From the NCBI GenBank assembly GCA_963675295.2, contig CAXXKJ010000002.1, forward strand, positions 3,072,001 to 3,136,000: a stretch of 64,000 nt of DNA. The letters run 5' to 3'. The notes below the pieces were generated by a model, which searched no databases, was not told where the DNA came from, and saw only the letters and a list, made by a program, of their open reading frames with translations. This DNA is from a bacterium (GTDB lineage: Bacteria > Electryoneota > Electryoneia > Electryoneales > Electryoneaceae). Both the position numbers and the translations under genes were made by a program. This document shows positions 1-64,000 of this stretch, piece after piece (within the stretch, counting starts at the first letter, position 1; the number at the start of each line of letters is the position of its first letter).

Positions 1-1644
1 CGACACCAGTCCTGCGTCGTAGGCAACTCCTGCGATATCCAGATCACCGTCGCCATCGATGTCCGCGACCTCGACGCTCGATGCGCCGTTGAAAGAGCCA
101 TCCACCACTCGTTCGATCCAGCCGGTTCCGCTGCCGGTCATGTTCAGCCAGCAGACAACCTGGTCGCCAGTAGCTGCTGCCGCGATGACGTCCATGTCGC
201 CATCGTTGTCGATGTCAGCGGCGGTCACGGATTGTGGACCGTCAATCGAGGTATTCACTGGGTGAGCGGACCAGTTCGTACCGTCGCCGTCCACGTTTTC
301 CCACCAGGTGACCTCGTCCCCGAGATTCGCGCAGGCTAGCAGGTCGTTGTCGCCATCGCCGTCAATGTCGGCAGCATAGACGCAGGACGCGCGGCTGAAC
401 GATTGCGAGATAGGATGCGACTCCCACTCCATCGGCTGTTCGGGTACGAAATCCGGTTCAATGCCGCGCAGCACGAACTCTTCGAGTGGATCGTCGCTGC
501 CGGGGATGGCGTCGAGGGCGTACCACGTGCTCCACGGTCCGCCGAACCCGTAATTGATGTGGATCTGGTTGATCGTGTTGCTGATCCGCCAGCCGTCGGT
601 GACAATCGCATGGCCGGTGATGTAATGCCACATCGGGCGTTCGAGGTCGATTTCGTCGCACAGCATCGTGAACCAATCTTGCGGGTTCTCAAAATCGATC
701 CGGTACTCGAAATCCATCCCGTCTTTGTAATGGAAGAATTCACGGAAGGCAGAGCGGATGAACTCGATATTGTCAACGGGGACGCCGGACCCGTCGAGGC
801 CATAATTCATTTCGAACGAGACGCCGGTCTCATAACACAGTTCGGCGACAGCGGTGATTTCTTCGACGGTGTGTTGCCACGGCTGGCCGTAGGTCGGGAG
901 GATATTGTCCCAGTCGTACGGATCGCTGAAGTCGGCGCTGAGGGTCTGGTTTTCCCACTGGTAGCTGTGCGACCCCTCGCCCGCCTGCGGCCATTGCCAG
1001 TAGTGCATGATCTGCGCCGCAGCTGTCGCCGCGCAACCGACCCACGCGTATTCACGGTCAATCACCGGGCAGAAGATGTTGTACGGCGGCCCCTGATGCC
1101 ACAGGCAGTCCAGCAGCACCTGGCCAGGAGTGTAGTCGTCCAGTTGATTCTCACCGAGGGACGCGAAGAATGCTGTCGAGGACGGTTCGGTGAAAACGTC
1201 CCACAAGCGGCCGTAACGATCCAGCTCGTCCACGTCGATGCCGTCACGCGCCATCGCAGCACGATCCAGATACTGCCCGATTACCTCCGCTTTTTGCCGC
1301 AGGATGGTTTCCAGCAGCGCGCCGGGGGATTCCGGTTGATCGAAGCTGAGCCGCCCGTGTTCGGCGTACGCTTTCACCGGCGGCAGCTCACGGAGCGCCG
1401 GGATCAAAAGGTAGCCGTCCGGATCGATCTCGACGTAATAACCGATGATGTCGCCGTCCATCTCGAGTGTTCGTTCGAGTCGCACATTCGCATTCGCACC
1501 CGATTCCCAATCGCCCGTCGACACCATGAACGCGACATGGTTCCGTGCGACCTGGAGGGCTTGTTCGGGGGTGATAGTCCCGGCGAAACTCGAGCTGAAC
1601 ATGAGGACCAGCAGCGAAACGGTCAGGATCAGGATACGGCGCAT
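1..1644 (-). CDS. Secreted C10 (streptopain-like) cysteine peptidase with FG-GAP/VCBS repeats; partial, runs off the window start
   Basis: Absent from the ORF track, so translated by hand from ATG 1644 (GGGAG RBS). Signal peptide MRRILILTVSLLVLMFSSSFAG; catalytic motifs WHQGPPYN..VGCAATAAAQIMHYW, GHAIVTDG and HINYGFG; then [12 protein letters not shown] repeats. Clear paralog of 2048-5029. Confidence 0.9.
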   Translation of the reverse strand, partial: MRRILILTVSLLVLMFSSSFAGTITPEQALQVARNHVAFMVSTGDWESGANANVRLERTLEMDGDIIGYYVEIDPDGYLLIPALRELPPVKAYAEHGRLSFDQPESPGALLETILRQKAEVIGQYLDRAAMARDGIDVDELDRYGRLWDVFTEPSSTAFFASLGENQLDDYTPGQVLLDCLWHQGPPYNIFCPVIDREYAWVGCAATAAAQIMHYWQWPQAGEGSHSYQWENQTLSADFSDPYDWDNILPTYGQPWQHTVEEITAVAELCYETGVSFEMNYGLDGSGVPVDNIEFIRSAFREFFHYKDGMDFEYRIDFENPQDWFTMLCDEIDLERPMWHYITGHAIVTDGWRISNTINQIHINYGFGGPWSTWYALDAIPGSDDPLEEFVLRGIEPDFVPEQPMEWESHPISQSFSRASCVYAADIDGDGDNDLLACANLGDEVTWWENVDGDGTNWSAHPVNTSIDGPQSVTAADIDNDGDMDVIAAAATGDQVVCWLNMTGSGTGWIERVVDGSFNGASSVEVADIDGDGDLDIAGVAYDAGLVS

Positions 1645-1785
1645 GGTGATGCTCCCGGACAACAAGTCGACGTGATCGTGTAGCGTGGAATATAGGTGTT
1701 GCGGCGGTTAAGGCGAAGCGATCTGCAGGATTCGGGAAAGTTTTTTCGCATCGGCACGGATGAGGAGTGATGGTCTGGAGACGAA

Positions 1786-1817
1786 AGGGACAGCCACGCA
1801 AACGTGTGACTGTCCCT
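1786..1817 (-). terminator. GGGACAG..CTGTCCC hairpin; possible terminator or REP-like palindrome
   Basis: agggacagccacgc / gtgtgactgtccct imperfect inverted repeat downstream of the 2048-5029 gene; only a short T tract follows on the minus strand. Confidence 0.4.
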
Positions 1818-1835
1818 GTTGTGGTGCACAATGTG

Positions 1836-1985
1836 TGTCGTCCTGAACGAAGTGAAGGATCTTGGCTCCAAATGATCAGCGCGTGAATAGCACGTCATTC
1901 TGAATAAAGTGAAGAAGATCGGGCTTATTTGTCCGTTATCGAGGCTGGATCTTCTTCATTTCACTTCGTTCCATTCAGAATGACA
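1836..1985. repeat. TGTCATYCTGAA..GAAG(G/A)ATCT REP-like palindromes: one single copy plus an inverted pair
   Basis: 1836-1862 tgtcgtcctgaacgaagtgaaggatct; 1893-1920 and 1948-1985 are inverted copies. Related copies at 6891, 12642 and 19135/19220. Confidence 0.75.
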
Positions 1986-2005
1986 CCCTCACACCTTCCA
2001 TCTTT

Positions 2006-2047
2006 TACCGCTAACCGACTACCGATTACCGATTACCGGCTACCGTC
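2006..2047. repeat. Heptamer tandem array (TACCGAT-like) x6
   Basis: taccgct aaccgac taccgat taccgat taccggc taccgtc, abutting the stop codon at 2048; reverse complement of the unit in the 10618 array. Confidence 0.85.
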
Positions 2048-5029
2048 CTACCTCACCAGCATCAGTTTGCGGACCTGGTTCAGCTCGCCTGGGACGGTCC
2101 CGTGGACGAAGTACAGTCCGCTGGCGAACCGGGACGCATCCCAGCTGAACTCATGCGTGCCCGCATCGAGTTGCCCATGCACCAACTCCCCCACCTGCTG
2201 CCCGGCAATGTTATAGACCGTCAGGCTCAGCTCAGCAGTTTCGGGCAGGGCGACGGTGATCGTCGTCGCCGCGTTGAACGGGTTCGGGTAGGCCGCGCTG
2301 AGTGCGTACTCATGGGGCAGGGTTTCGTCCGTGGCAACACGTGTTTCGTCACCTTGAGCCGCCGCGGTGATCAACGTCGCGCCGTTGGTCATCCAGTCAC
2401 TGGCTCCCACGGCATCGGTGGCACCGGCAACCACGGTAAACGGGAAGTTATCCGACGCGACCACGTTCTGCAGGTTCGGACCGGCGTTCAGGTGCCACAT
2501 GTAGTCGCCGAGTGGCGCGAAGGCCGGGATCTGCTGCTGGATGCCGTCCACCGCGATGTTCATCCCGGGCGCGAAAAGGAATTGTACGCTGAACACGGGG
2601 CCATACGACTGCCCGTTCGGCAGGGTTGCGGTGGTCCAGACATACCCAAGCGCGGGCGTGGTGGTGTTGACCGTCATCAGGAGATCGTAACTGAACATGC
2701 CGCCGCGAGGTACCTCGAGGTTGTAGCTGGACGGTGTCAGGTCGATCTCAATTGGCGCCGGCCCGTTCGGCGAACCGGATTGCAGCCACACGGTGATCAT
2801 GTCACCATCAAATGCCGCCGCCAACAGGTCGAGGTCGCCGTCGGCGTCGAGATCGGCGACATGCGTGCATTGAGGGCCATCGTAGAATGCTTCGATCCGG
2901 TGCCGCACCCATTCGATACCGACCACTCCCGGCTGGTTTTCCCACCAGGTGACATCGTCCGCCAGCAGCGCCGTGCCCGCGAGGTCGAGGTCGCCGTCAC
3001 CATCCATGTCCGCGGCGAGCACGCTGCTTGCGCCGTCGAAATTGTCATCGACTGTTTGCGCGGTCCAGGATGTGCCGGTTCCGTCCTCATTGGACCACCA
3101 GCGAATCCGGTCATCGCCGAATAACGCCGCGACAATGTCGTTGTCACCGTCCCCGTCGATGTCATCGGCATAGACCGCGTACGCTTCATCCGCGCCGGTT
3201 TCGACCGTTTGCCGGGTCCACGTGAAGCCGGTCCCGTCGATGTTATTCCACCACGTGATCTCGTTTTCTCCGAACGAAGCGGTGACCATGTCCAGATCGC
3301 CGTCACCGTCCATATCGGCGGCGAACGCCCCCCGCGGCGAGCCGTAGGACTCGGCAACCGTGTGGCGGTCCCAGGTCAGGCCGTTGCCGTTCTCGTTCTC
3401 CCACCAGACGACCTCGTGATCGTTGAACGCTGTGGCGTAGACATCAACGTCGCCGTCGTTGTCCATGTCCTGCGTACGGACAAAGATCGCGCCGAAGAAA
3501 TCCGATGAAATGGTATGTTCCGTCCAGCCGCCGCCGGTGCCATCATTCTCCCACCAGGTCACGTCATTGGCCACGAATGCAGCCCCGAGGACGTCCATGT
3601 CGCCGTCACCGTCGATATCAGCAGCGCAGACATCACGAGCGCCATTGAATGATGCAGTGACTGTATGCTGCTCCCAGGCTGTCGCGTCCCCATCGAGATT
3701 CTCAAACAACAGGACATTATCCTCGATGTAGCTGGAGGTGAGGATATCGCCGTCGCCGTCGCCGTCGAGATCCGCGCTCCACACACCCGACGCAGCGGTA
3801 TAATCCTCGATCAACGTTTGCGGTGCGTCCCACAGGACCGGTTCTTCGCCTTCGATTAACGGGTAGATCTCGCGGATGGCGTATTGCTCGTTGGGATCAG
3901 CGCTGCCGGGAATATCATCCAGCGTGAACCACGCGTTGTTTGACCCGCCCCAGCCATAGTTGAAGTGGATAAAGCTCATGGTGATTTCCATCCGCCAACC
4001 GTCGCTGACAATCGCGTGTCCCTCGATGCGGTAGATCAGCGGGCGTTCGTGGTTCATTTCCTCCTGCAGCATCAGGAACCAGTCATTGGTGTCGGGGTAG
4101 TCGGATCGATACTGCACATTCGCCGCATCGTCATAACGGAAGTATTGAGGTAACACGGTTGCCGCGTAGTAGGTCTGGGTGCCAGACCCGTTGATGCCGT
4201 AAAACATGTTGAAGGCCACACCAACCTCATAGCACAGTTCCGCAACGGCGTTGCTCTGTTCGGAGGTGTGTGTCCCGTTGTAGTTGTCGAGGATATTCGG
4301 CCAGTCATACGGATCGCTGAAGTCGGCGTACAGCGTGATGTTGTTCCATAGATAGCTGTGTTCCCCTTCCCCGTATGGCGGCCACTCCCAGTAGTTCATC
4401 ACCTGCGCGGTCGCGGTCGCGACGCACCCGACGAGGCAGTTCTGGTTGTTGATCACCGGGCAGTAGTTGTAATACGGCGCGGACTGGTGCCACGCCGAGG
4501 TCAGCATCGCGGTGCCGGGGGTGTAGTCGTCCAGCTGGTTCTGGTCAAGTTCGAGAAGGAAGGTTTGTGTGTCCGGCGTGGTGAACACATCCCACAGGTC
4601 GCCATTGTGCGCGACTTCGGCGATGTCGATGCCATCCGCCGCCATGTCGTCCAGAGAGCTGTAACGGGCGAGCGTTTCAGCCTTGCCGGCGAGGACAGCG
4701 TGCAACAACGCGCCGAAACTCTCCGGGTGGTCGAAGCTGATACGGCCTTCTTCAGCGTAGGCTTTCACTGGCGGCAGTTCACGAAAAGCCGGGACCAGCA
4801 GGTAGCCATCCGGGTCAACCTCGAAGTAATACCCGATCACCTCATCGTTCTCGATCAGGGTGCGTTTCAGGGTGACGGTTGCAGCTGACGCTCCGTGCCA
4901 TGCATTGATCGACGCCTTGAACGCGAGGAAACTCTCCGCGGCACGGGTGGCTTGTTGTTGATCGATGTTCCCCGCAAAGGCGGATACCGTAAGAAGACAG
5001 ATCCCCAGAATGACAAGAGCGGTGCGCAT
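2048..5029 (-). CDS. Secreted C10 cysteine peptidase with prodomain, FG-GAP/VCBS beta-propeller repeats, Ig-like domain and T9SS-type-A-like C-terminal sorting domain
   Basis: Start at MRTALVILG (AGGGGGAG RBS); [36 protein letters not shown]; multiple D(L/M/I)DGDGDxD repeats; AYPNPFN..SGLYF..RKLMLVR at the C-terminus. Confidence 0.9.
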
Positions 5030-5306
5030 GATTCTCCCCCTTTTCCGCATGGTCCGTTGCATGACCGATATGATAGGTGCGGGGAAATCTGGGTCCAAGA
5101 GATGTGCTGATGTTTGTGACAAAAAGTGCCCGTTCAAAAAGCCCTCCAGAGACCGTGTTGACCCCTTGCGTAATTTTTCACTAAACTTGCCTTCCCGCCG
5201 CAAGAGGTGCGACGAGTTCAAGTCTCCCCTTGCGGCGGATTCTCTATTTTATGCACGTTTGTCGCAGAGAAATTGGCCGAAATGGCTGAACAACAGCGGA
5301 TTTAGC

Positions 5307-6866
5307 ATGGCGAGCATCGAAGACAAACTCAAAGAATTGCAAACGCTTCGTGAACAGGCCCGGATGGGTGGCGGTGAAAAACGGATCGAGGCGCAACACG
5401 GTAAAGGCAAGTACACGGCGCGTGAACGCATCGAGCGCCTCCTCGACGAAGGCTCGTTCGAGGAGTTCGATATGTTTGTCACGCACCGTCAAAGCGAATT
5501 CGGGCTGGAAAAGCAGCAGTACCTGAGCGACGGTGTCGTCACCGGGCATGGCACGATCAACGGCCGGCAGGTGCTGGTCTTCTCGCAGGACTTCACCGTT
5601 CTCGGCGGGTCGCTGGGCGAAATGTTCGCGAAGAAGATCGTCAAGATCATGGACTACGCGGTCAAGGTTGGCGCGCCGGTGATCGGGCTCAACGATTCCG
5701 GCGGCGCGCGTATCCAGGAAGGCGTATTGTCGCTGGGCGGCTACGCCGACATCTTCCTCAAGAACGTGATGGCGTCCGGCGTCGTCCCGCAGATCAGCGC
5801 GATCCTCGGTCCGTGTGCCGGCGGCGCGGTCTACTCCCCCGCTCTGACCGACTTCACGATCATGGCCAAGGGCATCAGCTACATGTTCGTCACCGGCCCA
5901 AAGGTGGTGAAGACAGTGACGCACGAAGACGTCACAGTCGAGGAGCTCGGCGGCGCACAAGTGCACGCGACCAAGTCCGGTGTGACGCACTTCGTCGCGG
6001 AGGATGAGGACGATACCTTCGACCTGATCCGCAAGCTGCTCACCTTCCTGCCGCAGAACAACATGGAAGAAACGCCGATCGTGTCGTGTTCCGATCCGAT
6101 CGACCGTCTCGAGGACGACCTCAACTACATTGTCCCGACCGATCCGAACATCCCGTACGACATGCGCAATGTGATCGAGCTGGTCGTCGATGATGGCGAC
6201 TTCCTCGAGGTCCGACGTCAATGGGCGCCGAATCTGATCACCGGTTTCGGGCGCTTTAACGGGCGCGCGGTGGGCCTTGTCGCCAACCAGCCGAGTGTGC
6301 TGGCGGGCGTGTTGGACAATAAGTCGAGCCGCAAGGGCGGCGCGTTTGTCCGCTTCTGCAACGCGTTCAACCTGCCGGTGGTGACCTTGGTGGACGTACC
6401 CGGCTTCATGCCCGGCACGGTTCAGGAATACGAGGGCATCATCCTCAACGGCGCGAAGCTGCTGTATGCGTACAGTGAATGCACGGTGCCGAAGGTGACC
6501 GTGATTACGCGCAAAGCCTACGGCGGCGCGTACGACGTCATGAGCTCGAAGCACTTGCGCGGCGACCTCAATTACGCATGGCCGACGGCGGAAATCGCGG
6601 TGATGGGTCCGCAGGGCGCTGTGGAAGTGCTGTACAGCAAGGAACTGCGCGAACTGGAAGGCGAAGCGAAGACGAAATTCATCAAGGAAAAGGAAGATGA
6701 ATATCGCAACAAGTTCGCCAATCCGTACAACGCGGCCAGGAACGGCTACATCGACGATGTGATCGAACCACGCAACACCCGGTTCCGTATCATTCGCGGC
6801 CTCGAATCACTGGCTGGTAAACGCGATTCCAACCCGCCGAAGAAAATCGGGCTGGTTCCGCTCTAG
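5307..6866 (+). CDS. mmdA: Acyl-CoA carboxyltransferase; methylmalonyl-CoA decarboxylase alpha subunit
   Basis: [57 protein letters not shown]; context with delta, biotin-carrier and beta subunit genes. Confidence 0.9.
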
Positions 6867-6962
6867 GGTGTGAGGTGTGAGGTGTGAGGATGTCATCCTG
6901 AACGCAGTGAAGGATCTCGTCCTTACCGTCACTCAGGACTCAAGACTCAGGACTCAAGACTC
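6867..6962. repeat. Composite intergenic element: (GGTGTGA)3, REP-like palindrome, (ACTCARG)4
   Basis: Read directly between the mmdA stop and the mmdD ATG; palindrome tgtcatcctgaacgcagtgaaggatct at 6891-6917. Confidence 0.85.
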
Positions 6963-7427
6963 ATGTACGGTTTTGCAGGCATAGAAGCGGGCAACGGGTT
7001 GACGTTGATGCTCGCCGGCATGGCGGTCGTCTTCGTTGCGCTCATTGTCCTCCTCTTCCTGATGAAGTTTCTCAAGAAGGGGTTGGACGCCCAACGTGCG
7101 GCGGTGAACCGGCGCCAGAAAGCGCGCGAGGCGAAGCTGGCTGTGGCGCGTGGCGACACGGTTGACGAACCCGGCATCCGTGCGATCGAAGGCCCGGAAG
7201 GACATGATATCAGCGGTGTCGAAATCGCCGCGATCGCGATGACGTTGCTGTTCGAATCGGAGCAGGTTCACGACAACGAGTCGATGGTGTTGACGTTGCA
7301 TGGGTTGCCGAAACCCTACAGCAACTGGTGGCAGGGTCGCATCGATCCGGCCTGGCGGGCAGCGGTGACACGTGGCCGTCCGGCAACATTGCAGACCTCC
7401 GACCCGGAACGCGGACCGAGGGTGTAA
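6963..7427 (+). CDS. mmdD: OadG-family Na+-decarboxylase delta/gamma subunit
   Basis: N-terminal TM GMAVVFVALIVL; EIAAIAMTL; VHDNESMVLTL..YSNW tail; operon position. Confidence 0.75.
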   Translation: MYGFAGIEAGNGLTLMLAGMAVVFVALIVLLFLMKFLKKGLDAQRAAVNRRQKAREAKLAVARGDTVDEPGIRAIEGPEGHDISGVEIAAIAMTLLFESEQVHDNESMVLTLHGLPKPYSNWWQGRIDPAWRAAVTRGRPATLQTSDPERGPRV

Positions 7428-7439
7428 GAAACAACTGCA

Positions 7440-7535
7440 GTCCACGAAAGACACGAAAGTAAGCGAAAGCAGGTTAAAAGGAGTTCAGAGAAGTATCAAG
7501 CAGTACTTTCGTCCGTTTTCGCGACTTTCGTGGAC
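7440..7535. repeat. Long imperfect inverted repeat built from CACGAAAG units
   Basis: gtccacgaaag acacgaaagt aagcgaaag ... ctttcgtccg ttttcgcgac tttcgtggac. Confidence 0.75.
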
Positions 7536-7556
7536 AGTTCATACGTAGAGAGCAAG

Positions 7557-8000
7557 ATGAACACGTACAAGTTCAAGATTTACGGCCATGAGTTCGAAAC
7601 GCGCGTCATTCGTCGTGATGAGGATGAGGTCGTGATTTCCGTGAACGGTCAGGAATACAAGGCGTACCTCGAGCCGACGAAGCGCTCGATGCGGGCGAAG
7701 CCGACGCCGAAGATCTCCCGTCCTGCGGCGGTCCCGTCGGAAGGGTTGAAGAAAACCGCTCCGCCGACCGAAGCCAAGGGTGCCGGTGCTGTCAAGGCAC
7801 CGTTGCCGGGCCTGATCCTCAAGGTGCTGGTCAAGGAAGGCGATACGGTCAAATCCGGCGATCCGCTCTGCATCATGGAAGCGATGAAGATGGAAAACAC
7901 TGTCGCCGCGCCGATGGGCGGAACGGTCGCCAAGGTGTCCGTTTCCGAAGGCCAGTCGGTGCTGGAAGGCGGAGAGTTGGTCCTGATCAACCCGGCATGA
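7557..8000 (+). CDS. mmdC: Biotin carboxyl carrier subunit of Na+-translocating decarboxylase
   Basis: EAMKMEN biotinylation motif, KAPLPG, Pro/Ala-rich linker. Confidence 0.9.
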   Translation: MNTYKFKIYGHEFETRVIRRDEDEVVISVNGQEYKAYLEPTKRSMRAKPTPKISRPAAVPSEGLKKTAPPTEAKGAGAVKAPLPGLILKVLVKEGDTVKSGDPLCIMEAMKMENTVAAPMGGTVAKVSVSEGQSVLEGGELVLINPA

Positions 8001-8136
8001 TCTGAATTTCGCCGCCGTTTCGGAGGCCGCTTTTTTCAAGTGGCAAGTCTAACTATTTGCTTTTCTGAATTATGTACAGCTAGTTATACCTATAGACAAC
8101 AGTTTGCTCGTATTGACCAAACGGGGGATTGGTATC

Positions 8137-9402
8137 ATGACGAAGCGTACACCACTGGTTCTAAGCGCGCTCATGTTTATGCTGCTCGCGCTGCTGCTCG
8201 TGACTGGCTGTGAAGACGAGAAGAACGGTGTATCACCGGATGAAACGTACGACGGCGAAGGGTTCCCGGTAGCCATCATCACGGAAACTCCTGATGGTAA
8301 CAGTGCATCGGATGTCGTCGCCGCGTTTCGTGCCGCTGGCGAGACAACTAATCAGGACATACCGCGGGAGTTCATTCCAGAGGTATACGATGTTCTGTAC
8401 ACGCGGAACAATCCAGATGCGGCGCGATCCTTCCTGAACTCAATGCGCGACGAGGAAAACCGTCCTTTGGTTGTCGTGGGGCCGACAACAGACGAAGAGC
8501 TGGTGCGTTGTCTCGACTATTGCAATGATGATCCCCTGCTCTTTCTAAGTCCAAATGGGGTTGCAACAAACCATGAGTTTGAAGACGAGTATTTGCTAAG
8601 CTTCGGTGTCGATCTGCTGCACATCGTGAACGCTTACGTTAGTCAAACACTCGTTGATCGTTCGATCCTGGAGTATGGATGCCAGTTAGCGTTGTTGGTT
8701 CCAGAATCAGATCGAAAAAAAGACCGGCTGGAATCAATCGCAAGCGAATACAGCAACAGTTTTGGCAGTTGGTATATCCAGGAAACAACTTTGTTTACGT
8801 ATAGTCCGGAATCCATTGACGTCACGTTACAACAGATCAAAGACCAGTATCCATTGGACATGATGGACCCCGATTATTTGTACATCTATTTCGTGGGAAC
8901 TGGCGACAATGCCGAAGAGCTTCGGAAAACGATGGAGTGGGCAGCGAATACGAGCGATAAGATTCGTTGCATGGCGTCGCCGGAATTTGCTCACAATGAG
9001 ACGTTACTCAGGGACGCTGCCTTTGTCCGAGTCGCGCAAGCGAGGGAATTCTTCTGTTTGCAGCCATCTGTGAACATGTACGGTGGCACAGGCGACTATT
9101 ACAACCGATTGGAAGCGAGACTTCATCGTTCCGCGGACTTCACGGCGCATATCAGCCATGATATTCATCGTTTGTTGATGGAAGCGTTGCAGTCCGTTGA
9201 ACCTGCAGAAACACAAGCGGGGTACATCGAGCGGTTACGCAATCGTATCATTGAGCTTGGTGCAACCCGTAACGGGATATCCGGTCCACTCGAATTTGAT
9301 GATCATGGTGACCGGTATAGAGTCAACTTTGACGTTTTACGGATCCACAACGGCCAGTGGAAAACTGATGGCACGATCACGGGCCATAACCTGCGCAAAT
9401 AG
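8137..9402 (+). CDS. Lipoprotein, probable type-1 periplasmic binding protein fold (LivK/LppC-like)
   Basis: Lipobox LVTGC; VVVGP, FLSP and GISGPLEFDDHGDR motifs typical of type-1 PBPs; less GC-rich than its neighbours. Confidence 0.6.
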   Translation: MTKRTPLVLSALMFMLLALLLVTGCEDEKNGVSPDETYDGEGFPVAIITETPDGNSASDVVAAFRAAGETTNQDIPREFIPEVYDVLYTRNNPDAARSFLNSMRDEENRPLVVVGPTTDEELVRCLDYCNDDPLLFLSPNGVATNHEFEDEYLLSFGVDLLHIVNAYVSQTLVDRSILEYGCQLALLVPESDRKKDRLESIASEYSNSFGSWYIQETTLFTYSPESIDVTLQQIKDQYPLDMMDPDYLYIYFVGTGDNAEELRKTMEWAANTSDKIRCMASPEFAHNETLLRDAAFVRVAQAREFFCLQPSVNMYGGTGDYYNRLEARLHRSADFTAHISHDIHRLLMEALQSVEPAETQAGYIERLRNRIIELGATRNGISGPLEFDDHGDRYRVNFDVLRIHNGQWKTDGTITGHNLRK

Positions 9403-9469
9403 GCCGAAAGAGTTAACGATCGATTTAACCGTGAACACCGGACGATCGGTGTGAACCAGGACAGCAGAC

Positions 9470-10615
9470 ATGGACCTGCTAGGTCAGTTTATTGAGTTCA
9501 CCGGGTTTGTACAGCCCGGGATGTGGAAAAACCTGATTATGATCGCGGTAGGCTTGTTCTTCATCTACCTCGCGATCAAGAAGGATTACGAACCGTTGCT
9601 GCTGATCCCGATCGGATTCGGGATTCTGGTCGGCAACATTCCGTTCCCGCAGGACGCCGGTCTCAACATCGGGATCTACGAGGAGAGCTCGGTCCTGCAC
9701 TACCTCTACTTCGGCGTGTCGAAGGGGATCTACCCGCCGTTGATCTTCCTCGGTATTGGAGCATTGACCGATTTCTCGGCGCTGCTCAGCAACCCGAAGC
9801 TGGTGTTGCTCGGTGCGGCCGCTCAGGTCGGAATCTTCATCACGCTGCTCGGCGCGCTGGCACTTGGTTTTTCTCCGGAACAGGCGGCGGCGATTGGGAT
9901 TATCGGTGGTGCGGACGGTCCGACGGCAATCTTCATTTCGTCGAAGCTGGCGCCTGAACTGATGGGCGCGATTGCGATTGCCGCGTATTCGTACATGGCG
10001 CTGGTGCCAGTGATTCAGCCGCCGATCATGAAGCTGCTGACAACGGAAGCGGAACGGAAGATCCGGATGAAACCGTCCCGTTCGGTGCCGAAGTCGGAGA
10101 AGGTGATCTTCCCGTTGGTCGGTCTGCTGGCGACGTGTTTCATCGCGCCGGGTGCATTGCCGCTGCTGGGCATGCTATTCTTCGGCAATTTGCTGAAGGA
10201 GAGTGGCGTCACCGAACGTCTGGCGAAAACCGCCGGCACCTCGATGATTGACATTGTGACGATCCTGCTCGGGCTGACCGTCGGCGCATCCACCCAGGCG
10301 AGTGTGTTCCTCACTCCGCAGTCGATTTATATCTTCGTGCTCGGCGCGGTCAGTTTCATGATCGCGACGGCGGGTGGGTTGCTGTTCGCCAAGTTCATGA
10401 ACCTGTTTCTCAAGGGTGATGCGAAGATCAACCCGTTGATCGGCGCGGCGGGTGTCAGCGCGGTGCCGGACAGCGCCCGTGTTGCGCAGCAGGTTGGACG
10501 TCAGATCGACCCCGACAACTACTTGTTGATGCACGCGATGGGTCCGAATGTGTCGGGCGTGATCGGTTCGGCGACCGCGGCGGGTGTGTTGCTGTCCTAC
10601 TTCCTCGCGGGATGA
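9470..10615 (+). CDS. mmdB: Sodium ion-translocating decarboxylase beta subunit
   Basis: YEPLLLIPIGFG, IGIIGGADGPTAIF, AAYSYMALVP, NPLIGAAGVSAVP, AMGPNVSGVIGSA. Confidence 0.95.
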   Translation: MDLLGQFIEFTGFVQPGMWKNLIMIAVGLFFIYLAIKKDYEPLLLIPIGFGILVGNIPFPQDAGLNIGIYEESSVLHYLYFGVSKGIYPPLIFLGIGALTDFSALLSNPKLVLLGAAAQVGIFITLLGALALGFSPEQAAAIGIIGGADGPTAIFISSKLAPELMGAIAIAAYSYMALVPVIQPPIMKLLTTEAERKIRMKPSRSVPKSEKVIFPLVGLLATCFIAPGALPLLGMLFFGNLLKESGVTERLAKTAGTSMIDIVTILLGLTVGASTQASVFLTPQSIYIFVLGAVSFMIATAGGLLFAKFMNLFLKGDAKINPLIGAAGVSAVPDSARVAQQVGRQIDPDNYLLMHAMGPNVSGVIGSATAAGVLLSYFLAG

Positions 10616-10617
10616 TG

Positions 10618-10729
10618 ATCGGTAAGCGGTTATCGGTAGTCGGTAAACGGTTGTCGGTTATTGGTAATCGGTTATTGGTAATCGGTAATCGGTAATTGGT
10701 AATCGGTAATCGGTAATCGGTAATCGGTA
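10618..10729. repeat. Heptamer tandem array (ATCGGTA-like) x16
   Basis: 16 in-phase 7-nt units starting just after the mmdB stop; degenerate on the left, near-perfect on the right. Confidence 0.95.
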
Positions 10730-10767
10730 ACTGAGACCAAGTAGGAAGTATTGAAGATGAAATAAAT

Positions 10768-10797
10768 CGGGGACACTTACTCCGTTACGTGTCCCCG
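10768..10797. repeat. GGGGACAC..GTGTCCCC REP-like palindrome
   Basis: cggggacacttactccgttacgtgtccccg; near-identical to 59180-59215 and related to 12694 and 12739. Confidence 0.85.
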
Positions 10798-10885
10798 TTG
10801 CTCTCATCGTCTCTGTACTTCTTTTTACTTCGTACTTCTTTTCTACTTTCGACTTCTTTGCGACTCTATAATTCTTTCCGACTTC

Positions 10886-11476
10886 CTACTCTACCCCATC
10901 CTTCGCGACACCGATCACGCCGCAGGCGACACGTGCGCCCGCCGCGCCGGTCGGCTGGCTGTGGAGGTCATCTTCGCCAGCGTGTACAATGACTCCGCGT
11001 CCGAGAATTGATGTTGGTCCATGGAGGCTCATTTTCGGGTCGATCCAACGGTACTCGGCGTTTCCCTGATCATCTGCGATCAGATTGCCGAGATCACCGA
11101 CATGGCGGGTTTCATCGGCCGGTCCGGCGTGCGGATGGTCCGTCGGGTTGAAATGCCCGCCTGCGGAGGTTCCGTCCGGGGCAGAGCAGTCGCCGAATTC
11201 ATGGATATGGAACCCGTGCTTGCCGGGAGTCAGGCCGGTGACGACGGCTTCCACCAGCACACCGTTTTTCGATTGGGTGAAGGTCACGGTGCCACGGACA
11301 TCATTGCCTTGTGTCGGCTGCAGCACGGCGATGGCTTTCGTCACGTTCATCCCCATTTCGTCGTGCATCGCCATCTTGTGATTCTCGTGCATCTGCGCCC
11401 AGGTTGTCGGCATCAGGGCGAGCAACAGAACGGCGAGAACCGTCAGGGTTACGGTCAGGTTGGCTCGGAATTGCAT
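10886..11476 (-). CDS. sodC: Periplasmic Cu/Zn superoxide dismutase
   Basis: HGFHIHE, CSAPDGTSAGGHFNP, RHVGDLGN, VIVHAGEDD, GARVACG; signal peptide from MQFRANL with GGAGG RBS. Confidence 0.95.
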   Translation of the reverse strand: MQFRANLTVTLTVLAVLLLALMPTTWAQMHENHKMAMHDEMGMNVTKAIAVLQPTQGNDVRGTVTFTQSKNGVLVEAVVTGLTPGKHGFHIHEFGDCSAPDGTSAGGHFNPTDHPHAGPADETRHVGDLGNLIADDQGNAEYRWIDPKMSLHGPTSILGRGVIVHAGEDDLHSQPTGAAGARVACGVIGVAKDGVE

Positions 11477-11724
11477 CGAACTCCTCCTCTCCCCCCGGCG
11501 TGCAGGGCGAACGTTGAATGGCAAGTTGTCTACTGGTTGACGCTCCAGTGAACGGATAAGGCTGGGACAAAGTTCCGGGCCAGTCAGGCATTGAGGAACC
11601 CTCCGGAGGGAGGCACTCCGAGAGAGAACAATCGGTGCCGGGAGATATTGAGCTGGTATCACCTGACGATAGCACCTAGATTCCACCTTTCATCGAATCC
11701 GTGGATTGAGTGTATGAGGGAATC

Positions 11725-12354
11725 ATGACCGCTGAAGACGCACTGAAACGATTGCAGGACGGAAACAAGCGATTCGTCGATCGTTCGCATGAGTACGCCG
11801 GGCTGGACGAAGAGCGGCGCAAGGCGCTGGTCAGCGAGGGACAGAATCCGTTCGCGTGTGTGTTGTCCTGCAGCGATTCACGTGTGCCGAGCGAACACAT
11901 CTTCGACTGCGGGTTCGGCGATTTGTTCATGGTGCGCGTCGCCGGGAATATCGTGCACTCGATTGAAACCGGCAGTGTCGAGTTCGCGGTCTGGGAGCTC
12001 GGTGTCCCGCTGGTCGTGGTGCTGGGGCACAGCCATTGCGGCGCGGTGACAGCAGCGGTGAGCGAGGAGACCGCGTTCGGCGCGGTGCGGTTGATTCTGG
12101 ACCGTGTGCTGCCCTCAGTGCATCAGGCCCAGGCAGAGCATCCGAACGCGGACAAGGAGACGATCCTTAACGAAGCCATCCGCAAAAACGTGTTCAAGTC
12201 GATGGAAGACCTGCTGCTGGGAAGCATGGTGGTGCGACGGTCGGTTCGTGTGAACCGGATGGAACTGCATGGCGCGATCTACGACATCGAGACCGGCACG
12301 GTGGAGTGGCTGGGCGAACATCCCCGGCAACGTGAATGGCTCGAGTTGGGGTGA
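11725..12354 (+). CDS. Beta-class carbonic anhydrase
   Basis: CSDSRV, RVAGN, LGHSHCGAV zinc ligands. Confidence 0.93.
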   Translation: MTAEDALKRLQDGNKRFVDRSHEYAGLDEERRKALVSEGQNPFACVLSCSDSRVPSEHIFDCGFGDLFMVRVAGNIVHSIETGSVEFAVWELGVPLVVVLGHSHCGAVTAAVSEETAFGAVRLILDRVLPSVHQAQAEHPNADKETILNEAIRKNVFKSMEDLLLGSMVVRRSVRVNRMELHGAIYDIETGTVEWLGEHPRQREWLELG

Positions 12355-12856
12355 TGGATCGGGCTCTGGGCTCTAGGCTCTGGGCTCTGGGATACGAGAC
12401 CTCAGACTTCAGACTTGAGACGAGAGAAAAATTTGTGGCCGTGTCTGCTTGCCAGACGCGGCCGTGTTGCTCTTGGATTGTGCGCTGTACGCTGTGTGCT
12501 GTGGACTGAGGACTGAGGACTGAAGACTGAGACCTGAGACCTGAGACCTGAGACCCCGAAAAATATGTAGCCGTGTCTGCTTGTCAGACGCGGCTTCGTT
12601 GCTCTTGGATTGTGCGCTGCGGACTGCGGAGAAGGTAAAGAGTATCATGCTGAACGCGGTGAATGATCCCTGATTGTCAGTTGTCAGCTAAACACCGGGG
12701 GACACTTTGTCCTCAAAGTGTCCCCCGGTTATCCGTTCATCGGGGACACTTACGGGAGTAAGTGTCCCCGATTCTCGTTGTCGTTTCTACTCAGTCGTTT
12801 TACTCACACCTCAAACCTCAAACCTCATACCTTTCCCACTCACATCTCACAACTCA
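12355..12856. repeat. Composite intergenic repeat mosaic between convergent genes
   Basis: (GGGCTCT)4; 61-bp direct repeat at 12427-12487 and 12559-12619 carrying GT(G/A)G hairpins; 11-unit heptamer array 12478-12554; degenerate REP at about 12642-12670; perfect hairpins 12694-12729 and 12739-12772; CTCA-type heptamers at about 12800-12860. Confidence 0.9.
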
Positions 12857-13276
12857 TCACTGCCTTTTTCGATGCTCGATCTTGATGCACTTATCCATTA
12901 CAACACCCAGGCCGGCGTTGCGTGCGATCTCAGCGGCTTCGTCGTTGACAATCCCCAGTTGCAGCCAGAAATAGTTCGCGCCGATTTTCGCGGCGGCTTC
13001 GGCGACGGGGACAACCCGGTCCGGATTTAGGAACACGTCCACCACTTCCACCGGTCCGTCGATGGCTTCCAGGTTCGGGTAGCATTTCCGGCCCAGCACT
13101 TCGGTCGCTTTCGGATGTACCGGCACGACGTCAAAGCCGTGATCGATCAGGTATTTGCCCACCTTGTAGCTGTCCCGGTGTTCCTTGGGGGACAGGCCGA
13201 CGATAGCGATACGGCCCCTGGTGTTGAGGATGTCGTTGATCACGGACGGATCGTTCACGGGGCGTGCTTCAGACAT
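12857..13276 (-). CDS. CoA-binding protein (YccU family)
   Basis: IAIVGLSPKEHRDSY, VVPVHP, WLQLG, VVMDKC. Confidence 0.9.
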   Translation of the reverse strand: MSEARPVNDPSVINDILNTRGRIAIVGLSPKEHRDSYKVGKYLIDHGFDVVPVHPKATEVLGRKCYPNLEAIDGPVEVVDVFLNPDRVVPVAEAAAKIGANYFWLQLGIVNDEAAEIARNAGLGVVMDKCIKIEHRKRQ

Positions 13277-13308
13277 GGGGACTCTCCGGTTGCTTCAGGT
13301 GATATCGT

Positions 13309-13683
13309 TCAGGCAAAACTGAGCCACGACGGGAACAGCAGGTTCAGCAGCGACAGGATGGCGATCAGCAGCATCAGCGCGCCGAAGGATACATTCATCA
13401 GGAATTTCGGGCTCTGCTTCCATTTCCTGTTCGCTTCCTCGAGCTCGACGATCCGTTCCCGCAGGTCCGAGGAGCTCGGTTCGCTGGCTCGCTGCACTCC
13501 TTCCCGTTCAGCCAGTTGAGTACGTTCCAGCCGCAACTTGAGTTCAGTGAGACGGTTGCGCAGCCGTTTCGGTTGACGATAGAGGTAGTCAACCAGCAGG
13601 AACAGGCCAAACGCGAACAACGCGCCGTTGATCGCGGCCAATACGAGGCGCATGATCGTCAAACCGTCTGAACTCATGGACAT
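13309..13683 (-). CDS. Small membrane protein (TM, coiled coil, TM), function unknown
   Basis: Two hydrophobic segments flanking a charged heptad region; co-oriented with the CoA-binding gene; start uncertain (13683 or 13677). Confidence 0.6.
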   Translation of the reverse strand: MSMSSDGLTIMRLVLAAINGALFAFGLFLLVDYLYRQPKRLRNRLTELKLRLERTQLAEREGVQRASEPSSSDLRERIVELEEANRKWKQSPKFLMNVSFGALMLLIAILSLLNLLFPSWLSFA

Positions 13684-13853
13684 TTTCTCGTTGCGTTGAA
13701 TCGTGACTGGGAAATGTAAACTGTCGCGGATTGGTGCGGTTAGACAAGGCCGATCCATACAGCTGCGGAGAGATTGCTCGGGTGCCCGCGTGATCAACCA
13801 TCTTTGCTGTAAGATGAGTCACGAGGGAAGCCCAATACGGGGACGATCCCGAC

Positions 13854-13882
13854 TTGCAAGCAAGTCGGGGCACACACATCTT
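13854..13882 (+). promoter_or_regulatory. Putative sigma70 promoter giving a leaderless mutS2 mRNA
   Basis: TTGCAA-N17-CATCTT-N5-ATG; no SD sequence before the ATG at 13888. Confidence 0.5.
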
Positions 13883-13887
13883 CAGCC

Positions 13888-16419
13888 ATGCCTGCAAACG
13901 ACCTGAAAGAAGCGAAACGCCGTGCTGCCATGGCGGCATTGGATTATGACAAGGTGCTGGACGCCGTCGCTGGACTGTGCCTGACCGGATACGGACGCGA
14001 CCGTGTGCTCGAGCTGTACCCCTCGTTCGAGCCGGATGCGGAGTGGACGCAGCGCGTGGACAGTGTCGAAACGTTGCGGGACGAGTTCGACCGCATCGAG
14101 ACGCTGACCGGCCTGATTGAACGTGACAAGCCGCTCAATTTCGCCGGGGTGCGTGATCTCGGCGACAGCCTGCTTCGCGCGCAAGTACCGGGCAGCCGAC
14201 TGGAAACCGGCGAGCTGCTCGACATCGCGCAGATGCTGACCGCGACCGACCGTCTGCGCGAGCAGATCAACAAGCACGCCGACGAGATGCACGCATTGCA
14301 ACCCTTCGCGGACATTCTGCCTTCCGCCCCGCGTCTGGTCAGCCGCATCGAGAAGATGATCAGCGTCCGCACCGGACTGGTGGTGGACAACGCGACGCCG
14401 GAACTGAACCGTCTCCGTCGCTCGGTCGAGACCTCGATCAGCAACATGCGCAACAAGCTGGATGGTCTGATCCGCAAGCACGGCGACGCCGGTGAACTGG
14501 TCGAGAGCAGCTTCAGCGTGCGAGAGGATCGGTATGTGCTGGCGGTAAAATCCTCGTCCCGGAACCGTGTCCATGGCATCATCCATGGCATGTCGTCCTC
14601 CGGGAATACGGTCTACATCGAACCGAACGAACTGGTCGCGGCGGGCAACGAGATTCGCCGGCTGCAGGAAGAGGAAGCCGAGGAGGTGCGGCGAATCCTG
14701 CGGCTGCTGACCGATGAGGTCCGTGAACACCTGGACGATCTCAAAGACGCCGTGCTCTGTGTCGGCCTGCTCGACAGCCTGCAGGCACGGGCGAAGTTCG
14801 CGGTGCAGGTGGGCGCGATGCGTCCAGCGGTGCGTCCTGGAATGTTGCGATTGGTCGAAGCCCGTCACCCGCTGCTGGTGTTGCGCAAGGGGATTGACGC
14901 GACGGTGCCGTTGACGTTGTACCTCGGCCAGGATCCAGACCAGGAAGTCAATCCGGATGGCGTCGAAGCGCTGGGCCGTGCGTTTGTCATCACCGGTCCC
15001 AACGCCGGCGGAAAAACGGTCCTGCTGAAGACGCTCGGCTTGTGTTCGGCGTTGATCCACGCCGGTATCTGGCCTCCGGCCGGGGATGGAACCGTGGTGC
15101 CGCCATTGGACGAATGGCACGTGATCATCGGGGACGACCAGTCGCTCGAGGGCGATCTGTCGTCGTTTACGGGCCACCTCGAGAAGCTGAAGACGATCAC
15201 CGTCAGCCCGGCGCCGAACAAGCTGGTGCTGGTGGACGAAATCGCCGCCGGCACCGACCCCGCCGAAGGCGGGCCGTTGGCCGAATCGTTCCTCGAGATG
15301 GCGGTGGAACGGGGCTGGTGGACGCTGGTCAGCACGCACATGGGCGAGCTCAAGGCGTTCGCACACAAGACGGACGGTGTCCGCAACGGGTCGATGCAGT
15401 TCAACCGGGAAACCCTCTCCCCCACCTACGTCTTCCAACCCGACCTGCCGGGCTCGAGCTACGCGTTGGAAATCGCCGCGCGTGTCGGCATGCCGAAGAA
15501 AGTGGTCAAGCGTGCACGCACACTCGCCGGTTCCAAACGCGCAAAGCTTGAAGATCTGATCGAGGAGCTGTCGCAGCGGTTGCGTGGTGCGAAGGAACGT
15601 GAGCGTGAGCTCGAGAAATCGCTCGCGTCCGCCAGTGACCGCGACGCGAAGCTGCAGGAAAAGATCGACGCGCTCGAAGCGAAGCGGGACGAACACATCG
15701 CCAGGGCCGCTGCGGAAGCGCAACGCATCCTCGACAACGCCAACCGGACACTCGAGCACACGGTGAAGCAGATCCGAGAGCAGCAGGCGTCCAAGGAGTC
15801 GATTCTCGCCGCGAAGCAGCGCTTCGCCGAGTTGCAGGACTCGGTACAAACCGAGGCGCAGGCCGCCGACGAACGCCGCAAGAAACGCCGGCAGAAACCA
15901 AAGCCGAAGAAGGTGCAAACCGTCGCCGTCAAGAAGCAGAAGCCGGAACCGGTGACGTTGGACGGTCCGTTGGAGATCGGCGACGAGGTTCTCATTGGCG
16001 AGGGCGACGTGCGCGGCACGGTGCTGGCGTTGAAAAAGACGAGCGTGCAGGTCGCAACCGGTTCGATGAAGCTGTGGATGGCGCCGTCCGAATTGCGCAA
16101 GGTCGGCCGTAGCCAGCCGACAGCGCACTCTCGGCTCGAAGTCGGCCTCGGGGACGAGGACAAGGGCCCGATCAGCACGGAACTCAAGTTGATCGGCAAA
16201 CGTGCCGAAGAAGCATCGGCGGAGCTGGAAGCGTACCTGGAAGAGCTCGCGCTGGCGAACCTGCCGTACGCGCGAATCGTGCACGGCAAGGGCACCGGCA
16301 CCCTGCGCGCGATGGTGCAGGAACGGTTGAAGAACAGCCCGCTCGTCGCTGATTACCGTTTCGGCGAACCGGGTGAAGGCGGCGACGGCGTCACGATTGT
16401 GCAGATGACCAAGTCCTGA
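13888..16419 (+). CDS. mutS2: Endonuclease MutS2
   Basis: ITGPNAGGKT Walker A, IGDDQSL..LSSF, LVDEIAAGTDP, STH, coiled coil, C-terminal Smr domain (IVHGKGTGTLR..GGDGVT). Confidence 0.95.
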   Translation: MPANDLKEAKRRAAMAALDYDKVLDAVAGLCLTGYGRDRVLELYPSFEPDAEWTQRVDSVETLRDEFDRIETLTGLIERDKPLNFAGVRDLGDSLLRAQVPGSRLETGELLDIAQMLTATDRLREQINKHADEMHALQPFADILPSAPRLVSRIEKMISVRTGLVVDNATPELNRLRRSVETSISNMRNKLDGLIRKHGDAGELVESSFSVREDRYVLAVKSSSRNRVHGIIHGMSSSGNTVYIEPNELVAAGNEIRRLQEEEAEEVRRILRLLTDEVREHLDDLKDAVLCVGLLDSLQARAKFAVQVGAMRPAVRPGMLRLVEARHPLLVLRKGIDATVPLTLYLGQDPDQEVNPDGVEALGRAFVITGPNAGGKTVLLKTLGLCSALIHAGIWPPAGDGTVVPPLDEWHVIIGDDQSLEGDLSSFTGHLEKLKTITVSPAPNKLVLVDEIAAGTDPAEGGPLAESFLEMAVERGWWTLVSTHMGELKAFAHKTDGVRNGSMQFNRETLSPTYVFQPDLPGSSYALEIAARVGMPKKVVKRARTLAGSKRAKLEDLIEELSQRLRGAKERERELEKSLASASDRDAKLQEKIDALEAKRDEHIARAAAEAQRILDNANRTLEHTVKQIREQQASKESILAAKQRFAELQDSVQTEAQAADERRKKRRQKPKPKKVQTVAVKKQKPEPVTLDGPLEIGDEVLIGEGDVRGTVLALKKTSVQVATGSMKLWMAPSELRKVGRSQPTAHSRLEVGLGDEDKGPISTELKLIGKRAEEASAELEAYLEELALANLPYARIVHGKGTGTLRAMVQERLKNSPLVADYRFGEPGEGGDGVTIVQMTKS

Positions 16420-16515
16420 TCGTCACCGGGGGAACGTGTGCCCGTCTGGCAATCGGGAACACGAACCGTTACCTTGTGCACGTTCTGGCTGTGACATAAA
16501 ACCCGTGTGGGTCCG

Positions 16516-16965
16516 ATGAAGCGTGTTTCCTTAGTCTCGTTGCTGTTACTGATCGCGGTGGCCTTCTCCATGCCATCTGTCGCCCATGCAGACGCCGTCA
16601 AGACGATGTACGACCGCGCCTATGCGCTGTATGAGCAGGGCCAGCTCAGTTCGGCTATCCCGACCTTCCGTGAGATCACGGAGAAGTATCCGAACAGCTC
16701 GCTCGCCGATAACGCGCAGTACTGGATCGGGGAAGCGTATTTCGTGCTCAAGCGCTACGAGCAGGCGATTATCGAGTTCGACAAGACGTTGACCTACCAG
16801 AACACGAACAAGCGTGAGGACGCAGTGTACAAGCTGGCGTCCTGCCACGAGCGGTTGGGCAAAAGCGAAACAGCGTTGGAGTTGTACACCCGTCTGTTGG
16901 CGGAATTCCCGAACACGCGGCACGCATCCTACGTGCTGAAGAAGCTCGACATGCTCGGATCGTAA
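16516..16965 (+). CDS. Exported TPR protein (CpoB/YbgF-like)
   Basis: Signal peptide; YPNSSLADNAQYWIGEAY TPR signature. Confidence 0.8.
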   Translation: MKRVSLVSLLLLIAVAFSMPSVAHADAVKTMYDRAYALYEQGQLSSAIPTFREITEKYPNSSLADNAQYWIGEAYFVLKRYEQAIIEFDKTLTYQNTNKREDAVYKLASCHERLGKSETALELYTRLLAEFPNTRHASYVLKKLDMLGS

Positions 16966-17041
16966 CCGGATCGATCCGCAAATTCACACATCGAACGAAG
17001 AACGACGACGACCACCAAACCATCCCCGAGAACCCCACCCG

Positions 17042-19060
17042 ATGAATCGACTGCTGACCGTGCTGCCCCTGCTGCTAGTATTGTTGTGTGCTCCGTTTGC
17101 GGAGGCCACGCAGCCGATCGAGGAATACACCAACGAGGGGCTGCGTTGGCCGACCGATATCTCCCGCCGGATCACCAGTACGTTTGGCGAGTACCGTGCC
17201 GACCGGTTCCACGCCGGCCTCGACTTCAGCATCAACGGCAGCATCGGCGCTCCGGCCTACGCCATCGACTCCGGGCACATCTCGCGGATCAAGACCACCT
17301 TCAACGGCTACGGCCGGGTCATCTATTTCACCCTCGACAGCGGCGACATCGCGGTGTACGCACACCTCGACCGTTTCGAGGATCGGATTGAAGCGGTTGT
17401 CCGCCAACAGCAGCTGCACCAGGGCCGCTATGAGATCGAATACTGGCCGGGACCGGACGAGCTGCGCTACGAGAAGGGTGATGTGGTCGCCTATTGCGGC
17501 AACACGGGCGCGGGCGCGCCGCACCTGCACTTTGAATTGCGCACTCCGCGGAATGAACCGTACGACCCGGTGATGGCGGGATTTTATTACGACGATTCCT
17601 ACGCGCCGTATGTGCGGCGGGTGGCGATCCGTCCCCTCGACGGCGACAGCGAAGTCGAGGGCCGGATGGAATCGCAAGTGTACGACGTGCGCCAGGGTGT
17701 TGTCGCGCCGGTGCAGTTCTACGGCAAGATCGGGCTCAGCGTGCAGGCGCATGATTTCCAGCAGGGCGGCTGGTCACGGCTGGGCGTGAAGACGTTTGAG
17801 CTGTACCTGGACGACGTCCTGTTGCACAAGACGGTGATGGACACCTTCCAGTACGCGTTCAACCGTCATTCCCGGCTCGAGTTCGACTATGAGCTGCGGC
17901 GTGACGGCTGGAATAAATTTCGCCGCATGTACCCGGTTCCTGGTAACAAGCTGACGCTCTACGATGAGTCGCTCCCCGGCGGAATCATCGACAGCCGCGA
18001 GATCGGCGCCGGCATGCACATGGTTCGCTTCCGTGTCACCGACCATCGCGGGAATGTGGGCGAGGCGACGTGGCCGATTGAGCCATTGCACGAACCGGCG
18101 TTACCCGCCGCATCCACACCGGACAGCCTGCCCGAGTTTGCCTTGTCGGAACGGCATGCCCTGGATCTCGACCTGCGGTTCACGTTGACCGGTACCACCG
18201 CCGAACTGTTCCTGGCCGATTCGGACACGATTGAGGTGGCCCACGCCTATGCGAACAGTCCTGTTTTTATCACGCCCAAGCGGATGGTTCCGTTGCGGCA
18301 GGGCTGGTACACGCGTGCGGCGCTGTCGCTGGACCATTCTGGCATGACACCGGTGACGGTGCTGCTCGAGGACACTGCCGGCGTGGTGTACCAGGTCACT
18401 TTGGACAAGCGGCTGATCCCGTTGCGTGCAGGTGTCAACAGCGATTTCCGGTTGCCGGAGTATGGACTTTCGATGCATTTCAACGGCTACGGGCTGCCGT
18501 GGGACATGGTTGCCGAGCTGACGGTCGACACTACCGAGTCCGGCACCGACGCGCCAGTTTTCACCATCACACCGAACGACTACCCGTTCCTGACGACCTT
18601 CGAGATGACGCTCGATTCTCAGACCGATCCCTACCCGTCGCATGCGGTGATGGTCTACCGTGAACATGACGGACAACGCTGGAACTACCTCAGCAATGAA
18701 CGGGCTGCGGACGGACTGCGCATGATCGCCGATGTGCTCAGCTTCGAAGCGTTCTCGGTTGCACAGGACACGATTCCGCCGGAGTTGTACAACCTGACAC
18801 CGAATGACGGCGCGGCGTTCAAAACGAGAAAGCCGTTGCTGGCGGCACGAATCCGCGACTCGTTCAGCGGGCTCGATATGGCTGAGAGCGGGATCTGGCT
18901 GGATGGCGAAGAGGTCATCTGGGTGTACGATCCGGACGCTGCCCGCATCGAGTACCGGCCGTGGGAATCTCTCCCCGCCGGACGCCACGAGTGGAAGATT
19001 GTCGCCGCAGACAACGCTGGCAATCGTACCGAGTACACCCGGAGTTTCGTGATCGACTGA
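17042..19060 (+). CDS. Exported M23 family metallopeptidase with C-terminal Ig-like domains
   Basis: FGEYRADRFHAGLD, YAHL, GNTGAGAPHLHFE; signal peptide. Confidence 0.88.
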   Translation: MNRLLTVLPLLLVLLCAPFAEATQPIEEYTNEGLRWPTDISRRITSTFGEYRADRFHAGLDFSINGSIGAPAYAIDSGHISRIKTTFNGYGRVIYFTLDSGDIAVYAHLDRFEDRIEAVVRQQQLHQGRYEIEYWPGPDELRYEKGDVVAYCGNTGAGAPHLHFELRTPRNEPYDPVMAGFYYDDSYAPYVRRVAIRPLDGDSEVEGRMESQVYDVRQGVVAPVQFYGKIGLSVQAHDFQQGGWSRLGVKTFELYLDDVLLHKTVMDTFQYAFNRHSRLEFDYELRRDGWNKFRRMYPVPGNKLTLYDESLPGGIIDSREIGAGMHMVRFRVTDHRGNVGEATWPIEPLHEPALPAASTPDSLPEFALSERHALDLDLRFTLTGTTAELFLADSDTIEVAHAYANSPVFITPKRMVPLRQGWYTRAALSLDHSGMTPVTVLLEDTAGVVYQVTLDKRLIPLRAGVNSDFRLPEYGLSMHFNGYGLPWDMVAELTVDTTESGTDAPVFTITPNDYPFLTTFEMTLDSQTDPYPSHAVMVYREHDGQRWNYLSNERAADGLRMIADVLSFEAFSVAQDTIPPELYNLTPNDGAAFKTRKPLLAARIRDSFSGLDMAESGIWLDGEEVIWVYDPDAARIEYRPWESLPAGRHEWKIVAADNAGNRTEYTRSFVID

Positions 19061-19134
19061 GTGTGATTTCGCTCGATCTCTGGTTTTCATTTCCCTGATT
19101 CCCTGACTACCTTCCGAGCTGCATTTTCGCTGGT

Positions 19135-19262
19135 TGTGTCACTCTGATGCCACAGGCGGAAGAGTCTATCCTGTTTACTGGAACGGTACCAGTAACGAAT
19201 TACATGTTCCGCTACTTTGGGTAGATCCTTCCAGTCACGGGCGTGACTGTCAGGATGACACA
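19135..19262. repeat. Inverted pair of TGTCATCCTGA-family REPs (REPIN-like)
   Basis: tgtgtcactctga..gaagagtctatcc (19135-19171) versus the reverse complement of 19220-19262, tgtgtcatcctga..ggaaggatctacc. Confidence 0.7.
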
Positions 19263-19288
19263 TTCGAGATTGCCGCAACAGTGTTTTT

Positions 19289-19393
19289 GTGTTTGGTGTT
19301 TGGTGTTTGGTGTTTGGTGTTTGGTGTTTGGTGTTTGCTCATAGCTCATAGCTCATAGCTCACAACTCAGAGCTCACAGCTCAAGACTCAGGA
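19289..19393. repeat. Two abutting heptamer arrays: (GTGTTTG)7 then (CTCANNN)8
   Basis: Read directly; the last unit CTCAGGA lies 9 nt before the valS GTG. Confidence 0.95.
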
Positions 19394-19402
19394 CAGACTG
19401 CC

Positions 19403-22063
19403 GTGGATATCCCGAAGCAATACGACCCGAAAGAAGTGGAAGCGCACTGGCGCGAGTGGTGGCACGAGAACGATTTCTTCAAGACCAGTCCGTCGATGGA
19501 GAAGGAGCCGTATGTGATCATGATGCCGCCGCCAAACGTAACCGGCGTGCTGCACATGGGTCATGCATTGCAGGACACGATCCAGGACGAGCTGATCCGT
19601 TATTACCGCATGAAGGGCTTCGAAGCCCACTGGCAGGCGGGCAAGGATCACGCCGGCATCGCGACGCAAACCGTGGTCGAACGGGAAATGAAGAAGAATG
19701 GCGAGCCCGACCGTCGCACCATGGGCCGCGAGAAATTCATCGAGCGTGTCTGGCAGTTCGTGGAACGTAACCGCAACACAATCAGCACGCAGAAGAAATC
19801 ACTCGGCATCTCGCCGGACTTCTCGAAGGAACGTTTCACCCTCGACGACGGCCTCAGCGATGCGGTACAGGAAGCGTTCATCAAGCTGCACCAGGACGGT
19901 CTGATCTATCGCGGGCCGTACATCGTCAACTGGTCGCCGAAATTGCAGTCCGCCATCTCGGACGAAGAGGTGGATTTCAAGGACGAACAGGGTCATCTGT
20001 GGCACATCCGGTATCCGGGCGCTGACGGCAGCGAGGGTGTGGTGGTCGCGACGACCCGTCCCGAGACAATGCTCGGCGACACCGCGGTAATGGTCCATCC
20101 AGAAGACGACCGGTACAAGGACCTGGTCGGCAAGGAAGTGGTTTTGCCGTTGACCGGACGGAACATTCCGGTGATCGCGGACGATTACGTCGACCGTGAA
20201 TTCGGCACCGGCGCGGTGAAGGTTACCCCGGCGCACGACCCGAACGACTTCGAGGTCGGCCGCCGTCACGATCTCGACATGCCGGTCATCCTCGACACCG
20301 AGGCGCGCATCCAGGCCCCGGCGCCGGAGAAATATATCGGACTGGACCGTGACGCCGCCCGCGAGGCCGTGGTCAAGGATCTTGAGGACCAGGGCTATCT
20401 CGTTAAAACCGAGGAGTATACGCACAGCGTCGGCTACTGTCACCGGACCAAGGTGCGCATTGAGCCGTACTTGAGCACGCAGTGGTTCCTCAAGATGAAG
20501 CCGCTCGCAAAGCGTGCGATCGAAGTCGTGCGCAACGGAGAGATCAAGTTTGTCCCGGATCGCTGGGGCAAGGTCTACTTCCAGTGGATGGAAAACATCC
20601 GCGACTGGTGCATTTCCCGTCAGTTGTGGTGGGGTCACCGGATCCCTGCGTACTACTGCGAGGACTGCAACTACGTCCACGTCGGCACCGACCACCCGGA
20701 CATCTGCCCGGCGTGCGGTTCGAACCAGTGGCGGCAGGACGAGGACGTGCTCGACACGTGGTTCTCGAGCTGGTTGTGGACCTTCTCAACCCTCGGCTGG
20801 CCGAAGCAGACCGGCGACCTGCTGTATTATCACCCGACAAACGTGCTCGTCAGTGGCTACGACATCATCTTCTTCTGGATCGCGCGGATGATCGTCGCCA
20901 GCCTGTATTTCGTCGACGAGATCCCGTTCAAGCAGGTCTACATCACCGGGATGATCAAGGACAAGCAGGGCCGTTGGATGAGCAAATCGCTCGGCAATGG
21001 CATCGACCCGCTCGAAATGGTTGACCAGTACGGCGCGGACGCGGTGCGCTACTCGCTGACTGTGCTGAATACAGTCGGCCAGGACATTCGCTTGGATCCC
21101 AGCCGTTTCGAGATGGGCCGCAACTTCGCGAACAAGCTGTGGAACTCGTTCCGTTTCCTCGTCAATCGAGATCTGGCGGGCGTCACCGAAGCACCTGGCG
21201 ACGCGCTGGAAATCGAGGATCGCTGGATCGAGGGCCGGATGATCCAGACCGCGCGTGAGCTGGAGGAAAGGATCGAACAGTACCGTCTCGATGAGGCGTT
21301 GATCGGCCTCTACCGTTTCATCTGGAACGACTTCTGTGACTGGTACATTGAGACGATCAAGACACGGATCGGCAACGATGCGGACGCGGCATCGTCAAAG
21401 CAGACGCTGCACTTCGCGATCAACGTTTTCGACAAGATCATTCACCTGCTGCATCCGTTCATGCCGTTCATCACCGAAGAGATGTACCAGACGTTGAACG
21501 GTGTCATGGGCGAAGCTTGGGCGCAGGATCGTGCGGGCAGCATTGCGGTGTCGCCGTTCCCGGACTTCTCGGACAGTAGGGTTGACGAAACCGCCGTCGC
21601 GGAGTTCGAATATGTGCGCGAGTTGGTCAGCGCGATTCGTAATGTGCGCGGCGAACTGCTGGTCCCGCCGGTCGCGGAGGCGCAGTTGGTGATGCGTGCG
21701 GACGATCCGAAACTGGACATTGTGCGGCGTGAATGGGTAACGGTGAAACGGCTGGCGCGATTGAGTGGTGATGAGCTGGCAACTGCGGACAGCAAGCCGA
21801 AAGCGTCCGCGACGACGCTGGTCGAAGGCCGTGAGATCTATATCCCGCTGGAAGGCCTGATCGACCTCGATGCCGAGAAGGACCGTGTGCAGAAGGAAAT
21901 CGGCAAGCTCGAGGGGTTGCTCAAGGGCGTGGAGAAGAAGCTGTCGAACGACAAGTTCGTCGCCAACGCGCCTGAGGATGTGGTCGCCAAGGAACGCGAG
22001 AAGATGGACACCTACAGCAACGATCTCGCGAAATTGAAGGCGCATCTGGCGGATTTGAGCTGA
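19403..22063 (+). CDS. valS: Valine--tRNA ligase
   Basis: PPPNVTGVLHMGH, ATTRPETMLGD, KVTPAHD, DWCISRQLWWGHRIP, WMSKS (KMSKS variant), C-terminal coiled coil. Confidence 0.97.
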   Translation: MDIPKQYDPKEVEAHWREWWHENDFFKTSPSMEKEPYVIMMPPPNVTGVLHMGHALQDTIQDELIRYYRMKGFEAHWQAGKDHAGIATQTVVEREMKKNGEPDRRTMGREKFIERVWQFVERNRNTISTQKKSLGISPDFSKERFTLDDGLSDAVQEAFIKLHQDGLIYRGPYIVNWSPKLQSAISDEEVDFKDEQGHLWHIRYPGADGSEGVVVATTRPETMLGDTAVMVHPEDDRYKDLVGKEVVLPLTGRNIPVIADDYVDREFGTGAVKVTPAHDPNDFEVGRRHDLDMPVILDTEARIQAPAPEKYIGLDRDAAREAVVKDLEDQGYLVKTEEYTHSVGYCHRTKVRIEPYLSTQWFLKMKPLAKRAIEVVRNGEIKFVPDRWGKVYFQWMENIRDWCISRQLWWGHRIPAYYCEDCNYVHVGTDHPDICPACGSNQWRQDEDVLDTWFSSWLWTFSTLGWPKQTGDLLYYHPTNVLVSGYDIIFFWIARMIVASLYFVDEIPFKQVYITGMIKDKQGRWMSKSLGNGIDPLEMVDQYGADAVRYSLTVLNTVGQDIRLDPSRFEMGRNFANKLWNSFRFLVNRDLAGVTEAPGDALEIEDRWIEGRMIQTARELEERIEQYRLDEALIGLYRFIWNDFCDWYIETIKTRIGNDADAASSKQTLHFAINVFDKIIHLLHPFMPFITEEMYQTLNGVMGEAWAQDRAGSIAVSPFPDFSDSRVDETAVAEFEYVRELVSAIRNVRGELLVPPVAEAQLVMRADDPKLDIVRREWVTVKRLARLSGDELATADSKPKASATTLVEGREIYIPLEGLIDLDAEKDRVQKEIGKLEGLLKGVEKKLSNDKFVANAPEDVVAKEREKMDTYSNDLAKLKAHLADLS

Positions 22064-22104
22064 TCGTTACAGTCGGTAAACTCGAACTATCGATCGAATC
22101 TTGC

Positions 22105-22127
22105 GGGACATGTCACCGACATGTCCC
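22105..22127. promoter_or_regulatory. Perfect palindrome upstream of hicB (operator or REP relative)
   Basis: gggacatgtc-acc-gacatgtccc, followed by TTGACG at 22147. Confidence 0.45.
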
Positions 22128-22196
22128 ATCGTTTTTGGGCACGGTCTTGACGGTATAGCGGCTGACTACCCATATTATCTGCGAAAAGGAGGATCC

Positions 22197-22421
22197 ATGA
22201 CCAGCTATAAGATTACCGCCGTCATAGAGAAAGACGAAGACGGCTGGTTCGCGCGAGTTCCGGAATTGGATGGCTGCTATACGCAGGGTGACAGTTACGA
22301 CGAGCTTATGGTCAACCTTCAGGATGTAATCCGCCTGCACATTCAGGATCGTCTTGAACGGGGTGAACCAATACCTCGTATGGAATCAGTTTCGCTCACC
22401 ACACTTGAGGTAGCAGTGTGA
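22197..22421 (+). CDS. hicB: HicB-family antitoxin (short, no DNA-binding domain evident)
   Basis: YKITAVIEKDEDGWFARVPELDGCYTQGDS; AGGAGG RBS. Confidence 0.88.
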   Translation: MTSYKITAVIEKDEDGWFARVPELDGCYTQGDSYDELMVNLQDVIRLHIQDRLERGEPIPRMESVSLTTLEVAV

Positions 22422-22636
22422 GCCCGAAGCTTCCACGGATTACAGCAAGGGACATCCTCAAGATTCTGCACAAACGTGGTTTCGAGAGGGTTCGCTCAAG
22501 CGGAAGTCATATCATGCTGCGTAACGCATCCGGCAATCGGGTGACTGTACCGTTTCATGCTGGTAAAATACTACATCCAAAGGTACTTAAAACCATTCTG
22601 CGCGATGCTGACATCGATCCGAGTGACTTGAGCTGA
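22418..22636 (+). CDS. hicA: HicA-family mRNA interferase toxin
   Basis: LHKRGFERVRSSGSH, VTVPFH, LKTILRDA; GTGA overlap with hicB. Confidence 0.9.
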   Translation: MSPKLPRITARDILKILHKRGFERVRSSGSHIMLRNASGNRVTVPFHAGKILHPKVLKTILRDADIDPSDLS

Positions 22637-22723
22637 TTGTTACCAGGGAACTCCTTACCAGCTTTAAGTCCGATTCTTGTTGTTTTTTCTCAAGCCTCAC
22701 ACCTCACAGCTTAGACCTGCCCT

Positions 22724-23386
22724 TCAAGCCACATACATCATCATCCCGAACCAGTGACTGATCGACCCGCCGAGCACGAACAGGTGCCAGACGGTGTGGT
22801 GATAGGGAAAGGTCCGCCACGCGTAGAAGATCACGCCGAGCGTGTAGCACGCGCCGCCGATCGCGATCCACGTCAGGAGACCGGCTGGCATCAGGGACAG
22901 CATCGGTTTCCACGCGATCACGATCATCCACCCCATCGCGAGGTACACCAGGATCGAGACGACCTTGAAGCGTCCGATGAACAGCATCTTGAACACCACT
23001 CCCCCGGCGGCCAGTCCCCAGATGATGCCGAACAGAGTCCAACCCCACGTGTCCCGCAGCAGTATCAGCAGCAACGGTGTGTATGTCCCCGCGATCAGGA
23101 TGTAGATCATCGCGTGATCCATCTGCCGGAAGAATTTCTTCAGCTTCGCCGACCGAAAGCTGTGGTACAACGTGGACGCGAGGTACAGCAGAATCAGCGA
23201 CGTGCCGTAGACACTGAAGCTGACCACTTTCCACGGATCGCCCTGCAACGAAGCGAAGACGATCAGGATCACCAGTCCTGCGACAGCCAGCGCTGCACCG
23301 AAACCGTGGCTTGCTGCGTTCGCGATCTCCTCGCGTGGGCTCTGATGCTGCTGTTGTGCGGGTTCCGGTTTGCTGTTTTTGGGCAA
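22724..23386 (-). CDS. Hemolysin III / PAQR family membrane protein (YqfA/TrhA-like)
   Basis: EEIANAASH, STLYH, DHAMIYILIAGTYTP, HTVWHLFVLGGSISH. Confidence 0.92.
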   Translation of the reverse strand: MPKNSKPEPAQQQHQSPREEIANAASHGFGAALAVAGLVILIVFASLQGDPWKVVSFSVYGTSLILLYLASTLYHSFRSAKLKKFFRQMDHAMIYILIAGTYTPLLLILLRDTWGWTLFGIIWGLAAGGVVFKMLFIGRFKVVSILVYLAMGWMIVIAWKPMLSLMPAGLLTWIAIGGACYTLGVIFYAWRTFPYHHTVWHLFVLGGSISHWFGMMMYVA

Positions 23387-23560
23387 CGTTTGGTCCTTCT
23401 TACCGTTTCGTGGGAACGAGAACTTTGCGGGTTCGGCATTGTACGATGTTCAACCCGGCTCGTGCGCAACATTCTGGGCGGGAACCCTGGCTCTCCGTCG
23501 TTGTGCAATTAGAAACGCGAGATTACAACCAACCCTGACAACAACCAAGGGGGAACGATC

Positions 23561-24901
23561 ATGGCTCGCTACCTGGTCGTGTTGCTTTCTTTTCTGATGA
23601 TTGTGCCTGCCTTCGCGCAGGATCCTGATGTGGCTGTGACGGTGTACAATCAGGGCCTCGGGCTTGTGCGCGAGGTGCGGGATATCAATCTCGACCGTGG
23701 AGTGCAGTCCTTTGCGTATGATGGTGTCGCGGCAAAAATGCTGCCGGCATCGGTGCGTTTCCACGCCGCTGATGTGGACATTCTCGAACAGAACTTTGAG
23801 TACGATCTCGTCAGCCAGCAGGCGCTGATGCAGAAGTATCTCGGCCAGATGGTGGACATTGTGCTCGAGGACGGTGTCGTCAGCGGCAAACTGCTGTCGG
23901 TTTCCGGCGGTATCATCGTCGAGGAGGACGATGGCGGCGTACGCATCATCACCAATGACGCCGTCAAATCGGTTCGTTTCCCGGAGTTGCCGGACGGCCT
24001 GATCATCAAGCCGACCCTGCGTTGGCTGCTGAACTCGGACAAGAGCGGCGATGTTGAATCGGAACTGGCCTACCTCACCCGTGGCCTCAGCTGGGAAGCC
24101 AGTTATATCGCGGTGGTCGGCGAAAATGACGACAAACTCGAACTCTCCGGCTGGGTGCAGATGAGCAACCAAAGCGGCACCGACTACCGGAACGCCCGGC
24201 TTAAACTGATGGCGGGAGATGTGCAGTTCGCGGAACAGCCGCCGTCACGGAATCGCGGCGCGTACGCTGAAGACATGATGTACGCCATGGAAGGTGCGTC
24301 GAAGGGCTTCGAGGAGAAGAGCTTTTTCGAATATCACCTCTACACCCTGCCGCGCCGTGTCGACATCCTCGACAACCAGGACAAGCAGATCCGTCTGATC
24401 GAACCGGCGACGACCGATGTGACAAAGAAGTACATCTTCGAGCCGAACCGTGGCGGCGATGTCCAGGTAAAGCTCGAGTTCACCAACAGCGAAGATGCCG
24501 GCCTCGGCATGCCGCTGCCGGCCGGGCTGGTGCGGATGTACAAGGTCGACCCAGACGACAACACGATGCAGCTGATCGGCGAGGATCGCATCGATCACAC
24601 CCCGCGTGACGAAGACCTGAGCCTGAAGACGGGGAACGCGTTCGATGTCGTCGCCGAGCGCAAGGTGATGGACACGCAACGGATCAGTTCGACTGTCCGT
24701 CAGCAGATGTACGAGGTCGAGGTGCGCAACCGGAAGGATGACGCGGTGGACGTCGTCGTGCGTGAACATTTCTACGGCGACTGGCGGATTGTGACTGAGT
24801 CGATGAACGGCACCAAAATCGACGCCAACACGCACGAGTGGGTTGTCCCGGCCGGCGCGGGCGAGGAAGTGAAGATGTCCTACACCGTGCGGTTCCAGTA
24901 G
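23561..24901 (+). CDS. Exported DUF4139-domain protein
   Basis: Signal peptide; VTVYNQGLGLVRE, EQNFEYDL, YLTRGLSWEASY, LGMPLPAG, GEDRIDHTP. Confidence 0.8.
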   Translation: MARYLVVLLSFLMIVPAFAQDPDVAVTVYNQGLGLVREVRDINLDRGVQSFAYDGVAAKMLPASVRFHAADVDILEQNFEYDLVSQQALMQKYLGQMVDIVLEDGVVSGKLLSVSGGIIVEEDDGGVRIITNDAVKSVRFPELPDGLIIKPTLRWLLNSDKSGDVESELAYLTRGLSWEASYIAVVGENDDKLELSGWVQMSNQSGTDYRNARLKLMAGDVQFAEQPPSRNRGAYAEDMMYAMEGASKGFEEKSFFEYHLYTLPRRVDILDNQDKQIRLIEPATTDVTKKYIFEPNRGGDVQVKLEFTNSEDAGLGMPLPAGLVRMYKVDPDDNTMQLIGEDRIDHTPRDEDLSLKTGNAFDVVAERKVMDTQRISSTVRQQMYEVEVRNRKDDAVDVVVREHFYGDWRIVTESMNGTKIDANTHEWVVPAGAGEEVKMSYTVRFQ

Positions 24902-24907
24902 AATAGA

Positions 24908-25050
24908 GGGCTCCGGGCTCAGGACTCAGGACTCAGGAAAATGTGGCCGTGTCAGAAAACTTGTCTGACGCGGCCGTTTTGTCTCTGATGCTACAGGCAG
25001 CAGTCCGTTTTCCACAGCCAGTTGTCTCAAGACTCAGTACTCAGGACTCC
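24908..25050. repeat. Heptamer arrays flanking a GTGG-type hairpin REP
   Basis: gggctcc gggctca ggactca ggactca; gtggccgtgtcagaaaacttgtctgacgcggcc (24943-24975), related to the copies at 12435 and 12567; further ctca heptamers at about 25024-25050. Confidence 0.75.
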
Positions 25051-25089
25051 TGTGCTGGCGTGAACGTTTGGTCACCCCTATCTTCCCGC

Positions 25090-27258
25090 ATGCCTTCAAC
25101 CCCTGGAAACAAGAAAGCCGCGCCGCTCGAATTGCCGGTCGCGTACCTGCGTGGGATCGGTCCGCGCAAAGCCAGCGCGTTCAAGCAGGTCGGTGTCAAC
25201 ACGCTGCGTGACCTGTTGTACTACGTTCCCCGCCGCTACATCGACCGCACCACCGCGACGAAGATCGGGTCCATCCGTGGTGAGACCAAGGGTGAGGTCT
25301 CGATCATCGGCCGGATCACCGAAGTGCAGATGGTCAAGGGCCGACGTGGGACCAACCGCTACGAAGCCGCCCTGGACGACGGCACCGGCACGTTGCACCT
25401 GATCTGGTTCCGGCAGACCAACCGTGTCCGCAAATGGATCACCGAGGGCTTCTCGGCGGTCTTTTCCGGCAAGGTGAACATGTACGGCGGCATCCCGCAG
25501 ATTGCGCACCCGGAAGTGATGTCGTTGTCCAAGGGCGAAGCGATGGATCTGCAGCAGGGCAAGGGCCGTTGGATCGCCTTGTATCCGGGCGGGAAGGAAT
25601 TCGACAAGGTCGATCTCGACCAGCGTGCGTTGCGGACGTTGATGGACCGCGCGGTCGGCGAATACGTCCACTCGGTGCCGGAGATCTGGCCGCAGGAGGT
25701 ACTCGACCAGTACAAGCTGCCGTCGCTCAGTGACGGGCTGCGCATGGTGCACCGTCCGCATTCCGCGAAGGAACGTGACCTCGGCTGGAAACGGCTCAAG
25801 TTCGACGAGCTGGTCCTGTTTCAACTGCTGTGGTCGTGGTCACGGCGGCGGAACCGTGACAAGGTCAAGGGGATCGCGTATCCGTCGGTAGGTGGTCTGA
25901 CACGTGCGCTGATCGAAGAGAAGCTGCCGTTCCAACTCACAGACGCGCAGAAACGCGTCATGCGTGAGATCTGGAACGACATGAAGCAGCCGCACCCGAT
26001 GACACGCCTGCTGCAGGGCGATGTTGGGTCGGGCAAGACGGTGATCGCGTTGATTGCGATGTGCATCGCCGTCGAAAACGGCCACCAGGCGGCGTTGATG
26101 GCACCGACGGAAATCCTCGCCGAGCAGCACTGGCTGACCAGCCGCAAATTCCTTGACAATCTCGACATTCACGTCGACCTGCTCACCGGCAGCATGACGG
26201 AGAAGGAACGGCGCGACAAGTATGAGCGACTCGCGCAGGGCCAGCCGGGGATCATCATCGGCACGCACGCCCTGATCCAGGACAAGGTCAAGCTGCCGAA
26301 CCTCGGGCTCACGATCATCGACGAACAGCACCGCTTCGGTGTCGCACAGCGCTTGAAGCTGATGGAACCGGACCATGTCAAGGGCCGCAACTTCGACGGG
26401 TCGGATCTGCTGCGTCCCGATGTGCTGGTGATGACCGCGACGCCCATCCCCCGCTCGCTGGCGTTGACACTGTACGGCGACCTCGATGTCAGCCGCTTGG
26501 ACGAAATGCCGCCGGGACGCGGAACGGTAACGACCAAGGCCTACAACGCCGATTTTGAACGGCAGAAGATTTACCAGCAGATCGCGGGACGGGTGCGCAA
26601 GGGCGACCGCGCGTACGTCATCTTCCCGCTCGTCGAACAGTCGGAGAAACTCGACCTTGCGGCGGCGGAAACCGGACACACGGAGCTGTCGGCGGGTGCG
26701 TTCAAGGGGCTGAAAGTTGGCCTGCTGCACGGCCGGATGAAGATGGAAGACAAGGCTGAGGCGATGCGCAAATTCGCGTCCGGAGAAACGCCGGTGCTGG
26801 TCTCGACGACGGTCGTCGAGGTCGGTGTCGATGTGCCGGAAGCGACGATCATGATCGTCGAACACGCCGAACGGTTCGGGTTGAGCCAGTTGCATCAGTT
26901 GCGTGGCCGGATCGGGCGCGGCGGTCGTGACGGCTTCTGCTGTCTGTTCTTCTATCCCCCGCTCGGCCGCACGGCGGAAGCGCGGTTGTCGATCATGCAG
27001 AAGACGACCGACGGCTTTCTCATTGCGGAGGAAGACTTGCGGCTGCGCGGCATGGGCGACTTTTTCGGTGTCAAGCAGAGCGGCCTGCCACCGTTACGCT
27101 TCTCGGACATCGTCGAGGATCAGGACCTGGTGCGGCTCACGCGCAAGGTCGCGGATGATCTGATCAACCAGAGCCCCGACCTGAAGCAGTTCCCGCCGCT
27201 GGAGAAGGAATTCCGCCGGACAGCATTGGGACGTGTCGGCTGGCTCGAGGCGGGGTGA
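25090..27258 (+). CDS. recG: ATP-dependent DNA helicase RecG
   Basis: LRGIGP, LLQGDVGSGKT, MAPTEILAEQH, DEQHRFGV, MTATPIPRSL, EVGVDVP, QLHQLRGRIGRG. Confidence 0.96.
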   Translation: MPSTPGNKKAAPLELPVAYLRGIGPRKASAFKQVGVNTLRDLLYYVPRRYIDRTTATKIGSIRGETKGEVSIIGRITEVQMVKGRRGTNRYEAALDDGTGTLHLIWFRQTNRVRKWITEGFSAVFSGKVNMYGGIPQIAHPEVMSLSKGEAMDLQQGKGRWIALYPGGKEFDKVDLDQRALRTLMDRAVGEYVHSVPEIWPQEVLDQYKLPSLSDGLRMVHRPHSAKERDLGWKRLKFDELVLFQLLWSWSRRRNRDKVKGIAYPSVGGLTRALIEEKLPFQLTDAQKRVMREIWNDMKQPHPMTRLLQGDVGSGKTVIALIAMCIAVENGHQAALMAPTEILAEQHWLTSRKFLDNLDIHVDLLTGSMTEKERRDKYERLAQGQPGIIIGTHALIQDKVKLPNLGLTIIDEQHRFGVAQRLKLMEPDHVKGRNFDGSDLLRPDVLVMTATPIPRSLALTLYGDLDVSRLDEMPPGRGTVTTKAYNADFERQKIYQQIAGRVRKGDRAYVIFPLVEQSEKLDLAAAETGHTELSAGAFKGLKVGLLHGRMKMEDKAEAMRKFASGETPVLVSTTVVEVGVDVPEATIMIVEHAERFGLSQLHQLRGRIGRGGRDGFCCLFFYPPLGRTAEARLSIMQKTTDGFLIAEEDLRLRGMGDFFGVKQSGLPPLRFSDIVEDQDLVRLTRKVADDLINQSPDLKQFPPLEKEFRRTALGRVGWLEAG

Positions 27259-27260
27259 GT

Positions 27261-27403
27261 AGAGTGCTGAGTGATGAGTAGTGAGTGATGAGTAAAAACA
27301 CATAACACAATACTGATCTCCCGTAAGGATCATCAAACAAGGCCGCGACAATTGTCACGGCCTTGTTTTAACTCACAACTCATCACTCATACCTCAGATC
27401 TGA
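27261..27403. repeat. Inverted heptamer arrays (TGAGTNN / NNACTCA) enclosing a terminator
   Basis: agagtgc tgagtga tgagtag tgagtga tgagtaa ... taactca caactca tcactca tacctca. Confidence 0.8.
27335..27368. terminator. Bidirectional intrinsic terminator
   Basis: aaacaaggccgcgacaattgtcacggccttgttt between convergent genes. Confidence 0.75.
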
Positions 27404-27404
27404 C

Positions 27405-29627
27405 TTACTTCATCAACATTACCTTGCGCACATCACTGCCCATCTCGCTGCTCGCCTGGATCAGGTAGATGCCGCTGGCGAGGTTCGCACCGTCAAAGGT
27501 GAAGTTGTGCACGCCGGCGGTGTGCTGGCCCTGCGCGAGGGTCGCAACCTGCTGGCCGAGGGTGTTGAACACGGCAACGTTCAGCTCACCCGCCTGCGGC
27601 AACGCGATGTTGACCGTGGTCGTCGGGTTGAACGGGTTCGGGTAGGCCGAGGTGATCGCGAACTCGGACGGTAGGATCGCGTCCGACGCATCCGCGCTGG
27701 CCTGCGGCAGGCCGAACAGGGACCATTCGGTCGCACCGTCGGCAACCACGCCCAGCTTGTTGACCATGAACGAGTCTTCCGCCAGCACCATGTTCTGGCC
27801 GAGATCACCGACCATGACATTGTAGCTGTACATGCCCGCCGGGACACCAGCCGGGACGTTCTGCATCAGGCCGTTGACGGTGAACGTGTTGTTCGCCGCA
27901 AGGTAGACCACCGCCGACTGGATGAAGAAGTCGTAACCCATCGGCGTCGTCGCGGTCGCCCAGACACGTGCGTAGCCAGCCTGCGCGCTGTTGTTCATGA
28001 TCTCGAGGTCGTACATGAAGCTGCCGCCGGCCGCCGGGATCTCCACCGGGTCCATGTCCGGGGTCAGGGTCAGCGTGACAGGGTCAGTGCCAACCGACAG
28101 TTCGTAGAAAGTAATGCTGCCGCTGACTTCGTTGGCGACGATCATCAGATCGCTGCCGGTCGGGCTGTGGTCGGCGGAAACGATCTTGATGTCTTCCGGA
28201 CCGAGGTCGCCGATCATCGCGAGGTCAGCTGGCACGGACGGATCGAGGTTTGGATCGAAGTCACGGTTGCTGACGGTCATTACATACATCGGGCTGGTCG
28301 GATCACTGACATCGTAGACCATGATGACGCTCATGCGTTCGAGGCCGATGAACGCGTACGGGGTGCCGTCAACCCAGCCGATGGCGATCGCTTCCGGCTC
28401 ACCGCCCTTGTCGTCCGAACGGCTGTCGAAGCTACCGTTTTCGTCATTGTTACTGTTGAAATCTTCGCTGAATTCCGAGAACAGAATTTGCTCGAATTCT
28501 TCGCCGCTGTCCCAGACGAGATCGCCGTTGTTGCCGTTCCAGATCGAGAACGAACGGGCACCGTAAGCATACAGCATGTCGTAATCGCCATCGTTGTCGA
28601 TGTCGCCGTAGTCGGTGCGAACATGCAGCCGTCCGAGGTTCTCATCGAGCAGCAGCGTCGCTTCGTCCGGGAAGACGGTGTCGTCGAGGTCGAGGTCGTG
28701 GACACGGGCTTCGGTATGGTCGCGAGCGTCGCCTTCATTGGCCGAGAAGATCAGCCACTGTTCGTTGATGTTCGCGAAGGCGATCGCATCCGCCTGGTAG
28801 GTGCCGTACACCGGCCAGTTCTGGATGTTGACCATGCCGTCGTCATTGCTGGCGTCGAGAGCGTTGCCCGGCAGGCTGTGATCCTTGAGGCCGGCAGGGA
28901 GCAGGCTGACGATGGTGTAGTTGCTGAGGTCAACAGTGACCATCGCGGCGGCTTCCTGGCAACCGCAGAAAGCGTACATGCCGTCATCGGAGATGGCAAT
29001 GTATTCCGGCTCGAGATCCTGGGACGCGGGCACGCCCGGCTCGAGCAGGACGCCGTCCGCGATCAGCTGGGCTTCCTGGCCGTCGAATTGGGTGAAGTCG
29101 ATTTCGTGGGCGGTGAAGCTATTCATCTCGATGACCCAGACACTGCCTTCCGGATCCACGTTGCCATCAGGCTCGCCCTCGCAGGCGACGACGCACTTCT
29201 GGCCGTCCGGGGTGAAGGTCACCATGTCCGGCAGCGCGCCGACGGTTACGGTTCCTTCCACCATGCCGCCCTGATCGAAGAAGACGATCATGCCGGGGTC
29301 GGTGGACACATTCGCTTCCACCGCCACCGCGATGAAACCGAGATCGCTGAACGCGACGCTGTTGACGCCACCGCCATAGGTACTCATGTCAATGCTCATG
29401 TCGAGCACCGGGTTGGCCGGATCGCTGATGTCGAGACGGTCGACCGTGTTCGCGTTGGCGTTGGTGAAGTACAGCTTCTGCAGCATCCAGTCATGGGCGA
29501 CGATTTCCGCCGCGCCTTCGTCAAATACGAGCGACTGGTATGTTCCGATTTTGTTCACATTCAGCGCCATCGCGCTGGACGCGACGAGCAGCATCATGAT
29601 CGTGAATAACGTTCCGCTGAAACGCAT
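27405..29627 (-). CDS. Choice-of-anchor I family (alkaline-phosphatase-associated beta-propeller) surface protein with Ig-like domain and C-terminal sorting domain
   Basis: AAEIVAHD, GALPDMVTFTPDG, EGEP, DLEPEYI, ANEGDAR, YGARSFSIW, FDSRSDDKGGEPE, GLER, ANEVSG; AYPNPFNP..SGIY. Confidence 0.85.
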   Translation of the reverse strand: MRFSGTLFTIMMLLVASSAMALNVNKIGTYQSLVFDEGAAEIVAHDWMLQKLYFTNANANTVDRLDISDPANPVLDMSIDMSTYGGGVNSVAFSDLGFIAVAVEANVSTDPGMIVFFDQGGMVEGTVTVGALPDMVTFTPDGQKCVVACEGEPDGNVDPEGSVWVIEMNSFTAHEIDFTQFDGQEAQLIADGVLLEPGVPASQDLEPEYIAISDDGMYAFCGCQEAAAMVTVDLSNYTIVSLLPAGLKDHSLPGNALDASNDDGMVNIQNWPVYGTYQADAIAFANINEQWLIFSANEGDARDHTEARVHDLDLDDTVFPDEATLLLDENLGRLHVRTDYGDIDNDGDYDMLYAYGARSFSIWNGNNGDLVWDSGEEFEQILFSEFSEDFNSNNDENGSFDSRSDDKGGEPEAIAIGWVDGTPYAFIGLERMSVIMVYDVSDPTSPMYVMTVSNRDFDPNLDPSVPADLAMIGDLGPEDIKIVSADHSPTGSDLMIVANEVSGSITFYELSVGTDPVTLTLTPDMDPVEIPAAGGSFMYDLEIMNNSAQAGYARVWATATTPMGYDFFIQSAVVYLAANNTFTVNGLMQNVPAGVPAGMYSYNVMVGDLGQNMVLAEDSFMVNKLGVVADGATEWSLFGLPQASADASDAILPSEFAITSAYPNPFNPTTTVNIALPQAGELNVAVFNTLGQQVATLAQGQHTAGVHNFTFDGANLASGIYLIQASSEMGSDVRKVMLMK

Positions 29628-29780
29628 GGCTTTCTCTCTCCTTTTGGGGTTCCTGATCGTTTTACGTGAAATACATCATTGCTTTCGGGTGCCTGCGAGA
29701 TAGATGAGTTGTATTTGTTGTCTGTTAGGACAACCCGACAGTCCCGTGTGGAGAGATCGGCGAAAACGTGTAAAACCAGA

Positions 29781-29809
29781 AAAAACAAACCCCGTCGTGA
29801 AGACGGGGT
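29781..29809 (-). terminator. Intrinsic terminator
   Basis: accccgtc-N5-gacggggt stem followed on the minus strand by TTGTTTTTT. Confidence 0.75.
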
Positions 29810-29842
29810 CTCGTGCAAACTCAGGGAATCCAAACGACGCGG

Positions 29843-32800
29843 TTAGAAGTCCGCCCCGATGGAGAAGTAGTATCTCGGTTTGGTTACGGTGTCCAGCTCG
29901 TTCTTCCACGCCATGTCCCATTTGAGCAGGAAAATGCCGAGATTGGCACGGAATCCCCAGCCGTAGCCCATGTGGAAATCGTCGAAGCGGGCGTTCCCGC
30001 TCGGCGGATCCTCGATGAAGCGGAAGAAGTCATCACTCCACACCGCGCCAGCATCGAGGAAAATCGCGCCACGGATGTTGCTGAAGTAGAACGGCAATGG
30101 CCAGCCGAACAGCACCTGGCGCACCAGTGGGAAACGGAATTCGTTGTTCAGCAGGACGTACCGGTTGCCGTAATCCTCGTAGTAGTCTGCACCACGTAGC
30201 GGCGTCGCGAATCCCGAGAAGTAGATATCCTCGATGTCGTCCCGGATGTAGCCGCCTTCGAAGCGACGGTTGATCCAGTTGCTGACGCCGCCGAGGAAGA
30301 AGGTTTGCGGATGCTGGCCGAAGCTGGCCGCGCCGGACAGCCGGAACGCAAAACTGTAGTCCAGGCCAACGTGGAAATACTTGCGTGCATCTAGCGACAC
30401 GGTCTGGAAATCCAGCCCCCACAGGTCCTTGGACGTTTTCGGATCCTCACCGTCGAGATCCGGACTGTAGGCGAATCCGATGCGGTAGCGGTGACCGTTC
30501 AACGGGCCGGTCCAGCCCCAGAGGGTGTTGTCATAAACGTACGCAATCGACGGCAAGATGAAGTGCATCTTGCGGTCGGGGATGTAGTCGTAACGGTCGT
30601 AATCCCAGCGGTCACGGTCGATGTTGACCAGGCTGGCGGAGAAATCGAACCGGTTGTAGCGTGAGAACGGGTAGCTTACGGTCCCGGACGCACCCCAGTT
30701 GCGGTCACGGATGTCGCCACCATCGAAGAAGTAAACGTTGTGGAACGCACCCCCGCCAAAGTCCCAGCGTTCCGGCAGATGGTAGTAATACAGATTGAAG
30801 TTGCTGTTCTCGAAGTTGTAGTAGAGGTCGGTCCCGATGAAAATGACATGATTCCCGAGAACGTCGGAGATCATGATCTGGCCGTACCCCTGCAAGCCAA
30901 AGAATGCGCTGTAGCCCGCCGCCGCGGACACGATATCCGGGCTGAACTTGAGCTTGTACTTACGCGGGATGAACCGCCCGTCTGCGCCGAGGATCGAATC
31001 CTGTTCGACATCGGTGAGTGCAGTATCATTGTCGTCGCTACCGCTCCACCCCGCCGGGTAGAAGACGTAGTTGCGGTAGGTGCCGGTCGTGCCCTCTTCC
31101 GCCGGACGGGTCCGCCGTCCCGACACCAAGCGAACTTTCTCTTCGTGCTCGGTAGTATCATTAACCGCCACCGTGCTGTCCAGATGTGCGGTTTCGTGAT
31201 CGGTCAGGGACGTATCGGTCACGGTCGAATCGGAAACGTCCAGATTCAGATCGTCCCGGTTGACAGCGAGCTGGTCTTCACGAATAATTGCCGTGCCGCC
31301 GCCAATCGCGAACGCGGTGTCGAACGGAGATGATTGCAGCAAGGTATCTGGTTCGACAGCAAGTGTGTCTTCCCCGGCTGCAACCGAATCGCCGATGGCA
31401 TCGTGCCCCAGCGCCTCGAGGATCTCCTGCTCCTCCGGGCTGCCCGGTTCGACCGGTTGACCACCGGTGAGCTGGTCCAACCATGGGTTTCCGTTTGGAC
31501 CGTTCAGACCGTTTTGCGCCAGTTCGGTCATCGCCTTCATCCGCGCTTCGAGGTCATCCGAATCCTTAATGATTCCCCGCACCTTCTGCTGATAGTACGT
31601 CAGGCTCGGATTCTTGCGGCGGGATTCGTCAAACGGATTCTTGTACAGGTAGAGATCGTACCCCGCATTGAAGAAAGAGGCGAACGCGACGCTGCCGTTG
31701 TCCGACCAGCTTGGCGTGAACACACCGGTGAGGATGTCCGTCGTTGCCCAAGTATCGTCCGTGTTCAGATCATGCAGGTACAGGTTGAACGCACCGCTGC
31801 GATCGGAGACGAAGCTGATGATCCCATCGCGGGACGTGAACGACGGAGACCTATCCTCGTAGATATCGTTGGTCAGCCGGCTGATCGTGTTCGTATCAAG
31901 GTTGATCAGGTAGACGTCGTGCTGCTCGTAGTTCTGTTCCCACAGATCGAGCACCGTTCCATTCGGCGATAGTTTGTCCCCACGGTCGGAGATGAATAGC
32001 ACCTCACCATTAGGACCCCATTCCGGGTCGTAATCGCTGTAACGGTCGTCAGTAAGCTTGGCGATGCTCTCCACATCGCCGACGTTGAACACATACAAGT
32101 CCGTCTGTCCGTCCGCATACCCGGAGAACAGGATGCGGCTTCCATCCGGTGACCAGCTCGGGCTGAACAGTCCATCAAGGCCGAACTTGTACTCGCCGGT
32201 GATTTCACCGTCGTCCACGTTCAACGTGTACAGCGCATCCTCGCCCCCGTCCTCCGCCACGAACGCGATCGACCGTCCATCCGGCGACCAGTCAATCCAC
32301 GGCCGCAGCCACAACAGCTGCTCGAACAGGTACACCCCGCCGCCGCCGCTGACAACCTTTTCCTCGACTTCCCCGGTGACCGTGTTCACCAGGTACATGC
32401 TCATGTAATCGTCTTTGTCGGAGAGCATGATCAGTCGGTCACCCTCCGGCGACAGGGCCGGCGACGTGTTGACGAAGTTGTACCACTCCTCGTGGTCGGT
32501 GATCCGAACCGCGAAATCTTCCGGGGATTCGAAATGTGCTGCGGTCGGCCAGATCTGGCGTTTCAGGTGCTTGTGCCAGCGTTCGGACAGCTCTTCCAGG
32601 TCGTACCCGAGCACGTCCTTGACCGCCGTGCCGAAATTCCTCCGGCTGCGAACCTTGCGCAGCAGTTCGCCGACCTTTTCCGGGCCGTACCGTTCCTCGA
32701 GGAAATACAGCAGCGACTGGCCGCCCTTGTAAATGAAGTAGCCCTGCAGGTAATCCAACGGCATCAGGTAATCATTGATGATCGCGTCGCGGATGTACAT

Positions 32801-33454
32801 GTCCGCTTCGTTGCCCCAGCCGTAGCGGCTTTCATATTCGGCGATGCCTTCAATGAACCACAGCGGCAACGGCAACCGGCTGATTCCGGTGAGGATGCTC
32901 TGCACCCCTTCGCCGTAGAGCATGCGCAGCATCACGGCATGCGTCAGCTCGTGATGGATCACGTGCCGAAACATCGAGTTCGATCCCTGGAACGGAATCA
33001 CGACGCGGTTTTTGAGGAATTCGGTGAAACCACCGGTGGATTCGCTCGGCGTACCACCGCTGACATTGTTGTTCTGGAACGAGTTGTGGCTCGGAAAGAC
33101 GATGATCGAGATCCGGCCCTCGAGGGTATAATTCCACGAGTCCTCAATTGCGACCAGCGCCTCTTCCGCTTCCCAGCCGGTAAATTCGGCCGCTTCGTAA
33201 TACTCTTGCGGGTAGTAGATATCGAAGTGTTCGGTCTTCAGGTAGTACCACGTAAAGTCGCGGTAATTGACCTTGTTCTGGCCGAAGTACTGCGCGTTCG
33301 CAGCTGGTACCTGCAACAGCAATGCAAGCAGCAGGAGGCCGGCCAGCCAGCCGAAGGTGCGGAACCGGGAGTGCGCGGCACCAAAGGTCAGGGGGTCAGT
33401 GCGATGAAGAGAGCGTCTGCGCGTCAACGGGGGACGCAGCTTTGGCGCGAGCAT
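29843..33454 (-). CDS. Omp85/BamA-family protein with N-terminal gluzincin (peptidase MA-like) domain and PD40/TolB-like beta-propeller
   Basis: AQYFGQNKV after a signal peptide; HELTH..WFIEGIAEY; SPALSPEG, WSPDG repeats; acidic linker; C-terminal barrel with LRGADY and terminal FSIGADF. Start uncertain. Confidence 0.8.
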   Translation of the reverse strand: MLAPKLRPPLTRRRSLHRTDPLTFGAAHSRFRTFGWLAGLLLLALLLQVPAANAQYFGQNKVNYRDFTWYYLKTEHFDIYYPQEYYEAAEFTGWEAEEALVAIEDSWNYTLEGRISIIVFPSHNSFQNNNVSGGTPSESTGGFTEFLKNRVVIPFQGSNSMFRHVIHHELTHAVMLRMLYGEGVQSILTGISRLPLPLWFIEGIAEYESRYGWGNEADMYIRDAIINDYLMPLDYLQGYFIYKGGQSLLYFLEERYGPEKVGELLRKVRSRRNFGTAVKDVLGYDLEELSERWHKHLKRQIWPTAAHFESPEDFAVRITDHEEWYNFVNTSPALSPEGDRLIMLSDKDDYMSMYLVNTVTGEVEEKVVSGGGGVYLFEQLLWLRPWIDWSPDGRSIAFVAEDGGEDALYTLNVDDGEITGEYKFGLDGLFSPSWSPDGSRILFSGYADGQTDLYVFNVGDVESIAKLTDDRYSDYDPEWGPNGEVLFISDRGDKLSPNGTVLDLWEQNYEQHDVYLINLDTNTISRLTNDIYEDRSPSFTSRDGIISFVSDRSGAFNLYLHDLNTDDTWATTDILTGVFTPSWSDNGSVAFASFFNAGYDLYLYKNPFDESRRKNPSLTYYQQKVRGIIKDSDDLEARMKAMTELAQNGLNGPNGNPWLDQLTGGQPVEPGSPEEQEILEALGHDAIGDSVAAGEDTLAVEPDTLLQSSPFDTAFAIGGGTAIIREDQLAVNRDDLNLDVSDSTVTDTSLTDHETAHLDSTVAVNDTTEHEEKVRLVSGRRTRPAEEGTTGTYRNYVFYPAGWSGSDDNDTALTDVEQDSILGADGRFIPRKYKLKFSPDIVSAAAGYSAFFGLQGYGQIMISDVLGNHVIFIGTDLYYNFENSNFNLYYYHLPERWDFGGGAFHNVYFFDGGDIRDRNWGASGTVSYPFSRYNRFDFSASLVNIDRDRWDYDRYDYIPDRKMHFILPSIAYVYDNTLWGWTGPLNGHRYRIGFAYSPDLDGEDPKTSKDLWGLDFQTVSLDARKYFHVGLDYSFAFRLSGAASFGQHPQTFFLGGVSNWINRRFEGGYIRDDIEDIYFSGFATPLRGADYYEDYGNRYVLLNNEFRFPLVRQVLFGWPLPFYFSNIRGAIFLDAGAVWSDDFFRFIEDPPSGNARFDDFHMGYGWGFRANLGIFLLKWDMAWKNELDTVTKPRYYFSIGADF

Positions 33455-33612
33455 AAAGCAACTCGTGTCGGTAGATGTAGAACCCATTGCAGATCGTATA
33501 CTCGCTGGTGAGCGTTGAAGATCCAACCCCGTAAGGTAGGGGCTGGAGTTCGTGGAAAACAGCCCACGTTGAACAATGCGGGCGGCCTTTGTGATTGCTG
33601 CGAGATCTCCGT

Positions 33613-35322
33613 TCACTGTCCGCCGCTCCGGTCCTGACGCCACGACTCCGCGACACGGAGCATCTCGTCCATCCGGTGCCGCACGGTGTGCCCCGCGAGC
33701 ACAGTATTGCGCATCTGTTCCCCGATCTCCGCTCGCCGTCTCGGGTTCGCAATCAGCTCACTGACTTTCAGCTGCAACTCGGCAGCGGACTTGAACGAGA
33801 TCCGTTCCGCCAGCTGTTCACCGAATAAGTCCGGCAATACAGCGAGATCATCGTTGAGCACCGCCCGTCCGCAAGCTCCAACGTCAAACGGCCGCTGGTT
33901 CGGATGCGTCTGCATCTGCAGGTTGGTCAACGAGATGTGCACGGCGTCGGTTCGATACAGTTTCGGCAGATCCGTGTAGAAATCCAACGGCGGACGCAGC
34001 TCGATGCGTTCGTCCAGCAGTCCCTCCCACCCGGTGCCGAAGACGGTCAGTTGATTGGACGCCAGAGAGTTCAACAGGTTTACCCGGTAGGCCAGGTTCG
34101 CCTGCTGCACCGCATACGCCGGGAGCCGCCGCCGGGCTTCGAGATCCAGCTTCTTCTCAGGGTCGAGTGTGGTGAGGAGATCGTCCACGCGGTCATGCGT
34201 TGGCGGTTTCCGTGTCCGCAGGATTTCCGTTTCGAGCGCCCGCGCCGCCTTGCCCGCGATCTCGGACTGGTCCAGCGCGGCAAAGAAGCCGAAGGTACTT
34301 GCGAACCGCGGACTGCCGACAAACACCGCACGCCCCGTCAGTTCGTCGAAACCGTCGCCCGGGTGGAACAGGGTCTCATCCGTCGCGAGTGGTAACGGGT
34401 GCGCATTGTTGAAGCCCGCGCCCCGCCATCCGTCGATTCCGTTCCGGTCCCAGCAGAAACCGATCCGTTGCCGGCCCGCGCCGTGGATCTCGTCCGGATG
34501 CAGCAGGAAGCGCGGATCATCCAGCAGCCACGTCGCCCATGCGACCCCCGCCTGCTCACACGCCTCCGGCAGCAGGCCGATTTCGTCCGCACCGCGGTTG
34601 TTCGTGGACAGCACCAGATCTGGCGTGTGAGTGTCGAGCAACTCCAGCGCGTTTACGGCGGTGAGTCCCGTCAGCACGGTCTGCTGAATGTGCGTTACAT
34701 GGATCGAGCGGCGCTGCAACTCGCTCAGCAACTCGCGTTCATACAGCCCGCCGCTGCCGACGAATACCACCCGGCGGATGGCGAGGTCGGTCGCCTCGAC
34801 AGGGGCGTTGGCCTGATAGCGAGCGATATACACATCCAGCGCGCCGTAAAAGCCGGGGAACGCTTTCGTCTCACGTGGGTGCCGCACGATGATCGCGTCC
34901 GGATGCTGCTCGAGGAACGGTTGCACGTGGTCCCACCACACCCGTGCCGGGTCGTCGTCTGCGACCAGGGTTAAATCTTCGGACGCTTCCGCGAACCGCC
35001 GGTTGATGCGTTTCACGTTTGCGTCCAGCAACGCTCGCGAGCGAATCACCGCCAGCGCCGGCGTGTACTCCTCTTCAAGCGCGGTCCGGGTGAAATAGCC
35101 GCTGCCGGATCCCAGCAGCAGCAACGGCTTACCGGGTTCGCAACCAGTCTTGAGCAGGGTGCGTGTCGCTTCGCCGCGGGGCTCGTACGGCGAGTCAATC
35201 GCCTTGAGACCGGTCGGAGTTTCGAGGCTGTAGGCCGTCCACAATCCACCACGGGCGAGTTCCTCGCTCACCTGTTCGACCAATGATTCCGGCAGGTTGT
35301 CGATCACGTGCAGGGTCTTCAT
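33613..35322 (-). CDS. Glycosyltransferase (CgeB / Glyco_trans_1_2-like)
   Basis: WLLDDP, PLPLATD, VFVGS, VFGTGW, NQRPFDVGACG, HTVRHRM. Confidence 0.75.
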   Translation of the reverse strand: MKTLHVIDNLPESLVEQVSEELARGGLWTAYSLETPTGLKAIDSPYEPRGEATRTLLKTGCEPGKPLLLLGSGSGYFTRTALEEEYTPALAVIRSRALLDANVKRINRRFAEASEDLTLVADDDPARVWWDHVQPFLEQHPDAIIVRHPRETKAFPGFYGALDVYIARYQANAPVEATDLAIRRVVFVGSGGLYERELLSELQRRSIHVTHIQQTVLTGLTAVNALELLDTHTPDLVLSTNNRGADEIGLLPEACEQAGVAWATWLLDDPRFLLHPDEIHGAGRQRIGFCWDRNGIDGWRGAGFNNAHPLPLATDETLFHPGDGFDELTGRAVFVGSPRFASTFGFFAALDQSEIAGKAARALETEILRTRKPPTHDRVDDLLTTLDPEKKLDLEARRRLPAYAVQQANLAYRVNLLNSLASNQLTVFGTGWEGLLDERIELRPPLDFYTDLPKLYRTDAVHISLTNLQMQTHPNQRPFDVGACGRAVLNDDLAVLPDLFGEQLAERISFKSAAELQLKVSELIANPRRRAEIGEQMRNTVLAGHTVRHRMDEMLRVAESWRQDRSGGQ

Positions 35323-36113
35323 GCGGCCATTCCGGGCAGGGGTTCATCGGGGACGGACATCGTGTCGCGGTCGTGATGTTTTTCCAGGAACCACTCCATG
35401 TCGGTCTGCCACTTGGCGTCTGATGCGGACGCGCCGCCGGAATCGTGCAGCACCAATAGCGGCAGGGTCCAGTTTTTCAACCCGGAATGGTGCGCACTCA
35501 GGCAGAAATCCATGTCGTAGAAGTGGAAATGGTCGGGATCACCGCTGCGTGGCGGTTGATCGAGCACGGTCCCGGCGCGTGCTGCCATTAGCAGGCCGTC
35601 GACCACCAGTACCCTTGACCAGCCGCCGTATGCGTTGACGCGCAGTCCTTCCGTACGGCGATGCAGTACCATGCCGCTCAGCTTCTCATGCTGCCACCAG
35701 CCACGGCCGGGCGTCATCTCGCAACTACCCGCGACTCCGGCGAAACCGAAATCCGGCTGACCGGCCAGCTTACGCAGGATCACCCACCACGCCGGCCCGT
35801 TTGGCGTCGGTTCAATCCAGGTTTTTAGCGGCGCCTGCAGTTGAGGTGGCAGGTTGCTGATTGTCTCGAGGGTTGCGGGAACGATGTCCTGATGTACGAA
35901 CAGCATCAAGCTGTCACGGCTGGGCATCATACGCGCGGCATTGTGATACGCGACGCGGAGCGAGCTCACCTGTCCCAGCCGCATCGGGTGGACGGTCACG
36001 TGCGGCTCAAGCGCGTCACGGAAGCCGGCTTCCATGCGATCCAGCCGTGCGGAGTCGTCTCCGGTGCTGACCAGGTACAGGGTATCGGGATGTTGCGGAG
36101 TTGACGTGTTCAC
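35319..36113 (-). CDS. GT-A glycosyltransferase-like protein (Glyco_tranf_2_5 / StrF-like)
   Basis: AYHNA, LFVHQDI, GVAG, VDGLLMA, FHFYDMDFCL, LHDS; ATGA overlap with the downstream GT. Confidence 0.75.
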   Translation of the reverse strand: MNTSTPQHPDTLYLVSTGDDSARLDRMEAGFRDALEPHVTVHPMRLGQVSSLRVAYHNAARMMPSRDSLMLFVHQDIVPATLETISNLPPQLQAPLKTWIEPTPNGPAWWVILRKLAGQPDFGFAGVAGSCEMTPGRGWWQHEKLSGMVLHRRTEGLRVNAYGGWSRVLVVDGLLMAARAGTVLDQPPRSGDPDHFHFYDMDFCLSAHHSGLKNWTLPLLVLHDSGGASASDAKWQTDMEWFLEKHHDRDTMSVPDEPLPGMAA

Positions 36114-36191
36114 GCCGGAAAGTACAATCCCGCACGCAGCATCGCCTCGTCAACACCCGGTGCAGATGGATTCAGGAGAACGCCGGAGCGC

Positions 36192-36641
36192 TCAATGATG
36201 GTGCTGGCCGCCCTTGCACAGCGAACCGCGCGGGTCTGCGACAAACTCGCCCTTGCGGTACTTCTCGACGATCGCCTCTACCGTGCGTTCGCGAGTGTAC
36301 ATCACGTCGATACCAGCGGTGCAGAAATCCTGTTGCAGACGGGGACCCATCCCCAGCGCAATGACCACGTCGACCCCGCGCAGGTTGTCGATCATTGTGG
36401 TGTGGCTGTGGTGGTGGCCGTTGCCCTGCCCCTGGCCCTGGCCGAAGCCCTGTCCGAGCGGCTGGTTGGCGCCTTGCCCCTGGCCCTGGGCGTGCTGGTG
36501 GTGATGATGCGGGCTGTCATGTTTAACGAAGCGGGGTTCTGAAACTTGCGAATCGTTGACCTCGAAGACGAGGAAGCCGGCCGCACGTCCGGTGTGCGGG
36601 ATCAACTGATGGTTCTCATCGACGGGTATCGCGATGGTCAT
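36192..36641 (-). CDS. NifB/NifX-family metallocluster-binding protein with a His/Gly/Gln-rich insert
   Basis: IAIPVD..PHTGRAAGFLVFEV, GVDVVIALGMG..GIDV; HHHHQH..HHHSH insert; AAGGAG RBS. Confidence 0.8.
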   Translation of the reverse strand: MTIAIPVDENHQLIPHTGRAAGFLVFEVNDSQVSEPRFVKHDSPHHHHQHAQGQGQGANQPLGQGFGQGQGQGNGHHHSHTTMIDNLRGVDVVIALGMGPRLQQDFCTAGIDVMYTRERTVEAIVEKYRKGEFVADPRGSLCKGGQHHH

Positions 36642-36813
36642 CTCACCATCTCCTTGCTGTTTGTTCTGGATCGTCCGATGCTCTCACCCATGCCAGAAGT
36701 TCGGAGTTCCGAATTTACCGGTCTGAAGAGAGAAACGGCACCGCAACGTAACCGTCATGGGAGCCCCCCAACCACCACGCGATTTGCGCCACGATGCCAT
36801 CTGCCTGTGTTTT

Positions 36814-36830
36814 AGCAATATCCGCACCAG
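36814..36830 (-). promoter_or_regulatory. sigma54 (-24/-12) promoter for the NifX-family gene
   Basis: The minus strand reads CTGGTGCGGATATTGCT: GG-N10-GC with TTGCT; a divergent bEBP gene is adjacent. Confidence 0.65.
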
Positions 36831-36926
36831 AATAGACGGGCGTCTCGAATGCCGGAGATCTCGTTAAATACCAGCCAACTAGCGGGACTCTTGCGAACTA
36901 GCGTTATTTGGTATTAGTGCCACTCT

Positions 36927-36962
36927 TGAAACAGTCCTCTGAAACAGTTGCAATTCTGCACC
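36927..36962. promoter_or_regulatory. Putative enhancer (UAS) for the sigma54 activator
   Basis: TGAAACA twice plus GTTGCA-N4-TGCACC, about 100-130 bp upstream of the -24 box. Confidence 0.5.
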
Positions 36963-37043
36963 ACACACACTACTTTCTTTTCAAATAACTTAGACCGAGT
37001 TTGCCGTACTGGCAGACTCCCGAACCAGATTTCGGATCCCCCC

Positions 37044-38432
37044 ATGAGCCAGTCTCATCGTACAACCTTGCCGCACCCGTCCGAAGCCGAGGTAGTGGAC
37101 GCTCTGCTCGCCAGCGTGGCCTGCGGTGTACTGATTCTCGATCACGAACTCAAGATCGTTCGCATCAATGACAGCGCCAGCGCGATCACCGGTATTTCGC
37201 TGGAAGATGCGCGAGGAATGCGTTGCTTTGAGATGCTCCGTCCGCAGGGCCGGTCGAAACGTTGCCTCGTCGATGATTGCCTGACGTTGAACAAGGCCCA
37301 TGACGAGCAAACGATGACCATCCTCGGCCGGGATGAGATAGAGTTGACGGTTCGTGTTGCCTGCCGGTTGATCCGTGATGTGGGGCGCAAGCTGCTCGGC
37401 GTGGTGGTTACGTTCGGCGACTTGTCAACGGTTCACGACCTGCGTCTCAGGATTGACCATCGCGCGTTGTTTCATGGCATGGTCTCGCAGGACCACAAGA
37501 TGCGGTCGATCTTCGAGGTGCTGCCGCGCATGGCGCAGAGCAACAGCACGGTGCTGATTCGTGGCGAAACTGGCACCGGCAAGGACCTGATCGCGCGCGC
37601 GATCCATGATCTCTCGGAACGATCGGGGAAACCGTTTGTCTCGGTCAATACGGCCGCCCTGCCGGATACGTTGCTCGAGGCGGAACTGTTCGGCCACACC
37701 AAGGGCGCGTTCACCGATGCCAAGGCCGACCGTGCCGGGCGTATCGCGGTGGCGGAAGGTGGTACGTTGTTCCTGGACGAAATCGGCGACATCAGCCCGA
37801 TGATGCAGGTCAAGCTGCTGCGGTTCCTGCAGGAACGGAAGTACGAACCATTGGGCTCGAGCCGCTCGCGGAAGGCGGACGTGCGAGTCATTGCGGCGAC
37901 CAACCGCAACCTTGAACAGATGATGACCACCGGGCAGTTCCGCGAGGATTTTTTCTACCGGCTGAACGTGCTCACCATTGACCTCCCGCCGTTGCGCGAA
38001 AGAGTCAACGACATCCCGTTGCTGGTCAGCCATTTCCTGCACGCGTTGGACTTGATCGAGGGTCACATCCCGCTGGAAGTCTCCACTGATGCGATGCAGG
38101 CGCTGGTAGCGTACGAGTATCCTGGCAACGTGCGCGAACTGGAGAATATCATCGAACGCTCGGCAATTCTGTCGCGTGATCGTATTCTAAACCTGCACGA
38201 TCTACCTGAACACATACGTACTAACGGCACCGGGATCATCGAAGCGATGGACGCGGATAAACCATCCAACGGTTCCCCAGCCAACGGACTGACGCCGATG
38301 GAGCAGGCGGAACGGGAAACGATTCGTTCGATGCTGCAGCACAATCACGGCAACAAACTGCGCACAGCGGAAGCGTTGTCGATTTCCCGCACGACCTTAT
38401 GGCGGAAGCTGAAGAAGTATTCGTTGTTGTAG
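37044..38432 (+). CDS. PAS-domain sigma54-dependent transcriptional activator (Fis-family HTH)
   Basis: GETGTGKD, ELFGHTKGAFTDA, FLDEIGD, FREDFFYRLNV, YPGNVRELEN, ISRTTLWRKLKKY. Confidence 0.93.
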   Translation: MSQSHRTTLPHPSEAEVVDALLASVACGVLILDHELKIVRINDSASAITGISLEDARGMRCFEMLRPQGRSKRCLVDDCLTLNKAHDEQTMTILGRDEIELTVRVACRLIRDVGRKLLGVVVTFGDLSTVHDLRLRIDHRALFHGMVSQDHKMRSIFEVLPRMAQSNSTVLIRGETGTGKDLIARAIHDLSERSGKPFVSVNTAALPDTLLEAELFGHTKGAFTDAKADRAGRIAVAEGGTLFLDEIGDISPMMQVKLLRFLQERKYEPLGSSRSRKADVRVIAATNRNLEQMMTTGQFREDFFYRLNVLTIDLPPLRERVNDIPLLVSHFLHALDLIEGHIPLEVSTDAMQALVAYEYPGNVRELENIIERSAILSRDRILNLHDLPEHIRTNGTGIIEAMDADKPSNGSPANGLTPMEQAERETIRSMLQHNHGNKLRTAEALSISRTTLWRKLKKYSLL

Positions 38433-38567
38433 CCCTGAGCGCGCTGACTCGTGGAATCCCGCGGGCAGGCGTGGCATGAATCCCAGTATATTGCAGCTCA
38501 CGTTTGGTTGACCGGCATGAACGACCCGGAGGACGGTTTGAGCGGAGAGTGGATGAGACCCCGAAAC

Positions 38568-39851
38568 ATGTCATCTCACAAGCATGTGGATCTTTGCTGG
38601 TGCCTAGCGGCGGCCTTCGGATTGGCACTGGTCACCCCCGGAATCAGTCGGGCGTTCTTCGAAGACCTGTACGTGAGCGGATTTGTCAGCCAGGGCTACT
38701 ACAAGACCTCCGAGTACGATTACGGAATCGACAACAGCCAGGATGGCACGGCCGAGTTCAACGAAGCCGCGCTTTCGGTGTATTCCCAGCCCACCGAAAA
38801 ACTGCACATCGGCGTGCAGCTATTGTCCCGCGATATGGGCGATATCGGCAACAACAGCGTCCGTCTCGACTGGGCCTATGGCGATTACCGTTGGCGGGAC
38901 TGGTTGGGTGTACGTGCTGGCAAGGTGAAGCTGCAGATGGGGTTGTACAGCATCGGCTGGGATGTTGACATGTTACGCACCCCGATTTTCCTGCCGGGGA
39001 GTGTGTATTCGGAATCGTGGCGTGATTTCACCCTTGCACATGAGGGCATCAGCTTCTACGGAAACTCGGGTGCGGGGTCGTGGGGCGACCTTGATTACGA
39101 AGTGTTCGCCGGAGCATTAAACGTGCCCGACGTGTCCAACAGCTACTGGAAGAAGGCGTTCTCCAGCGATATCCAGTTTGAACTGGAATATGTCAACCCG
39201 ATCTTCGCTGATTCGCTCAGGTACGAGTTCATCCGTGCCGAGGAATTGTCGATCAACTTCCCCTGGATCATGGGTGGAGCGCTGGTCTGGAACACACCGC
39301 TAAATGGCCTGCGTTTCGCGTCCATGGTCAATGTCGGTGAATATGACATGACCTTCCACTCTCTGATCTACCAGGACACCATTGATCCAGATACCGGCGA
39401 GCTGCAGGATCGCTCGATGATCGATTTGCGTGCCGCCTGGAAAGACCGGTACTACATGAACGTCTTTTCGATGGAATACGCCTGGAAGCAATTCATCGCC
39501 TCCGCGGAACTGTTGAACTTCAAGGACACCGGCGGCGTCAGCCAGGGCTGGTATGCGATGCTGACCTGGGAGCCGGCGTCATTGTATTCGTTCAGCACGT
39601 ACGTCTCGGAACACGTGCAGGACATCGATGATCGTGAAGGCAAGCGTTATGTCGAGCTTGGTTTGCCCGACTACGCCGGCTGGCAGCGGGAGGTAGCCCT
39701 GTCCGGCAGGCTGAATCTGACCCAGAACTGGCTGATCAAGGCAGAGGTTCATGGGTATGACGGTGTCGGCCAGGTACTGTACCGGGATATTGGCGACGAG
39801 ACCAATCGGTACTGGACAATGTTCGCGCTGAAGACAACGTTCCACTTCTAA
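38568..39851 (+). CDS. Outer-membrane porin-like beta-barrel
   Basis: Signal peptide; SGFVSQG, LDWAYGDY, GVRAGKVK, WLIKAEVH, terminal TTFHF. Confidence 0.7.
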   Translation: MSSHKHVDLCWCLAAAFGLALVTPGISRAFFEDLYVSGFVSQGYYKTSEYDYGIDNSQDGTAEFNEAALSVYSQPTEKLHIGVQLLSRDMGDIGNNSVRLDWAYGDYRWRDWLGVRAGKVKLQMGLYSIGWDVDMLRTPIFLPGSVYSESWRDFTLAHEGISFYGNSGAGSWGDLDYEVFAGALNVPDVSNSYWKKAFSSDIQFELEYVNPIFADSLRYEFIRAEELSINFPWIMGGALVWNTPLNGLRFASMVNVGEYDMTFHSLIYQDTIDPDTGELQDRSMIDLRAAWKDRYYMNVFSMEYAWKQFIASAELLNFKDTGGVSQGWYAMLTWEPASLYSFSTYVSEHVQDIDDREGKRYVELGLPDYAGWQREVALSGRLNLTQNWLIKAEVHGYDGVGQVLYRDIGDETNRYWTMFALKTTFHF

Positions 39852-39863
39852 CCGGAGGATGAG

Positions 39864-40292
39864 ATGAAGCTATCACGGCTCAGCGTCCTCCTGGTGTTGG
39901 CGCTGTTGTTGATGATTGTGGGTGTGTCGCAGGCATCCGGCGTGATCGTGATCGCGAATCCGGACGTGGCCGACTCGTCGCTGGACAAGGACTTGCTCAC
40001 CCGGATCTACCAGGGCAAGGTGTCCCGTTGGCACAATGACAGCAAGGTCGTGCCGGTGATGTTGAGGGATGGCCCGACACACGAGGCTTTTGCGACAGAC
40101 TACCTGGGAACAACTCCGTCCCGCTTTCGTACGTATTGGAAACAGGCAGTCTTCAGCGGACGAGGGATCCCACCGAAATCGTTTGACAGCGAGTTGGAAC
40201 TTGTCAAATACGTCGCGTCCACACCCGGCGCGATTGGTTATGTGTCCCCGCTGACACCGTTAACGGGCGTCAAGAAGTTGGCGATCCGTTGA
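39864..40292 (+). CDS. Small exported PstS-like (PBP type 2) single-domain protein
   Basis: VIVIAN, IYQGKVSRW, YWKQAVFSG, YVASTPGAIGYV. Confidence 0.75.
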   Translation: MKLSRLSVLLVLALLLMIVGVSQASGVIVIANPDVADSSLDKDLLTRIYQGKVSRWHNDSKVVPVMLRDGPTHEAFATDYLGTTPSRFRTYWKQAVFSGRGIPPKSFDSELELVKYVASTPGAIGYVSPLTPLTGVKKLAIR

Positions 40293-40332
40293 AGCGGTCG
40301 CGGCGGACCGGCACATCCAGTTCGGGATCTCG

Positions 40333-43164
40333 ATGAAGTTTACCACGAAAATCCTGATGATGCCGCTGGCGGCACTGCTTGCGTTGACAACGATTTTCGG
40401 GTTGTTGTGGCGCACCGGTACCACCACCCTGCAGCAGTATGACCTCATCCAGGAAGAGCACGTCCATGCTCTCGAACTCAGCCACAAGATGGAAAAGCTG
40501 GCGATTGAGATTCGCCAGAATCTTGCCGATGCAGCCACGGTCGGCGATCCGGACCGTGTCCTCGAAGCGGACAGCCTCGCACGTGAATTTCGCTCCGATC
40601 TGGAGGAATTCAAGAGCATTCCCAGTGTTGACGTCGCCAGCATCACCGTCGTCAGTGCCACCTTCAGCGAATATTACGACCACGCGCGCAACACGTCATT
40701 GCGGATGCTGGATCAGGAACTGAGTGACGACCTGATCGCGGAAGCGATCCAGATGAACGCCGACTTTGAGCAACTGGTGGACCAGCTCGATGTCGCCACT
40801 CAACGCCGTCAACAGGGCATTGCGGACGCGTTCGACGTCGCCCGCGAGAGTCTGCAACACTCGGGCAAGGGGATCAGCCTGACCATTCTCGCGTTGCTAC
40901 TGGTGTTGCTGGCAGTGTCTTTCGCAGCGATAGCGTCGGTGTTGCGTCCGCTCCGACGTTTGATGAACGCGACCGAGGCGATCACTCGTGGCGACCTGAA
41001 CGCGAACATCGATTACGACTGCAAGGACGAGATGGGTCGTTTGGCCGACTCGTTCCGGCACATGCAGACCAGCCTGATTGCGGACATCGAACGCCGCGAG
41101 AAGATGGAAGCGGCGATCCGTGACAGCGAAAAGATGTACCGTCTGCTGGCGGACAACAGTTCGGATGTCATCTGGACGATGGACCGGGAAGGCCGGTTCA
41201 CCTACTTCAGTCCGTCCGTGCATCGTCACCTCGGCTACACCCCTACCGAAGCTATCGGGCTGACGATGGAGGATCTGTTTCCGGATACCCAATGCGTCGA
41301 ATTTCGTGCGGCCACAGAACAGTTGTTTGACCGCAAGAATGTTCGTCACGATTCCGTCCAGGACACCAAGCTGCTGCGCCGCAAAGACGGCAACACCATC
41401 TGGTCGGAGATTACCGCCAACCTGTTGATCGACGAAACGGGCGAGGCGGTTGGCTTGAGCGGTGTCGCGCGTGACATCACCGACCGCAAGCTGGCACAGG
41501 AAGCGCTGCGTGAAAGCGAAGAACGGCTGCGTTCCATTTTCATGAACAGCACGCTCGGCATTTTTCGCACCACTCCGCAGGGTAAGGTTATCGCCGCGAA
41601 TCCAGCCGCTGCTGAGATGTTCGGATACGAGGACCCCGAGGAAACCGCGCGTGAGATTGACGACATCTCGCAGGAATTGTACGCGGACCCGGAAGATCGT
41701 GTCTGGGTGATGGAAGCGTTACAACTCAACGGGCAGATGAACGCCGAGCTGATGTTCCGCCGTCGTGGCGCGGACGATTCCCACTTCCCCGCTCAGCTCA
41801 ACTTGTGGACGGTAGCCAACGAAGACGGCAGCATCCGTTGCATCGAGGGCATGATCGAGGACATCACCGACCGCCGCCAGTTGCTGGAAGCGGTGCGGCA
41901 GAGCGAGGAACGGCTGCAGCTCGCGTTTGACGCCGCCAATGACGGGTTGTTTGATCACAACCTGAAGACTGGCACGATGTACCTCAGCCCACGCTATTAC
42001 AGCATGCTGGGGTATGAGCCGGGCGATTTCGAACCGAGCATGAACAAGGTCATCGAGCTGCTGCATCCGGATGATTTTGAAAAGGGCCCGCAGGCGTTCG
42101 AAAAACACCGGAAGACGGGCGAACCATACGATCTGGAAGCCCGTTTCCGTCACAAGAACGGCGAGTGGATCTGGATTCATACCCGCGGCAAGGTGGTCGA
42201 GTGGGACGAAGATGGTGAGCCGTTGCGCTTCGTCGGCACCAACGTTGACATCACCAAGCGCAAGCAGGCCGAAGAAGAGCTGAAGCTGGCGCAGCAGGAA
42301 CTGCTGGACGCCGCCCACAACGCCGGCATGGCCGAGATTGCGACCAGCGTGCTGCACAATGTCGGCAACGCATTGAACGGCGCAATCACCTCGACGACGG
42401 TGATGGATAAAACGCTGAAACACACGCGTCTCAGCCATCTCACCCGTCTCGCCGGCCTGATCGACCAGCACAAGGACGATCTCGCGAACTTCGTCGCCAC
42501 CAGCGAACAGGGCAAGAAGCTGCCGCAGTTCTTCAACCAGTTGAGCGAAGTCATTTCCGGCGAACACGCCCGCATCAAGGACGAATTAAAGTCTTTGGAG
42601 AAGAGCCACGAACACATCCGCCAGATCATCGCGCTGCAACAGCAGTATGCAGGCATGCCGGGCTACAAGGAGGATGTGTACGCGGCGGATTTGGTCAATG
42701 ACGCGGTGCAGTTGTTCGGGGCGTCGTTCCAGCGGCACAGCATCAAGTTCAAGGTCGACCGTCCGAAGAATTTGCCGGCGGTACATGTTGAAAAGCACAA
42801 GGTGCTGCAGATCCTGATTAACCTGCTGAAAAACGCGCGCGACGCGGTGCGCGACACGGATCGCAGTGACCGCGAGATCACGGTGCACATCCATCAGAAC
42901 GGCACCGATGATCTGAAGATCGAGGTGAAAGACAACGGTGTCGGGATCCGGGACGAGGACATGCAGAAGATCTTCGGCTACGGATTCACCACCAAGCGCG
43001 ACGGGCATGGTTACGGCCTGCACGGTTGCGCCAACAGTGCCCGGGAGATGGGCGGTGAACTGACAGCCAGCAGCGAAGGGGCGAACAAGGGTGCTACCTT
43101 CACGCTGACGCTTCCACTGGAAGAAACCGAGGATCAACGTGCCCGAACCGCAGACGTGGAATAA
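40333..43164 (+). CDS. Membrane sensor histidine kinase (HAMP, three PAS, HisKA, HATPase)
   Basis: Two TMs, DEMGRLADSF HAMP, three PAS/PAC (DITDRK, DITDRR, DITKRK), ATSVLHNVGNALN, QILINLLKNA, DNGVG, GHGYGLH. Confidence 0.92.
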   Translation: MKFTTKILMMPLAALLALTTIFGLLWRTGTTTLQQYDLIQEEHVHALELSHKMEKLAIEIRQNLADAATVGDPDRVLEADSLAREFRSDLEEFKSIPSVDVASITVVSATFSEYYDHARNTSLRMLDQELSDDLIAEAIQMNADFEQLVDQLDVATQRRQQGIADAFDVARESLQHSGKGISLTILALLLVLLAVSFAAIASVLRPLRRLMNATEAITRGDLNANIDYDCKDEMGRLADSFRHMQTSLIADIERREKMEAAIRDSEKMYRLLADNSSDVIWTMDREGRFTYFSPSVHRHLGYTPTEAIGLTMEDLFPDTQCVEFRAATEQLFDRKNVRHDSVQDTKLLRRKDGNTIWSEITANLLIDETGEAVGLSGVARDITDRKLAQEALRESEERLRSIFMNSTLGIFRTTPQGKVIAANPAAAEMFGYEDPEETAREIDDISQELYADPEDRVWVMEALQLNGQMNAELMFRRRGADDSHFPAQLNLWTVANEDGSIRCIEGMIEDITDRRQLLEAVRQSEERLQLAFDAANDGLFDHNLKTGTMYLSPRYYSMLGYEPGDFEPSMNKVIELLHPDDFEKGPQAFEKHRKTGEPYDLEARFRHKNGEWIWIHTRGKVVEWDEDGEPLRFVGTNVDITKRKQAEEELKLAQQELLDAAHNAGMAEIATSVLHNVGNALNGAITSTTVMDKTLKHTRLSHLTRLAGLIDQHKDDLANFVATSEQGKKLPQFFNQLSEVISGEHARIKDELKSLEKSHEHIRQIIALQQQYAGMPGYKEDVYAADLVNDAVQLFGASFQRHSIKFKVDRPKNLPAVHVEKHKVLQILINLLKNARDAVRDTDRSDREITVHIHQNGTDDLKIEVKDNGVGIRDEDMQKIFGYGFTTKRDGHGYGLHGCANSAREMGGELTASSEGANKGATFTLTLPLEETEDQRARTADVE

Positions 43165-44566
43165 CCGTCGCATTCTCCTCGTGGACGACCAGGAACAGAT
43201 CCACGAGGATTACCGCAAGATTCTCACCCCGGACGACTCCCACGGGCAGGAAGTCGACCAGCTCGCCAGCGATTTCTTCGGCGACGACGACAGCGAACCG
43301 TCCGCTGGCAACAGCAACCAAGTCGAACTCCCATCATTCCAGCTCGAATCCGCCTACCAGGGCCAGGAAGCGCTGGAAATGGTCAAACAGGCGCTGGAGG
43401 CGGGAATTCCGTACTCGCTGGCGCTGGTGGATGTGCGCATGCCGCCAGGCTGGGACGGCATCGAGACCATCGACCGCATCCTTCGTGTCGACAAGGACAT
43501 CCAGATCGTCATCTGCACCGCCTATGCAGACTATGTCTGGGAGGATATCCACGACACCTTCGGCGCGCGCGACAACATCCTCTTCATGCGCAAGCCGTTC
43601 GACGCAACCGAGGTTCAGCAGCTAGCGTGCACATTGACCGAAAAGTGGAACCTCGCACGCCAGGCGAGGATGAAGGTCGAGGAGCTGGAAACCCTCGCTG
43701 ACCAGCGTACGCGTGAATTGCAGCAGAGCAACGAGGAACTGCAGGACGCGATGACCGACCTGCGCCGGACGCAAGTGCAGTTGATTCAGTCGGAGAAGAT
43801 GGCATCATTGGGTTCGATGGTCGCCGGTGTCGCGCATGAGATCAACACGCCGATCGGTGCCGTTGCCAGCATGCACAGCACGCTCGTCACCGCGATCAAG
43901 CGCATGAACGACATCCTCAATGACATGTGCGACGAATCCGACCCGCGGCTGAAAAAGCTGGAAAAGACGATGAAGGTGATCGGCGACGCAAACCGGGTGA
44001 TTTCGTCCGGCACCGAACGTGTCACCACCATCGTCAAGCGGCTCAAGAGTTTCGCGCGGCTGGATGAGGCCGAGCTGAAGACGGTCGATATTCATCAGGG
44101 ATTGGACGATACGCTCGAAATCGCGCATCACGAACTGAAGTACGCGGTGAAAGTGGTACGGGAATACGGCGATGTGCCGGAATTCGCCTGCTACCCGAGC
44201 AAGCTGAACCAGGTGTTCCTCAACCTGTTCATGAACAGCCGCCAGGCGATTGAAACCACGGGCACGTTGACCATCCGCACCCGGGTTGAAAACAATCAGG
44301 TGGTCATCGAAGTCGCGGACACCGGCAAGGGCATCAAGGCGGAGAATCTGAAACGCATCTTCGACCCTGGGTTTACGACGAAGGGTGTCGGAGTCGGCAC
44401 CGGGCTCGGCCTGTCCATCGTGTTCCAGATCATTGAAGAACACTTCGGCACAATTGAAGCCAGCAGCGAAGTCGGGGTCGGGACGACATTTACCATCCGT
44501 TTACCGCTGGATCTGGAAGAACGCATCGAACGCAAGAAGAGGGGCGGCAAACCGCACTCTGCGTGA
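43139..44566 (+). CDS. Hybrid receiver / histidine kinase
   Basis: ILLVDD..VDVRMPPGWDG..KPF receiver; EKMASLG..AHEINTP; LNQVFLNL; GTGLGL. Confidence 0.92.
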   Translation: MPEPQTWNNRRILLVDDQEQIHEDYRKILTPDDSHGQEVDQLASDFFGDDDSEPSAGNSNQVELPSFQLESAYQGQEALEMVKQALEAGIPYSLALVDVRMPPGWDGIETIDRILRVDKDIQIVICTAYADYVWEDIHDTFGARDNILFMRKPFDATEVQQLACTLTEKWNLARQARMKVEELETLADQRTRELQQSNEELQDAMTDLRRTQVQLIQSEKMASLGSMVAGVAHEINTPIGAVASMHSTLVTAIKRMNDILNDMCDESDPRLKKLEKTMKVIGDANRVISSGTERVTTIVKRLKSFARLDEAELKTVDIHQGLDDTLEIAHHELKYAVKVVREYGDVPEFACYPSKLNQVFLNLFMNSRQAIETTGTLTIRTRVENNQVVIEVADTGKGIKAENLKRIFDPGFTTKGVGVGTGLGLSIVFQIIEEHFGTIEASSEVGVGTTFTIRLPLDLEERIERKKRGGKPHSA

Positions 44567-44729
44567 GGTGAACGGTCAATAGCGGAGCGCTCTCCGGTGC
44601 TCCCGAACGTTCCCCGGATTCCTCCCCCCCGCACATCCCGTCCTATACTCACGTTTAGCTTTTTTTCAGCCGTTTTCTACGGCACCACAGGGTTCATCAC
44701 GATCGGTTTCGATTGCGGTGGGAGAACGC

Positions 44730-46052
44730 ATGAAGCCATTCCTTAAGACTTTTTCCATTGGATTCACTGTCATCCTGCTGGCGGGTCTCGTGCTTTGTCC
44801 GGAGCGTGTTTTCGCCGGGGACGATGACACAATCTACCAGCCGTCCATGACTCACGCGGACAGCGTGAAAGCGTGGCAGGAAGCGGTAGACAACGACAAC
44901 GCGCTGGATGTCACCGGCGACGTGATCGGCGAAGTTGTCTTTATCCCGTTGCGAGTCGTGTTCACCGGTGTCCGGGAAGGCGCACGGATCGTCAGCGAGG
45001 AGCAGCTGATCGCCAAGGTGGACGATTTCCTCTCGTCCGATGATGGCACCCGCCGAGTCGTGCCAATCGCTTCGCCGACCACCGGCCTCGGCGCGAAGTT
45101 CAAGTACAAGCCGGACCCGACGATCAAGGCGAATATCGCGCTGCTCGGGGCGTGGTGGATGTACGGCCGCCAGACCTACCGTCTGCACGCCGAAAAATGG
45201 CCGTTGCTGCCGCATGTCACCGGCCACCTCGCCGGCGAATACCATCTCTATCCCGACGAACGGTTCTATGGCATCGGGATGGCGACGAAGAAGTCAGATG
45301 AAGTGTTCTACCGGCACGAAGCGACATTCGCCGAAGCCGGGCTTGGATTCGACCTGCATCGCTGGCTGGAACTGACCGCACATGGCGAATACCGCGCGAA
45401 CAACCTCTACAACAGCGTGCTGAAGCCAACCGTCAACTTCGACACCTACGGTAGTGTGCAGAACCTGGCGCCGTATTCGGGCCGGATTGACATGGCCAGC
45501 ACCACACTGGCACTCGAGTTTAACACCGCGGTCAACCGTGCACGCCCGATGAACGGTTTCGTCACCAGGGTTTCCGGCGGATATCACAACCAGGTGGATG
45601 GCGACGATTTCGGCTACTGGGACTCTCGTGTCCTGATCGGGAAATACTTCCACATCATGTACGAGCGGGTGCTGTATTTCGACATCGCCGGCCAGTTCAC
45701 CGAACCGTTGACCGATCGTGCGATTCCGTTCTTTGAATTGCCGGAGTTGGGTGGCCGGGAAACGTTACGCGGCTTCAAGCGCGGACGCTACAGCGGCGAG
45801 CACACGGTACTGGGAACGGTCGAATACCGCATGCCGATCCGTGACATCTGGTCGGAATCGGGCTTCGATTTCGCCTTCTTCGCCGACTGGGGCAAGGTTG
45901 TGCAGGATGATGTCAGCGACTGGGACATGGATTCGATGCAGATCGGGTATGGATTCAGCTTGCAAACGTGGACGCTGGCCGGTGCGGCCGCGCGTCTCGA
46001 CGTCGGTTTCAGCCGTGAAGGCACACGGCTTTACTTCACCATGGGGTTGTGA
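44730..46052 (+). CDS. Omp85/BamA-TamA-family beta-barrel without evident POTRA domains
   Basis: Signal peptide; RFYGIG; LGGRETLRGFKRGRY loop-6 motif; EYRMPI; FADWGKV; terminal LYFTMGL. Confidence 0.78.
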   Translation: MKPFLKTFSIGFTVILLAGLVLCPERVFAGDDDTIYQPSMTHADSVKAWQEAVDNDNALDVTGDVIGEVVFIPLRVVFTGVREGARIVSEEQLIAKVDDFLSSDDGTRRVVPIASPTTGLGAKFKYKPDPTIKANIALLGAWWMYGRQTYRLHAEKWPLLPHVTGHLAGEYHLYPDERFYGIGMATKKSDEVFYRHEATFAEAGLGFDLHRWLELTAHGEYRANNLYNSVLKPTVNFDTYGSVQNLAPYSGRIDMASTTLALEFNTAVNRARPMNGFVTRVSGGYHNQVDGDDFGYWDSRVLIGKYFHIMYERVLYFDIAGQFTEPLTDRAIPFFELPELGGRETLRGFKRGRYSGEHTVLGTVEYRMPIRDIWSESGFDFAFFADWGKVVQDDVSDWDMDSMQIGYGFSLQTWTLAGAAARLDVGFSREGTRLYFTMGL

Positions 46053-46054
46053 TC

Positions 46055-47719
46055 ATGAAAACTCGCGACGCCATGATTGTGCTGCTCGTTTTATTGACGC
46101 TGACAGGTTCGTGCTTCGCTGGGGCGTACACCCCTCCCCCGCCGGTGCCGGATGACAGTGCGCCAATTCCGAAGCCGGAGTTTTCCGGCGCGCTGGATGA
46201 CTTCGCGGAAGGTATCAACTACGAATTCATTTACAGCCTGAAGAATACGCTGAACATCAGCCGTCAAATCCGTTGGCTGACCGATACACCGAAGCAGGCG
46301 TTGAACGTCAACGCGTTCGGCGAGGTGGACGATAATTCGTGGTTCACCAACCGGAACGCGCTGCACCCAATGAGCCTCGACGAAATCTCTCGCGGGGCGT
46401 GCCGTGGTGACGGTCCGGACACGGAACACACGTGGATCATCAAGCGTGCGAAAGCGGAAGGTGTCACTCCCGGCTTTCACATCAAGGACGCCCGCGGCGA
46501 CCGCTACGTCATCAAGTTCGACCCGATCGGCTACGGTGGGCTGAATTCCGGCGCGGATGCCTGTGGCGCGATATTCTTTTACGCGGCAGGCTACAACGCC
46601 CCTGAGAACTACATCGTCTACTTCGATCCCTCGATCCTGCAGCTTGATCCGGACGGCGTATCGTTCACCGATTCCGATGGCCGCAAGCGGCATATGACCG
46701 AAGAGGATCTGGAGGCCGTACTGGACCGTGTCAACATTCTGCCGGACGGCCGCATCCAGTGCCTCGCCAGCAAGTACATCCAGGGCGATCTGCTCGGTCC
46801 GTTTTCGTTCAAGGGCACGCGCGAGGATGACCCCAACGACTTCGTCCCGCACCATCACCGGCGCGAGTTGCGCGGGCAGAAGGCGTTCGCGGTGTGGGTC
46901 AATCACTACGACGCCAAGGGCGCGAACTCGATGGACGCCTACGTCGGCGAAGACGGCGATGGGCATGTCGTCCACTACATGATGGACTTCGGCACCGTGC
47001 TCGGTTCGGGCGGACGCGGCCCGTATCCGCTCTTCCGTGGTTACGAGGACGAAATCCCGACTGGTCCGTTGATGCGGAAGATTGTCACCCTCGGTCTCGA
47101 TGTCCGCGACTACGAAAAGCCGGACCCGGTGCTGTATCCGAGTGTCGGCCGTTTACGCAATGCGTCACTGAACCCGGACAAGTACCGCACTGTGTTCCCG
47201 AATCCGGCGTACGACAACGCCACCGACCTCGATATGTACTGGGGTACGAAACTGGTGACGTCGTTCACCGACGAACAGATCCGGGCGATCATCGAAACTG
47301 GTCCGTATCCGCCGGGCGGGGTTGACCACCTGGTGACCGTGCTCAGCGAACGCCGTGACATCATCGGCCGCACTTACTTCGGCCGGGTCAATTGCCTTGA
47401 CCGGTTCGAGATGGCCGACACGGACGTACTCGCGTTCGACGATCTCTGGGTCGAGATGGGCTACAGCGCGGCGGACGATGTCGTGTACAAATACGAACTG
47501 CAGAATGAGGACGGCGAAGTCCTCTCCTGCGGCGAATTTGCCGGCACCGAGCTCGAGCTGCCTCTGATCCCGGACAGGCTGGGTGAACACAACCAGATAC
47601 GAGTGGAGTTGCGTCTGAAGCGGAGTGATGAAAAGAAGTTCGGGCGATACGTTCGAGTATGGCTCGAAGACGATCTCGCAGGCGGGTATCGTCTCCTCGG
47701 TGTGGAACGGGAGGAATAG
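46055..47719 (+). CDS. Exported protein with atypical protein-kinase-like (HipA/PI3K-like) motifs
   Basis: Signal peptide; KAEGVTPG (G-loop), YVIKFD (beta3 Lys), NHYDAKGAN (catalytic loop), MMDFG. Confidence 0.7.
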   Translation: MKTRDAMIVLLVLLTLTGSCFAGAYTPPPPVPDDSAPIPKPEFSGALDDFAEGINYEFIYSLKNTLNISRQIRWLTDTPKQALNVNAFGEVDDNSWFTNRNALHPMSLDEISRGACRGDGPDTEHTWIIKRAKAEGVTPGFHIKDARGDRYVIKFDPIGYGGLNSGADACGAIFFYAAGYNAPENYIVYFDPSILQLDPDGVSFTDSDGRKRHMTEEDLEAVLDRVNILPDGRIQCLASKYIQGDLLGPFSFKGTREDDPNDFVPHHHRRELRGQKAFAVWVNHYDAKGANSMDAYVGEDGDGHVVHYMMDFGTVLGSGGRGPYPLFRGYEDEIPTGPLMRKIVTLGLDVRDYEKPDPVLYPSVGRLRNASLNPDKYRTVFPNPAYDNATDLDMYWGTKLVTSFTDEQIRAIIETGPYPPGGVDHLVTVLSERRDIIGRTYFGRVNCLDRFEMADTDVLAFDDLWVEMGYSAADDVVYKYELQNEDGEVLSCGEFAGTELELPLIPDRLGEHNQIRVELRLKRSDEKKFGRYVRVWLEDDLAGGYRLLGVEREE

Positions 47720-47720
47720 A

Positions 47721-48959
47721 GTGACGCTTCAGACCTCCTCCCGGATCCTCGTTCTGACCCTCGCCGTGGCGGTGTTGCTGAACGGTTGCGCGTCAAAAGG
47801 ACTGCTCACCGACCGCTACGACGCGGACGAAGTGGCTGTACCGCGGCTACTGCCCGAGGACCTGCACAATCACAACCCGCGCTTTATCGTGATCGGCGAT
47901 GAACAGAAGGGCCGTAGAGTCATCGAGGATTTCTACCGCAAGGAGAATTGGGCGACGTGGTGGCAGCTGGCGGTTCCGTTCTACCAGATCTACCTGTTGT
48001 ACAACGGCATCTCTGGCGGGATCAATTACCTCCGGCACGTGCCGGACGCCGGTGACGAAACGCGCACCATGATGCGGGACGTGCTGTATCGTGACGCGAA
48101 GGAGTTCGGCGCGACGTTCGTCCTTGAAACCGGCGACATCGCCGCTGCGGACGGACGCTACCCCGACCACTGGGAGGTGTTTCTTGAGGGCAAGAAGTGG
48201 TCGCATCCGTTCCTGTCCGAAATTCCCTACGTGCCGACCATCGGCAATCACGAGTGGGCCAACGACACCACCTACGCGTGGCCGAACTACCAGGCGGTGT
48301 TCGACTATCCGCGATTTTACGCGATGGAATTCAAGTCAGCCGTGTTGATCGTGCTGGACTCCAATTTTCTCGTCGACCAGTGGGAGCTGATCCCGGACGA
48401 CGAGCAGGAGAAGCTGTACAAGGAATGGTTCGTCAGCGGCGAAGGTACGTCGTGGCTGGAAAAAACCCTGGCGAAGTATGCCGATAAACCGTTCAAGATT
48501 GTCAGCATGCACCACCCCCCCATTACGTACGGCTGGCACTGGGTTGACTGGTACAAGGACCATTTTGGCCGTAACCTGACAGACAAGCGTCGTGAGCTGC
48601 TGCAATTGTTCGCGGACAGTGGCGTGCAGGCCGTGTTCTCCGGACACGAACACATTTACCAGCACAATCCGACCCACCTGTTATCCGGTGGCAATACGCA
48701 CACTATCCACTTTTATACCAGCAGCGGCGGCGGAGTACCGATTCGGTCCGTGCCACCTGTCGAACAGTTGGAGGAGCTGCGGTACAAGTATCGCCAGGAA
48801 GGGTTGGGCGCTCATCAGCCAACAATCTTGAGTGAGTACCATTATTGTCTGGTGTCTGTCGAGGGTGACCGGCTGATCATCGACACGATGGTCGTGGACC
48901 GTGACGATCCAGAGCATGAATCGAGTTTGTTCGAACGGACGGTGATAGACGCACCCTGA
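47721..48959 (+). CDS. Lipoprotein calcineurin-like metallophosphoesterase
   Basis: Lipobox LNGC; GDEQ, TGD, GNHE, MHHPP, SGHEH; GTG start 1 nt after the upstream stop. Confidence 0.85.
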   Translation: MTLQTSSRILVLTLAVAVLLNGCASKGLLTDRYDADEVAVPRLLPEDLHNHNPRFIVIGDEQKGRRVIEDFYRKENWATWWQLAVPFYQIYLLYNGISGGINYLRHVPDAGDETRTMMRDVLYRDAKEFGATFVLETGDIAAADGRYPDHWEVFLEGKKWSHPFLSEIPYVPTIGNHEWANDTTYAWPNYQAVFDYPRFYAMEFKSAVLIVLDSNFLVDQWELIPDDEQEKLYKEWFVSGEGTSWLEKTLAKYADKPFKIVSMHHPPITYGWHWVDWYKDHFGRNLTDKRRELLQLFADSGVQAVFSGHEHIYQHNPTHLLSGGNTHTIHFYTSSGGGVPIRSVPPVEQLEELRYKYRQEGLGAHQPTILSEYHYCLVSVEGDRLIIDTMVVDRDDPEHESSLFERTVIDAP

Positions 48960-49020
48960 CCGGCACAACCCAATTGATCTGCCAATCGCGCTGCAATCGT
49001 TTCGAGGGGGTAACGATCGA

Positions 49021-50361
49021 ATGACCAATCCATTCCAGGTGATTTCGGGGATCAAGCGCAAGGAATTGCCGCTGGCGCTGCTGATGTTCGCGTATTTCTT
49101 CCTCGTGATCACGAGCTTCTGGATTCTCAAGCCGATCAAGAAGTCGTTGTTCATCTCGTACTACGACGTCGGCGGATTCAATCTGTTCGGCTGGCTGATG
49201 AACGCCTCCCAGGCCGAACTGCTGGCGAAAGTGCTTAACATGGTCGTCGCGGTGGTCGCGGTGACGGTGTTTACGTTGCTCGTGCGACGCATGCGACGGC
49301 AACAACTGACCTACGTTTTCTCCGCCTTTTTCATCATCAGTTACGGTCTTTACACCTTCCTGCTCTCGAACCAGAGCGGCGCGGTGGTGTGGTCATTCTA
49401 CCTCTTCGGCGACCTGTACAGCACGTTGATGGTCGCCACCTTCTTCGCGTTCATGAACGACAGCGTCAATGCCAACGAAGCAAAGCGGATGTACGGCCTG
49501 GTGGTGCTCGGCGGGGTCACCGGCGGCGTGTTTGGTACCAGTTCGCTTCGGCTGTGGATTGACGCGCTGTCGTCGTCCCAGTGGATGTGGGTCCTGATTG
49601 CGGTTGCGTTTGTGATCCTGGTGATCGCGTATGCGGCCGGCCGGCTGGTTGAAAAGCGACCGTTGACCGCGGCGCCCGCACCAGCCCCGAAGCCGAAACC
49701 AGCGAAGGACGAACAGAAATCGTCCAGCAGGAATGCGGCGTTCGAAGGCGCGGCGCTGGTGTTCCGCAGCAAGTATTTGCTGGCGATTGTGGCGATTGTC
49801 GGGTTGTACGAGATCGTCAGCACCATCCTCGACTTTCAGTTTACCGCCACAGTGGCACATTTCAAGGACGGCGCGGAGATTGGTGAACACTTTTCGACAG
49901 TGTTCGCGATCACCAACTGGACCTCGCTGCTGGTGCAATTCTTCCTCACCTCGATCATTCTGTCACGGTTCGGGGTGATGGTCGCATTATCCATCCTGCC
50001 GATGATCATGATTTTTGCGTCTGGTGGATTCCTGGCGGTGCCGATCCTGTGGATGGGCAGCATGTTGAACACGGCGGACAACGGCTTCAGCTATTCAATC
50101 AACCAGTCGGCGAAGGAAACGCTGTATGTCCCGACCGACCGTGATACGAAGTACAAGGCGAAAGCGTTCATTGACATGTTTGTCCAACGGTTCGCAAAGG
50201 CGATAGCGGTCGGAGTGTCGCTGCTGGTGACCAGCATTTTCGCGTCGTTCGAGAGTATCCGTTGGCTGTCTTTGTTCACGATTGCGATTGTCGTGCTGTG
50301 GTTGATCGCGGTACGTTATGCCGGACGGGAGTTCAAGCGGTTGACGCAGGAGTCGAAGTAA
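49021..50361 (+). CDS. NTT/TLC-family (Npt1/Npt2) nucleotide transporter
   Basis: About 12 TMs; ILKPIKKSLF, EAKRMYG, LYVP..KYKAKAFIDMFVQRFAK. Confidence 0.85.
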   Translation: MTNPFQVISGIKRKELPLALLMFAYFFLVITSFWILKPIKKSLFISYYDVGGFNLFGWLMNASQAELLAKVLNMVVAVVAVTVFTLLVRRMRRQQLTYVFSAFFIISYGLYTFLLSNQSGAVVWSFYLFGDLYSTLMVATFFAFMNDSVNANEAKRMYGLVVLGGVTGGVFGTSSLRLWIDALSSSQWMWVLIAVAFVILVIAYAAGRLVEKRPLTAAPAPAPKPKPAKDEQKSSSRNAAFEGAALVFRSKYLLAIVAIVGLYEIVSTILDFQFTATVAHFKDGAEIGEHFSTVFAITNWTSLLVQFFLTSIILSRFGVMVALSILPMIMIFASGGFLAVPILWMGSMLNTADNGFSYSINQSAKETLYVPTDRDTKYKAKAFIDMFVQRFAKAIAVGVSLLVTSIFASFESIRWLSLFTIAIVVLWLIAVRYAGREFKRLTQESK

Positions 50362-50417
50362 AAACAGACCGTGTGGTATCCGTTCTGTGATCTGGGAGTC
50401 TGGCACAGGAGGTCGTG

Positions 50418-51146
50418 ATGAAGTCGTCTCGCTGGTTTGTGATCGGTTTGGTTTTTGTGATCGGGATCGTGTTGCTGCAGCCGGTGCCGGCGCAGTCTCA
50501 GAACCGTGGCTGGGAACGGTTCTACGAGGAGAATCTCGACCATTTCGTGCAATTCGGCCTCGAGAACGGTGTCAACCTCGCATGGGCACACCGGTTCCAG
50601 GAAACGAACTTCCTGCGCTACGGGTTGGATCTGCGGCTTGAGGACGGCACTCGTGACGACAAGTGGGTCAGGCCGGACACCACCACCTGGCAAAACGAGT
50701 CGACCGATCAATTCAATATCCGGCTGCATGTCGACTACCTGAAGCCCGTTTATCCGTATGAGGCGGTTCGTCTGTATATCGGCGCGGGTCCGTTGTTTGG
50801 CTTGACTTGGTCCAACGACGAATTTTCGGAGCCGGTGGATCCAAATCTCGGCCTGCCGAACGAGAAACGCACGAGCGAGTACCAATCCTGGGAGATGGGC
50901 GCACGGGCGCTTGTCGGCGGCGAATATGCGCTCAACAGCCGTCTCAGCTTCTTCGCCGAGGTCAGCTTCGATGTTGTCCATATCTGGTCAAAAAGCGAGC
51001 AGAAGCGGAACGACCTGAGGTACGATGCCAACAGCGATTCGTATAGCATGGAATACTCGGTGTACACCGTCGAGAACAAGGACTGGGACATCGACATGAG
51101 CAACGTGATGATCGGCGTGACCTTCCGCTACGGCGAGGCACCCTGA
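50418..51146 (+). CDS. Outer-membrane beta-barrel protein (small, OmpA/OmpW-like)
   Basis: Signal peptide; RLYIGAGP, ALVGGEY, SFFAE, NVMIGVTFRY; paralog of 51527-52246. Confidence 0.75.
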   Translation: MKSSRWFVIGLVFVIGIVLLQPVPAQSQNRGWERFYEENLDHFVQFGLENGVNLAWAHRFQETNFLRYGLDLRLEDGTRDDKWVRPDTTTWQNESTDQFNIRLHVDYLKPVYPYEAVRLYIGAGPLFGLTWSNDEFSEPVDPNLGLPNEKRTSEYQSWEMGARALVGGEYALNSRLSFFAEVSFDVVHIWSKSEQKRNDLRYDANSDSYSMEYSVYTVENKDWDIDMSNVMIGVTFRYGEAP

Positions 51147-51526
51147 TCACACGGTGCTACAGTGTTGCTGTGATATAGCGTGCGTGATCCAGTCCCGGGT
51201 TGCGCACGTTTTCTCTCTCCGGGTAGCCCCGCTTTCACGCCTGTGTGTTCTTTGCCCCACAGCCGTATCCTCCGCCCCACGCCTGCCACCGGTCGATCTG
51301 GCGGATGGCTCCTCGCTGCCCGAGCCTGAGAGACTTCGCATCCTTGTTGTATGAACAAACTTGACGGCTATCTCCCTGCTTTTGGGAGTCATTGGCATCT
51401 CCTTTGCGTGCTTTTCGGGCAGAATTGGAGGGAACAACCATCGTTTTCAAGCGTTCGTCATCATCTATGGAGATTCAATTCGATTGATAGATTCGGAGGG
51501 ATTTTTTTAACTTGGAGAGGGGCATC

Positions 51527-52246
51527 ATGAACACGAAGCATGGTTTGCTTGCTGGAATCATTGTACTCTTGCTATTAGTAATGGCATTACCCGTATCTTC
51601 AGGACTTTTTGAAGACGATGAAGAGTATTACAGCGATGATCACCCGAATATGATCCAGTTTGGACTGGATGAGACGGTCACCCTGGCTTGGGCACACCGG
51701 GCGTTCGGTGAGTACCTGATCCGCTACGGTGTCGACCTCAACTATTGGGGTTCGGACGAGGAGATAACCCGGACCTACGCGGACCCGGACACGACGCTGT
51801 TCGACGCGGGTAGCGGCCACGACTATTACACCAGCCTGCATGTCGATTTCATCAAGCCGTTCGAACCTTACAAGCAGGTGCGTGTGTATGTCGGCGGTGG
51901 CCCGTTCTTCAGCTGGGGTGACCACGAAACCCGTGACAAGGTTTTGATTGATCAGGACTACAATCTCCCTGACTATTTCGCCAAATACACGACGCAAACC
52001 AGCCGTGTCGGTGCGCGTGCGCTGGTCGGCGGTGAGTTTGCGATCAATCAACGCGTTGGTGTCTTCTTCGAAACCGGGATCAAGGCGTACCAGGAATGGA
52101 AAGCGTACAACAACTACGAGAAACAGCCCCTGTTTGACCCGGTTGCTCAGTCCTACTACTATGCTGATCACAAGCGGGAGTACGATTATTCCCGTTGGAA
52201 TGTGAACATGGACAACGTGATGATCGGAATCACGTTCCGCTACTAA
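51527..52246 (+). CDS. Outer-membrane beta-barrel protein, paralog of the upstream gene
   Basis: QFGL..LAWAHR, LHVDFIKP, RVYVGGGP, ALVGGEF, NVMIGITFRY. Confidence 0.75.
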   Translation: MNTKHGLLAGIIVLLLLVMALPVSSGLFEDDEEYYSDDHPNMIQFGLDETVTLAWAHRAFGEYLIRYGVDLNYWGSDEEITRTYADPDTTLFDAGSGHDYYTSLHVDFIKPFEPYKQVRVYVGGGPFFSWGDHETRDKVLIDQDYNLPDYFAKYTTQTSRVGARALVGGEFAINQRVGVFFETGIKAYQEWKAYNNYEKQPLFDPVAQSYYYADHKREYDYSRWNVNMDNVMIGITFRY

Positions 52247-52403
52247 GTTTCAGTTGATGGATCTGTTCTGAACGCGCCCAATCGCGATTCAGACGTCACC
52301 CGGCTCCCGGATTGCCCCATGCACGGTTCGGAGCCGGGTGATTCACGTTGTACCTTGCCGTGCGAATCGAACCCCGAATTTGCAGACAGCCGAACGCGTC
52401 ATC

Positions 52404-55265
52404 ATGCAGAAACCCCTGTTGCGCAAAGCACTCAACCTCGAGCCCGGTGAGGGGAAACGGGCGGCGTTGATGTTCAGCTATATCTTCCTGCTGATCGCTA
52501 CGTTGCTCGTGGTCAAGCCGGTGCGCAACTCGCTGTTCCTCACCCATTTCGGCATTGAAATGCTGCCGTACGCGTTCCTGCTCGTGGCGGTGGTATCCGG
52601 CGTGTTCGTCGCGATTTACACCCGTGTTGCGAACAAGGTCCGGCTGGATAGATTGATCCAGTATACGCTGGGCAGCAGTGTCGCGACAATCATCATCCTC
52701 TGGCTGTTGTTGCAGCTGCACTATGAGGCCGGGTGGTTCTTCTTCCTGCTCTATGTCTGGGTGGCGATCTTCGGGGTGCTGGTCACGACACAGTTCTGGC
52801 TGCTCGCGAATTATGTGTTCAACGTCCGCGAGGCGAAACGCATCTTCGGCCTGCTCGGCGCGGGCGGGATCGCCGGTGGCATCTTCGGCGGCTATTTCAC
52901 CAATATCCTCGCCCCGTTCGCCGGTAGCGAGGACTTGCTGCTGTTTGGTGCGTTGTTCCTGATCGGGTGCATGGTGCTGGTGCAGTTTGTCTGGTCCATG
53001 GGCGCGCAGGAAGCCTACCGCGAACAGACCCAGCGCCGCCGCAAGCGTCAGAGCGCGGACTTCGAAGGCGCAAACCCACTGCAGATTGTCTTTGGTAACC
53101 GCTATTTAACCCTGCTCGCGACGCTGATTGGAATCGGTGTCATCATCGCCAACCTCGTCGACTACCAGTACAGCGCGATCGCGACTTCGGTGATTACGGA
53201 CGAGGACAAGCTGACCGCCTTCTTTGGGTTCTGGCTGTCAACGTTGAGCGTCTTCTCGCTGGTAATTCAGCTGTTGCTAACCAGCCGCGTACTGCGACGC
53301 TACGGTGTCGGCGGATCGTTGTACTTCCTCCCCGGCGGTGTTCTCGTCGGATCGATCATGGTGCTGATCTCCGGCGGATTGACCTCGGCGGTGATGATCA
53401 AGCTGTTCGAGGGCGGGTTCAAGCAGTCGATCCACAAGGCCGGGCTGGAACTGTTGTGGTTGCCGATTCCGACCTCTGTGAAGAACCGGGTCAAGGCGTT
53501 CATTGATATCTTTGTCGACAACACCGCCACCGGCATTGGCGGCCTGCTGCTGATCCTGCTCGCCGACCAGCTCGGCTGGGGAATTGGCGGGGTCAGCGGG
53601 CTGATTATCGGGCTGGTCGCGGTGTGGCTGGTGTTGAATGTGATCGTGCGGCGTGAGTACGTGCAATCCTTCCGCACGGCGATCGAAAAGCGCAGCATCC
53701 GTCTCGATCAGCAGGTGGTCAACGCCCAGGATCCGGCGCTGCTGGAAACAGTCATTCCGGCGCTGGAAACCGGCAACCAGAAGCAGGTGCTGTACGCGCT
53801 GGACCTGATCGAGCATGTGCGGCACGAGGAGATCAAGAAACGACTCACCGCCGTGTTCGAACGGCATCCCTCGCGGGATGTGATCACCCGTGTGTTGCAC
53901 AATGCGTTGCACTATGACGATCTCGACCTGCGTGACATGCTGCAGCCGTACCTGGAGCATGAGGACGCCGAGATCCGGGTCGCGGTGGTGACGTACCTGG
54001 TGACCTGGGCGGACGATCAGGCTGCGGCGTTGACGGAGCTGCTCGCCAATAACAGTGTGCGTGTGCGCATGGCGGCGCTACGTGTGACAGCAGAACTGGG
54101 AAGGCACCAGAAGAATGTCCGCACCGCAATCGATTTTCAGCGGCAGTTTGAAAGCCTGCTGATGCTGTTCGACGAACAGACGGCAGGCGAGGAACCGGAT
54201 GAGGAGTTGATCAGCGCGTTGCGTGTCGAGCTGGCGGAGGTGCTGGGTGCGGTGAACCTGCCGGAGCTGTACCCGTACCTGCACATGCTGCTCGCGGATG
54301 AGTCGGTTCCGGTGCTGCGTGCGGCGGTGCGTGCGGCAGGATCAACGCAGTCGGACGAATTCCTCTACACGCTGGTCGCGCACCTGAACACCAAGTATGT
54401 GCGCAAAACCGCCCGTGACGCGCTCGCGATGTACGGCGAGGCGCAGATCCCGATGTTCATCGATCGGCTCAACGATCCCACCGAGAACCAGTACATCCGG
54501 CTCAGCATTCCGGGCGTGCTCGCACGGATCGGGACTCAGGCCGCCGCCAAGGCGTTGCAGGACAATCTCGTCCAGGACAACATTCACTTGCGGCACGAAT
54601 GCATCCGTTCGTTGAACCGGCTGCGCAACGAGTACGAAGATCTGCGGCTCGATCGTTCGCAGCTGGACGAAAACCTGCTCGAGGAAGCGCGAACGTATTA
54701 CTTCACACTCGAGATACTGCAGCAGCAGGTGGATGGGCGGGATAGCGTTGCGTCGCGTTTCGCGTCTGAGAATTTTCCGCGTGCCCGTAAGCTGCTGGTC
54801 CGGGCGTTGGAAGAGCGGCTCGATCGTAATCTCGAGATCATCTTCCGGCTGCTGGGACTGCGTTACGTGCCGGAAGACATGAAGAACGCGTACATGCAGG
54901 TGACCGGTTTGAAAATGGACTTGCGTGCGGACGCAATCGAGTTTCTCGACAACGTGCTCGATCAGAAGTTGAAACGGGTTGTGTTGCCGATGGTGGAAAC
55001 GCCGAACGTGGATGTTAAACTCGAGCATGGACGCGAGTTGTTCAGCCACGATCCGCCGTCCGGCGAGTATTGCCTGCAGATGCTGCTCGAAGGCGACGAC
55101 GATTGGCTCAAGGTGTGTACTTTGTATGCGATCGGCGAGAGTGGTGACCGGTCGTTGAGCCCGATGGTTGAGGCGCATCTGATGGCCAGCGAGCGTATCG
55201 TTCGGGAAACAGCTGATCTCGCCTACCGCCGGCTGAATATTGAACTCGACAAGATGGGAGCGTAA
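52404..55265 (+). CDS. NTT-family nucleotide transporter fused to HEAT repeats
   Basis: VKPVRNSLFL, QFWLLANYVFNVREAKRIFG, RVKAFIDIFV; C-terminal HEAT-like repeats (EIRVAVV, VRMAALR, VLRAAVRAAG, RADAIEFLDN). Confidence 0.85.
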   Translation: MQKPLLRKALNLEPGEGKRAALMFSYIFLLIATLLVVKPVRNSLFLTHFGIEMLPYAFLLVAVVSGVFVAIYTRVANKVRLDRLIQYTLGSSVATIIILWLLLQLHYEAGWFFFLLYVWVAIFGVLVTTQFWLLANYVFNVREAKRIFGLLGAGGIAGGIFGGYFTNILAPFAGSEDLLLFGALFLIGCMVLVQFVWSMGAQEAYREQTQRRRKRQSADFEGANPLQIVFGNRYLTLLATLIGIGVIIANLVDYQYSAIATSVITDEDKLTAFFGFWLSTLSVFSLVIQLLLTSRVLRRYGVGGSLYFLPGGVLVGSIMVLISGGLTSAVMIKLFEGGFKQSIHKAGLELLWLPIPTSVKNRVKAFIDIFVDNTATGIGGLLLILLADQLGWGIGGVSGLIIGLVAVWLVLNVIVRREYVQSFRTAIEKRSIRLDQQVVNAQDPALLETVIPALETGNQKQVLYALDLIEHVRHEEIKKRLTAVFERHPSRDVITRVLHNALHYDDLDLRDMLQPYLEHEDAEIRVAVVTYLVTWADDQAAALTELLANNSVRVRMAALRVTAELGRHQKNVRTAIDFQRQFESLLMLFDEQTAGEEPDEELISALRVELAEVLGAVNLPELYPYLHMLLADESVPVLRAAVRAAGSTQSDEFLYTLVAHLNTKYVRKTARDALAMYGEAQIPMFIDRLNDPTENQYIRLSIPGVLARIGTQAAAKALQDNLVQDNIHLRHECIRSLNRLRNEYEDLRLDRSQLDENLLEEARTYYFTLEILQQQVDGRDSVASRFASENFPRARKLLVRALEERLDRNLEIIFRLLGLRYVPEDMKNAYMQVTGLKMDLRADAIEFLDNVLDQKLKRVVLPMVETPNVDVKLEHGRELFSHDPPSGEYCLQMLLEGDDDWLKVCTLYAIGESGDRSLSPMVEAHLMASERIVRETADLAYRRLNIELDKMGA

Positions 55266-55273
55266 ACCAACCG

Positions 55274-55705
55274 ATGCTGACCACGGTCGAAAAAGTCATC
55301 TTTCTGCAGGACATTGATGTCTTCCAGAGCATCAGCACGTCCGACCTCGCCTATCTCGCCGCGATCACGGAGGAGATGGAAGCGGACGAGGGCAGCGTGC
55401 TGTTCAAGGAAGGGGACGCGTCCGACTCGATGTTCATGGTGATCGAGGGCACCGTCCGCTTGCTGCGGAACGACGCCGAGGTGATGACCGCCGGGTTCAA
55501 GGACGTGTTCGGCACGTGGGCGCTGTTCGACGACGAACCGCGCATGGTTCGCGCGGAGGTGACGGAACGCGCTCGTCTGCTGCGCATCGACAAGGACGAC
55601 TTCATCGACCTGCTCGCCGATCACGTGCAGATCACCCAGGGTGTGTTCAAGGCGATGGTCGGACGTTTGCGTGGATTGGCCAGCCGTTTCAACAAGCAGG
55701 ACTAG
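55274..55705 (+). CDS. Stand-alone cyclic-nucleotide-binding domain protein
   Basis: VEKVIFLQDIDVF, LFKEGD, MFMVIEGTV, FGTWALFDDEPR. Confidence 0.88.
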   Translation: MLTTVEKVIFLQDIDVFQSISTSDLAYLAAITEEMEADEGSVLFKEGDASDSMFMVIEGTVRLLRNDAEVMTAGFKDVFGTWALFDDEPRMVRAEVTERARLLRIDKDDFIDLLADHVQITQGVFKAMVGRLRGLASRFNKQD

Positions 55706-55854
55706 AGTTTCCCACCTTCCCAGGTTCTCCGTGGAGCGCCCCGCTCCGGGCTCAAAGTTCCGCTCGGGCGATCCTCTTTCCCCTATCTTAGCGTCATTCT
55801 CGTTGATCGTGAACGGGGTGTCTGTACTCCCCCCAGCAGGTGTCGGAGGCTGTG

Positions 55855-56331
55855 ATGAATGAAGAGGAACTGACGATTGTCGTTGTGGACGATGAGGAGA
55901 TGGTGGTCTCCAGCATCGAATCGTTCCTCTCCCTGGAAACGGAATACAACGTCGAAACCTTCACCTCGGCGAAGGATGCGCTGGCGTATATCGAGAAGAA
56001 CGAGATCGATCTCGTGGTCTCGGACTACCTGATGCCGGAGATGAACGGCATCCAGTTCCTCGGCCAGGTTCGCAAGCTGCAGCCGAACACGCCGCGCATC
56101 ATCCTCACCGGTTACGCCGACAAGGAAAACGCGATCAAGGCGATCAACGAGGTCGGCCTGTTCCAGTACATCGAGAAGCCGTGGGAAAATGAGGATCTGC
56201 TGATCATTTTCCGCAACGCGCTGGAGAAGAAACGGTTGATGGAACAGTTGAAGGAAAAAATCGACCAGATCAACAAAGCCTACACCGATTTCAACGATCT
56301 GCAGAAGGAGATCGTGAAGACGTTTATTTGA
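55855..56331 (+). CDS. Response regulator (receiver plus short coiled coil)
   Basis: VVVDDE, SDYLMPEMNG, ILTGYAD, EKPW. Confidence 0.9.
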   Translation: MNEEELTIVVVDDEEMVVSSIESFLSLETEYNVETFTSAKDALAYIEKNEIDLVVSDYLMPEMNGIQFLGQVRKLQPNTPRIILTGYADKENAIKAINEVGLFQYIEKPWENEDLLIIFRNALEKKRLMEQLKEKIDQINKAYTDFNDLQKEIVKTFI

Positions 56332-56584
56332 AAGCCATTAAGGGGCACTCCTGCTCTGGTATCATCGCGTGCGTACTTCACCGATCCCATACGATCCTTT
56401 AATGCGGGCAAGAAATTGTCTATGACTATTATTCTCAATTGTTTCATTGTATATTTCCTCTAAGAGCCTAGTTAGGTATACTTATCTGTTACCCCCCCCC
56501 CCATGACTCGCTCATTATATATGCATCTATTAGACATCCATGCACGGCGGGTGCGTGGAAATACTAGTAGAGGGGGAAAATCTC

Positions 56585-56986
56585 ATGAGAACCAGAACTC
56601 TGTTATGTTTTGTCGTTTTACTGAGTGTTTGTCTTGCTGCCGGTATCTCAATTGCTACCAGTTGGGATGATACATTGACCCCAGAATTCGGAAATAATTA
56701 CACTGAATATGTGGTCGCTGGGAATGCCGGTCAATGTTACGGATACGGTCTGATTGACTGCGACACTGATTGTCCATCATATGGCGAAATTCACCATCAG
56801 ATTCTTATCTACGAGGGAGGAGCTATCTTTTTGTTGGCTGACGATATGGCGGAGGAAGATGTTATTGACGACTCGCAACTTTGCAGCCTCTTTACAAGTG
56901 CCACTTTGTCATTCCATATGAACGATGTTGAAAATGCAGAATTTACTGGAAGTTCTTATTTTCTGTTTCAGTTACCTGCTGAGTAG
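56585..56986 (+). CDS. Small exported Cys-containing hypothetical protein
   Basis: GAGGGGG RBS, signal peptide MRTRTLLCFVVLLSVCLAAGISIA; AT-rich; no family recognised. Confidence 0.6.
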   Translation: MRTRTLLCFVVLLSVCLAAGISIATSWDDTLTPEFGNNYTEYVVAGNAGQCYGYGLIDCDTDCPSYGEIHHQILIYEGGAIFLLADDMAEEDVIDDSQLCSLFTSATLSFHMNDVENAEFTGSSYFLFQLPAE

Positions 56987-57003
56987 GTTCTAGAGAAATT
57001 CAA

Positions 57004-57040
57004 TAGAAGTAGATAGGATCTTTGATTCTATCTACTTCTA
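57004..57040. terminator. AT-rich hairpin between the two islet genes
   Basis: tagaagtagatagga..ttctatctacttcta; no clear U tract. Confidence 0.45.
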
Positions 57041-57089
57041 CTCTCTCTATTAGTTTCTAACCCAAATATAAGCCATACTGGAGATAAAC

Positions 57090-59069
57090 ATGTTTAGAAG
57101 CAGTTGTTTGTTCAGGTTTGTTTACTTTTTAATATTAATATCCATTGCTGAAAGCAATGCAGATATTATTCACGTACCTGCTGAATACTCACTTATTCAA
57201 GATGCTTTTAATTTCTCTACGGAGGGTGATACTGTATTGCTTGCTCCAGGCTATTATGAGGAGTCTGTCGTCCTTTCCAATCACGGAATCACATTGGCAA
57301 GCAATTTTATATTTAATAACGATACCACGACAGTTCAACATACAATTATGACTTCCGTTGAAGGTCACAGGACAATCACCATTGACACAACTGTAACTAC
57401 GAGTTTTACAGCTATCGGTTTATCATTTTTAAATAGCAATTTCGTAACTGAACTCTCAGTTGGTAGTGTACTGTATGCGGATACAATTACTGTAAATATT
57501 AATAATTGCATTGTTTCAAATAATATTGCTTATTTCAGTGCTATTCACACTAATTATAGTGATTTATATCTTTATAACAACTTGTTTTCTTTTAATACTG
57601 CACTATGGGCTGGAGGAGCTGTCAGCGTAAATCATGGCCATATTCATTTTGAGAATAATAGATTTATTAATAATATCAGCGAGGATTATGCAGGTGCAAT
57701 ATCTACAATAAGCATTTCAGGCGAAATTATTAACAATATTTTTGATAGTAATTACGCACCTTGGGTTGGAGGTGCAATACATGTTGGTTCACCAAGTGAT
57801 TATCCTGAAACAGAAAGTCTTACTATTTTTAATAATTTATTTAGGGATAATACGGCTTCACAAGGAGGTGCTTTGAATTTTTCCTGGATGGATGAGCTAG
57901 ATATTTATGATAATATATTTGTAAATAACGTTGCGTGGGATATTTCACAGCCATCAATTGGTGGCGCGATGTTCATAGGTGCAGGAGGTGTTCATGTGGA
58001 TATTCATGATAACGAATTTTATCATAACTCATCTCTAATGGAGGGTGCTGTTACAATATTTATGTCATCTGCTGACTTTCATGATAATTTACTCTTTAGA
58101 AATCGTGGTGATATTAAATACGTACTGGGAACAATAAATACGGACAGTATTAGTGTTATTATACATGATAATTTGATATTTGAATCTTCAAGGATCAATC
58201 CGGACTATCCGTATGATAGAGGAGCTGTATCAGCCGATCCAGGAGCCAATATGGATGTTTACCACAATGATTTTATTGGAAATCAAGGCTATGCAGCAGG
58301 AAGAAATCCAGTTTGGGATGTTGATTTGGACGTTCTGAACAACTATTGGGGTGATCCGACAGGCCCATATCATGAAACGCAAAATCCCTTGGGAATGGGT
58401 GACACAGTCATGTCTGTACTTGATGTCATTCCATTTTCGATTTCCCCATTTACAACTCGCTGGCTGCATGCACCTCAGCCGCTTGAACTGGTACTGCCTG
58501 TCGAGGGCGACTTCCTTAGCGAGGACACGGTAACGTTCCTCTGGCACACAGCTCCTGATTCCACACCTCACGACACACTTCGTTATACACTAATAATATC
58601 TGATTCACCGGAATTTACCACGGTCACGTTCATTGACACGGATACAGATACAGCAACAACTGTCACCGGACTCAATTGGGAATACTCCTACTATTGGCGA
58701 GTTGAGGCACGCGATATTTACGACCTGCGGACGTATTCCACTGAGACACGTTCGTTCATGCTGACAGAGGTTCCCGAGCCTCAAACCGCCGGTCTACCCA
58801 GAGAATGGGCGATTGACCACATCTATCCGAATCCGTTCAACCGCATGACACAAATTGTTCTCTCTGTCCCAGGAGCGGCTACATCGATTCCGGTCCAGGT
58901 CGACATATTTGATTTGCAGGGACGGTTGGTTGATACCCTGCACGGCGGTGTGTTGGCTGCTGGACAACGGCGTTTGTTATGGCAACCAAAGAGCGCTGCA
59001 GGGATGTATTTCATCCGTGTAACCGCCGGAAACTGGCAGGCAATGAGGAAAGTTGTTTACCTCAAGTAA
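57090..59069 (+). CDS. Secreted right-handed parallel beta-helix (pectin-lyase-like) protein with Fn3-like domain and C-terminal sorting domain
   Basis: IIHVPAEYSLIQDA..GDTVLLAPGYY, repeated NxF..NxA..GGA, NNYWGDPTGP, YYWRVEARD, IYPNPFN..GMYFIRV..KVVYLK. Confidence 0.82.
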   Translation: MFRSSCLFRFVYFLILISIAESNADIIHVPAEYSLIQDAFNFSTEGDTVLLAPGYYEESVVLSNHGITLASNFIFNNDTTTVQHTIMTSVEGHRTITIDTTVTTSFTAIGLSFLNSNFVTELSVGSVLYADTITVNINNCIVSNNIAYFSAIHTNYSDLYLYNNLFSFNTALWAGGAVSVNHGHIHFENNRFINNISEDYAGAISTISISGEIINNIFDSNYAPWVGGAIHVGSPSDYPETESLTIFNNLFRDNTASQGGALNFSWMDELDIYDNIFVNNVAWDISQPSIGGAMFIGAGGVHVDIHDNEFYHNSSLMEGAVTIFMSSADFHDNLLFRNRGDIKYVLGTINTDSISVIIHDNLIFESSRINPDYPYDRGAVSADPGANMDVYHNDFIGNQGYAAGRNPVWDVDLDVLNNYWGDPTGPYHETQNPLGMGDTVMSVLDVIPFSISPFTTRWLHAPQPLELVLPVEGDFLSEDTVTFLWHTAPDSTPHDTLRYTLIISDSPEFTTVTFIDTDTDTATTVTGLNWEYSYYWRVEARDIYDLRTYSTETRSFMLTEVPEPQTAGLPREWAIDHIYPNPFNRMTQIVLSVPGAATSIPVQVDIFDLQGRLVDTLHGGVLAAGQRRLLWQPKSAAGMYFIRVTAGNWQAMRKVVYLK

Positions 59070-59179
59070 CGCCTGCCAGTCCAACCTCGTTTGATCATGA
59101 ACACTCTGCTTGTTTTCATGAGTCTTTTTGGCCAGTTCATTCGCCTCCGGTGATGATTCTCAAATCCTGGAAACAGACG

Positions 59180-59340
59180 AATCGGGGACACTTACTCCGT
59201 TAAGTGTCCCCGATTAATCTAGTACACACTGTGTATCTATTCCTGCCTTTTCCTGCCTTTTCCTGTCTTTTCCTGTCTTTTACTGTCTTTTAATTTCTCT
59301 TACTTCGTACTTCCTTTCGACTTTGTACTCCAGTACTTCC
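59180..59340. repeat. GGGGACAC palindrome, 10-nt tandem (TCCTGYCTTT)5 and TACTTCN units
   Basis: aatcggggacactta-ctccgt-taagtgtccccgatt (59180-59215); decamers at 59241-59290; tacttcg tacttcc also seen at about 10826-10840. Confidence 0.85.
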
Positions 59341-62300
59341 CTACCCCATCACCCGCTTCAGTTCCCCCACCCGCGTCTTGTCATACTTCAGCCGGAAGAA
59401 AAGCGAATAGAGGATCGGGACAACTCCCAGCGTGAGCACGGTCGAGAAGATCAGGCCGAACATGATCGCGATCGCCATGCTTTCCCACATCGGCCCGCCG
59501 CCGAGGTACAGCGGAATCATCCCGCCGATGGTCGTCGCGGTGGTCATCAGGATCGGCCGCAGCCGCCGTTGCGACGCCTCGATCACCGCCTGGTGCGGTT
59601 CGACACCATTCTCTTCGATGTCGAGCTTGATCCGGTCGAGCAGCACGATCGCGTTGTTGATCACAATGCCAACGAGCGCGATGATCCCGAGGAAGGTCAT
59701 GAAGCCCATCACGCCATTCATGATGAACAGGCCGACGAACACGCCGATGATCGCAAGCGGAACGGTGATCAGAATGATGATCGGCCGGCGCAGGCTGTTG
59801 AATTGCGCGACGAGCAGCAGGATGATAATCCCCAGCGCCAGTGGCAGTTTCGCCATGATCGCCTGCTGCGATTCCACCGACGATTCCAGCTCACCACCGA
59901 ACTCGTAGTTGTAGCCAATTGGCCAGTTGTTCTTCTGCTCCGCCAGCCATGGCTGCACGGCATTGACAACGTCCATCGCGTAGACACCGTCCGCCGTGTA
60001 GCACGACACGGTCACCGACTTCTGCCGATCGCGGCGGAGGATTTTCGACGGTTCCCAGACAACGCTGAGATCCGCGACCTGCTTCAATGGCACGGTACGG
60101 CCGGTGGATTGCGAAAAGACGTCCAGCGTTTCCAGCTTGCGGAAGTCGTCACGGTCGGCCGCTTCTGCGCGCAGGATCACCGGGATGACGTCTTCGTCCT
60201 CGCGGAATTCGCTGGCGGTGATCCCGGCGAGGCTGGATTGCAGGCTGACTGCAATGTCCATGCTCGACACACCCGCCATGCGTGCGCGTGGCTGGTCAAC
60301 GTCGACCACCAGCTTCTTAACCCGTGGCCCCCAATTGTCGGCGATGTTTTTCGTGCCGGGAATGGCAGCGAGCTGTTCCTTCATTCCGTCGACGATGGTG
60401 AACAGTTCGTCGGCGTCCTCACCGCTGAGCCGGATCTGCACCGGCGCGGTCACCGGCGGCCCGAGGTCGAGCGGGATCACCTTAATGTCGAGGTCGGGGT
60501 AGCGATCCCAGAGGAAGCGTTCCATGCGTGGCATGATCACGTCCGCCGCCGCGCGGCTGGTGGTATTGATCAGGATGCGCGCCAGTTCTTCCTTTTCCGG
60601 CTGCACGTCCGCCGCGAGCGTGAAGCGCGGGCTGCCGCGTCCGATCCAGCTCGACCAGTTGAGGATTCCTTCAGGGTGGTTGTCGTCCACGAGGAAACTG
60701 TCGGCGAGGAAGGTTTCGAGATCGGCGACCATCGCGTCTGTTTCATCAATCATGGTGCCGACGGGGAATTCCATCGTCGCGCGAATGAACGCACGGTCAG
60801 ACGCCGGGAAGAACAAGCCCGGGATCAGCTTGCCGAGCTGCATCGCGCCGACGAACATCAGCACGACCACGCCAATCGACACCCAGCGTTTGTTCAGGAT
60901 GGTGATCAGGAATCCACGGTACCAACTGTAGAAACGGGTGTTGTAGGTGGATGCTTCGTCGCCGCTGGTCTTCTTCACCTTCATCACCAGCACCGCGAGC
61001 ATCGGGATCATCGTCAGCGACAGCACCCAGGACGACAGCAACGCGATGGTGACGACACGGAACAGGTCGGCGGTGTATTCGCCGGTGGAGGATTCCGCCA
61101 GCGCAATCGGCAGGAAGGCGGCGGCGGTTGTCAGCGACGAGGTCAGCAAAGGCACCCGTAACTCTTTTGCGGAATCGACTGCGGCGTCAACCTTTGACTT
61201 GCCTTCCTGCAGCGAGACGAGAATGCTTTCCGACATCACGATGGCGTTATCCACCAGCATCCCGAGTGCGATGATCAACGCGGCGAGGGAGATGGTGTTG
61301 ATTGTAATGCTGAACACGTCCATCAGCACCAGCGACATCAGCATCGTCATCGGGATCAGCGTGGCGACAATCATCCCGGTTCGCAACCCGAGGAAGATCA
61401 GCATCACGACGACAACGATCACGATGGCCTGCAACAGGTTGCTGACGAAATCGTTGACCGAATCCTCGACGACTTGCGGCTGGAAGTAGAGTTCTTCGAA
61501 TTCGATGCCGATGGGATAAATTTGCTGCAGCCGGGCGACGGTTGCGCGCACATCCTCGCCGAGCGTGATGATGTTGCCACCGTCCCGCATCGACACGCCC
61601 AGCCCGAGGCACGATTCGCCGGTCGCACGCATCTTCGATTCGACCGGGTCGACGTATCCTCGTTCGACGGTCGCGATGTCTTCCAGGTACAGCAGCTCCG
61701 GGCTGCCGGGGATCGAGATCACGGTTTTCCGCAACTCATCCACGCTCTCAAAGTTGCCAGTCGGCTCGAGGGCGATTCGTTCCTGGCCGGTGGTGATATT
61801 CCCGCCCGGGAACAGGATGTTCTGCGACTCGAGGATGTTGCTCAGCTGCGACGGGCTGAGGCCCAGCTGCGCGAGCCGGGCGTTATTGTATTCGACGAAG
61901 ATTCGCTCTTCCTGCGCGCCGTAGATCTCGACCTTGGCGACATCCGGCAGGCGTAGGAATTCCTCACGCACCTGATCCGCGACTTCTTTCAACTCGGCGT
62001 AGCTGTAGCCCTCCCCCGTGAGGCCGTAAATGACACCGAACACGTCGCCGAATTCATCATTGACCATCGGGCCGATGACGTTCGACGGCAGTTCTGACCT
62101 GATCGCTTCGACCTTGCGGCGCAGGTTGTCCCAGATCGGCTGCATCACCTTCTCACTCTCCTTGATCTCGACATAAACGAGGGAGAGTCCGGTCTGGGAT
62201 TCGCTGGTGACGAACCGGAGTTCCGGGATTTGCTGCACAGCGGATTCAATCGGGTCGGTGACTAGGCTTTCGACACGTTCCGGGCTCGCGCCGGGCAGCA

Positions 62301-62448
62301 CGGTGGTGACCACGGCGATCCGGATAATGAAGCCCGGGTCTTCCCGTTGCGGCAGGTTGAAAAAGGCCGAGATACCGGCACCGATGATCAACAGCAGTAC
62401 GACCGCGGTGATCCGGTTCTTCTCGATAGCCATTTGGGTGATCGACAT
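59341..62448 (-). CDS. RND efflux permease (AcrB/AcrD/AcrF family)
   Basis: LPQREDP, PGASPERVE, LGMLVDNAIV, GIVINNAIVL, RLRPILMTT. Confidence 0.95.
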   Translation of the reverse strand: MSITQMAIEKNRITAVVLLLIIGAGISAFFNLPQREDPGFIIRIAVVTTVLPGASPERVESLVTDPIESAVQQIPELRFVTSESQTGLSLVYVEIKESEKVMQPIWDNLRRKVEAIRSELPSNVIGPMVNDEFGDVFGVIYGLTGEGYSYAELKEVADQVREEFLRLPDVAKVEIYGAQEERIFVEYNNARLAQLGLSPSQLSNILESQNILFPGGNITTGQERIALEPTGNFESVDELRKTVISIPGSPELLYLEDIATVERGYVDPVESKMRATGESCLGLGVSMRDGGNIITLGEDVRATVARLQQIYPIGIEFEELYFQPQVVEDSVNDFVSNLLQAIVIVVVVMLIFLGLRTGMIVATLIPMTMLMSLVLMDVFSITINTISLAALIIALGMLVDNAIVMSESILVSLQEGKSKVDAAVDSAKELRVPLLTSSLTTAAAFLPIALAESSTGEYTADLFRVVTIALLSSWVLSLTMIPMLAVLVMKVKKTSGDEASTYNTRFYSWYRGFLITILNKRWVSIGVVVLMFVGAMQLGKLIPGLFFPASDRAFIRATMEFPVGTMIDETDAMVADLETFLADSFLVDDNHPEGILNWSSWIGRGSPRFTLAADVQPEKEELARILINTTSRAAADVIMPRMERFLWDRYPDLDIKVIPLDLGPPVTAPVQIRLSGEDADELFTIVDGMKEQLAAIPGTKNIADNWGPRVKKLVVDVDQPRARMAGVSSMDIAVSLQSSLAGITASEFREDEDVIPVILRAEAADRDDFRKLETLDVFSQSTGRTVPLKQVADLSVVWEPSKILRRDRQKSVTVSCYTADGVYAMDVVNAVQPWLAEQKNNWPIGYNYEFGGELESSVESQQAIMAKLPLALGIIILLLVAQFNSLRRPIIILITVPLAIIGVFVGLFIMNGVMGFMTFLGIIALVGIVINNAIVLLDRIKLDIEENGVEPHQAVIEASQRRLRPILMTTATTIGGMIPLYLGGGPMWESMAIAIMFGLIFSTVLTLGVVPILYSLFFRLKYDKTRVGELKRVMG

Positions 62449-62463
62449 GATGCGGCTCCCCGG

Positions 62464-63558
62464 TTACAGCAATTTGACGCGTTGGCCATCGACGATTTTG
62501 CTCACTCCGGCGGTGACGACGAGTTCGCCTTCCAGCACGCCCTCGAGGATCTCCAGCCCTTCCGGCGTCAACTCACCGACTCGGATCGCCCGCCGCCGCG
62601 TGACACCGACCCCCTCCTCTTTGGCGGGTTCGACGACGAAGACGTAGCGACCGGTGTGATCCTCGCCGACAGCGTGCGGCGGCACCACGATGTGTTCGAC
62701 CGTCGCCGCGGTTTCGAAGCGGAAGGACACCTCCGCCGCCATGCCTGGCCGGATATCGTCCTGATCGCGATTCAGCTGCACCGTGACCGGGAACGTGGTC
62801 GCGAAGCCGGTTGAGGAAACGCCGACCTCGGTGACGGTGGCGTCAAATGTCTGGTCGGGCATGGACGGAAAGGTGACCGTCGCCGGGCTGCCCTGCTTGA
62901 CCTGGGTGATCAGCACCTCAGGAACCGACACAGCGACTTCCGGCTTACCGCCGGAAGTCATGTCGACCACTCGCTGTCCGGGGCTGACATTCTCATTCAC
63001 GTCCACGAACACCGCGGCGATGTTGCCGTCACTCTGGGCGATCAATCGGGTGTACTGTACCTGCAGTTCGGCCAACTCCAGGCGTTGCTCGATGGACCGC
63101 ACCTGTGCCTGCGCGGACTCGTACCCGGCCTGGGCCTGATCCAGTTGCGACTTGGACGCGTTGTTGTTCTCATACAGCGCCATCGTGCGTTCGTAGCTGG
63201 CGTTCGCATTGCGCAATTGGGCCTGCGCCTGGGACAACGCCGCCCGCGCCTCTTCCGCCTGCAGGTTGTAATCGTTGGGATCGAGAGTGGCAATAACCTG
63301 CCCGCGCCGGACTTTGTCGCCGACGTTGACATTCACCCGCTGTACCGTACCTGCCACCTTGAAGCTGAGCGTCGACTCGACACCCGGCTGGGCGATGCCG
63401 GAGAAGGTGCGCACCCGGCTGCCGCCGGTGAGCAGGGCTTTCTCATAGCGCACAGGTCGCAGCGGCGCTTCGGTTACCGCCTCTTCCTTGCCGCAGGAAA
63501 CCAGCAGCAGGGCGGCACACGCTGCGAAGATCAGGTTTCGAGTGAGTGATCGGGGCAT
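62464..63558 (-). CDS. RND efflux periplasmic adaptor (MFP) lipoprotein
   Basis: Lipobox LVSC; LSFKVAG, VGDKVRRGQ, coiled hairpin, IRPGMAA. Confidence 0.93.
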   Translation of the reverse strand: MPRSLTRNLIFAACAALLLVSCGKEEAVTEAPLRPVRYEKALLTGGSRVRTFSGIAQPGVESTLSFKVAGTVQRVNVNVGDKVRRGQVIATLDPNDYNLQAEEARAALSQAQAQLRNANASYERTMALYENNNASKSQLDQAQAGYESAQAQVRSIEQRLELAELQVQYTRLIAQSDGNIAAVFVDVNENVSPGQRVVDMTSGGKPEVAVSVPEVLITQVKQGSPATVTFPSMPDQTFDATVTEVGVSSTGFATTFPVTVQLNRDQDDIRPGMAAEVSFRFETAATVEHIVVPPHAVGEDHTGRYVFVVEPAKEEGVGVTRRRAIRVGELTPEGLEILEGVLEGELVVTAGVSKIVDGQRVKLL

Positions 63559-63640
63559 GCCACACCTCTTTTGTCTATGCCTTCGTGCCCTCGGAGAGAG
63601 CGGCTGTTTTTCAATGAATTGTGCTTGATTGCTGCTTGAC

Positions 63641-64000
63641 TCAGTCGCTTCCGACCGGTGTGCCGGATTCGTTGAAGTAGTCGAGCAGTTGCCGCACGAT
63701 CGTGTCCCGTTCGTCCATATCGGTCAGGTAGATGATCGTGCCGAAACTGTTCTGCGCGTCGAAGTAGTCGATCAGGAACGTGTAGACCGCGTCCGCTGCG
63801 GCGAGATCCGCCGACCGGGACGCATTCTGCGCGTCGAGCAGGTCGATAATGGATACAGCACCTTGGGCGTATGCATCCTGCACCACATCGAGGCTCTTGT
63901 GCGCAGCTTCGGCGGCGTCCCGGGCGAGTTCGATGCTCGCGTACGACGCCCCCGACCGGTGCAGCGCGGTACGGATCTGCTGCTCAATCCCTTCCGCCAA
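63641..64000 (-). CDS. TolC-family outer-membrane efflux protein, C-terminal part (partial)
   Basis: YAQGAVSIIDLLDAQ motif; upstream of the MFP and RND genes. Confidence 0.8.
   Translation of the reverse strand: MAEGIEQQIRTALHRSGASYASIELARDAAEAAHKSLDVVQDAYAQGAVSIIDLLDAQNASRSADLAAADAVYTFLIDYFDAQNSFGTIIYLTDMDERDTIVRQLLDYFNESGTPVGSD

What the first reader, a model, noticed from the sequence alone, without database searches (positions are those of the whole stretch)
44730..55705. Candidate extracytoplasmic ATP-supply and phosphorylation system: Omp85 + exported kinase + lipoprotein phosphoesterase + two NTT translocases + cNMP-binding protein
Seen: eight co-oriented genes, the first three nearly touching (stop 46052 / ATG 46055; stop 47719 / GTG 47721). 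They encode a POTRA-less Omp85 barrel, a signal-peptide protein with kinase motifs, a lipoprotein metallophosphoesterase, a plain NTT, two beta-barrels, an NTT-HEAT fusion and a stand-alone cNMP-binding protein. Established: NTT/TLC carriers exchange ATP/ADP in Chlamydia, Rickettsia and plastids; NTT-HEAT(-cNMP) proteins of free-living bacteria have no settled role; the periplasm is normally regarded as ATP-poor. Inference: here the NTTs run outward, feeding ATP to a periplasmic or surface kinase and recovering ADP. The phosphoesterase would be the eraser, the Omp85 or small barrels the scaffold, export route or substrate, and the HEAT/cNMP part would gate transport on a cyclic nucleotide. I know of no characterised system with this composition.
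Basis: partly seen in the sequence, partly recalled or inferred. Interest (0 to 1): 0.9.

Follow-up and report, generated by a model that had tools for sequence, protein, structure and literature searches.

The report
Exported kinase cluster linked to nucleotide carriers
A conserved bacterial gene cluster pairs an exported, previously unnamed kinase-like lipoprotein and its own outer-membrane barrel with inner-membrane nucleotide carriers, which may mean that these bacteria feed ATP into their periplasm, something not known to happen.

Summary
The 556-aa protein (46049-47719) founds an unnamed family with no Pfam, NCBIfam or PDB sequence match. Its AlphaFold model (pLDDT 89) has an atypical kinase fold. 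The closest solved structures are CtkA, Fam20C, PI4KII-alpha, CotH and HipA. The catalytic Lys/Asp/Asn/Asp set is conserved in 120-121 of 121 homologues, and most carry a lipoprotein signal.

In 80 loci from many phyla only seven gene families recur: this kinase, a POTRA-less Omp85 (directly upstream in 62 of 69 loci), NTT carriers (40 of 64), a lipoprotein metallophosphoesterase, a cNMP-binding protein, a hybrid histidine kinase and a single-domain response regulator.

Genome-wide, kinase and NTT go together. In the window's phylum 17 genomes have both, 5 the kinase only, 1 NTT only and 56 neither. In a second phylum the counts are 16, 2, 1 and 67.

The two small barrels are lineage-specific and not part of the system.

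What the carriers transport, in which direction, and whether the kinase binds ATP remain untested. ATP export to a periplasmic kinase/phosphoesterase pair is the best reading (about 0.45). No description of this system came up in my literature searches.

The parts
40333..43164 (+). Membrane sensor histidine kinase HK1: 2 TM segments with about 160 aa between them, then HAMP, three PAS domains and HATPase. It is co-oriented and overlaps HK2. In other lineages HK1 and HK2 correspond to one large REC-(PAS/GAF)n-HisKA-HATPase protein.
   Evidence: Pfam, hydropathy, HK orthologues in other loci. A full-length match occurs only in the close relative L013.
43139..44566 (+). Cytoplasmic hybrid histidine kinase HK2 (REC-HisKA-HATPase).
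   Evidence: Pfam. An HK-family ORF is present in 18 of 38 loci with at least 8 kb on both sides, usually directly upstream of the Omp85.
44718..46052 (+). Dedicated POTRA-less Omp85 barrel: signal peptide, helical N-terminal segment (about residues 45-101), then 16 strands. It is the obligate partner of the kinase-like lipoprotein. The start may be ATG 44730.
   Evidence: Pfam Omp85 1.3e-15. Model pLDDT 81 with 16 strands. Foldseek BamA barrel 5or1 E 6e-12, and TamA barrel. Directly upstream of the kinase in 62 of 69 loci. The subfamily is in 21 of 79 genomes of the phylum, 20 of them kinase-positive. R347 and G348 are invariant.
46049..47719 (+). PKL, an exported kinase-like (lipo)protein and founder of an unnamed family. 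It has an N-terminal signal/lipobox, a conserved N-terminal region (SSWFTNRN), an atypical kinase domain (about 115-447) and a C-terminal FN3-like sandwich (448-544).
   Evidence: No Pfam, NCBIfam or PDB sequence hit. 741 homologues, all labelled hypothetical. Model pLDDT 89.1, pTM 0.88. Foldseek: CtkA E 2.4e-4 prob 1.00, Fam20C prob 0.97-0.99. VIA: CtkA Z 14.2, Fam20C 12.7, PI4KIIa 12.2, CotH 12.1, HipA 11.0. G138, G142, K156, D288, K290, N293 and G315 are invariant in 121 of 121, D313 in 120 of 121.
47721..48959 (+). MPE, a lipoprotein metallophosphoesterase (purple-acid-phosphatase/GpdQ-like) and the candidate phosphate eraser or nucleotide hydrolase.
   Evidence: Pfam Metallophos 9.6e-11. 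PDB sequence hits: purple acid phosphatase 2e-4, GpdQ 7e-3. In 24 aligned sequences (window + 23 orthologues) the lipobox Cys is at least 90% conserved and motifs D / GD..DG / GNH / H / GH.H are conserved. Present in 18 of 38 full-flank loci.
49021..50361 (+). NTT1, a plain NTT/TLC-family inner-membrane carrier (446 aa). It is an accessory partner, present in the 'full' cluster type.
   Evidence: Pfam TLC 99.1 bits against a cut-off of 21. NCBIfam TIGR00769 83.9 bits, below its cut-off of 387. PDB sequence hits: plastid ADP,ATP carrier 9j3j 3.3e-11 and 9j3n 3.9e-9.
50415..51146 (+). bb1, a small signal-peptide protein and probable outer-membrane beta-barrel. It is lineage-specific and not part of the conserved system.
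   Evidence: No family; only a weak OMP_b-brl_2 hit at E 0.1. Matches only in L013 and L051 among 80 loci. A terminator-like hairpin follows at 51177-51210.
51512..52246 (+). bb2, a paralogue of bb1 (33% identity). It is lineage-specific.
52338..55265 (+). NTT-HEAT: an NTT/TLC carrier domain (about 1-450) fused to a cytoplasmic HEAT-repeat domain. This is the most widespread NTT partner of the kinase family. The true start may lie downstream of 52338.
   Evidence: Pfam TLC 44.9 bits plus HEAT_2. PDB 9j3j 7.9e-9 and alphaRep HEAT proteins. In single-NTT loci, and in most in-trans genomes, the NTT is of the 880-1040 aa type. This architecture is described but uncharacterised in PMC5381601 (passages read).
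55274..55705 (+). Stand-alone cytoplasmic cNMP-binding-domain protein, 9 nt after NTT-HEAT.
   Evidence: Pfam cNMP_binding 7e-16. Present in 18 of 38 full-flank loci. The phosphate-binding cassette reads G[ST]WALF...R across the 28 aligned sequences, not the canonical form.
55840..56331 (+). Single-domain response regulator (REC only), the conserved last gene of the cluster.
   Evidence: Pfam Response_reg 7.4e-28. Present in 17 of 38 full-flank loci, 61-74% identical across phyla.

Best explanation
This is an envelope phosphorylation module with its own nucleotide supply.

Shown:
- An atypical kinase-fold protein (PKL) is exported, mostly as a lipoprotein.
- It is always encoded next to a dedicated POTRA-less Omp85 barrel.
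- In most lineages the same cluster also holds a lipoprotein metallophosphoesterase, one or two NTT-family inner-membrane carriers and three cytoplasmic regulators: a cNMP-binding protein, a hybrid histidine kinase and a REC-only response regulator.
- Kinase and NTT co-occur genome-wide, even when they are not adjacent.

Inferred:
- PKL sits on the periplasmic face of the outer membrane, docked to its Omp85. There it phosphorylates an envelope substrate: the Omp85 itself, another envelope protein, or an LPS, glycan or lipid head group.
- The metallophosphoesterase removes the phosphate or clears spent nucleotide. In 7 loci a PAP2 phosphatase is also present.
- Because the periplasm makes no ATP, the NTT carriers run like a mitochondrial ADP/ATP carrier. 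They let cytoplasmic ATP out in exchange for periplasmic ADP (plus Pi).
- The HEAT domain of NTT-HEAT is the cytoplasmic docking platform through which the cNMP-binding protein and the phosphorylated response regulator open or close this costly leak.
For: 1. Kinase fold. The model has pLDDT 89.1. All 10 Foldseek hits at E<=1e-3 are kinases: CtkA, Fam20C, Golgi casein kinase. VIA-align gives CtkA Z 14.2 (222 aligned, rmsd 3.7), then Fam20C 12.7, PI4KIIa 12.2, CotH 12.1, HipA 11.0 and MavQ 10.3.
2. Catalytic residues K156, D288, K290 and N293 are invariant in 121 of 121 sequences, and D313 in 120 of 121.
3. Export. 98 of 121 sequences have a strict lipobox. The rest have variant lipoboxes, are truncated, or carry SPI-type signal peptides. 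None of the 98 has 2 or more acidic residues after the Cys.
4. Neighbourhood. Only 7 gene families recur in 80 loci. Omp85 is directly upstream in 62 of 69, and NTT is present in 40 of 64. Median gaps are 6-109 nt.
5. On the PKL tree the linkage sits on both major clades and in many phyla. 45 rows are linked and 15 are not, with at least 7-10 changes.
6. Genome co-occurrence. Window's phylum: 17 both, 5 PKL only, 1 TLC only, 56 neither. Second phylum: 16, 2, 1, 67. TLC matched in 0 of 14 control genomes.
7. In trans. 9 of 10 genomes whose PKL locus has no NTT have one elsewhere. In the complete chromosome G084 it lies more than 1 Mb away.
8. The closest solved relatives of both NTTs are ADP,ATP carriers.
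9. The MPE is a lipoprotein with intact metallophosphoesterase motifs.
10. By established knowledge, NTTs are counter-exchangers. In a cell that makes its own ATP, the gradients would drive ATP outward (inference).
Against: - No transport, ATP-binding or phosphorylation data exist.
- The NTTs are remote from characterised ATP/ADP carriers: E 1e-9 to 1e-11, and NCBIfam TIGR00769 scores of 84 and 34 bits against a cut-off of 387. The family also holds NAD, SAM and H+-coupled nucleotide importers (recalled, and PMC5381601).
- G086, a complete 3.8-Mb chromosome, has two PKL copies and no TLC match.
- 7 of 40 PKL-positive genomes across the two phyla lack a TLC match. In 3 of them the PKL is cut by a contig end.
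- MPE, cNMP, HK and RR are each present in only about half of the full-flank loci.
- ATP is small enough to leak through general porins (recalled).
- The structural relatives phosphorylate proteins, glycans or lipids, so the substrate class is open.
- The cNMP domain lacks the canonical binding residues.
Confidence: 0.45

Rival explanations
1. The ATP-supply logic holds, but the carriers move a different nucleotide-like cosubstrate, such as GTP, UTP, NAD, SAM or a nucleotide sugar. Alternatively NTT-HEAT is mainly a regulated sensor ('transceptor') and only NTT1 transports. PKL would then be a transferase using that cosubstrate.
For: The NTTs are remote from characterised ATP/ADP carriers. NTT family members with other substrates are known (PMC5381601, passages read; otherwise recalled). 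NTT-HEAT has never been characterised: the term 'NTT-HEAT' occurs in only 3 papers of the library. Atypical kinase folds also perform AMPylation or glutamylation (recalled).
Against: The invariant K156, D288xKxxN293 and D313FG set is the classic ATP/Mg phosphotransfer apparatus. The nearest structures are ATP-dependent kinases.
Confidence: 0.2
2. This is a nucleotide or organophosphate scavenging system. The metallophosphoesterase (and PAP2 where present) digests extracellular nucleic acids or nucleotides, and the NTTs import nucleotides as a source of phosphorus or energy. PKL and its Omp85 would capture or process the substrate at the outer membrane.
For: All characterised NTTs import nucleotides (PMC5381601 abstract and passages). 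The MPE resembles acid phosphatases and phosphodiesterases. A PAP2 phosphatase lies between HK and Omp85 in 7 loci. A weak PstS-like fragment lies upstream in the window at 39864-40292, E 4.9e-5 and below the Pfam cut-off.
Against: A scavenging route has no need for a catalytically intact exported kinase, yet the kinase is the most constant member and the MPE is dispensable (18 of 38 loci). Within both phyla NTT occurs almost only where PKL occurs, in 33 of 35 TLC-positive genomes. A general nutrient importer would not be expected to behave that way. Control through a cNMP-binding protein, HEAT domain and REC-only regulator points to post-translational gating rather than the transcriptional control usual for uptake systems (inference).
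Confidence: 0.2
3. Omp85 displays or releases PKL at the cell surface, so PKL acts on extracellular or neighbouring-cell targets, like the secreted H. pylori kinase CtkA. The NTT link would then be indirect.
For: The closest structure is the secreted kinase CtkA. Omp85 relatives translocate partner proteins (recalled). A solved BamA-RcsF structure (6t1w) is among the Foldseek hits of the Omp85 model; that BamA holds the lipoprotein within its barrel is recalled.
Against: There is no POTRA domain. No acidic surface-export motif follows the lipobox Cys in any of 98 sequences (the motif rule is recalled and comes from Bacteroidota). This reading leaves the tight genome-wide NTT co-occurrence unexplained.
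Confidence: 0.1

Closest known systems
Eukaryotic secretory-pathway kinases (Fam20C, Golgi casein kinase) supplied by a lumenal ATP/ADP exchanger (AXER/SLC35B1)
   Same: A kinase sits in a compartment that makes no ATP and depends on a membrane ATP/ADP exchanger. Fam20C is among the nearest solved structures to PKL: Z 12.7 and Foldseek prob 0.97-0.99. The AXER papers were seen as a search listing and abstracts only (PMC6113206, PMC12267056).
   Different: No Pfam Fam20C hit appears in any of 32 PKL sequences. The carrier here belongs to the NTT/TLC family, not SLC35. The compartment is the bacterial periplasm. The partners (Omp85, metallophosphoesterase, two-component proteins) have no counterpart in the eukaryotic system. 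This is an analogy, not a shared system.
H. pylori CtkA and the HipA-like kinases (Pfam HipA_2 / HipA_C)
   Same: CtkA is the best structural match: Z 14.2, 222 residues, rmsd 3.7. Weak HipA_2 hits fall in 7 of 31 homologues, always on PKL residues about 117-210. The catalytic part scores higher in hhalign against a HipA_2 profile (24.2, P 0.008) than against any of 14 controls.
   Different: The sequence match is below every significance threshold (best E 0.01; hhalign probability 5%). PKL is twice as long, with a conserved N-terminal region and a C-terminal FN3-like domain. It carries a lipoprotein signal and sits in a different gene context, with no HipB-type antitoxin.
NTT-HEAT(-cNBD) proteins of free-living bacteria (Major, Embley and Williams 2017, PMC5381601)
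   Same: The architecture is the same: an NTT domain fused to HEAT repeats, with a cNMP-binding gene a few nucleotides downstream.
   Different: That paper gives no function and, in the passages I read, no link to a kinase, an Omp85 or a phosphoesterase. Its supplementary files were not seen. Here NTT-HEAT is tied to PKL both in cis and genome-wide.
BamA/TamA (Omp85 superfamily)
   Same: A 16-strand barrel with an invariant RG in the loop-6 region.
   Different: There are no POTRA domains and the N-terminus is helical. The subfamily occurs, in a single matching place per genome, almost only in PKL-positive genomes: 20 of 21.
ATP/ADP translocases of Chlamydia, Rickettsia and plastids (NTT1/AATP1)
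   Same: Pfam TLC family membership, and these are the nearest solved structures.
   Different: The identity is remote and the NCBIfam cut-off is not reached. The hosts are free-living bacteria with 3-8 Mb genomes. The direction proposed here is the reverse.

Membership tests
Protein-kinase-like superfamily (atypical kinases: HipA/CtkA, Fam20, CotH, PI4KII) | Bilobal kinase fold | tested here: met
   Model pLDDT 89.1. All 10 Foldseek hits at E<=1e-3 are kinases. The 14 best VIA rows are kinases, Z 10.2-14.2.
Protein-kinase-like superfamily (atypical kinases: HipA/CtkA, Fam20, CotH, PI4KII) | Conserved beta3 Lys, alphaC acid, catalytic Asp, Mg-binding Asn and DFG Asp | tested here: met
   K156, D288, K290 and N293 are conserved in 121 of 121 sequences, D313 in 120 of 121, and position 170 is E (114) or D (7). 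The assignment of these residues to kinase roles rests on motif order and on the hhalign register with Pkinase, which was not statistically significant. No 3D superposition of residues was made.
Protein-kinase-like superfamily (atypical kinases: HipA/CtkA, Fam20, CotH, PI4KII) | ATP binding and phosphotransfer | not testable with these tools
   Needs biochemistry.
Pfam HipA_2 / HipA_C / Fam20C / CotH / Pkinase (a named kinase family) | HMM score above the family's gathering cut-off | tested here: not met
   No family at E<=0.01 for the window protein. The best score among 32 members is HipA_2 at E 0.01, 15.5 bits against a cut-off of 27. PKL is therefore a new family within the fold.
NTT / TLC nucleotide carriers (PF03219) | Pfam TLC score above the cut-off | tested here: met
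   99.1 and 44.9 bits against a cut-off of 21.
NTT / TLC nucleotide carriers (PF03219) | NCBIfam TIGR00769 (NTP/NDP exchange transporter) score above the cut-off | tested here: not met
   83.9 and 34.1 bits against a cut-off of 387.2.
NTT / TLC nucleotide carriers (PF03219) | About 12 transmembrane helices | tested here: inconclusive
   A crude hydropathy scan found 9 (NTT1) and 11 (NTT-HEAT) segments.
NTT / TLC nucleotide carriers (PF03219) | Nucleotide counter-exchange activity | not testable with these tools
   Needs transport assays.
NTT-HEAT clade with cNBD (PMC5381601) | NTT domain fused C-terminally to HEAT repeats, with a cNMP-binding gene adjacent or fused | tested here: met
   domains; 9-nt gap to the cNMP gene; the paper's description. 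No phylogenetic placement in that clade was made.
Omp85 superfamily | 16-strand C-terminal barrel | tested here: met
BamA / TamA / TpsB (POTRA-bearing Omp85) | One or more N-terminal POTRA domains | tested here: not met
   No POTRA family in Pfam for the whole protein or for residues 1-194. The model has helices only at residues 45-101.
Calcineurin-like metallophosphoesterases (PF00149) | Pfam score above the cut-off and conserved metal-binding motifs | tested here: met
   42.9 bits against a cut-off of 21.5. Motifs D / GD / GNH / H / GHxH are conserved across 24 aligned sequences. The substrate is unknown.
Cyclic-nucleotide-binding domain (PF00027) | Pfam score above the cut-off | tested here: met
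   58.4 bits against a cut-off of 27.5.
Cyclic-nucleotide-binding domain (PF00027) | Canonical phosphate-binding cassette (FGE ... R[ST]A; motif recalled) | tested here: not met
   The consensus of 28 aligned sequences is G[ST]WALF...R, and only the Arg is kept.
Known anti-phage defence systems (PADLOC) | Match of the core proteins to any defence model | tested here: not met
   No hit for Omp85, PKL, MPE, NTT1, bb1 or bb2. Only generic domain hits for HEAT, cNMP and REC.

The most novel reading that the evidence does not exclude
Some diderm bacteria actively energise their periplasm. Regulated NTT carriers export ATP, and a dedicated outer-membrane complex (POTRA-less Omp85 plus a lipoprotein kinase of a new family) and a lipoprotein phosphoesterase use it to phosphorylate and dephosphorylate envelope components reversibly. 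This would be the bacterial counterpart of the eukaryotic secretory-pathway kinase system. By extension, the uncharacterised NTT-HEAT(-cNBD) proteins of cyanobacteria, chlamydiae and other bacteria would be gated ATP exporters rather than importers.
Probability: 0.3. Interest if true: 0.95.

Novelty: categorically new. Interest (0 to 1): 0.85.

Why it matters
The periplasm is taught as a compartment without ATP, and envelope biology is explained by ATP-free chemistry. A conserved pairing of an exported, catalytically intact kinase with nucleotide carriers challenges that view.

The pairing is widespread. At least 551 loci were confirmed in one-genome-per-species collections. By record titles they come from Zixibacteria, Calditrichota, KSB1, Latescibacterota, Fibrobacterota, Acidobacteriota and others.

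It gives a concrete, testable candidate for three things:
1. a periplasmic ATP supply;
2. envelope phosphorylation in bacteria;
3. the long-open function of NTT-HEAT proteins in free-living bacteria.

Even if ATP export is wrong, two results stand: a large new kinase-fold family with a dedicated Omp85 partner, and a strict genomic coupling to NTT carriers.

Tried and rejected
- **Sequence searches for a PKL family.** Pfam, NCBIfam, and PDB by sequence and by profile gave nothing significant.
- **hhalign, full-length PKL against a HipA_2 profile with greedy settings.** It scored 23.8, but unrelated Omp85 (24.9) and MPE (37.8) alignments scored as high or higher, so I discarded it.
- **hhalign of A1 against a single HipA_2 sequence.** Probability 0.7%.
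- **hhalign of the catalytic part against Pkinase.** Score 15.3, P 0.24, and shuffles reached 24.1, so it is not significant. The positive control, HipA_2 against Pkinase, reached only 20.1, so the test is underpowered.
- **Atlas feature search on homologue P0009.** It gave kinase families only at 0.79-0.85, which are leads and not evidence.
- **Search for fused forms.** One longer relative came up (P0122, 1160 aa). It has no Pfam domain in its extension and lacks K156 and D288. It is uninformative.
- **Rfam.** No RNA family in the window.
- **Sequencing runs.** No RNA holder listed.
- **Defence-system reading.** No PADLOC match to the core proteins.
- **Paper on the solved NTT structures (9j3j, 9j3n).** I did not find it in the library, so I could not map substrate-binding residues onto NTT1 or NTT-HEAT.
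- **In-frame stops in Calditrichia PKL matches.** The N-terminal part of one (L064) has no internal stop. I took the counted stop to be the gene's own terminal codon, without reading the C-terminal end.
- **Chance adjacency.** Rejected.

Full report
**1. The observation**

The + strand between 43.1 and 56.3 kb carries a run of co-oriented ORFs. Pfam names them as follows.

| Coordinates | Pfam result |
|---|---|
| 44718-46052 | Omp85 barrel, 1.3e-15, no POTRA |
| 46049-47719 | no family (556 aa) |
| 47721-48959 | Metallophos, 9.6e-11 |
| 49021-50361 | TLC/NTT, 3.5e-28 |
| 50415-51146 and 51512-52246 | no family |
| 52338-55265 | TLC 9.5e-12 + HEAT_2 6.4e-19 |
| 55274-55705 | cNMP_binding, 7e-16 |

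Two flanking genes belong to the same run: a REC-HisKA-HATPase hybrid kinase (43139-44566) and a REC-only response regulator (55840-56331). The two family-less 243/244-aa proteins are 33% identical paralogues with signal peptides.

**2. The 556-aa protein (PKL)**

Nothing came of searching by sequence: Pfam, NCBIfam, and PDB by sequence or by profile. It has 741 homologues at E<=1e-3 among the candidates scored. Every homologue that a source names is called hypothetical.

An alignment of 121 homologues shows these residues invariant: G138, G142, K156, H268, R272, E273, R275, D288, K290, N293 and G315. D313 is conserved in 120 of 121. This is the order and spacing of the kinase beta3 Lys, the HxDxKxxN catalytic loop and the DFG motif.

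Profile comparisons alone were weak. HipA_2 hits appear in 7 of 31 homologues, with a best E of 0.01, always on residues about 117-210. hhalign of the catalytic part against a HipA_2 profile scores 24.2 (P 0.008). That is above all 14 controls, but only just. A first, greedier hhalign run was no better than unrelated families and I discarded it.

The structure settled the question.
- The AlphaFold2 model has pLDDT 89.1 and pTM 0.88.
- All 10 Foldseek hits at E<=1e-3 are kinases: H. pylori CtkA (prob 1.00) and Fam20C / Golgi casein kinase.
- The independent VIA-align search of 48,161 chains puts 14 kinases on top: CtkA Z 14.2, Fam20C 12.7, Hydra Fam20 12.4, PI4KII-alpha 12.2, CotH 12.1, actin-fragmin kinase 11.5, HipA 11.0, HipT 10.8, MavQ 10.3.
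- Residues 448-544 form an FN3-like sandwich, Z 8-9.3.

PKL is therefore a new family with an atypical kinase fold. Its nearest structures include kinases described as secreted or lumenal (CtkA and Fam20C; that description is recalled).

PKL is exported. 98 of 121 sequences have a strict lipobox. The rest have variant lipoboxes, are truncated at the N-terminus, or carry ordinary signal peptides. None of the 98 has the acidic stretch after the Cys that marks surface lipoproteins in Bacteroidota (the rule is recalled).

**3. The neighbourhood**

The search for related loci confirmed at least 551 loci and returned 80 with up to 10 kb on each side. I clustered all 1017 ORFs of these loci. Only seven families recur in more than 7 loci.

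| Family | Loci (of 80) |
|---|---|
| PKL | 78 |
| Omp85 | 68 |
| NTT | 44 |
| MPE | 29 |
| cNMP | 28 |
| HK | 25 |
| RR | 23 |

With proper denominators:
- Omp85 lies directly upstream on the same strand in 62 of 69 loci that have at least 1.5 kb upstream.
- An NTT lies in 40 of 64 loci with at least 3 kb downstream.
- Among 38 loci with at least 8 kb on both sides: Omp85 35, NTT 25, MPE 18, cNMP 18, HK 18, RR 17.

Median gaps between cluster genes are 6-109 nt.

Four layouts occur:
- the full one, as in the window;
- one with NTT-HEAT as the only carrier;
- an acidobacterial one (Omp85-PKL-NTT-MPE);
- a bare Omp85-PKL pair.

The small barrels recur only in L013 and L051. A PAP2 phosphatase sits between HK and Omp85 in 7 loci.

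On a FastTree of 76 PKLs, NTT linkage (45 rows linked, 15 not) is spread over both major clades and many phyla and needs at least 7-10 changes. It is old and repeatedly kept, not a single lineage's accident.

**4. Genome-level coupling**

| Set of genomes | Both | PKL only | TLC only | Neither |
|---|---|---|---|---|
| Window's phylum (79) | 17 | 5 | 1 | 56 |
| Second phylum (86; centre genome's record titled Calditrichia) | 16 | 2 | 1 | 67 |

In the window's phylum, 3 of the 5 PKL-only genomes have the PKL cut by a contig end. TLC matched in 0 of 14 control genomes. Related genomes are not independent, so I give no P-value.

Of 10 genomes whose PKL locus has no NTT within 10 kb, 9 have a TLC gene elsewhere, mostly of the 930-990 aa NTT-HEAT type.
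- In 7 of them no PKL copy is adjacent to it. In the complete chromosome G084 the two lie more than 1 Mb apart.
- In 2 of them the TLC gene lies next to a second PKL copy.
- In such genomes NTT-HEAT stands alone, or with cNMP, RR and sometimes HK.

The exception is G086. This complete 3.8-Mb chromosome has two PKL copies and no TLC match.

The Omp85 subfamily is as specific. It is found in 21 of 79 genomes, at a single matching place in each, and 20 of the 21 are PKL-positive.

**5. The other parts**

- **Omp85.** The model shows 16 strands after a helical N-terminal segment (pLDDT 81). It matches BamA and TamA barrels (E 6e-12). There is no POTRA. A conserved [ST]-x-D-G lies near residue 103.
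- **MPE.** It is a lipoprotein. The lipobox Cys is at least 90% conserved across 24 aligned sequences, and all five metallophosphoesterase motifs are kept. Its nearest solved sequences are purple acid phosphatase and GpdQ.
- **NTTs.** Both are above the Pfam TLC cut-off but far below the NCBIfam TIGR00769 cut-off. Their nearest solved relatives are ADP,ATP carriers, at E 3e-11 and 8e-9.
- **cNMP protein.** It lacks the canonical phosphate-binding cassette across the 28 aligned sequences (the motif is recalled).
- **HK orthologues.** They are cytoplasmic REC-(PAS/GAF)n-HisKA-HATPase proteins of up to 1882 aa.

The NTT-HEAT plus adjacent cNBD architecture was described by Major et al. 2017 as widespread and uncharacterised (PMC5381601, passages read; supplements not seen). 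The term 'NTT-HEAT' occurs in only 3 papers of the library.

**6. Mechanism**

Shown:
- an exported kinase-fold protein with an intact catalytic set;
- its obligate Omp85 partner;
- a frequent lipoprotein phosphoesterase;
- tight coupling to NTT carriers in cis and in trans;
- cytoplasmic regulators attached to the carrier side.

Inferred: the carriers deliver ATP to the periplasm in exchange for ADP. That is the direction a counter-exchanger would take in a cell that makes its own ATP. PKL, docked to its Omp85, phosphorylates an envelope target, and MPE (or PAP2) reverses this or clears nucleotide. The HEAT domain integrates the cNMP-binding protein and the phosphorylated REC protein to gate a costly flux.

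The substrate class is open, because the structural neighbours phosphorylate proteins, glycans or lipids. I put this reading at about 0.45. The rivals are:

| Rival | Confidence |
|---|---|
| Another nucleotide cosubstrate, or NTT-HEAT acting as a sensor | 0.2 |
| Nucleotide or organophosphate scavenging | 0.2 |
| Surface display of the kinase | 0.1 |

**7. Comparison and novelty**

The nearest functional analogue is the eukaryotic secretory pathway: a lumenal kinase (Fam20C) and an ATP/ADP exchanger (AXER/SLC35B1; abstracts seen). It is an analogy only. The carrier families differ, and PKL fails every named kinase family's HMM threshold.

Searches for 'periplasmic ATP' with kinase, for NTT-HEAT, for Omp85 with metallophosphoesterase, for ADP translocase with periplasm, and for Fam20 with bacteria and periplasm found no description of this system. 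The library lacks most subscription journals, so this is not proof that it is unpublished.

**8. Limits**

- There is no biochemistry.
- No RNA data were found.
- The placement of catalytic residues in the model was not checked by superposition.
- ORF calling in the loci was a simple longest-ORF scheme, so start sites and small genes are approximate.
- Record titles of metagenome-assembled genomes are used only as rough taxon labels.

Noticed in passing
window 56001-59069: There is a low-GC stretch: 0.40 at 56001-58000 against about 0.58 elsewhere. It holds a 148-aa membrane-anchored protein with no family (56540-56986) and a 659-aa protein with a T9SS C-terminal sorting domain (57090-59069). 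It may be acquired DNA sitting right after the cluster.
   Followed up: no
window 2048-5221 (-), 27405-29627 (-), 57090-59069 (+): Three proteins carry a Por_Secre_tail (T9SS) sorting domain. One has Peptidase_C10 + FG-GAP and another a choice-of-anchor I domain. The organism therefore has a type IX secretion system, which fits the FCB group.
   Followed up: no
loci of ORF cluster 7 (7 loci, among them L026, L028, L036, L083); example L028:7300-8331: A PAP2-superfamily phosphatase gene (PF01569, 6.5e-17) sits between the histidine kinase and the Omp85. It hints at lipid-phosphate or LPS-phosphate chemistry in the same system.
   Followed up: partly
P0122 (Acidobacteriota, 1160 aa); G008:C1:1452167-1453756; G005:C165:24367-25905: There are distant PKL paralogues at 31-35% identity. 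P0122 has lost the K156 and D288 equivalents and carries a 600-aa extension with no Pfam family. It may be a pseudokinase branch of the family.
   Followed up: partly
window 36948-40292: Directly upstream and co-oriented with the cluster lie a PAS + sigma-54 activator (36948-38432), a 466-aa protein with no family, and a 142-aa protein with a weak PstS-like match (E 4.9e-5, below the cut-off). They are shared with the close relative L013 only. Any link to the cluster is unknown.
   Followed up: partly
G000:C2:3364349-3376930 (outside the window, about 230 kb downstream): Six Pkinase (PF00069) genes lie in tandem within 13 kb of the window's own genome.
   Followed up: no
window 51177-51210 (+): A strong terminator-like hairpin (14-bp stem) follows bb1. 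The cluster may therefore be read as two transcripts: HK2 to bb1, and bb2 to RR.
   Followed up: no
window 4965-10615: A carboxyl-transferase gene (4965-6866) and a Na+-transporting oxaloacetate decarboxylase beta subunit (9470-10615) suggest a sodium-pumping decarboxylase.
   Followed up: no
L062 (Calditrichia record), 8643-14872: One locus keeps Omp85-PKL-MPE-cNMP-HK-RR but has no NTT gene between MPE and cNMP. It looks like a recent loss or relocation of the carrier.
   Followed up: no
G054 (window's phylum, 87% complete): This is the only genome in the phylum with a TLC gene and a weak match to the PKL-type Omp85 (9.7e-39) but no PKL match. Either the assembly is incomplete or this is a variant system.
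   Followed up: no

Follow-up and report, generated by a model that had tools for sequence, protein, structure and literature searches.

A family of kinase-like proteins with export signals, encoded next to a POTRA-less Omp85-family barrel

The window, that is the whole stretch of 64,000 nucleotides analysed here, encodes a protein of 554 amino acids which carries export signals, belongs to an unnamed family and, judging from its predicted structure, very probably has a PKL fold. Our best reading, to which we give a probability of roughly one in two, is that of an outer-membrane-anchored periplasmic phosphotransferase that would work with the Omp85-family barrel encoded just upstream. The initial annotation had drawn attention to a near-complete kinase motif set in an exported open reading frame. 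This observation was confirmed: every quoted string was located in the 554-residue translation, in the order claimed. The reading frame as called extends from 46049 to 47719 on the plus strand (556 amino acids from a GTG), and the ATG at position 46055 gives the 554 amino acids used as reference below.

46055..47719, plus strand: kinase-like gene, 554 amino acids, encoding a predicted exported PKL protein of an unnamed family (ORF listing and translation)
46055..46114, plus strand: predicted signal peptide, residues 1-20, with the permissive lipobox L-T-G-S-C20; cleavage by SPase I after C-F-A22 is also possible (translation)
46115..46432, plus strand: N-terminal region, residues 21-126, with a Pro-rich P-P-x-P-x-P-D-D followed by helices and the SSWFTNRN motif (alignment A1 and model)
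46433..47389, plus strand: predicted PKL catalytic core, residues 127-445 (secondary structure of the model and conservation)
47396..47710, plus strand: C-terminal all-beta domain, residues 448-552, eight strands (DSSP of the model)

The hydrophobic N-terminus is closed by TGSCFA-G (residues 17-23). In the N-terminal region, Asp34, Pro41, Trp96 and Arg100 are invariant in alignment A1, Arg100 being kept in 137 of 138 sequences of a MAFFT alignment of 151 members, and the AlphaFold2 model displays helices at residues 49-65 and 68-75. The core contains successively beta1, the Gly-rich loop (Lys133, Gly136 and Gly140, in the region KRAKAEGVTPGF, residues 130-141), Lys154 of beta3 (in YVIKFD, residues 151-156), Asp168 of alphaC (in LNSGADAC, residues 163-170), the family signature D259-P-N-D262..H266..R270-E-L-R273, the catalytic loop H284-x-D286-x-K288-x-x-N291 (in VNHYDAKGAN, residues 282-291) and D311-F-G313 (in MMDFG, residues 309-313). 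In its sequence, the protein thus has two marks that are characteristic of PKL proteins, namely a catalytic Asp and Asn located five residues apart and followed by a DFG-like Asp, and a beta3 Lys which would be paired with an alphaC acid. The C-terminal beta domain is less conserved than the core, and all its sequence matches are sub-threshold.

The AlphaFold2 model has a pLDDT of 89.8 and a pTM of 0.89. Lys154 is found on the strand 150-155 and Asp168 in the helix 163-178; the catalytic loop (residues 283-291) follows the helix 270-282, and Asp311 comes after the strands 292-297 and 303-309. The order of the elements given by DSSP (beta1, Gly-rich loop, beta2, beta3, alphaC, beta4, beta5, alphaE, catalytic loop, beta7, beta8, metal-binding loop) is that of the PKL fold. 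A Foldseek search of the PDB gave 13 matches at E<=1e-3, and the 12 that were shown are all Fam20C, Fam20A, a hydra Fam20 or CtkA of H. pylori. Kinases represent at least 41 of the 43 rows listed, and the matches also include PI4KIIalpha, HipT and ordinary protein kinases. The named matches of a structural search in a viral library were PI3K/PI4K, Ser/Thr kinases and CotH, and the nearest named clusters of the protein atlas, which serve as leads only, were Fam20C (0.81), HipA_2 (0.80) and PI3_PI4 (0.79). The families to which the motif pattern had been likened at the outset (HipA, PI3K-like, CotH and Fam20) are thus the nearest named neighbours by Foldseek and in the protein atlas, and the structural check then proposed, a Foldseek search with an AlphaFold2 model, came out as a PKL fold and not as another one. 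The TM-scores are low (0.28-0.31 when normalised by the query and at best 0.55 when normalised by CtkA, with RMSD of 9-20 Å), and the fold assignment is therefore drawn from several weak lines that agree rather than from one strong match. In the 40 members scanned, every Pfam kinase model stayed below its threshold, the best being HipA_2 with 15.5 bits for a cut-off of 27, and the sequence searches against solved structures, made with the single protein and with the family profile, gave only matches at the level of chance (a chitinase at 0.6 and an IgA Fc receptor fragment at 0.027).

The family is composed of 2509 representatives of clusters at 50% identity and has been found in at least 502 species genomes; among 8000 proteins scored, 1106 are homologues at E<=1e-3. 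The window protein is matched by no Pfam or NCBIfam model in the profile scans, and the source name of all the 120 homologues listed is "hypothetical protein", so that the description of the family as uncharacterised stands. These homologue numbers, together with the confident model, the conserved motifs and the synteny described below, are opposed to the idea that the motifs arose by chance in a spurious or non-functional reading frame. The motifs exceed chance, and this explanation, which is extremely improbable, was rejected.

The conservation of residues was counted in the alignment made with MAFFT from the window protein and 150 listed representatives of the 50%-identity clusters (n=151). 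Lys154 is conserved in 143 of 149 sequences, Asp286 in 145 of 151 and Asp311 in 144 of 150; lack of conservation of these Lys and Asp residues had been named beforehand as an argument against a kinase, and the opposite was found. Asn291 is conserved in 140 of 151 sequences and Lys133 in 130 of 146. The alphaC Glu had been described as not obvious, and Glu is indeed absent from the window protein. The position is not lost, since it is filled by Asp168; the Glu seemed to be missing because this protein has Asp where the family mostly has Glu (112 Glu and 30 Asp in 150 sequences, that is an acid in 142). Across the 151 diverse members, each of the five active-site positions (beta3 Lys, alphaC acid, catalytic Asp and Asn, DFG Asp) is conserved at 93-96%. 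At position 288, Arg is more common than Lys (75 Arg and 44 Lys, giving R/K in 119 of 150), and no more than 101 of 151 sequences have His284. The residues Asp262, His266, Arg270 and Arg273 are conserved in 151 of 151 sequences, and Gly179, Asp393 and Trp396 are also invariant in the columns scored.

A search for longer fused forms has recovered only two proteins, P0269 and P0270 (about 1160 amino acids), which contain no Pfam domains; they were rejected as fusions with a barrel or a TLC transporter and considered as a divergent branch. This branch (P0269) lacks Lys154, Asp286 and Asn291. Since it has lost them, these residues appear to be retained elsewhere in the family rather than structurally obligatory.

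This degenerate branch, the Arg found mostly at position 288, the lack of any kinase Pfam model over threshold and the fact that the most invariant residues (Asp262, His266, Arg270, Arg273, Gly179, Asp393 and Trp396) differ from those of classical kinases, which suggests a family-specific site, would be consistent with a PKL fold having another chemistry, such as AMPylation or another transfer as in SelO-type proteins, or having none, the protein being then a nucleotide-sensing or structural barrel lipoprotein comparable to the BAM lipoproteins. Chemistries other than that of kinases are known among PKL proteins. However, the set formed by the Lys, the acid, D-x-K/R-x-x-N and DFG, at 93-96% in 151 members, is a pattern typical of phosphotransfer; if the role were purely structural, these residues would not be kept, and the phosphatases encoded nearby suit a phosphate cycle. 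We consider this alternative as unlikely. The window protein is probably an active NTP-dependent transferase.

The comparison with known kinases gives likenesses of several kinds. The Fam20 kinases provide the best Foldseek matches (5yh2_B at 9.4e-5 and 4kqb_A at 1.4e-4) and the nearest atlas cluster. Like the window protein as we read it, they are PKL enzymes that act beyond the cytosol, their compartment corresponding topologically to the periplasm. They depend on ATP delivered by a transporter. They include the pseudokinase Fam20A, to which the degenerate P0269 is a parallel. There is, however, no sequence kinship, the Pfam model of Fam20C (PF06702) being unmatched at E<=10 in any of 40 members; the TM-scores are only 0.28/0.35, and the window protein differs in that it carries a putative lipoprotein signal, ends in a beta domain, and has an Omp85 partner and a DPND..H..RRELR signature specific to its family. 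CtkA gave the best target-normalised TM-scores (0.50-0.55, with E from 4.5e-4 to 1.2e-3), and HipT was also matched. HipA_2 (PF20613) is detected below threshold in 8 of 40 members at E<=10, the six matches inspected sharing one N-lobe register, and HipA_C in 3 of 40. Neither HipA model (PF07804, PF20613) reaches its Pfam cut-off, and the alignment of E. coli HipA with the family profile by hhalign gave a probability of 0.3%, which is a weak test with a single-sequence template. The HipA loop is D-x-H-x-K-N (T-D-G-H-A-K-N in E. coli) without DFG, whereas the window protein has Y-D-A-K-G-A-N, that is D-x-K-x-x-N, plus DFG. Moreover, HipA and HipT act in the cytoplasm as the toxins of toxin-antitoxin pairs, and no antitoxin-like gene is found near the kinase-like gene. 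Finally, the Hanks-type kinases have an identical motif spacing (H-x-D-x-K-x-x-N then D-F-G, with the beta3 Lys and the alphaC acid), and many ePK structures are present among the weaker Foldseek matches. In contrast with them, neither the window protein nor the 40 members match the Pfam model Pkinase (PF00069), the spacing from Asn291 to Asp311 is of 20 residues, an insert of about 75 residues lies between the N-lobe strands and the helix 270-282, and the protein is predicted to be exported rather than cytoplasmic.

In the 230 full-length members, a regex and hydropathy heuristic of our own detected a lipobox Cys in 136 sequences and a hydrophobic N-terminus without lipobox in 83; the 11 sequences with neither have mostly truncated starts. 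One or the other export signal is thus present in 219 of 230 members. In the window protein, the permissive lipobox coexists with the alternative A-x-A-like site, and Cys20 is aligned with the "GC" lipobox column of the family (alignment A1). The protein is very likely extracytoplasmic. The export signal agrees with the earlier idea of a secreted kinase, in which the word "secreted" was imprecise: because 136 of 230 members carry the lipobox Cys, an outer-membrane lipoprotein appears more likely than a free secreted protein.

The conserved gene partners carry most of the functional information on this family. The neighbourhood of the gene in the window is as follows.

43139..44566, plus strand: hybrid histidine kinase (receiver, HisKA and HATPase), upstream (Pfam)
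44718..46052, plus strand: POTRA-less Omp85-family outer-membrane barrel with 16 strands and a helical N-terminal region (Pfam Omp85 and model)
47721..48959, plus strand: metallophosphoesterase lipoprotein, signal ending L-N-G-C (Pfam Metallophos, 9.6e-11)
49021..50361, plus strand: NTT/TLC-family nucleotide antiporter homologue, 446 amino acids (Pfam TLC, 3.5e-28, 99.1 bits for a cut-off of 21)
51177..51210, plus strand: first strong terminator-like hairpin past the gene string, 14-bp stem (consensus scan only)
52338..55265, plus strand: second TLC-family transporter, fused to HEAT repeats, 975 amino acids (Pfam TLC, 9.5e-12, and HEAT_2, 6.4e-19)

The eight terminator-like sites of the region are fewer than in shuffled sequences (mean 12.1). 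Two small paralogous probable outer-membrane proteins adjoin the NTT gene, and the organism also encodes a type IX secretion substrate (Por_Secre_tail).

The TGA stop of the barrel gene is located 2 nt ahead of the ATG of the kinase-like gene. The barrel matches Pfam Omp85 at 1.3e-15 (58.2 bits for a cut-off of 24) and is related by Foldseek to BamA/TamA at E about 1e-12. Its model (pLDDT 85.7) contains helices in residues 49-104, including a long helix 62-94, then the 16 strands. Arg351 and Gly352 are nearly invariant in alignment A2, and we take them to be the conserved R-G-F/Y loop-6 motif of Omp85. The Pfam scan detected no POTRA domain and the model displays no beta-alpha-alpha-beta-beta unit, residues 49-104 being helical; the barrel was therefore placed in the POTRA-less ("noNterm") Omp85 group, which is treated in the available parts of PMC4104836 and PMC11358297. 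Neighbours were counted in 80 loci, which are the best-scoring of at least 502 and are consequently skewed to close relatives. In 70 of them a barrel gene precedes the kinase-like gene on the same strand, 300 nt or less away in 63; these numbers come from tblastn, the single-linkage clustering of the locus ORFs having lumped histidine kinases with barrels (cluster c1). The pair of barrel and kinase-like genes spans many phyla. A complex prediction of the mature barrel (residues 34-444, A2) with the mature kinase-like protein (residues 20-554, A3), run without controls, gave ipSAE values of 0.28 and 0.21 for a mark of 0.32, which weigh neither way on binding. We hold with good confidence that the two proteins form a functional unit.

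Two natural fusions were found, each in one of the 150 listed representatives and each from metagenomic gene calls. In P0251, the kinase-like domain is followed by a C-terminal barrel (Pfam Omp85) that aligns with the barrel of the window at E=1e-14. In P0259, one reading frame comprises a TLC transporter, a lipoprotein-type signal and a kinase-like domain; given this internal signal, the gene call may have joined two genes. A crude hydropathy count, which misses helices, gives 11 segments in P0259 and 9 in the TLC protein of the window. A third candidate, P0254 (glycosyltransferase and kinase-like domain), was rejected as a functional fusion and read as adjacency, its internal lipoprotein signal being retained. 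The long ORFs L044 (1183 amino acids), L046 (1386), L048 (1024) and L039 (985) had no Pfam match, and their length was treated as start-codon over-extension or additions of unknown nature.

The order of barrel then passenger and the tight coupling of the two genes could also indicate that the barrel is a type-V-like translocator, of two-partner secretion or PlpD style, the kinase-like protein being displayed or secreted to act on neighbouring cells, prey, polymers or minerals. The order of passenger then barrel in P0251, as in a type Vd autotransporter, the helical N-terminus of the barrel with the long helix 62-94 before the first strand, and the type IX secretion substrate of the same organism speak in the same direction. 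TpsB and PlpD translocators have POTRA domains, of which the barrel model is devoid. The Pfam scan of the passenger revealed no TPS-type domain, so that neither mark of two-partner secretion was detected, and the match of the barrel with ShlB is weak (20.6 bits for a cut-off of 22.7). Furthermore, ATP would be scarcer outside the cell than in a transporter-fed periplasm, the members are mostly lipoproteins by the above heuristic and not free secreted proteins, and the NTT and phosphatase lipoprotein genes better suit a periplasmic cycle. Display or secretion is thus unlikely. The available text of PMC11358297 describes an arrangement that speaks for transport: in Leptospira, lipoprotein genes are located directly downstream of POTRA-less Omp85 genes on the same strand, as in the window, and a transport role has been raised for those barrels. 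Those lipoproteins carry DUF1566 or Big/integrin domains, whereas the presumed lipoprotein is here a PKL protein, and "kinase" has 0 occurrences in the paper.

The metallophosphoesterase gene, whose likely start is the GTG at 47721, begins 1 nt past the stop of the kinase-like gene. Its product weakly resembles a purple acid phosphatase (2.1e-4) and a GpdQ-type phosphohydrolase, and matches NCBIfam SpdA at 2.6e-6, well below the cut-off. A relative is present in 22 of the 80 loci by tblastn, 19 of them having it downstream on the same strand and 16 at 300 nt or less. PAP2 genes also form clusters near relatives of the window protein, in 7 and in 3 loci. Residues 123-444 of the NTT homologue, which has 446 residues, align at E=3.3e-11 with a solved structure of the chloroplast ADP,ATP carrier protein 1 (9j3j), and another solved ADP,ATP carrier structure (9j3n) is matched at 3.9e-9. 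The homologue scores 83.9 against NCBIfam TIGR00769 for a cut-off of 387; by its sequence it is a distant member of NTT/TLC. By tblastn, 42 of the 80 loci have an NTT/TLC gene, which lies downstream on the same strand in 33 and at 2 kb or less in 30. Among the 57 loci flanked by 3 kb or more at each end, 35 have it. The loci with this gene are labelled Zixibacteria, Calditrichota, Ignavibacteria, Latescibacterota, KSB1, Gemmatimonadota, Rhodothermales and Acidobacteriota. As NTT/TLC genes are absent within 6 kb from 38 of 80 loci and Metallophos genes from 58 of 80, neither is obligatory in cis. A histidine-kinase relative is present in 23 of 80 loci by tblastn, upstream on the same strand in 16. 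The window encodes one free-living bacterial NTT and one NTT-HEAT fusion, an architecture which is widespread and uncharacterised according to the available part of PMC5381601, where the function of NTTs in free-living bacteria is called unknown.

In the reading that we prefer, the kinase-like protein would be exported across the inner membrane as a catalytically competent PKL member, most probably lipidated at Cys20, and anchored at the periplasmic face of the outer membrane. The two genes would constitute a translationally coupled module, the barrel being the anchor, partner or substrate gate of the kinase-like protein. Lys154 and the alphaC acid 168 would position the nucleotide phosphates, Asp286 would be the catalytic base, and Asn291 and Asp311 would bind the metal, so as to transfer a phosphate from ATP to an envelope substrate that could be a protein, a lipid or a glycan. 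The metallophosphoesterase lipoprotein would act as the opposing phosphatase. The NTT homologue might, as a tentative proposal, supply the ATP by exchanging cytoplasmic ATP for periplasmic ADP. Small solutes leak through the outer membrane, so that ATP would be hard to retain in the periplasm. In the available part of PMC5381601, the characterised NTTs, from parasites and plastids, are all nucleotide importers; ATP export is something that we only infer. An extension to many diderms of the FCB group, Acidobacteriota and Gemmatimonadota, which would run a dedicated periplasmic ATP-driven phosphorylation cycle with NTT export of ATP for ADP, a barrel-docked kinase acting on envelope or transiting substrates, and removal of the phosphate by the phosphoesterase, is doubtful.

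The import activity of the characterised NTTs (PMC5381601, as far as available), the weak matches of the Metallophos protein with cyclic-nucleotide phosphodiesterase models (SpdA, below cut-off) and with GpdQ, and the two small probable outer-membrane proteins beside the NTT gene would fit nucleotide scavenging, with the barrel as entry, the phosphoesterase trimming, the NTT importing and the kinase-like protein binding or re-phosphorylating nucleotides in the periplasm. This is very unlikely: a kinase needs a phosphate donor, and such a scheme supplies none in the periplasm; the near-universal partner is the barrel (70 of 80 loci) and not the NTT (42 of 80). We know of no Omp85 barrel acting as a solute channel.

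The literature search found no description of the family or of an Omp85-kinase-NTT module; an oral-microbiome preprint on PKL discovery may cover exported PKL families. The terms "periplasmic kinase", "periplasmic ATP" and "extracytoplasmic kinase" are absent from 15 papers that it listed. In the available text of PMC5381601, "export" occurs 0 times and no link between NTTs and an exported kinase-like protein was met.

Known envelope phosphorylations use lipid-linked donors, and the periplasm is generally taken to lack ATP. The present family extends the kinase-like superfamily by a branch that has no annotation. It suggests that targets may be phosphorylated, in some bacteria, within a compartment which is usually considered as ATP-free. 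It makes the question of an ATP-driven phosphorylation of proteins, lipids or glycans outside the bacterial cytoplasm directly testable, as well as the roles of the POTRA-less Omp85 barrels and of the NTTs of free-living bacteria. If the periplasmic cycle were true, bacteria would have their own equivalent of the Golgi system formed by Fam20C and an ATP importer, and it would give a long-missing function to the NTTs of free-living bacteria.

The protein under study is encoded by a single long ORF at 46049..47719 (+) of the window, in which the ATG at 46055 opens 554 residues, with the same coordinates as in the initial annotation. The G+C content of this region is 0.58-0.60, similar to that of the remaining window. 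The motif strings on which the initial annotation had based an exported kinase-like protein are all found in the translation, in the order claimed: a hydrophobic N-terminus ending T-G-S-C-F-A-G (residues 17-23), K-R-A-K-A-E-G-V-T-P-G-F (130-141), Y-V-I-K-F-D (151-156), L-N-S-G-A-D-A-C (163-170), V-N-H-Y-D-A-K-G-A-N (282-291) and M-M-D-F-G (309-313). A scan of the protein with Pfam and NCBIfam gave no family, the sole row being DUF7348 with E=0.12.

A model was obtained with AlphaFold2 (mean pLDDT 89.8, pTM 0.89) from an alignment (A1) of 40 homologues, hand-picked at spaced ranks out of 120 listed. In the predicted structure the elements follow one another as in a protein-kinase-like domain, with N-lobe strands (residues 127-133, 140-144 and 150-155), a helix (163-178), further strands, a second helix (270-282), the loop that holds the putative catalytic residues and the strands after it (292-297 and 303-309). 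This core is flanked by an N-terminal region (21-126) and by an eight-stranded C-terminal domain (448-552). Foldseek detected 13 matches in the PDB at E<=1e-3, and the 12 shown are Fam20C, Fam20A, a hydra Fam20 and CtkA from H. pylori. Judged by description, at least 41 of the 43 listed rows are kinases; the others are 21dh_A, which is described as an MBP-monobody complex and has a probability of 0.33, and 3q5i, which has an uninformative name. The TM scores are 0.28-0.31 when query-normalised and at best 0.55 when CtkA-normalised, with large RMSD; such modest values are to be expected when a remote relative carries additional domains, but they leave no one match decisive for the fold. Three other lines agree with this kinase-like assignment. 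Each named match in a viral structure library is to a PI3K/PI4K catalytic domain, a Ser/Thr kinase or CotH. The nearest named atlas clusters are Fam20C (0.81), HipA_2 (0.80) and PI3_PI4_kinase (0.79), all under the line of 0.9 and hence leads only. Finally, 8 of 40 members match Pfam HipA_2 below the threshold, and in the six at E<=0.15 the N-lobe (approximately residues 129-200) aligns to profile positions 1-70.

Conservation was calculated from an alignment of the protein with the full set of 150 listed cluster representatives, in which fragments and long forms were kept. The putative catalytic residues K154, D286 and N291 are kept in 143/149, 145/151 and 140/151 sequences, respectively, K133 and G136 in 130/146 and 139/146, and D311, F312 and G313 in 144/150, 134/150 and 117/151. 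Position 288 is Arg in 75 and Lys in 44 of 150 sequences. The alphaC Glu, described as not obvious in the initial annotation, does exist in the family, since position 168 is Glu in 112 of 150 members and Asp in 30, the window protein having Asp. Residues more constant than the classical kinase ones define the family: G179, D262, H266, R270 and R273 (151/151 each), D259 (150/151), D393 (149/149), W396 (148/148) and R433 (145/146). The segment D-P-N-D..H..R-R-E-L-R runs into the helix 270-282, right ahead of the putative catalytic loop, and we suspect that it provides a site for the substrate or a phosphate.

The loop D-x-K/R-x-x-N followed by D-F-G corresponds to the Hanks-type pattern, a likeness at the level of motifs, and differs from the loop of HipA, which reads D-G-H-A-K-N; CtkA and the HipA-like kinases are similar in overall shape. 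Sequence membership tests placed the protein in none of the Fam20, Hanks and HipA-like kinases. In two family proteins of about 1160 aa (P0269 and P0270), K154, D286 and N291 are replaced by Ile, Leu and Lys, and about 600 additional C-terminal residues are present, in which a Pfam scan found no domain. This divergent branch looks like a pseudokinase offshoot, resembling the pseudokinase members known in other kinase families. A rival explanation for the window protein is another nucleotide-dependent chemistry, or a role as scaffold, to be weighed against the retention of K154, D286 and N291 in most representatives.

A word-indexed search (8000 candidates scored) recovered 1106 proteins at E<=1e-3. 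The 120 homologues listed among them display 42-94% identity over 91-100% of the query, no Pfam domain is precomputed for any of them, and the source name, where given, is "hypothetical protein" throughout. When the representatives of 50%-identity clusters were searched exhaustively, 2509 matched at E<=1e-3, of which 1679 reached E<=1e-10 and 687 reached E<=1e-30. In contigs from one genome per species, at least 600 stretches fitted two peptide patterns; 502 of these were confirmed and the best 80 loci retained. The labels among these 80 include Calditrichota, Zixibacteria, Latescibacterota, Ignavibacteria, KSB1, Marinimicrobia, Krumholzibacteriia, Gemmatimonadota, Rhodothermales and many Acidobacteriota. 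One locus (L001), labelled merely "bacterium", is syntenic with the window and 94% identical. On sequence grounds, the protein belongs to a real, large and unnamed family; a literature search yielded no publication describing it or its gene module.

The N-terminus has a basic start, then a hydrophobic stretch, then L-T-G-S-C20-F-A-G, where Cys20 lines up with the consensus G-C of alignment A1. By a simple rule of our own (a lipobox pattern behind a hydrophobic stretch), applied to those of 268 fetched family proteins that have a Met start and 500-650 aa (230 in number), a lipobox was detected in 136 and a hydrophobic N-terminus without lipobox in 83; the 11 with neither mostly have obviously truncated starts. 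Since such N-termini extend across the family, the protein is predicted to be extracytoplasmic, and lipid-anchored in most family members. For the window protein itself, cleavage by signal peptidase I after C-F-A is an alternative to lipidation.

The features surrounding the gene are the following:
36948..38432 (+), sigma-54 activator with PAS domain
38451..39851 (+), unannotated ORF, 466 aa
40333..43164 (+), HAMP/PAS histidine kinase, 943 aa
43139..44566 (+), hybrid histidine kinase, 26-nt overlap with the preceding gene
44718..46052, upstream of the kinase-like gene, Omp85-family protein (Pfam 1.3e-15)
47721 (GTG start), lipoprotein-type calcineurin-like phosphoesterase, signal ending L-N-G-C
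61 nt beyond the phosphoesterase gene, TLC/NTT protein (ATP/ADP-antiporter family), 446 aa
50415..51146 and 51512..52246 (+), two small unannotated paralogous ORFs, 243 and 244 aa, between the two TLC genes
51177-51210 (+), earliest strong terminator-like hairpin past the kinase-like gene
52338..55265 (+), second TLC transporter, fused to HEAT repeats (the NTT-HEAT architecture), 975 aa
55840..56331, lone receiver protein
57090..59069 (+), ORF with C-terminal type IX secretion sorting domain (Por_Secre_tail 2.9e-7)

The TGA of the Omp85 gene lies 2 nt ahead of the ATG, and the GTG of the phosphoesterase 1 nt past the TAG. The model of the Omp85 partner (pLDDT 85.7) begins with a signal helix and a disordered stretch, continues with helices 49-58, 62-94 and 97-104 and ends in 16 strands; it has no POTRA domain, and Foldseek matched it to the barrels of BamA and TamA (E ~1e-12). 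The distant matches of the phosphoesterase are purple acid phosphatase and GpdQ, and the 446-aa TLC/NTT protein matches solved ADP,ATP carrier proteins (E=3.3e-11 and 3.9e-9). The two small ORFs (33% mutual identity, E=2e-44; no Pfam or NCBIfam family for either) each have a hydrophobic N-terminus and the C-terminal end T-F-R-Y, as in small outer-membrane beta-barrels; their relatives occur near the kinase-like gene in only 2 of 80 loci. Upstream of the module, the genes from 36948 to 44566 (+) form a dense signalling block ending with the PAS and hybrid histidine kinases. In the 2-kb block 56001..58000 the G+C content falls to 0.40, against 0.55-0.63 elsewhere in the window, and the ORF 57090..59069 may be a recent acquisition.

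Neighbours were counted by tblastn of the flanking proteins against the best 80 of at least 502 loci, so that the rates may be lower among distant members. The Omp85 barrel is matched in 71 loci, lying upstream and co-directional in 70, of which 63 have it within 300 nt; of the nine others, four have less than 310 nt of upstream DNA, and no match was found despite sufficient flank in L016, L026, L037, L057 and L064. TLC/NTT is matched in 42 loci (co-directional and downstream in 33, no more than 2 kb away in 30), including 35 of the 57 that have 3 kb or more of flanking DNA on each side, the labels spanning at least eight phylum-level groups; a short and a long TLC gene are frequently in tandem. 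The metallophosphoesterase is matched in 22 loci (co-directional and downstream in 19, no more than 300 nt away in 16) and the hybrid histidine kinase in 23 (16 upstream on the same strand), histidine kinase genes recurring close by in 20-23 of 80. Unbiased clustering of the locus ORFs revealed a Hanks-type kinase cluster in eight loci and PAP2 phosphatases in two clusters, c6 (L005 3617-4564, L009, L014, L025, L064, L065 and L068) and c8 (L035 7391-8386, L036 and L045). The substrates of PAP2-superfamily enzymes are lipid phosphates at the periplasmic face, so the recurrence of these genes hints at a lipid substrate. A second family gene or fragment lies a few genes off in L019, L037, L039 and L059, sometimes again behind a barrel gene, suggesting that the module was duplicated in tandem.

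Three longer forms among the 150 listed representatives were informative, each being a single metagenomic gene call. In P0251 (999 aa) the kinase-like domain follows a signal peptide and precedes an Omp85 barrel (Pfam 2.9e-6), which matches residues 73-395 of the window barrel (E=1e-14); in P0259 (986 aa) the domain comes after a TLC transporter and a lipoprotein-type signal; and in P0254 a glycosyltransferase lies ahead of it. The two forms with an internal signal peptide may be adjacent genes read as one; the fused forms support adjacency of their genes, and P0251 possibly a physical link to the barrel. Passage of the kinase-like protein to the cell surface via the barrel, in a type-V-like manner, is a rival explanation of this pairing. 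The pair resembles the POTRA-less Omp85 and lipoprotein gene pairs of Leptospira, whose lipoproteins are adhesin-like, unlike the kinase-like protein; PMC11358297, which describes those pairs, never mentions a kinase.

The best-supported reading is that the protein would be an outer-membrane-anchored periplasmic phosphotransferase, forming a unit with a POTRA-less Omp85 barrel and working like the secretory-pathway kinase Fam20C. It would phosphorylate an envelope substrate, and the exported phosphatases beside it would reverse this reaction; their frequent proximity fits such a cycle. An enzyme with this fold needs a nucleoside triphosphate, of which the frequent NTT neighbour is a possible source. 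As NTTs are antiporters, the steep cytoplasmic ATP level could push ATP out in exchange for ADP, and we infer that ATP may be supplied in this way. Nucleotide scavenging by the module is a rival explanation. It accords with the direction of transport in the characterised NTTs, all of which are importers, from parasites and plastids, according to PMC5381601, in which the NTT-HEAT architecture is widespread and uncharacterised and the role of both types in free-living bacteria is given as unknown. The protein is rated as representing a new family of the kinase-like superfamily, with an unusual compartment and an unusual set of conserved partners.
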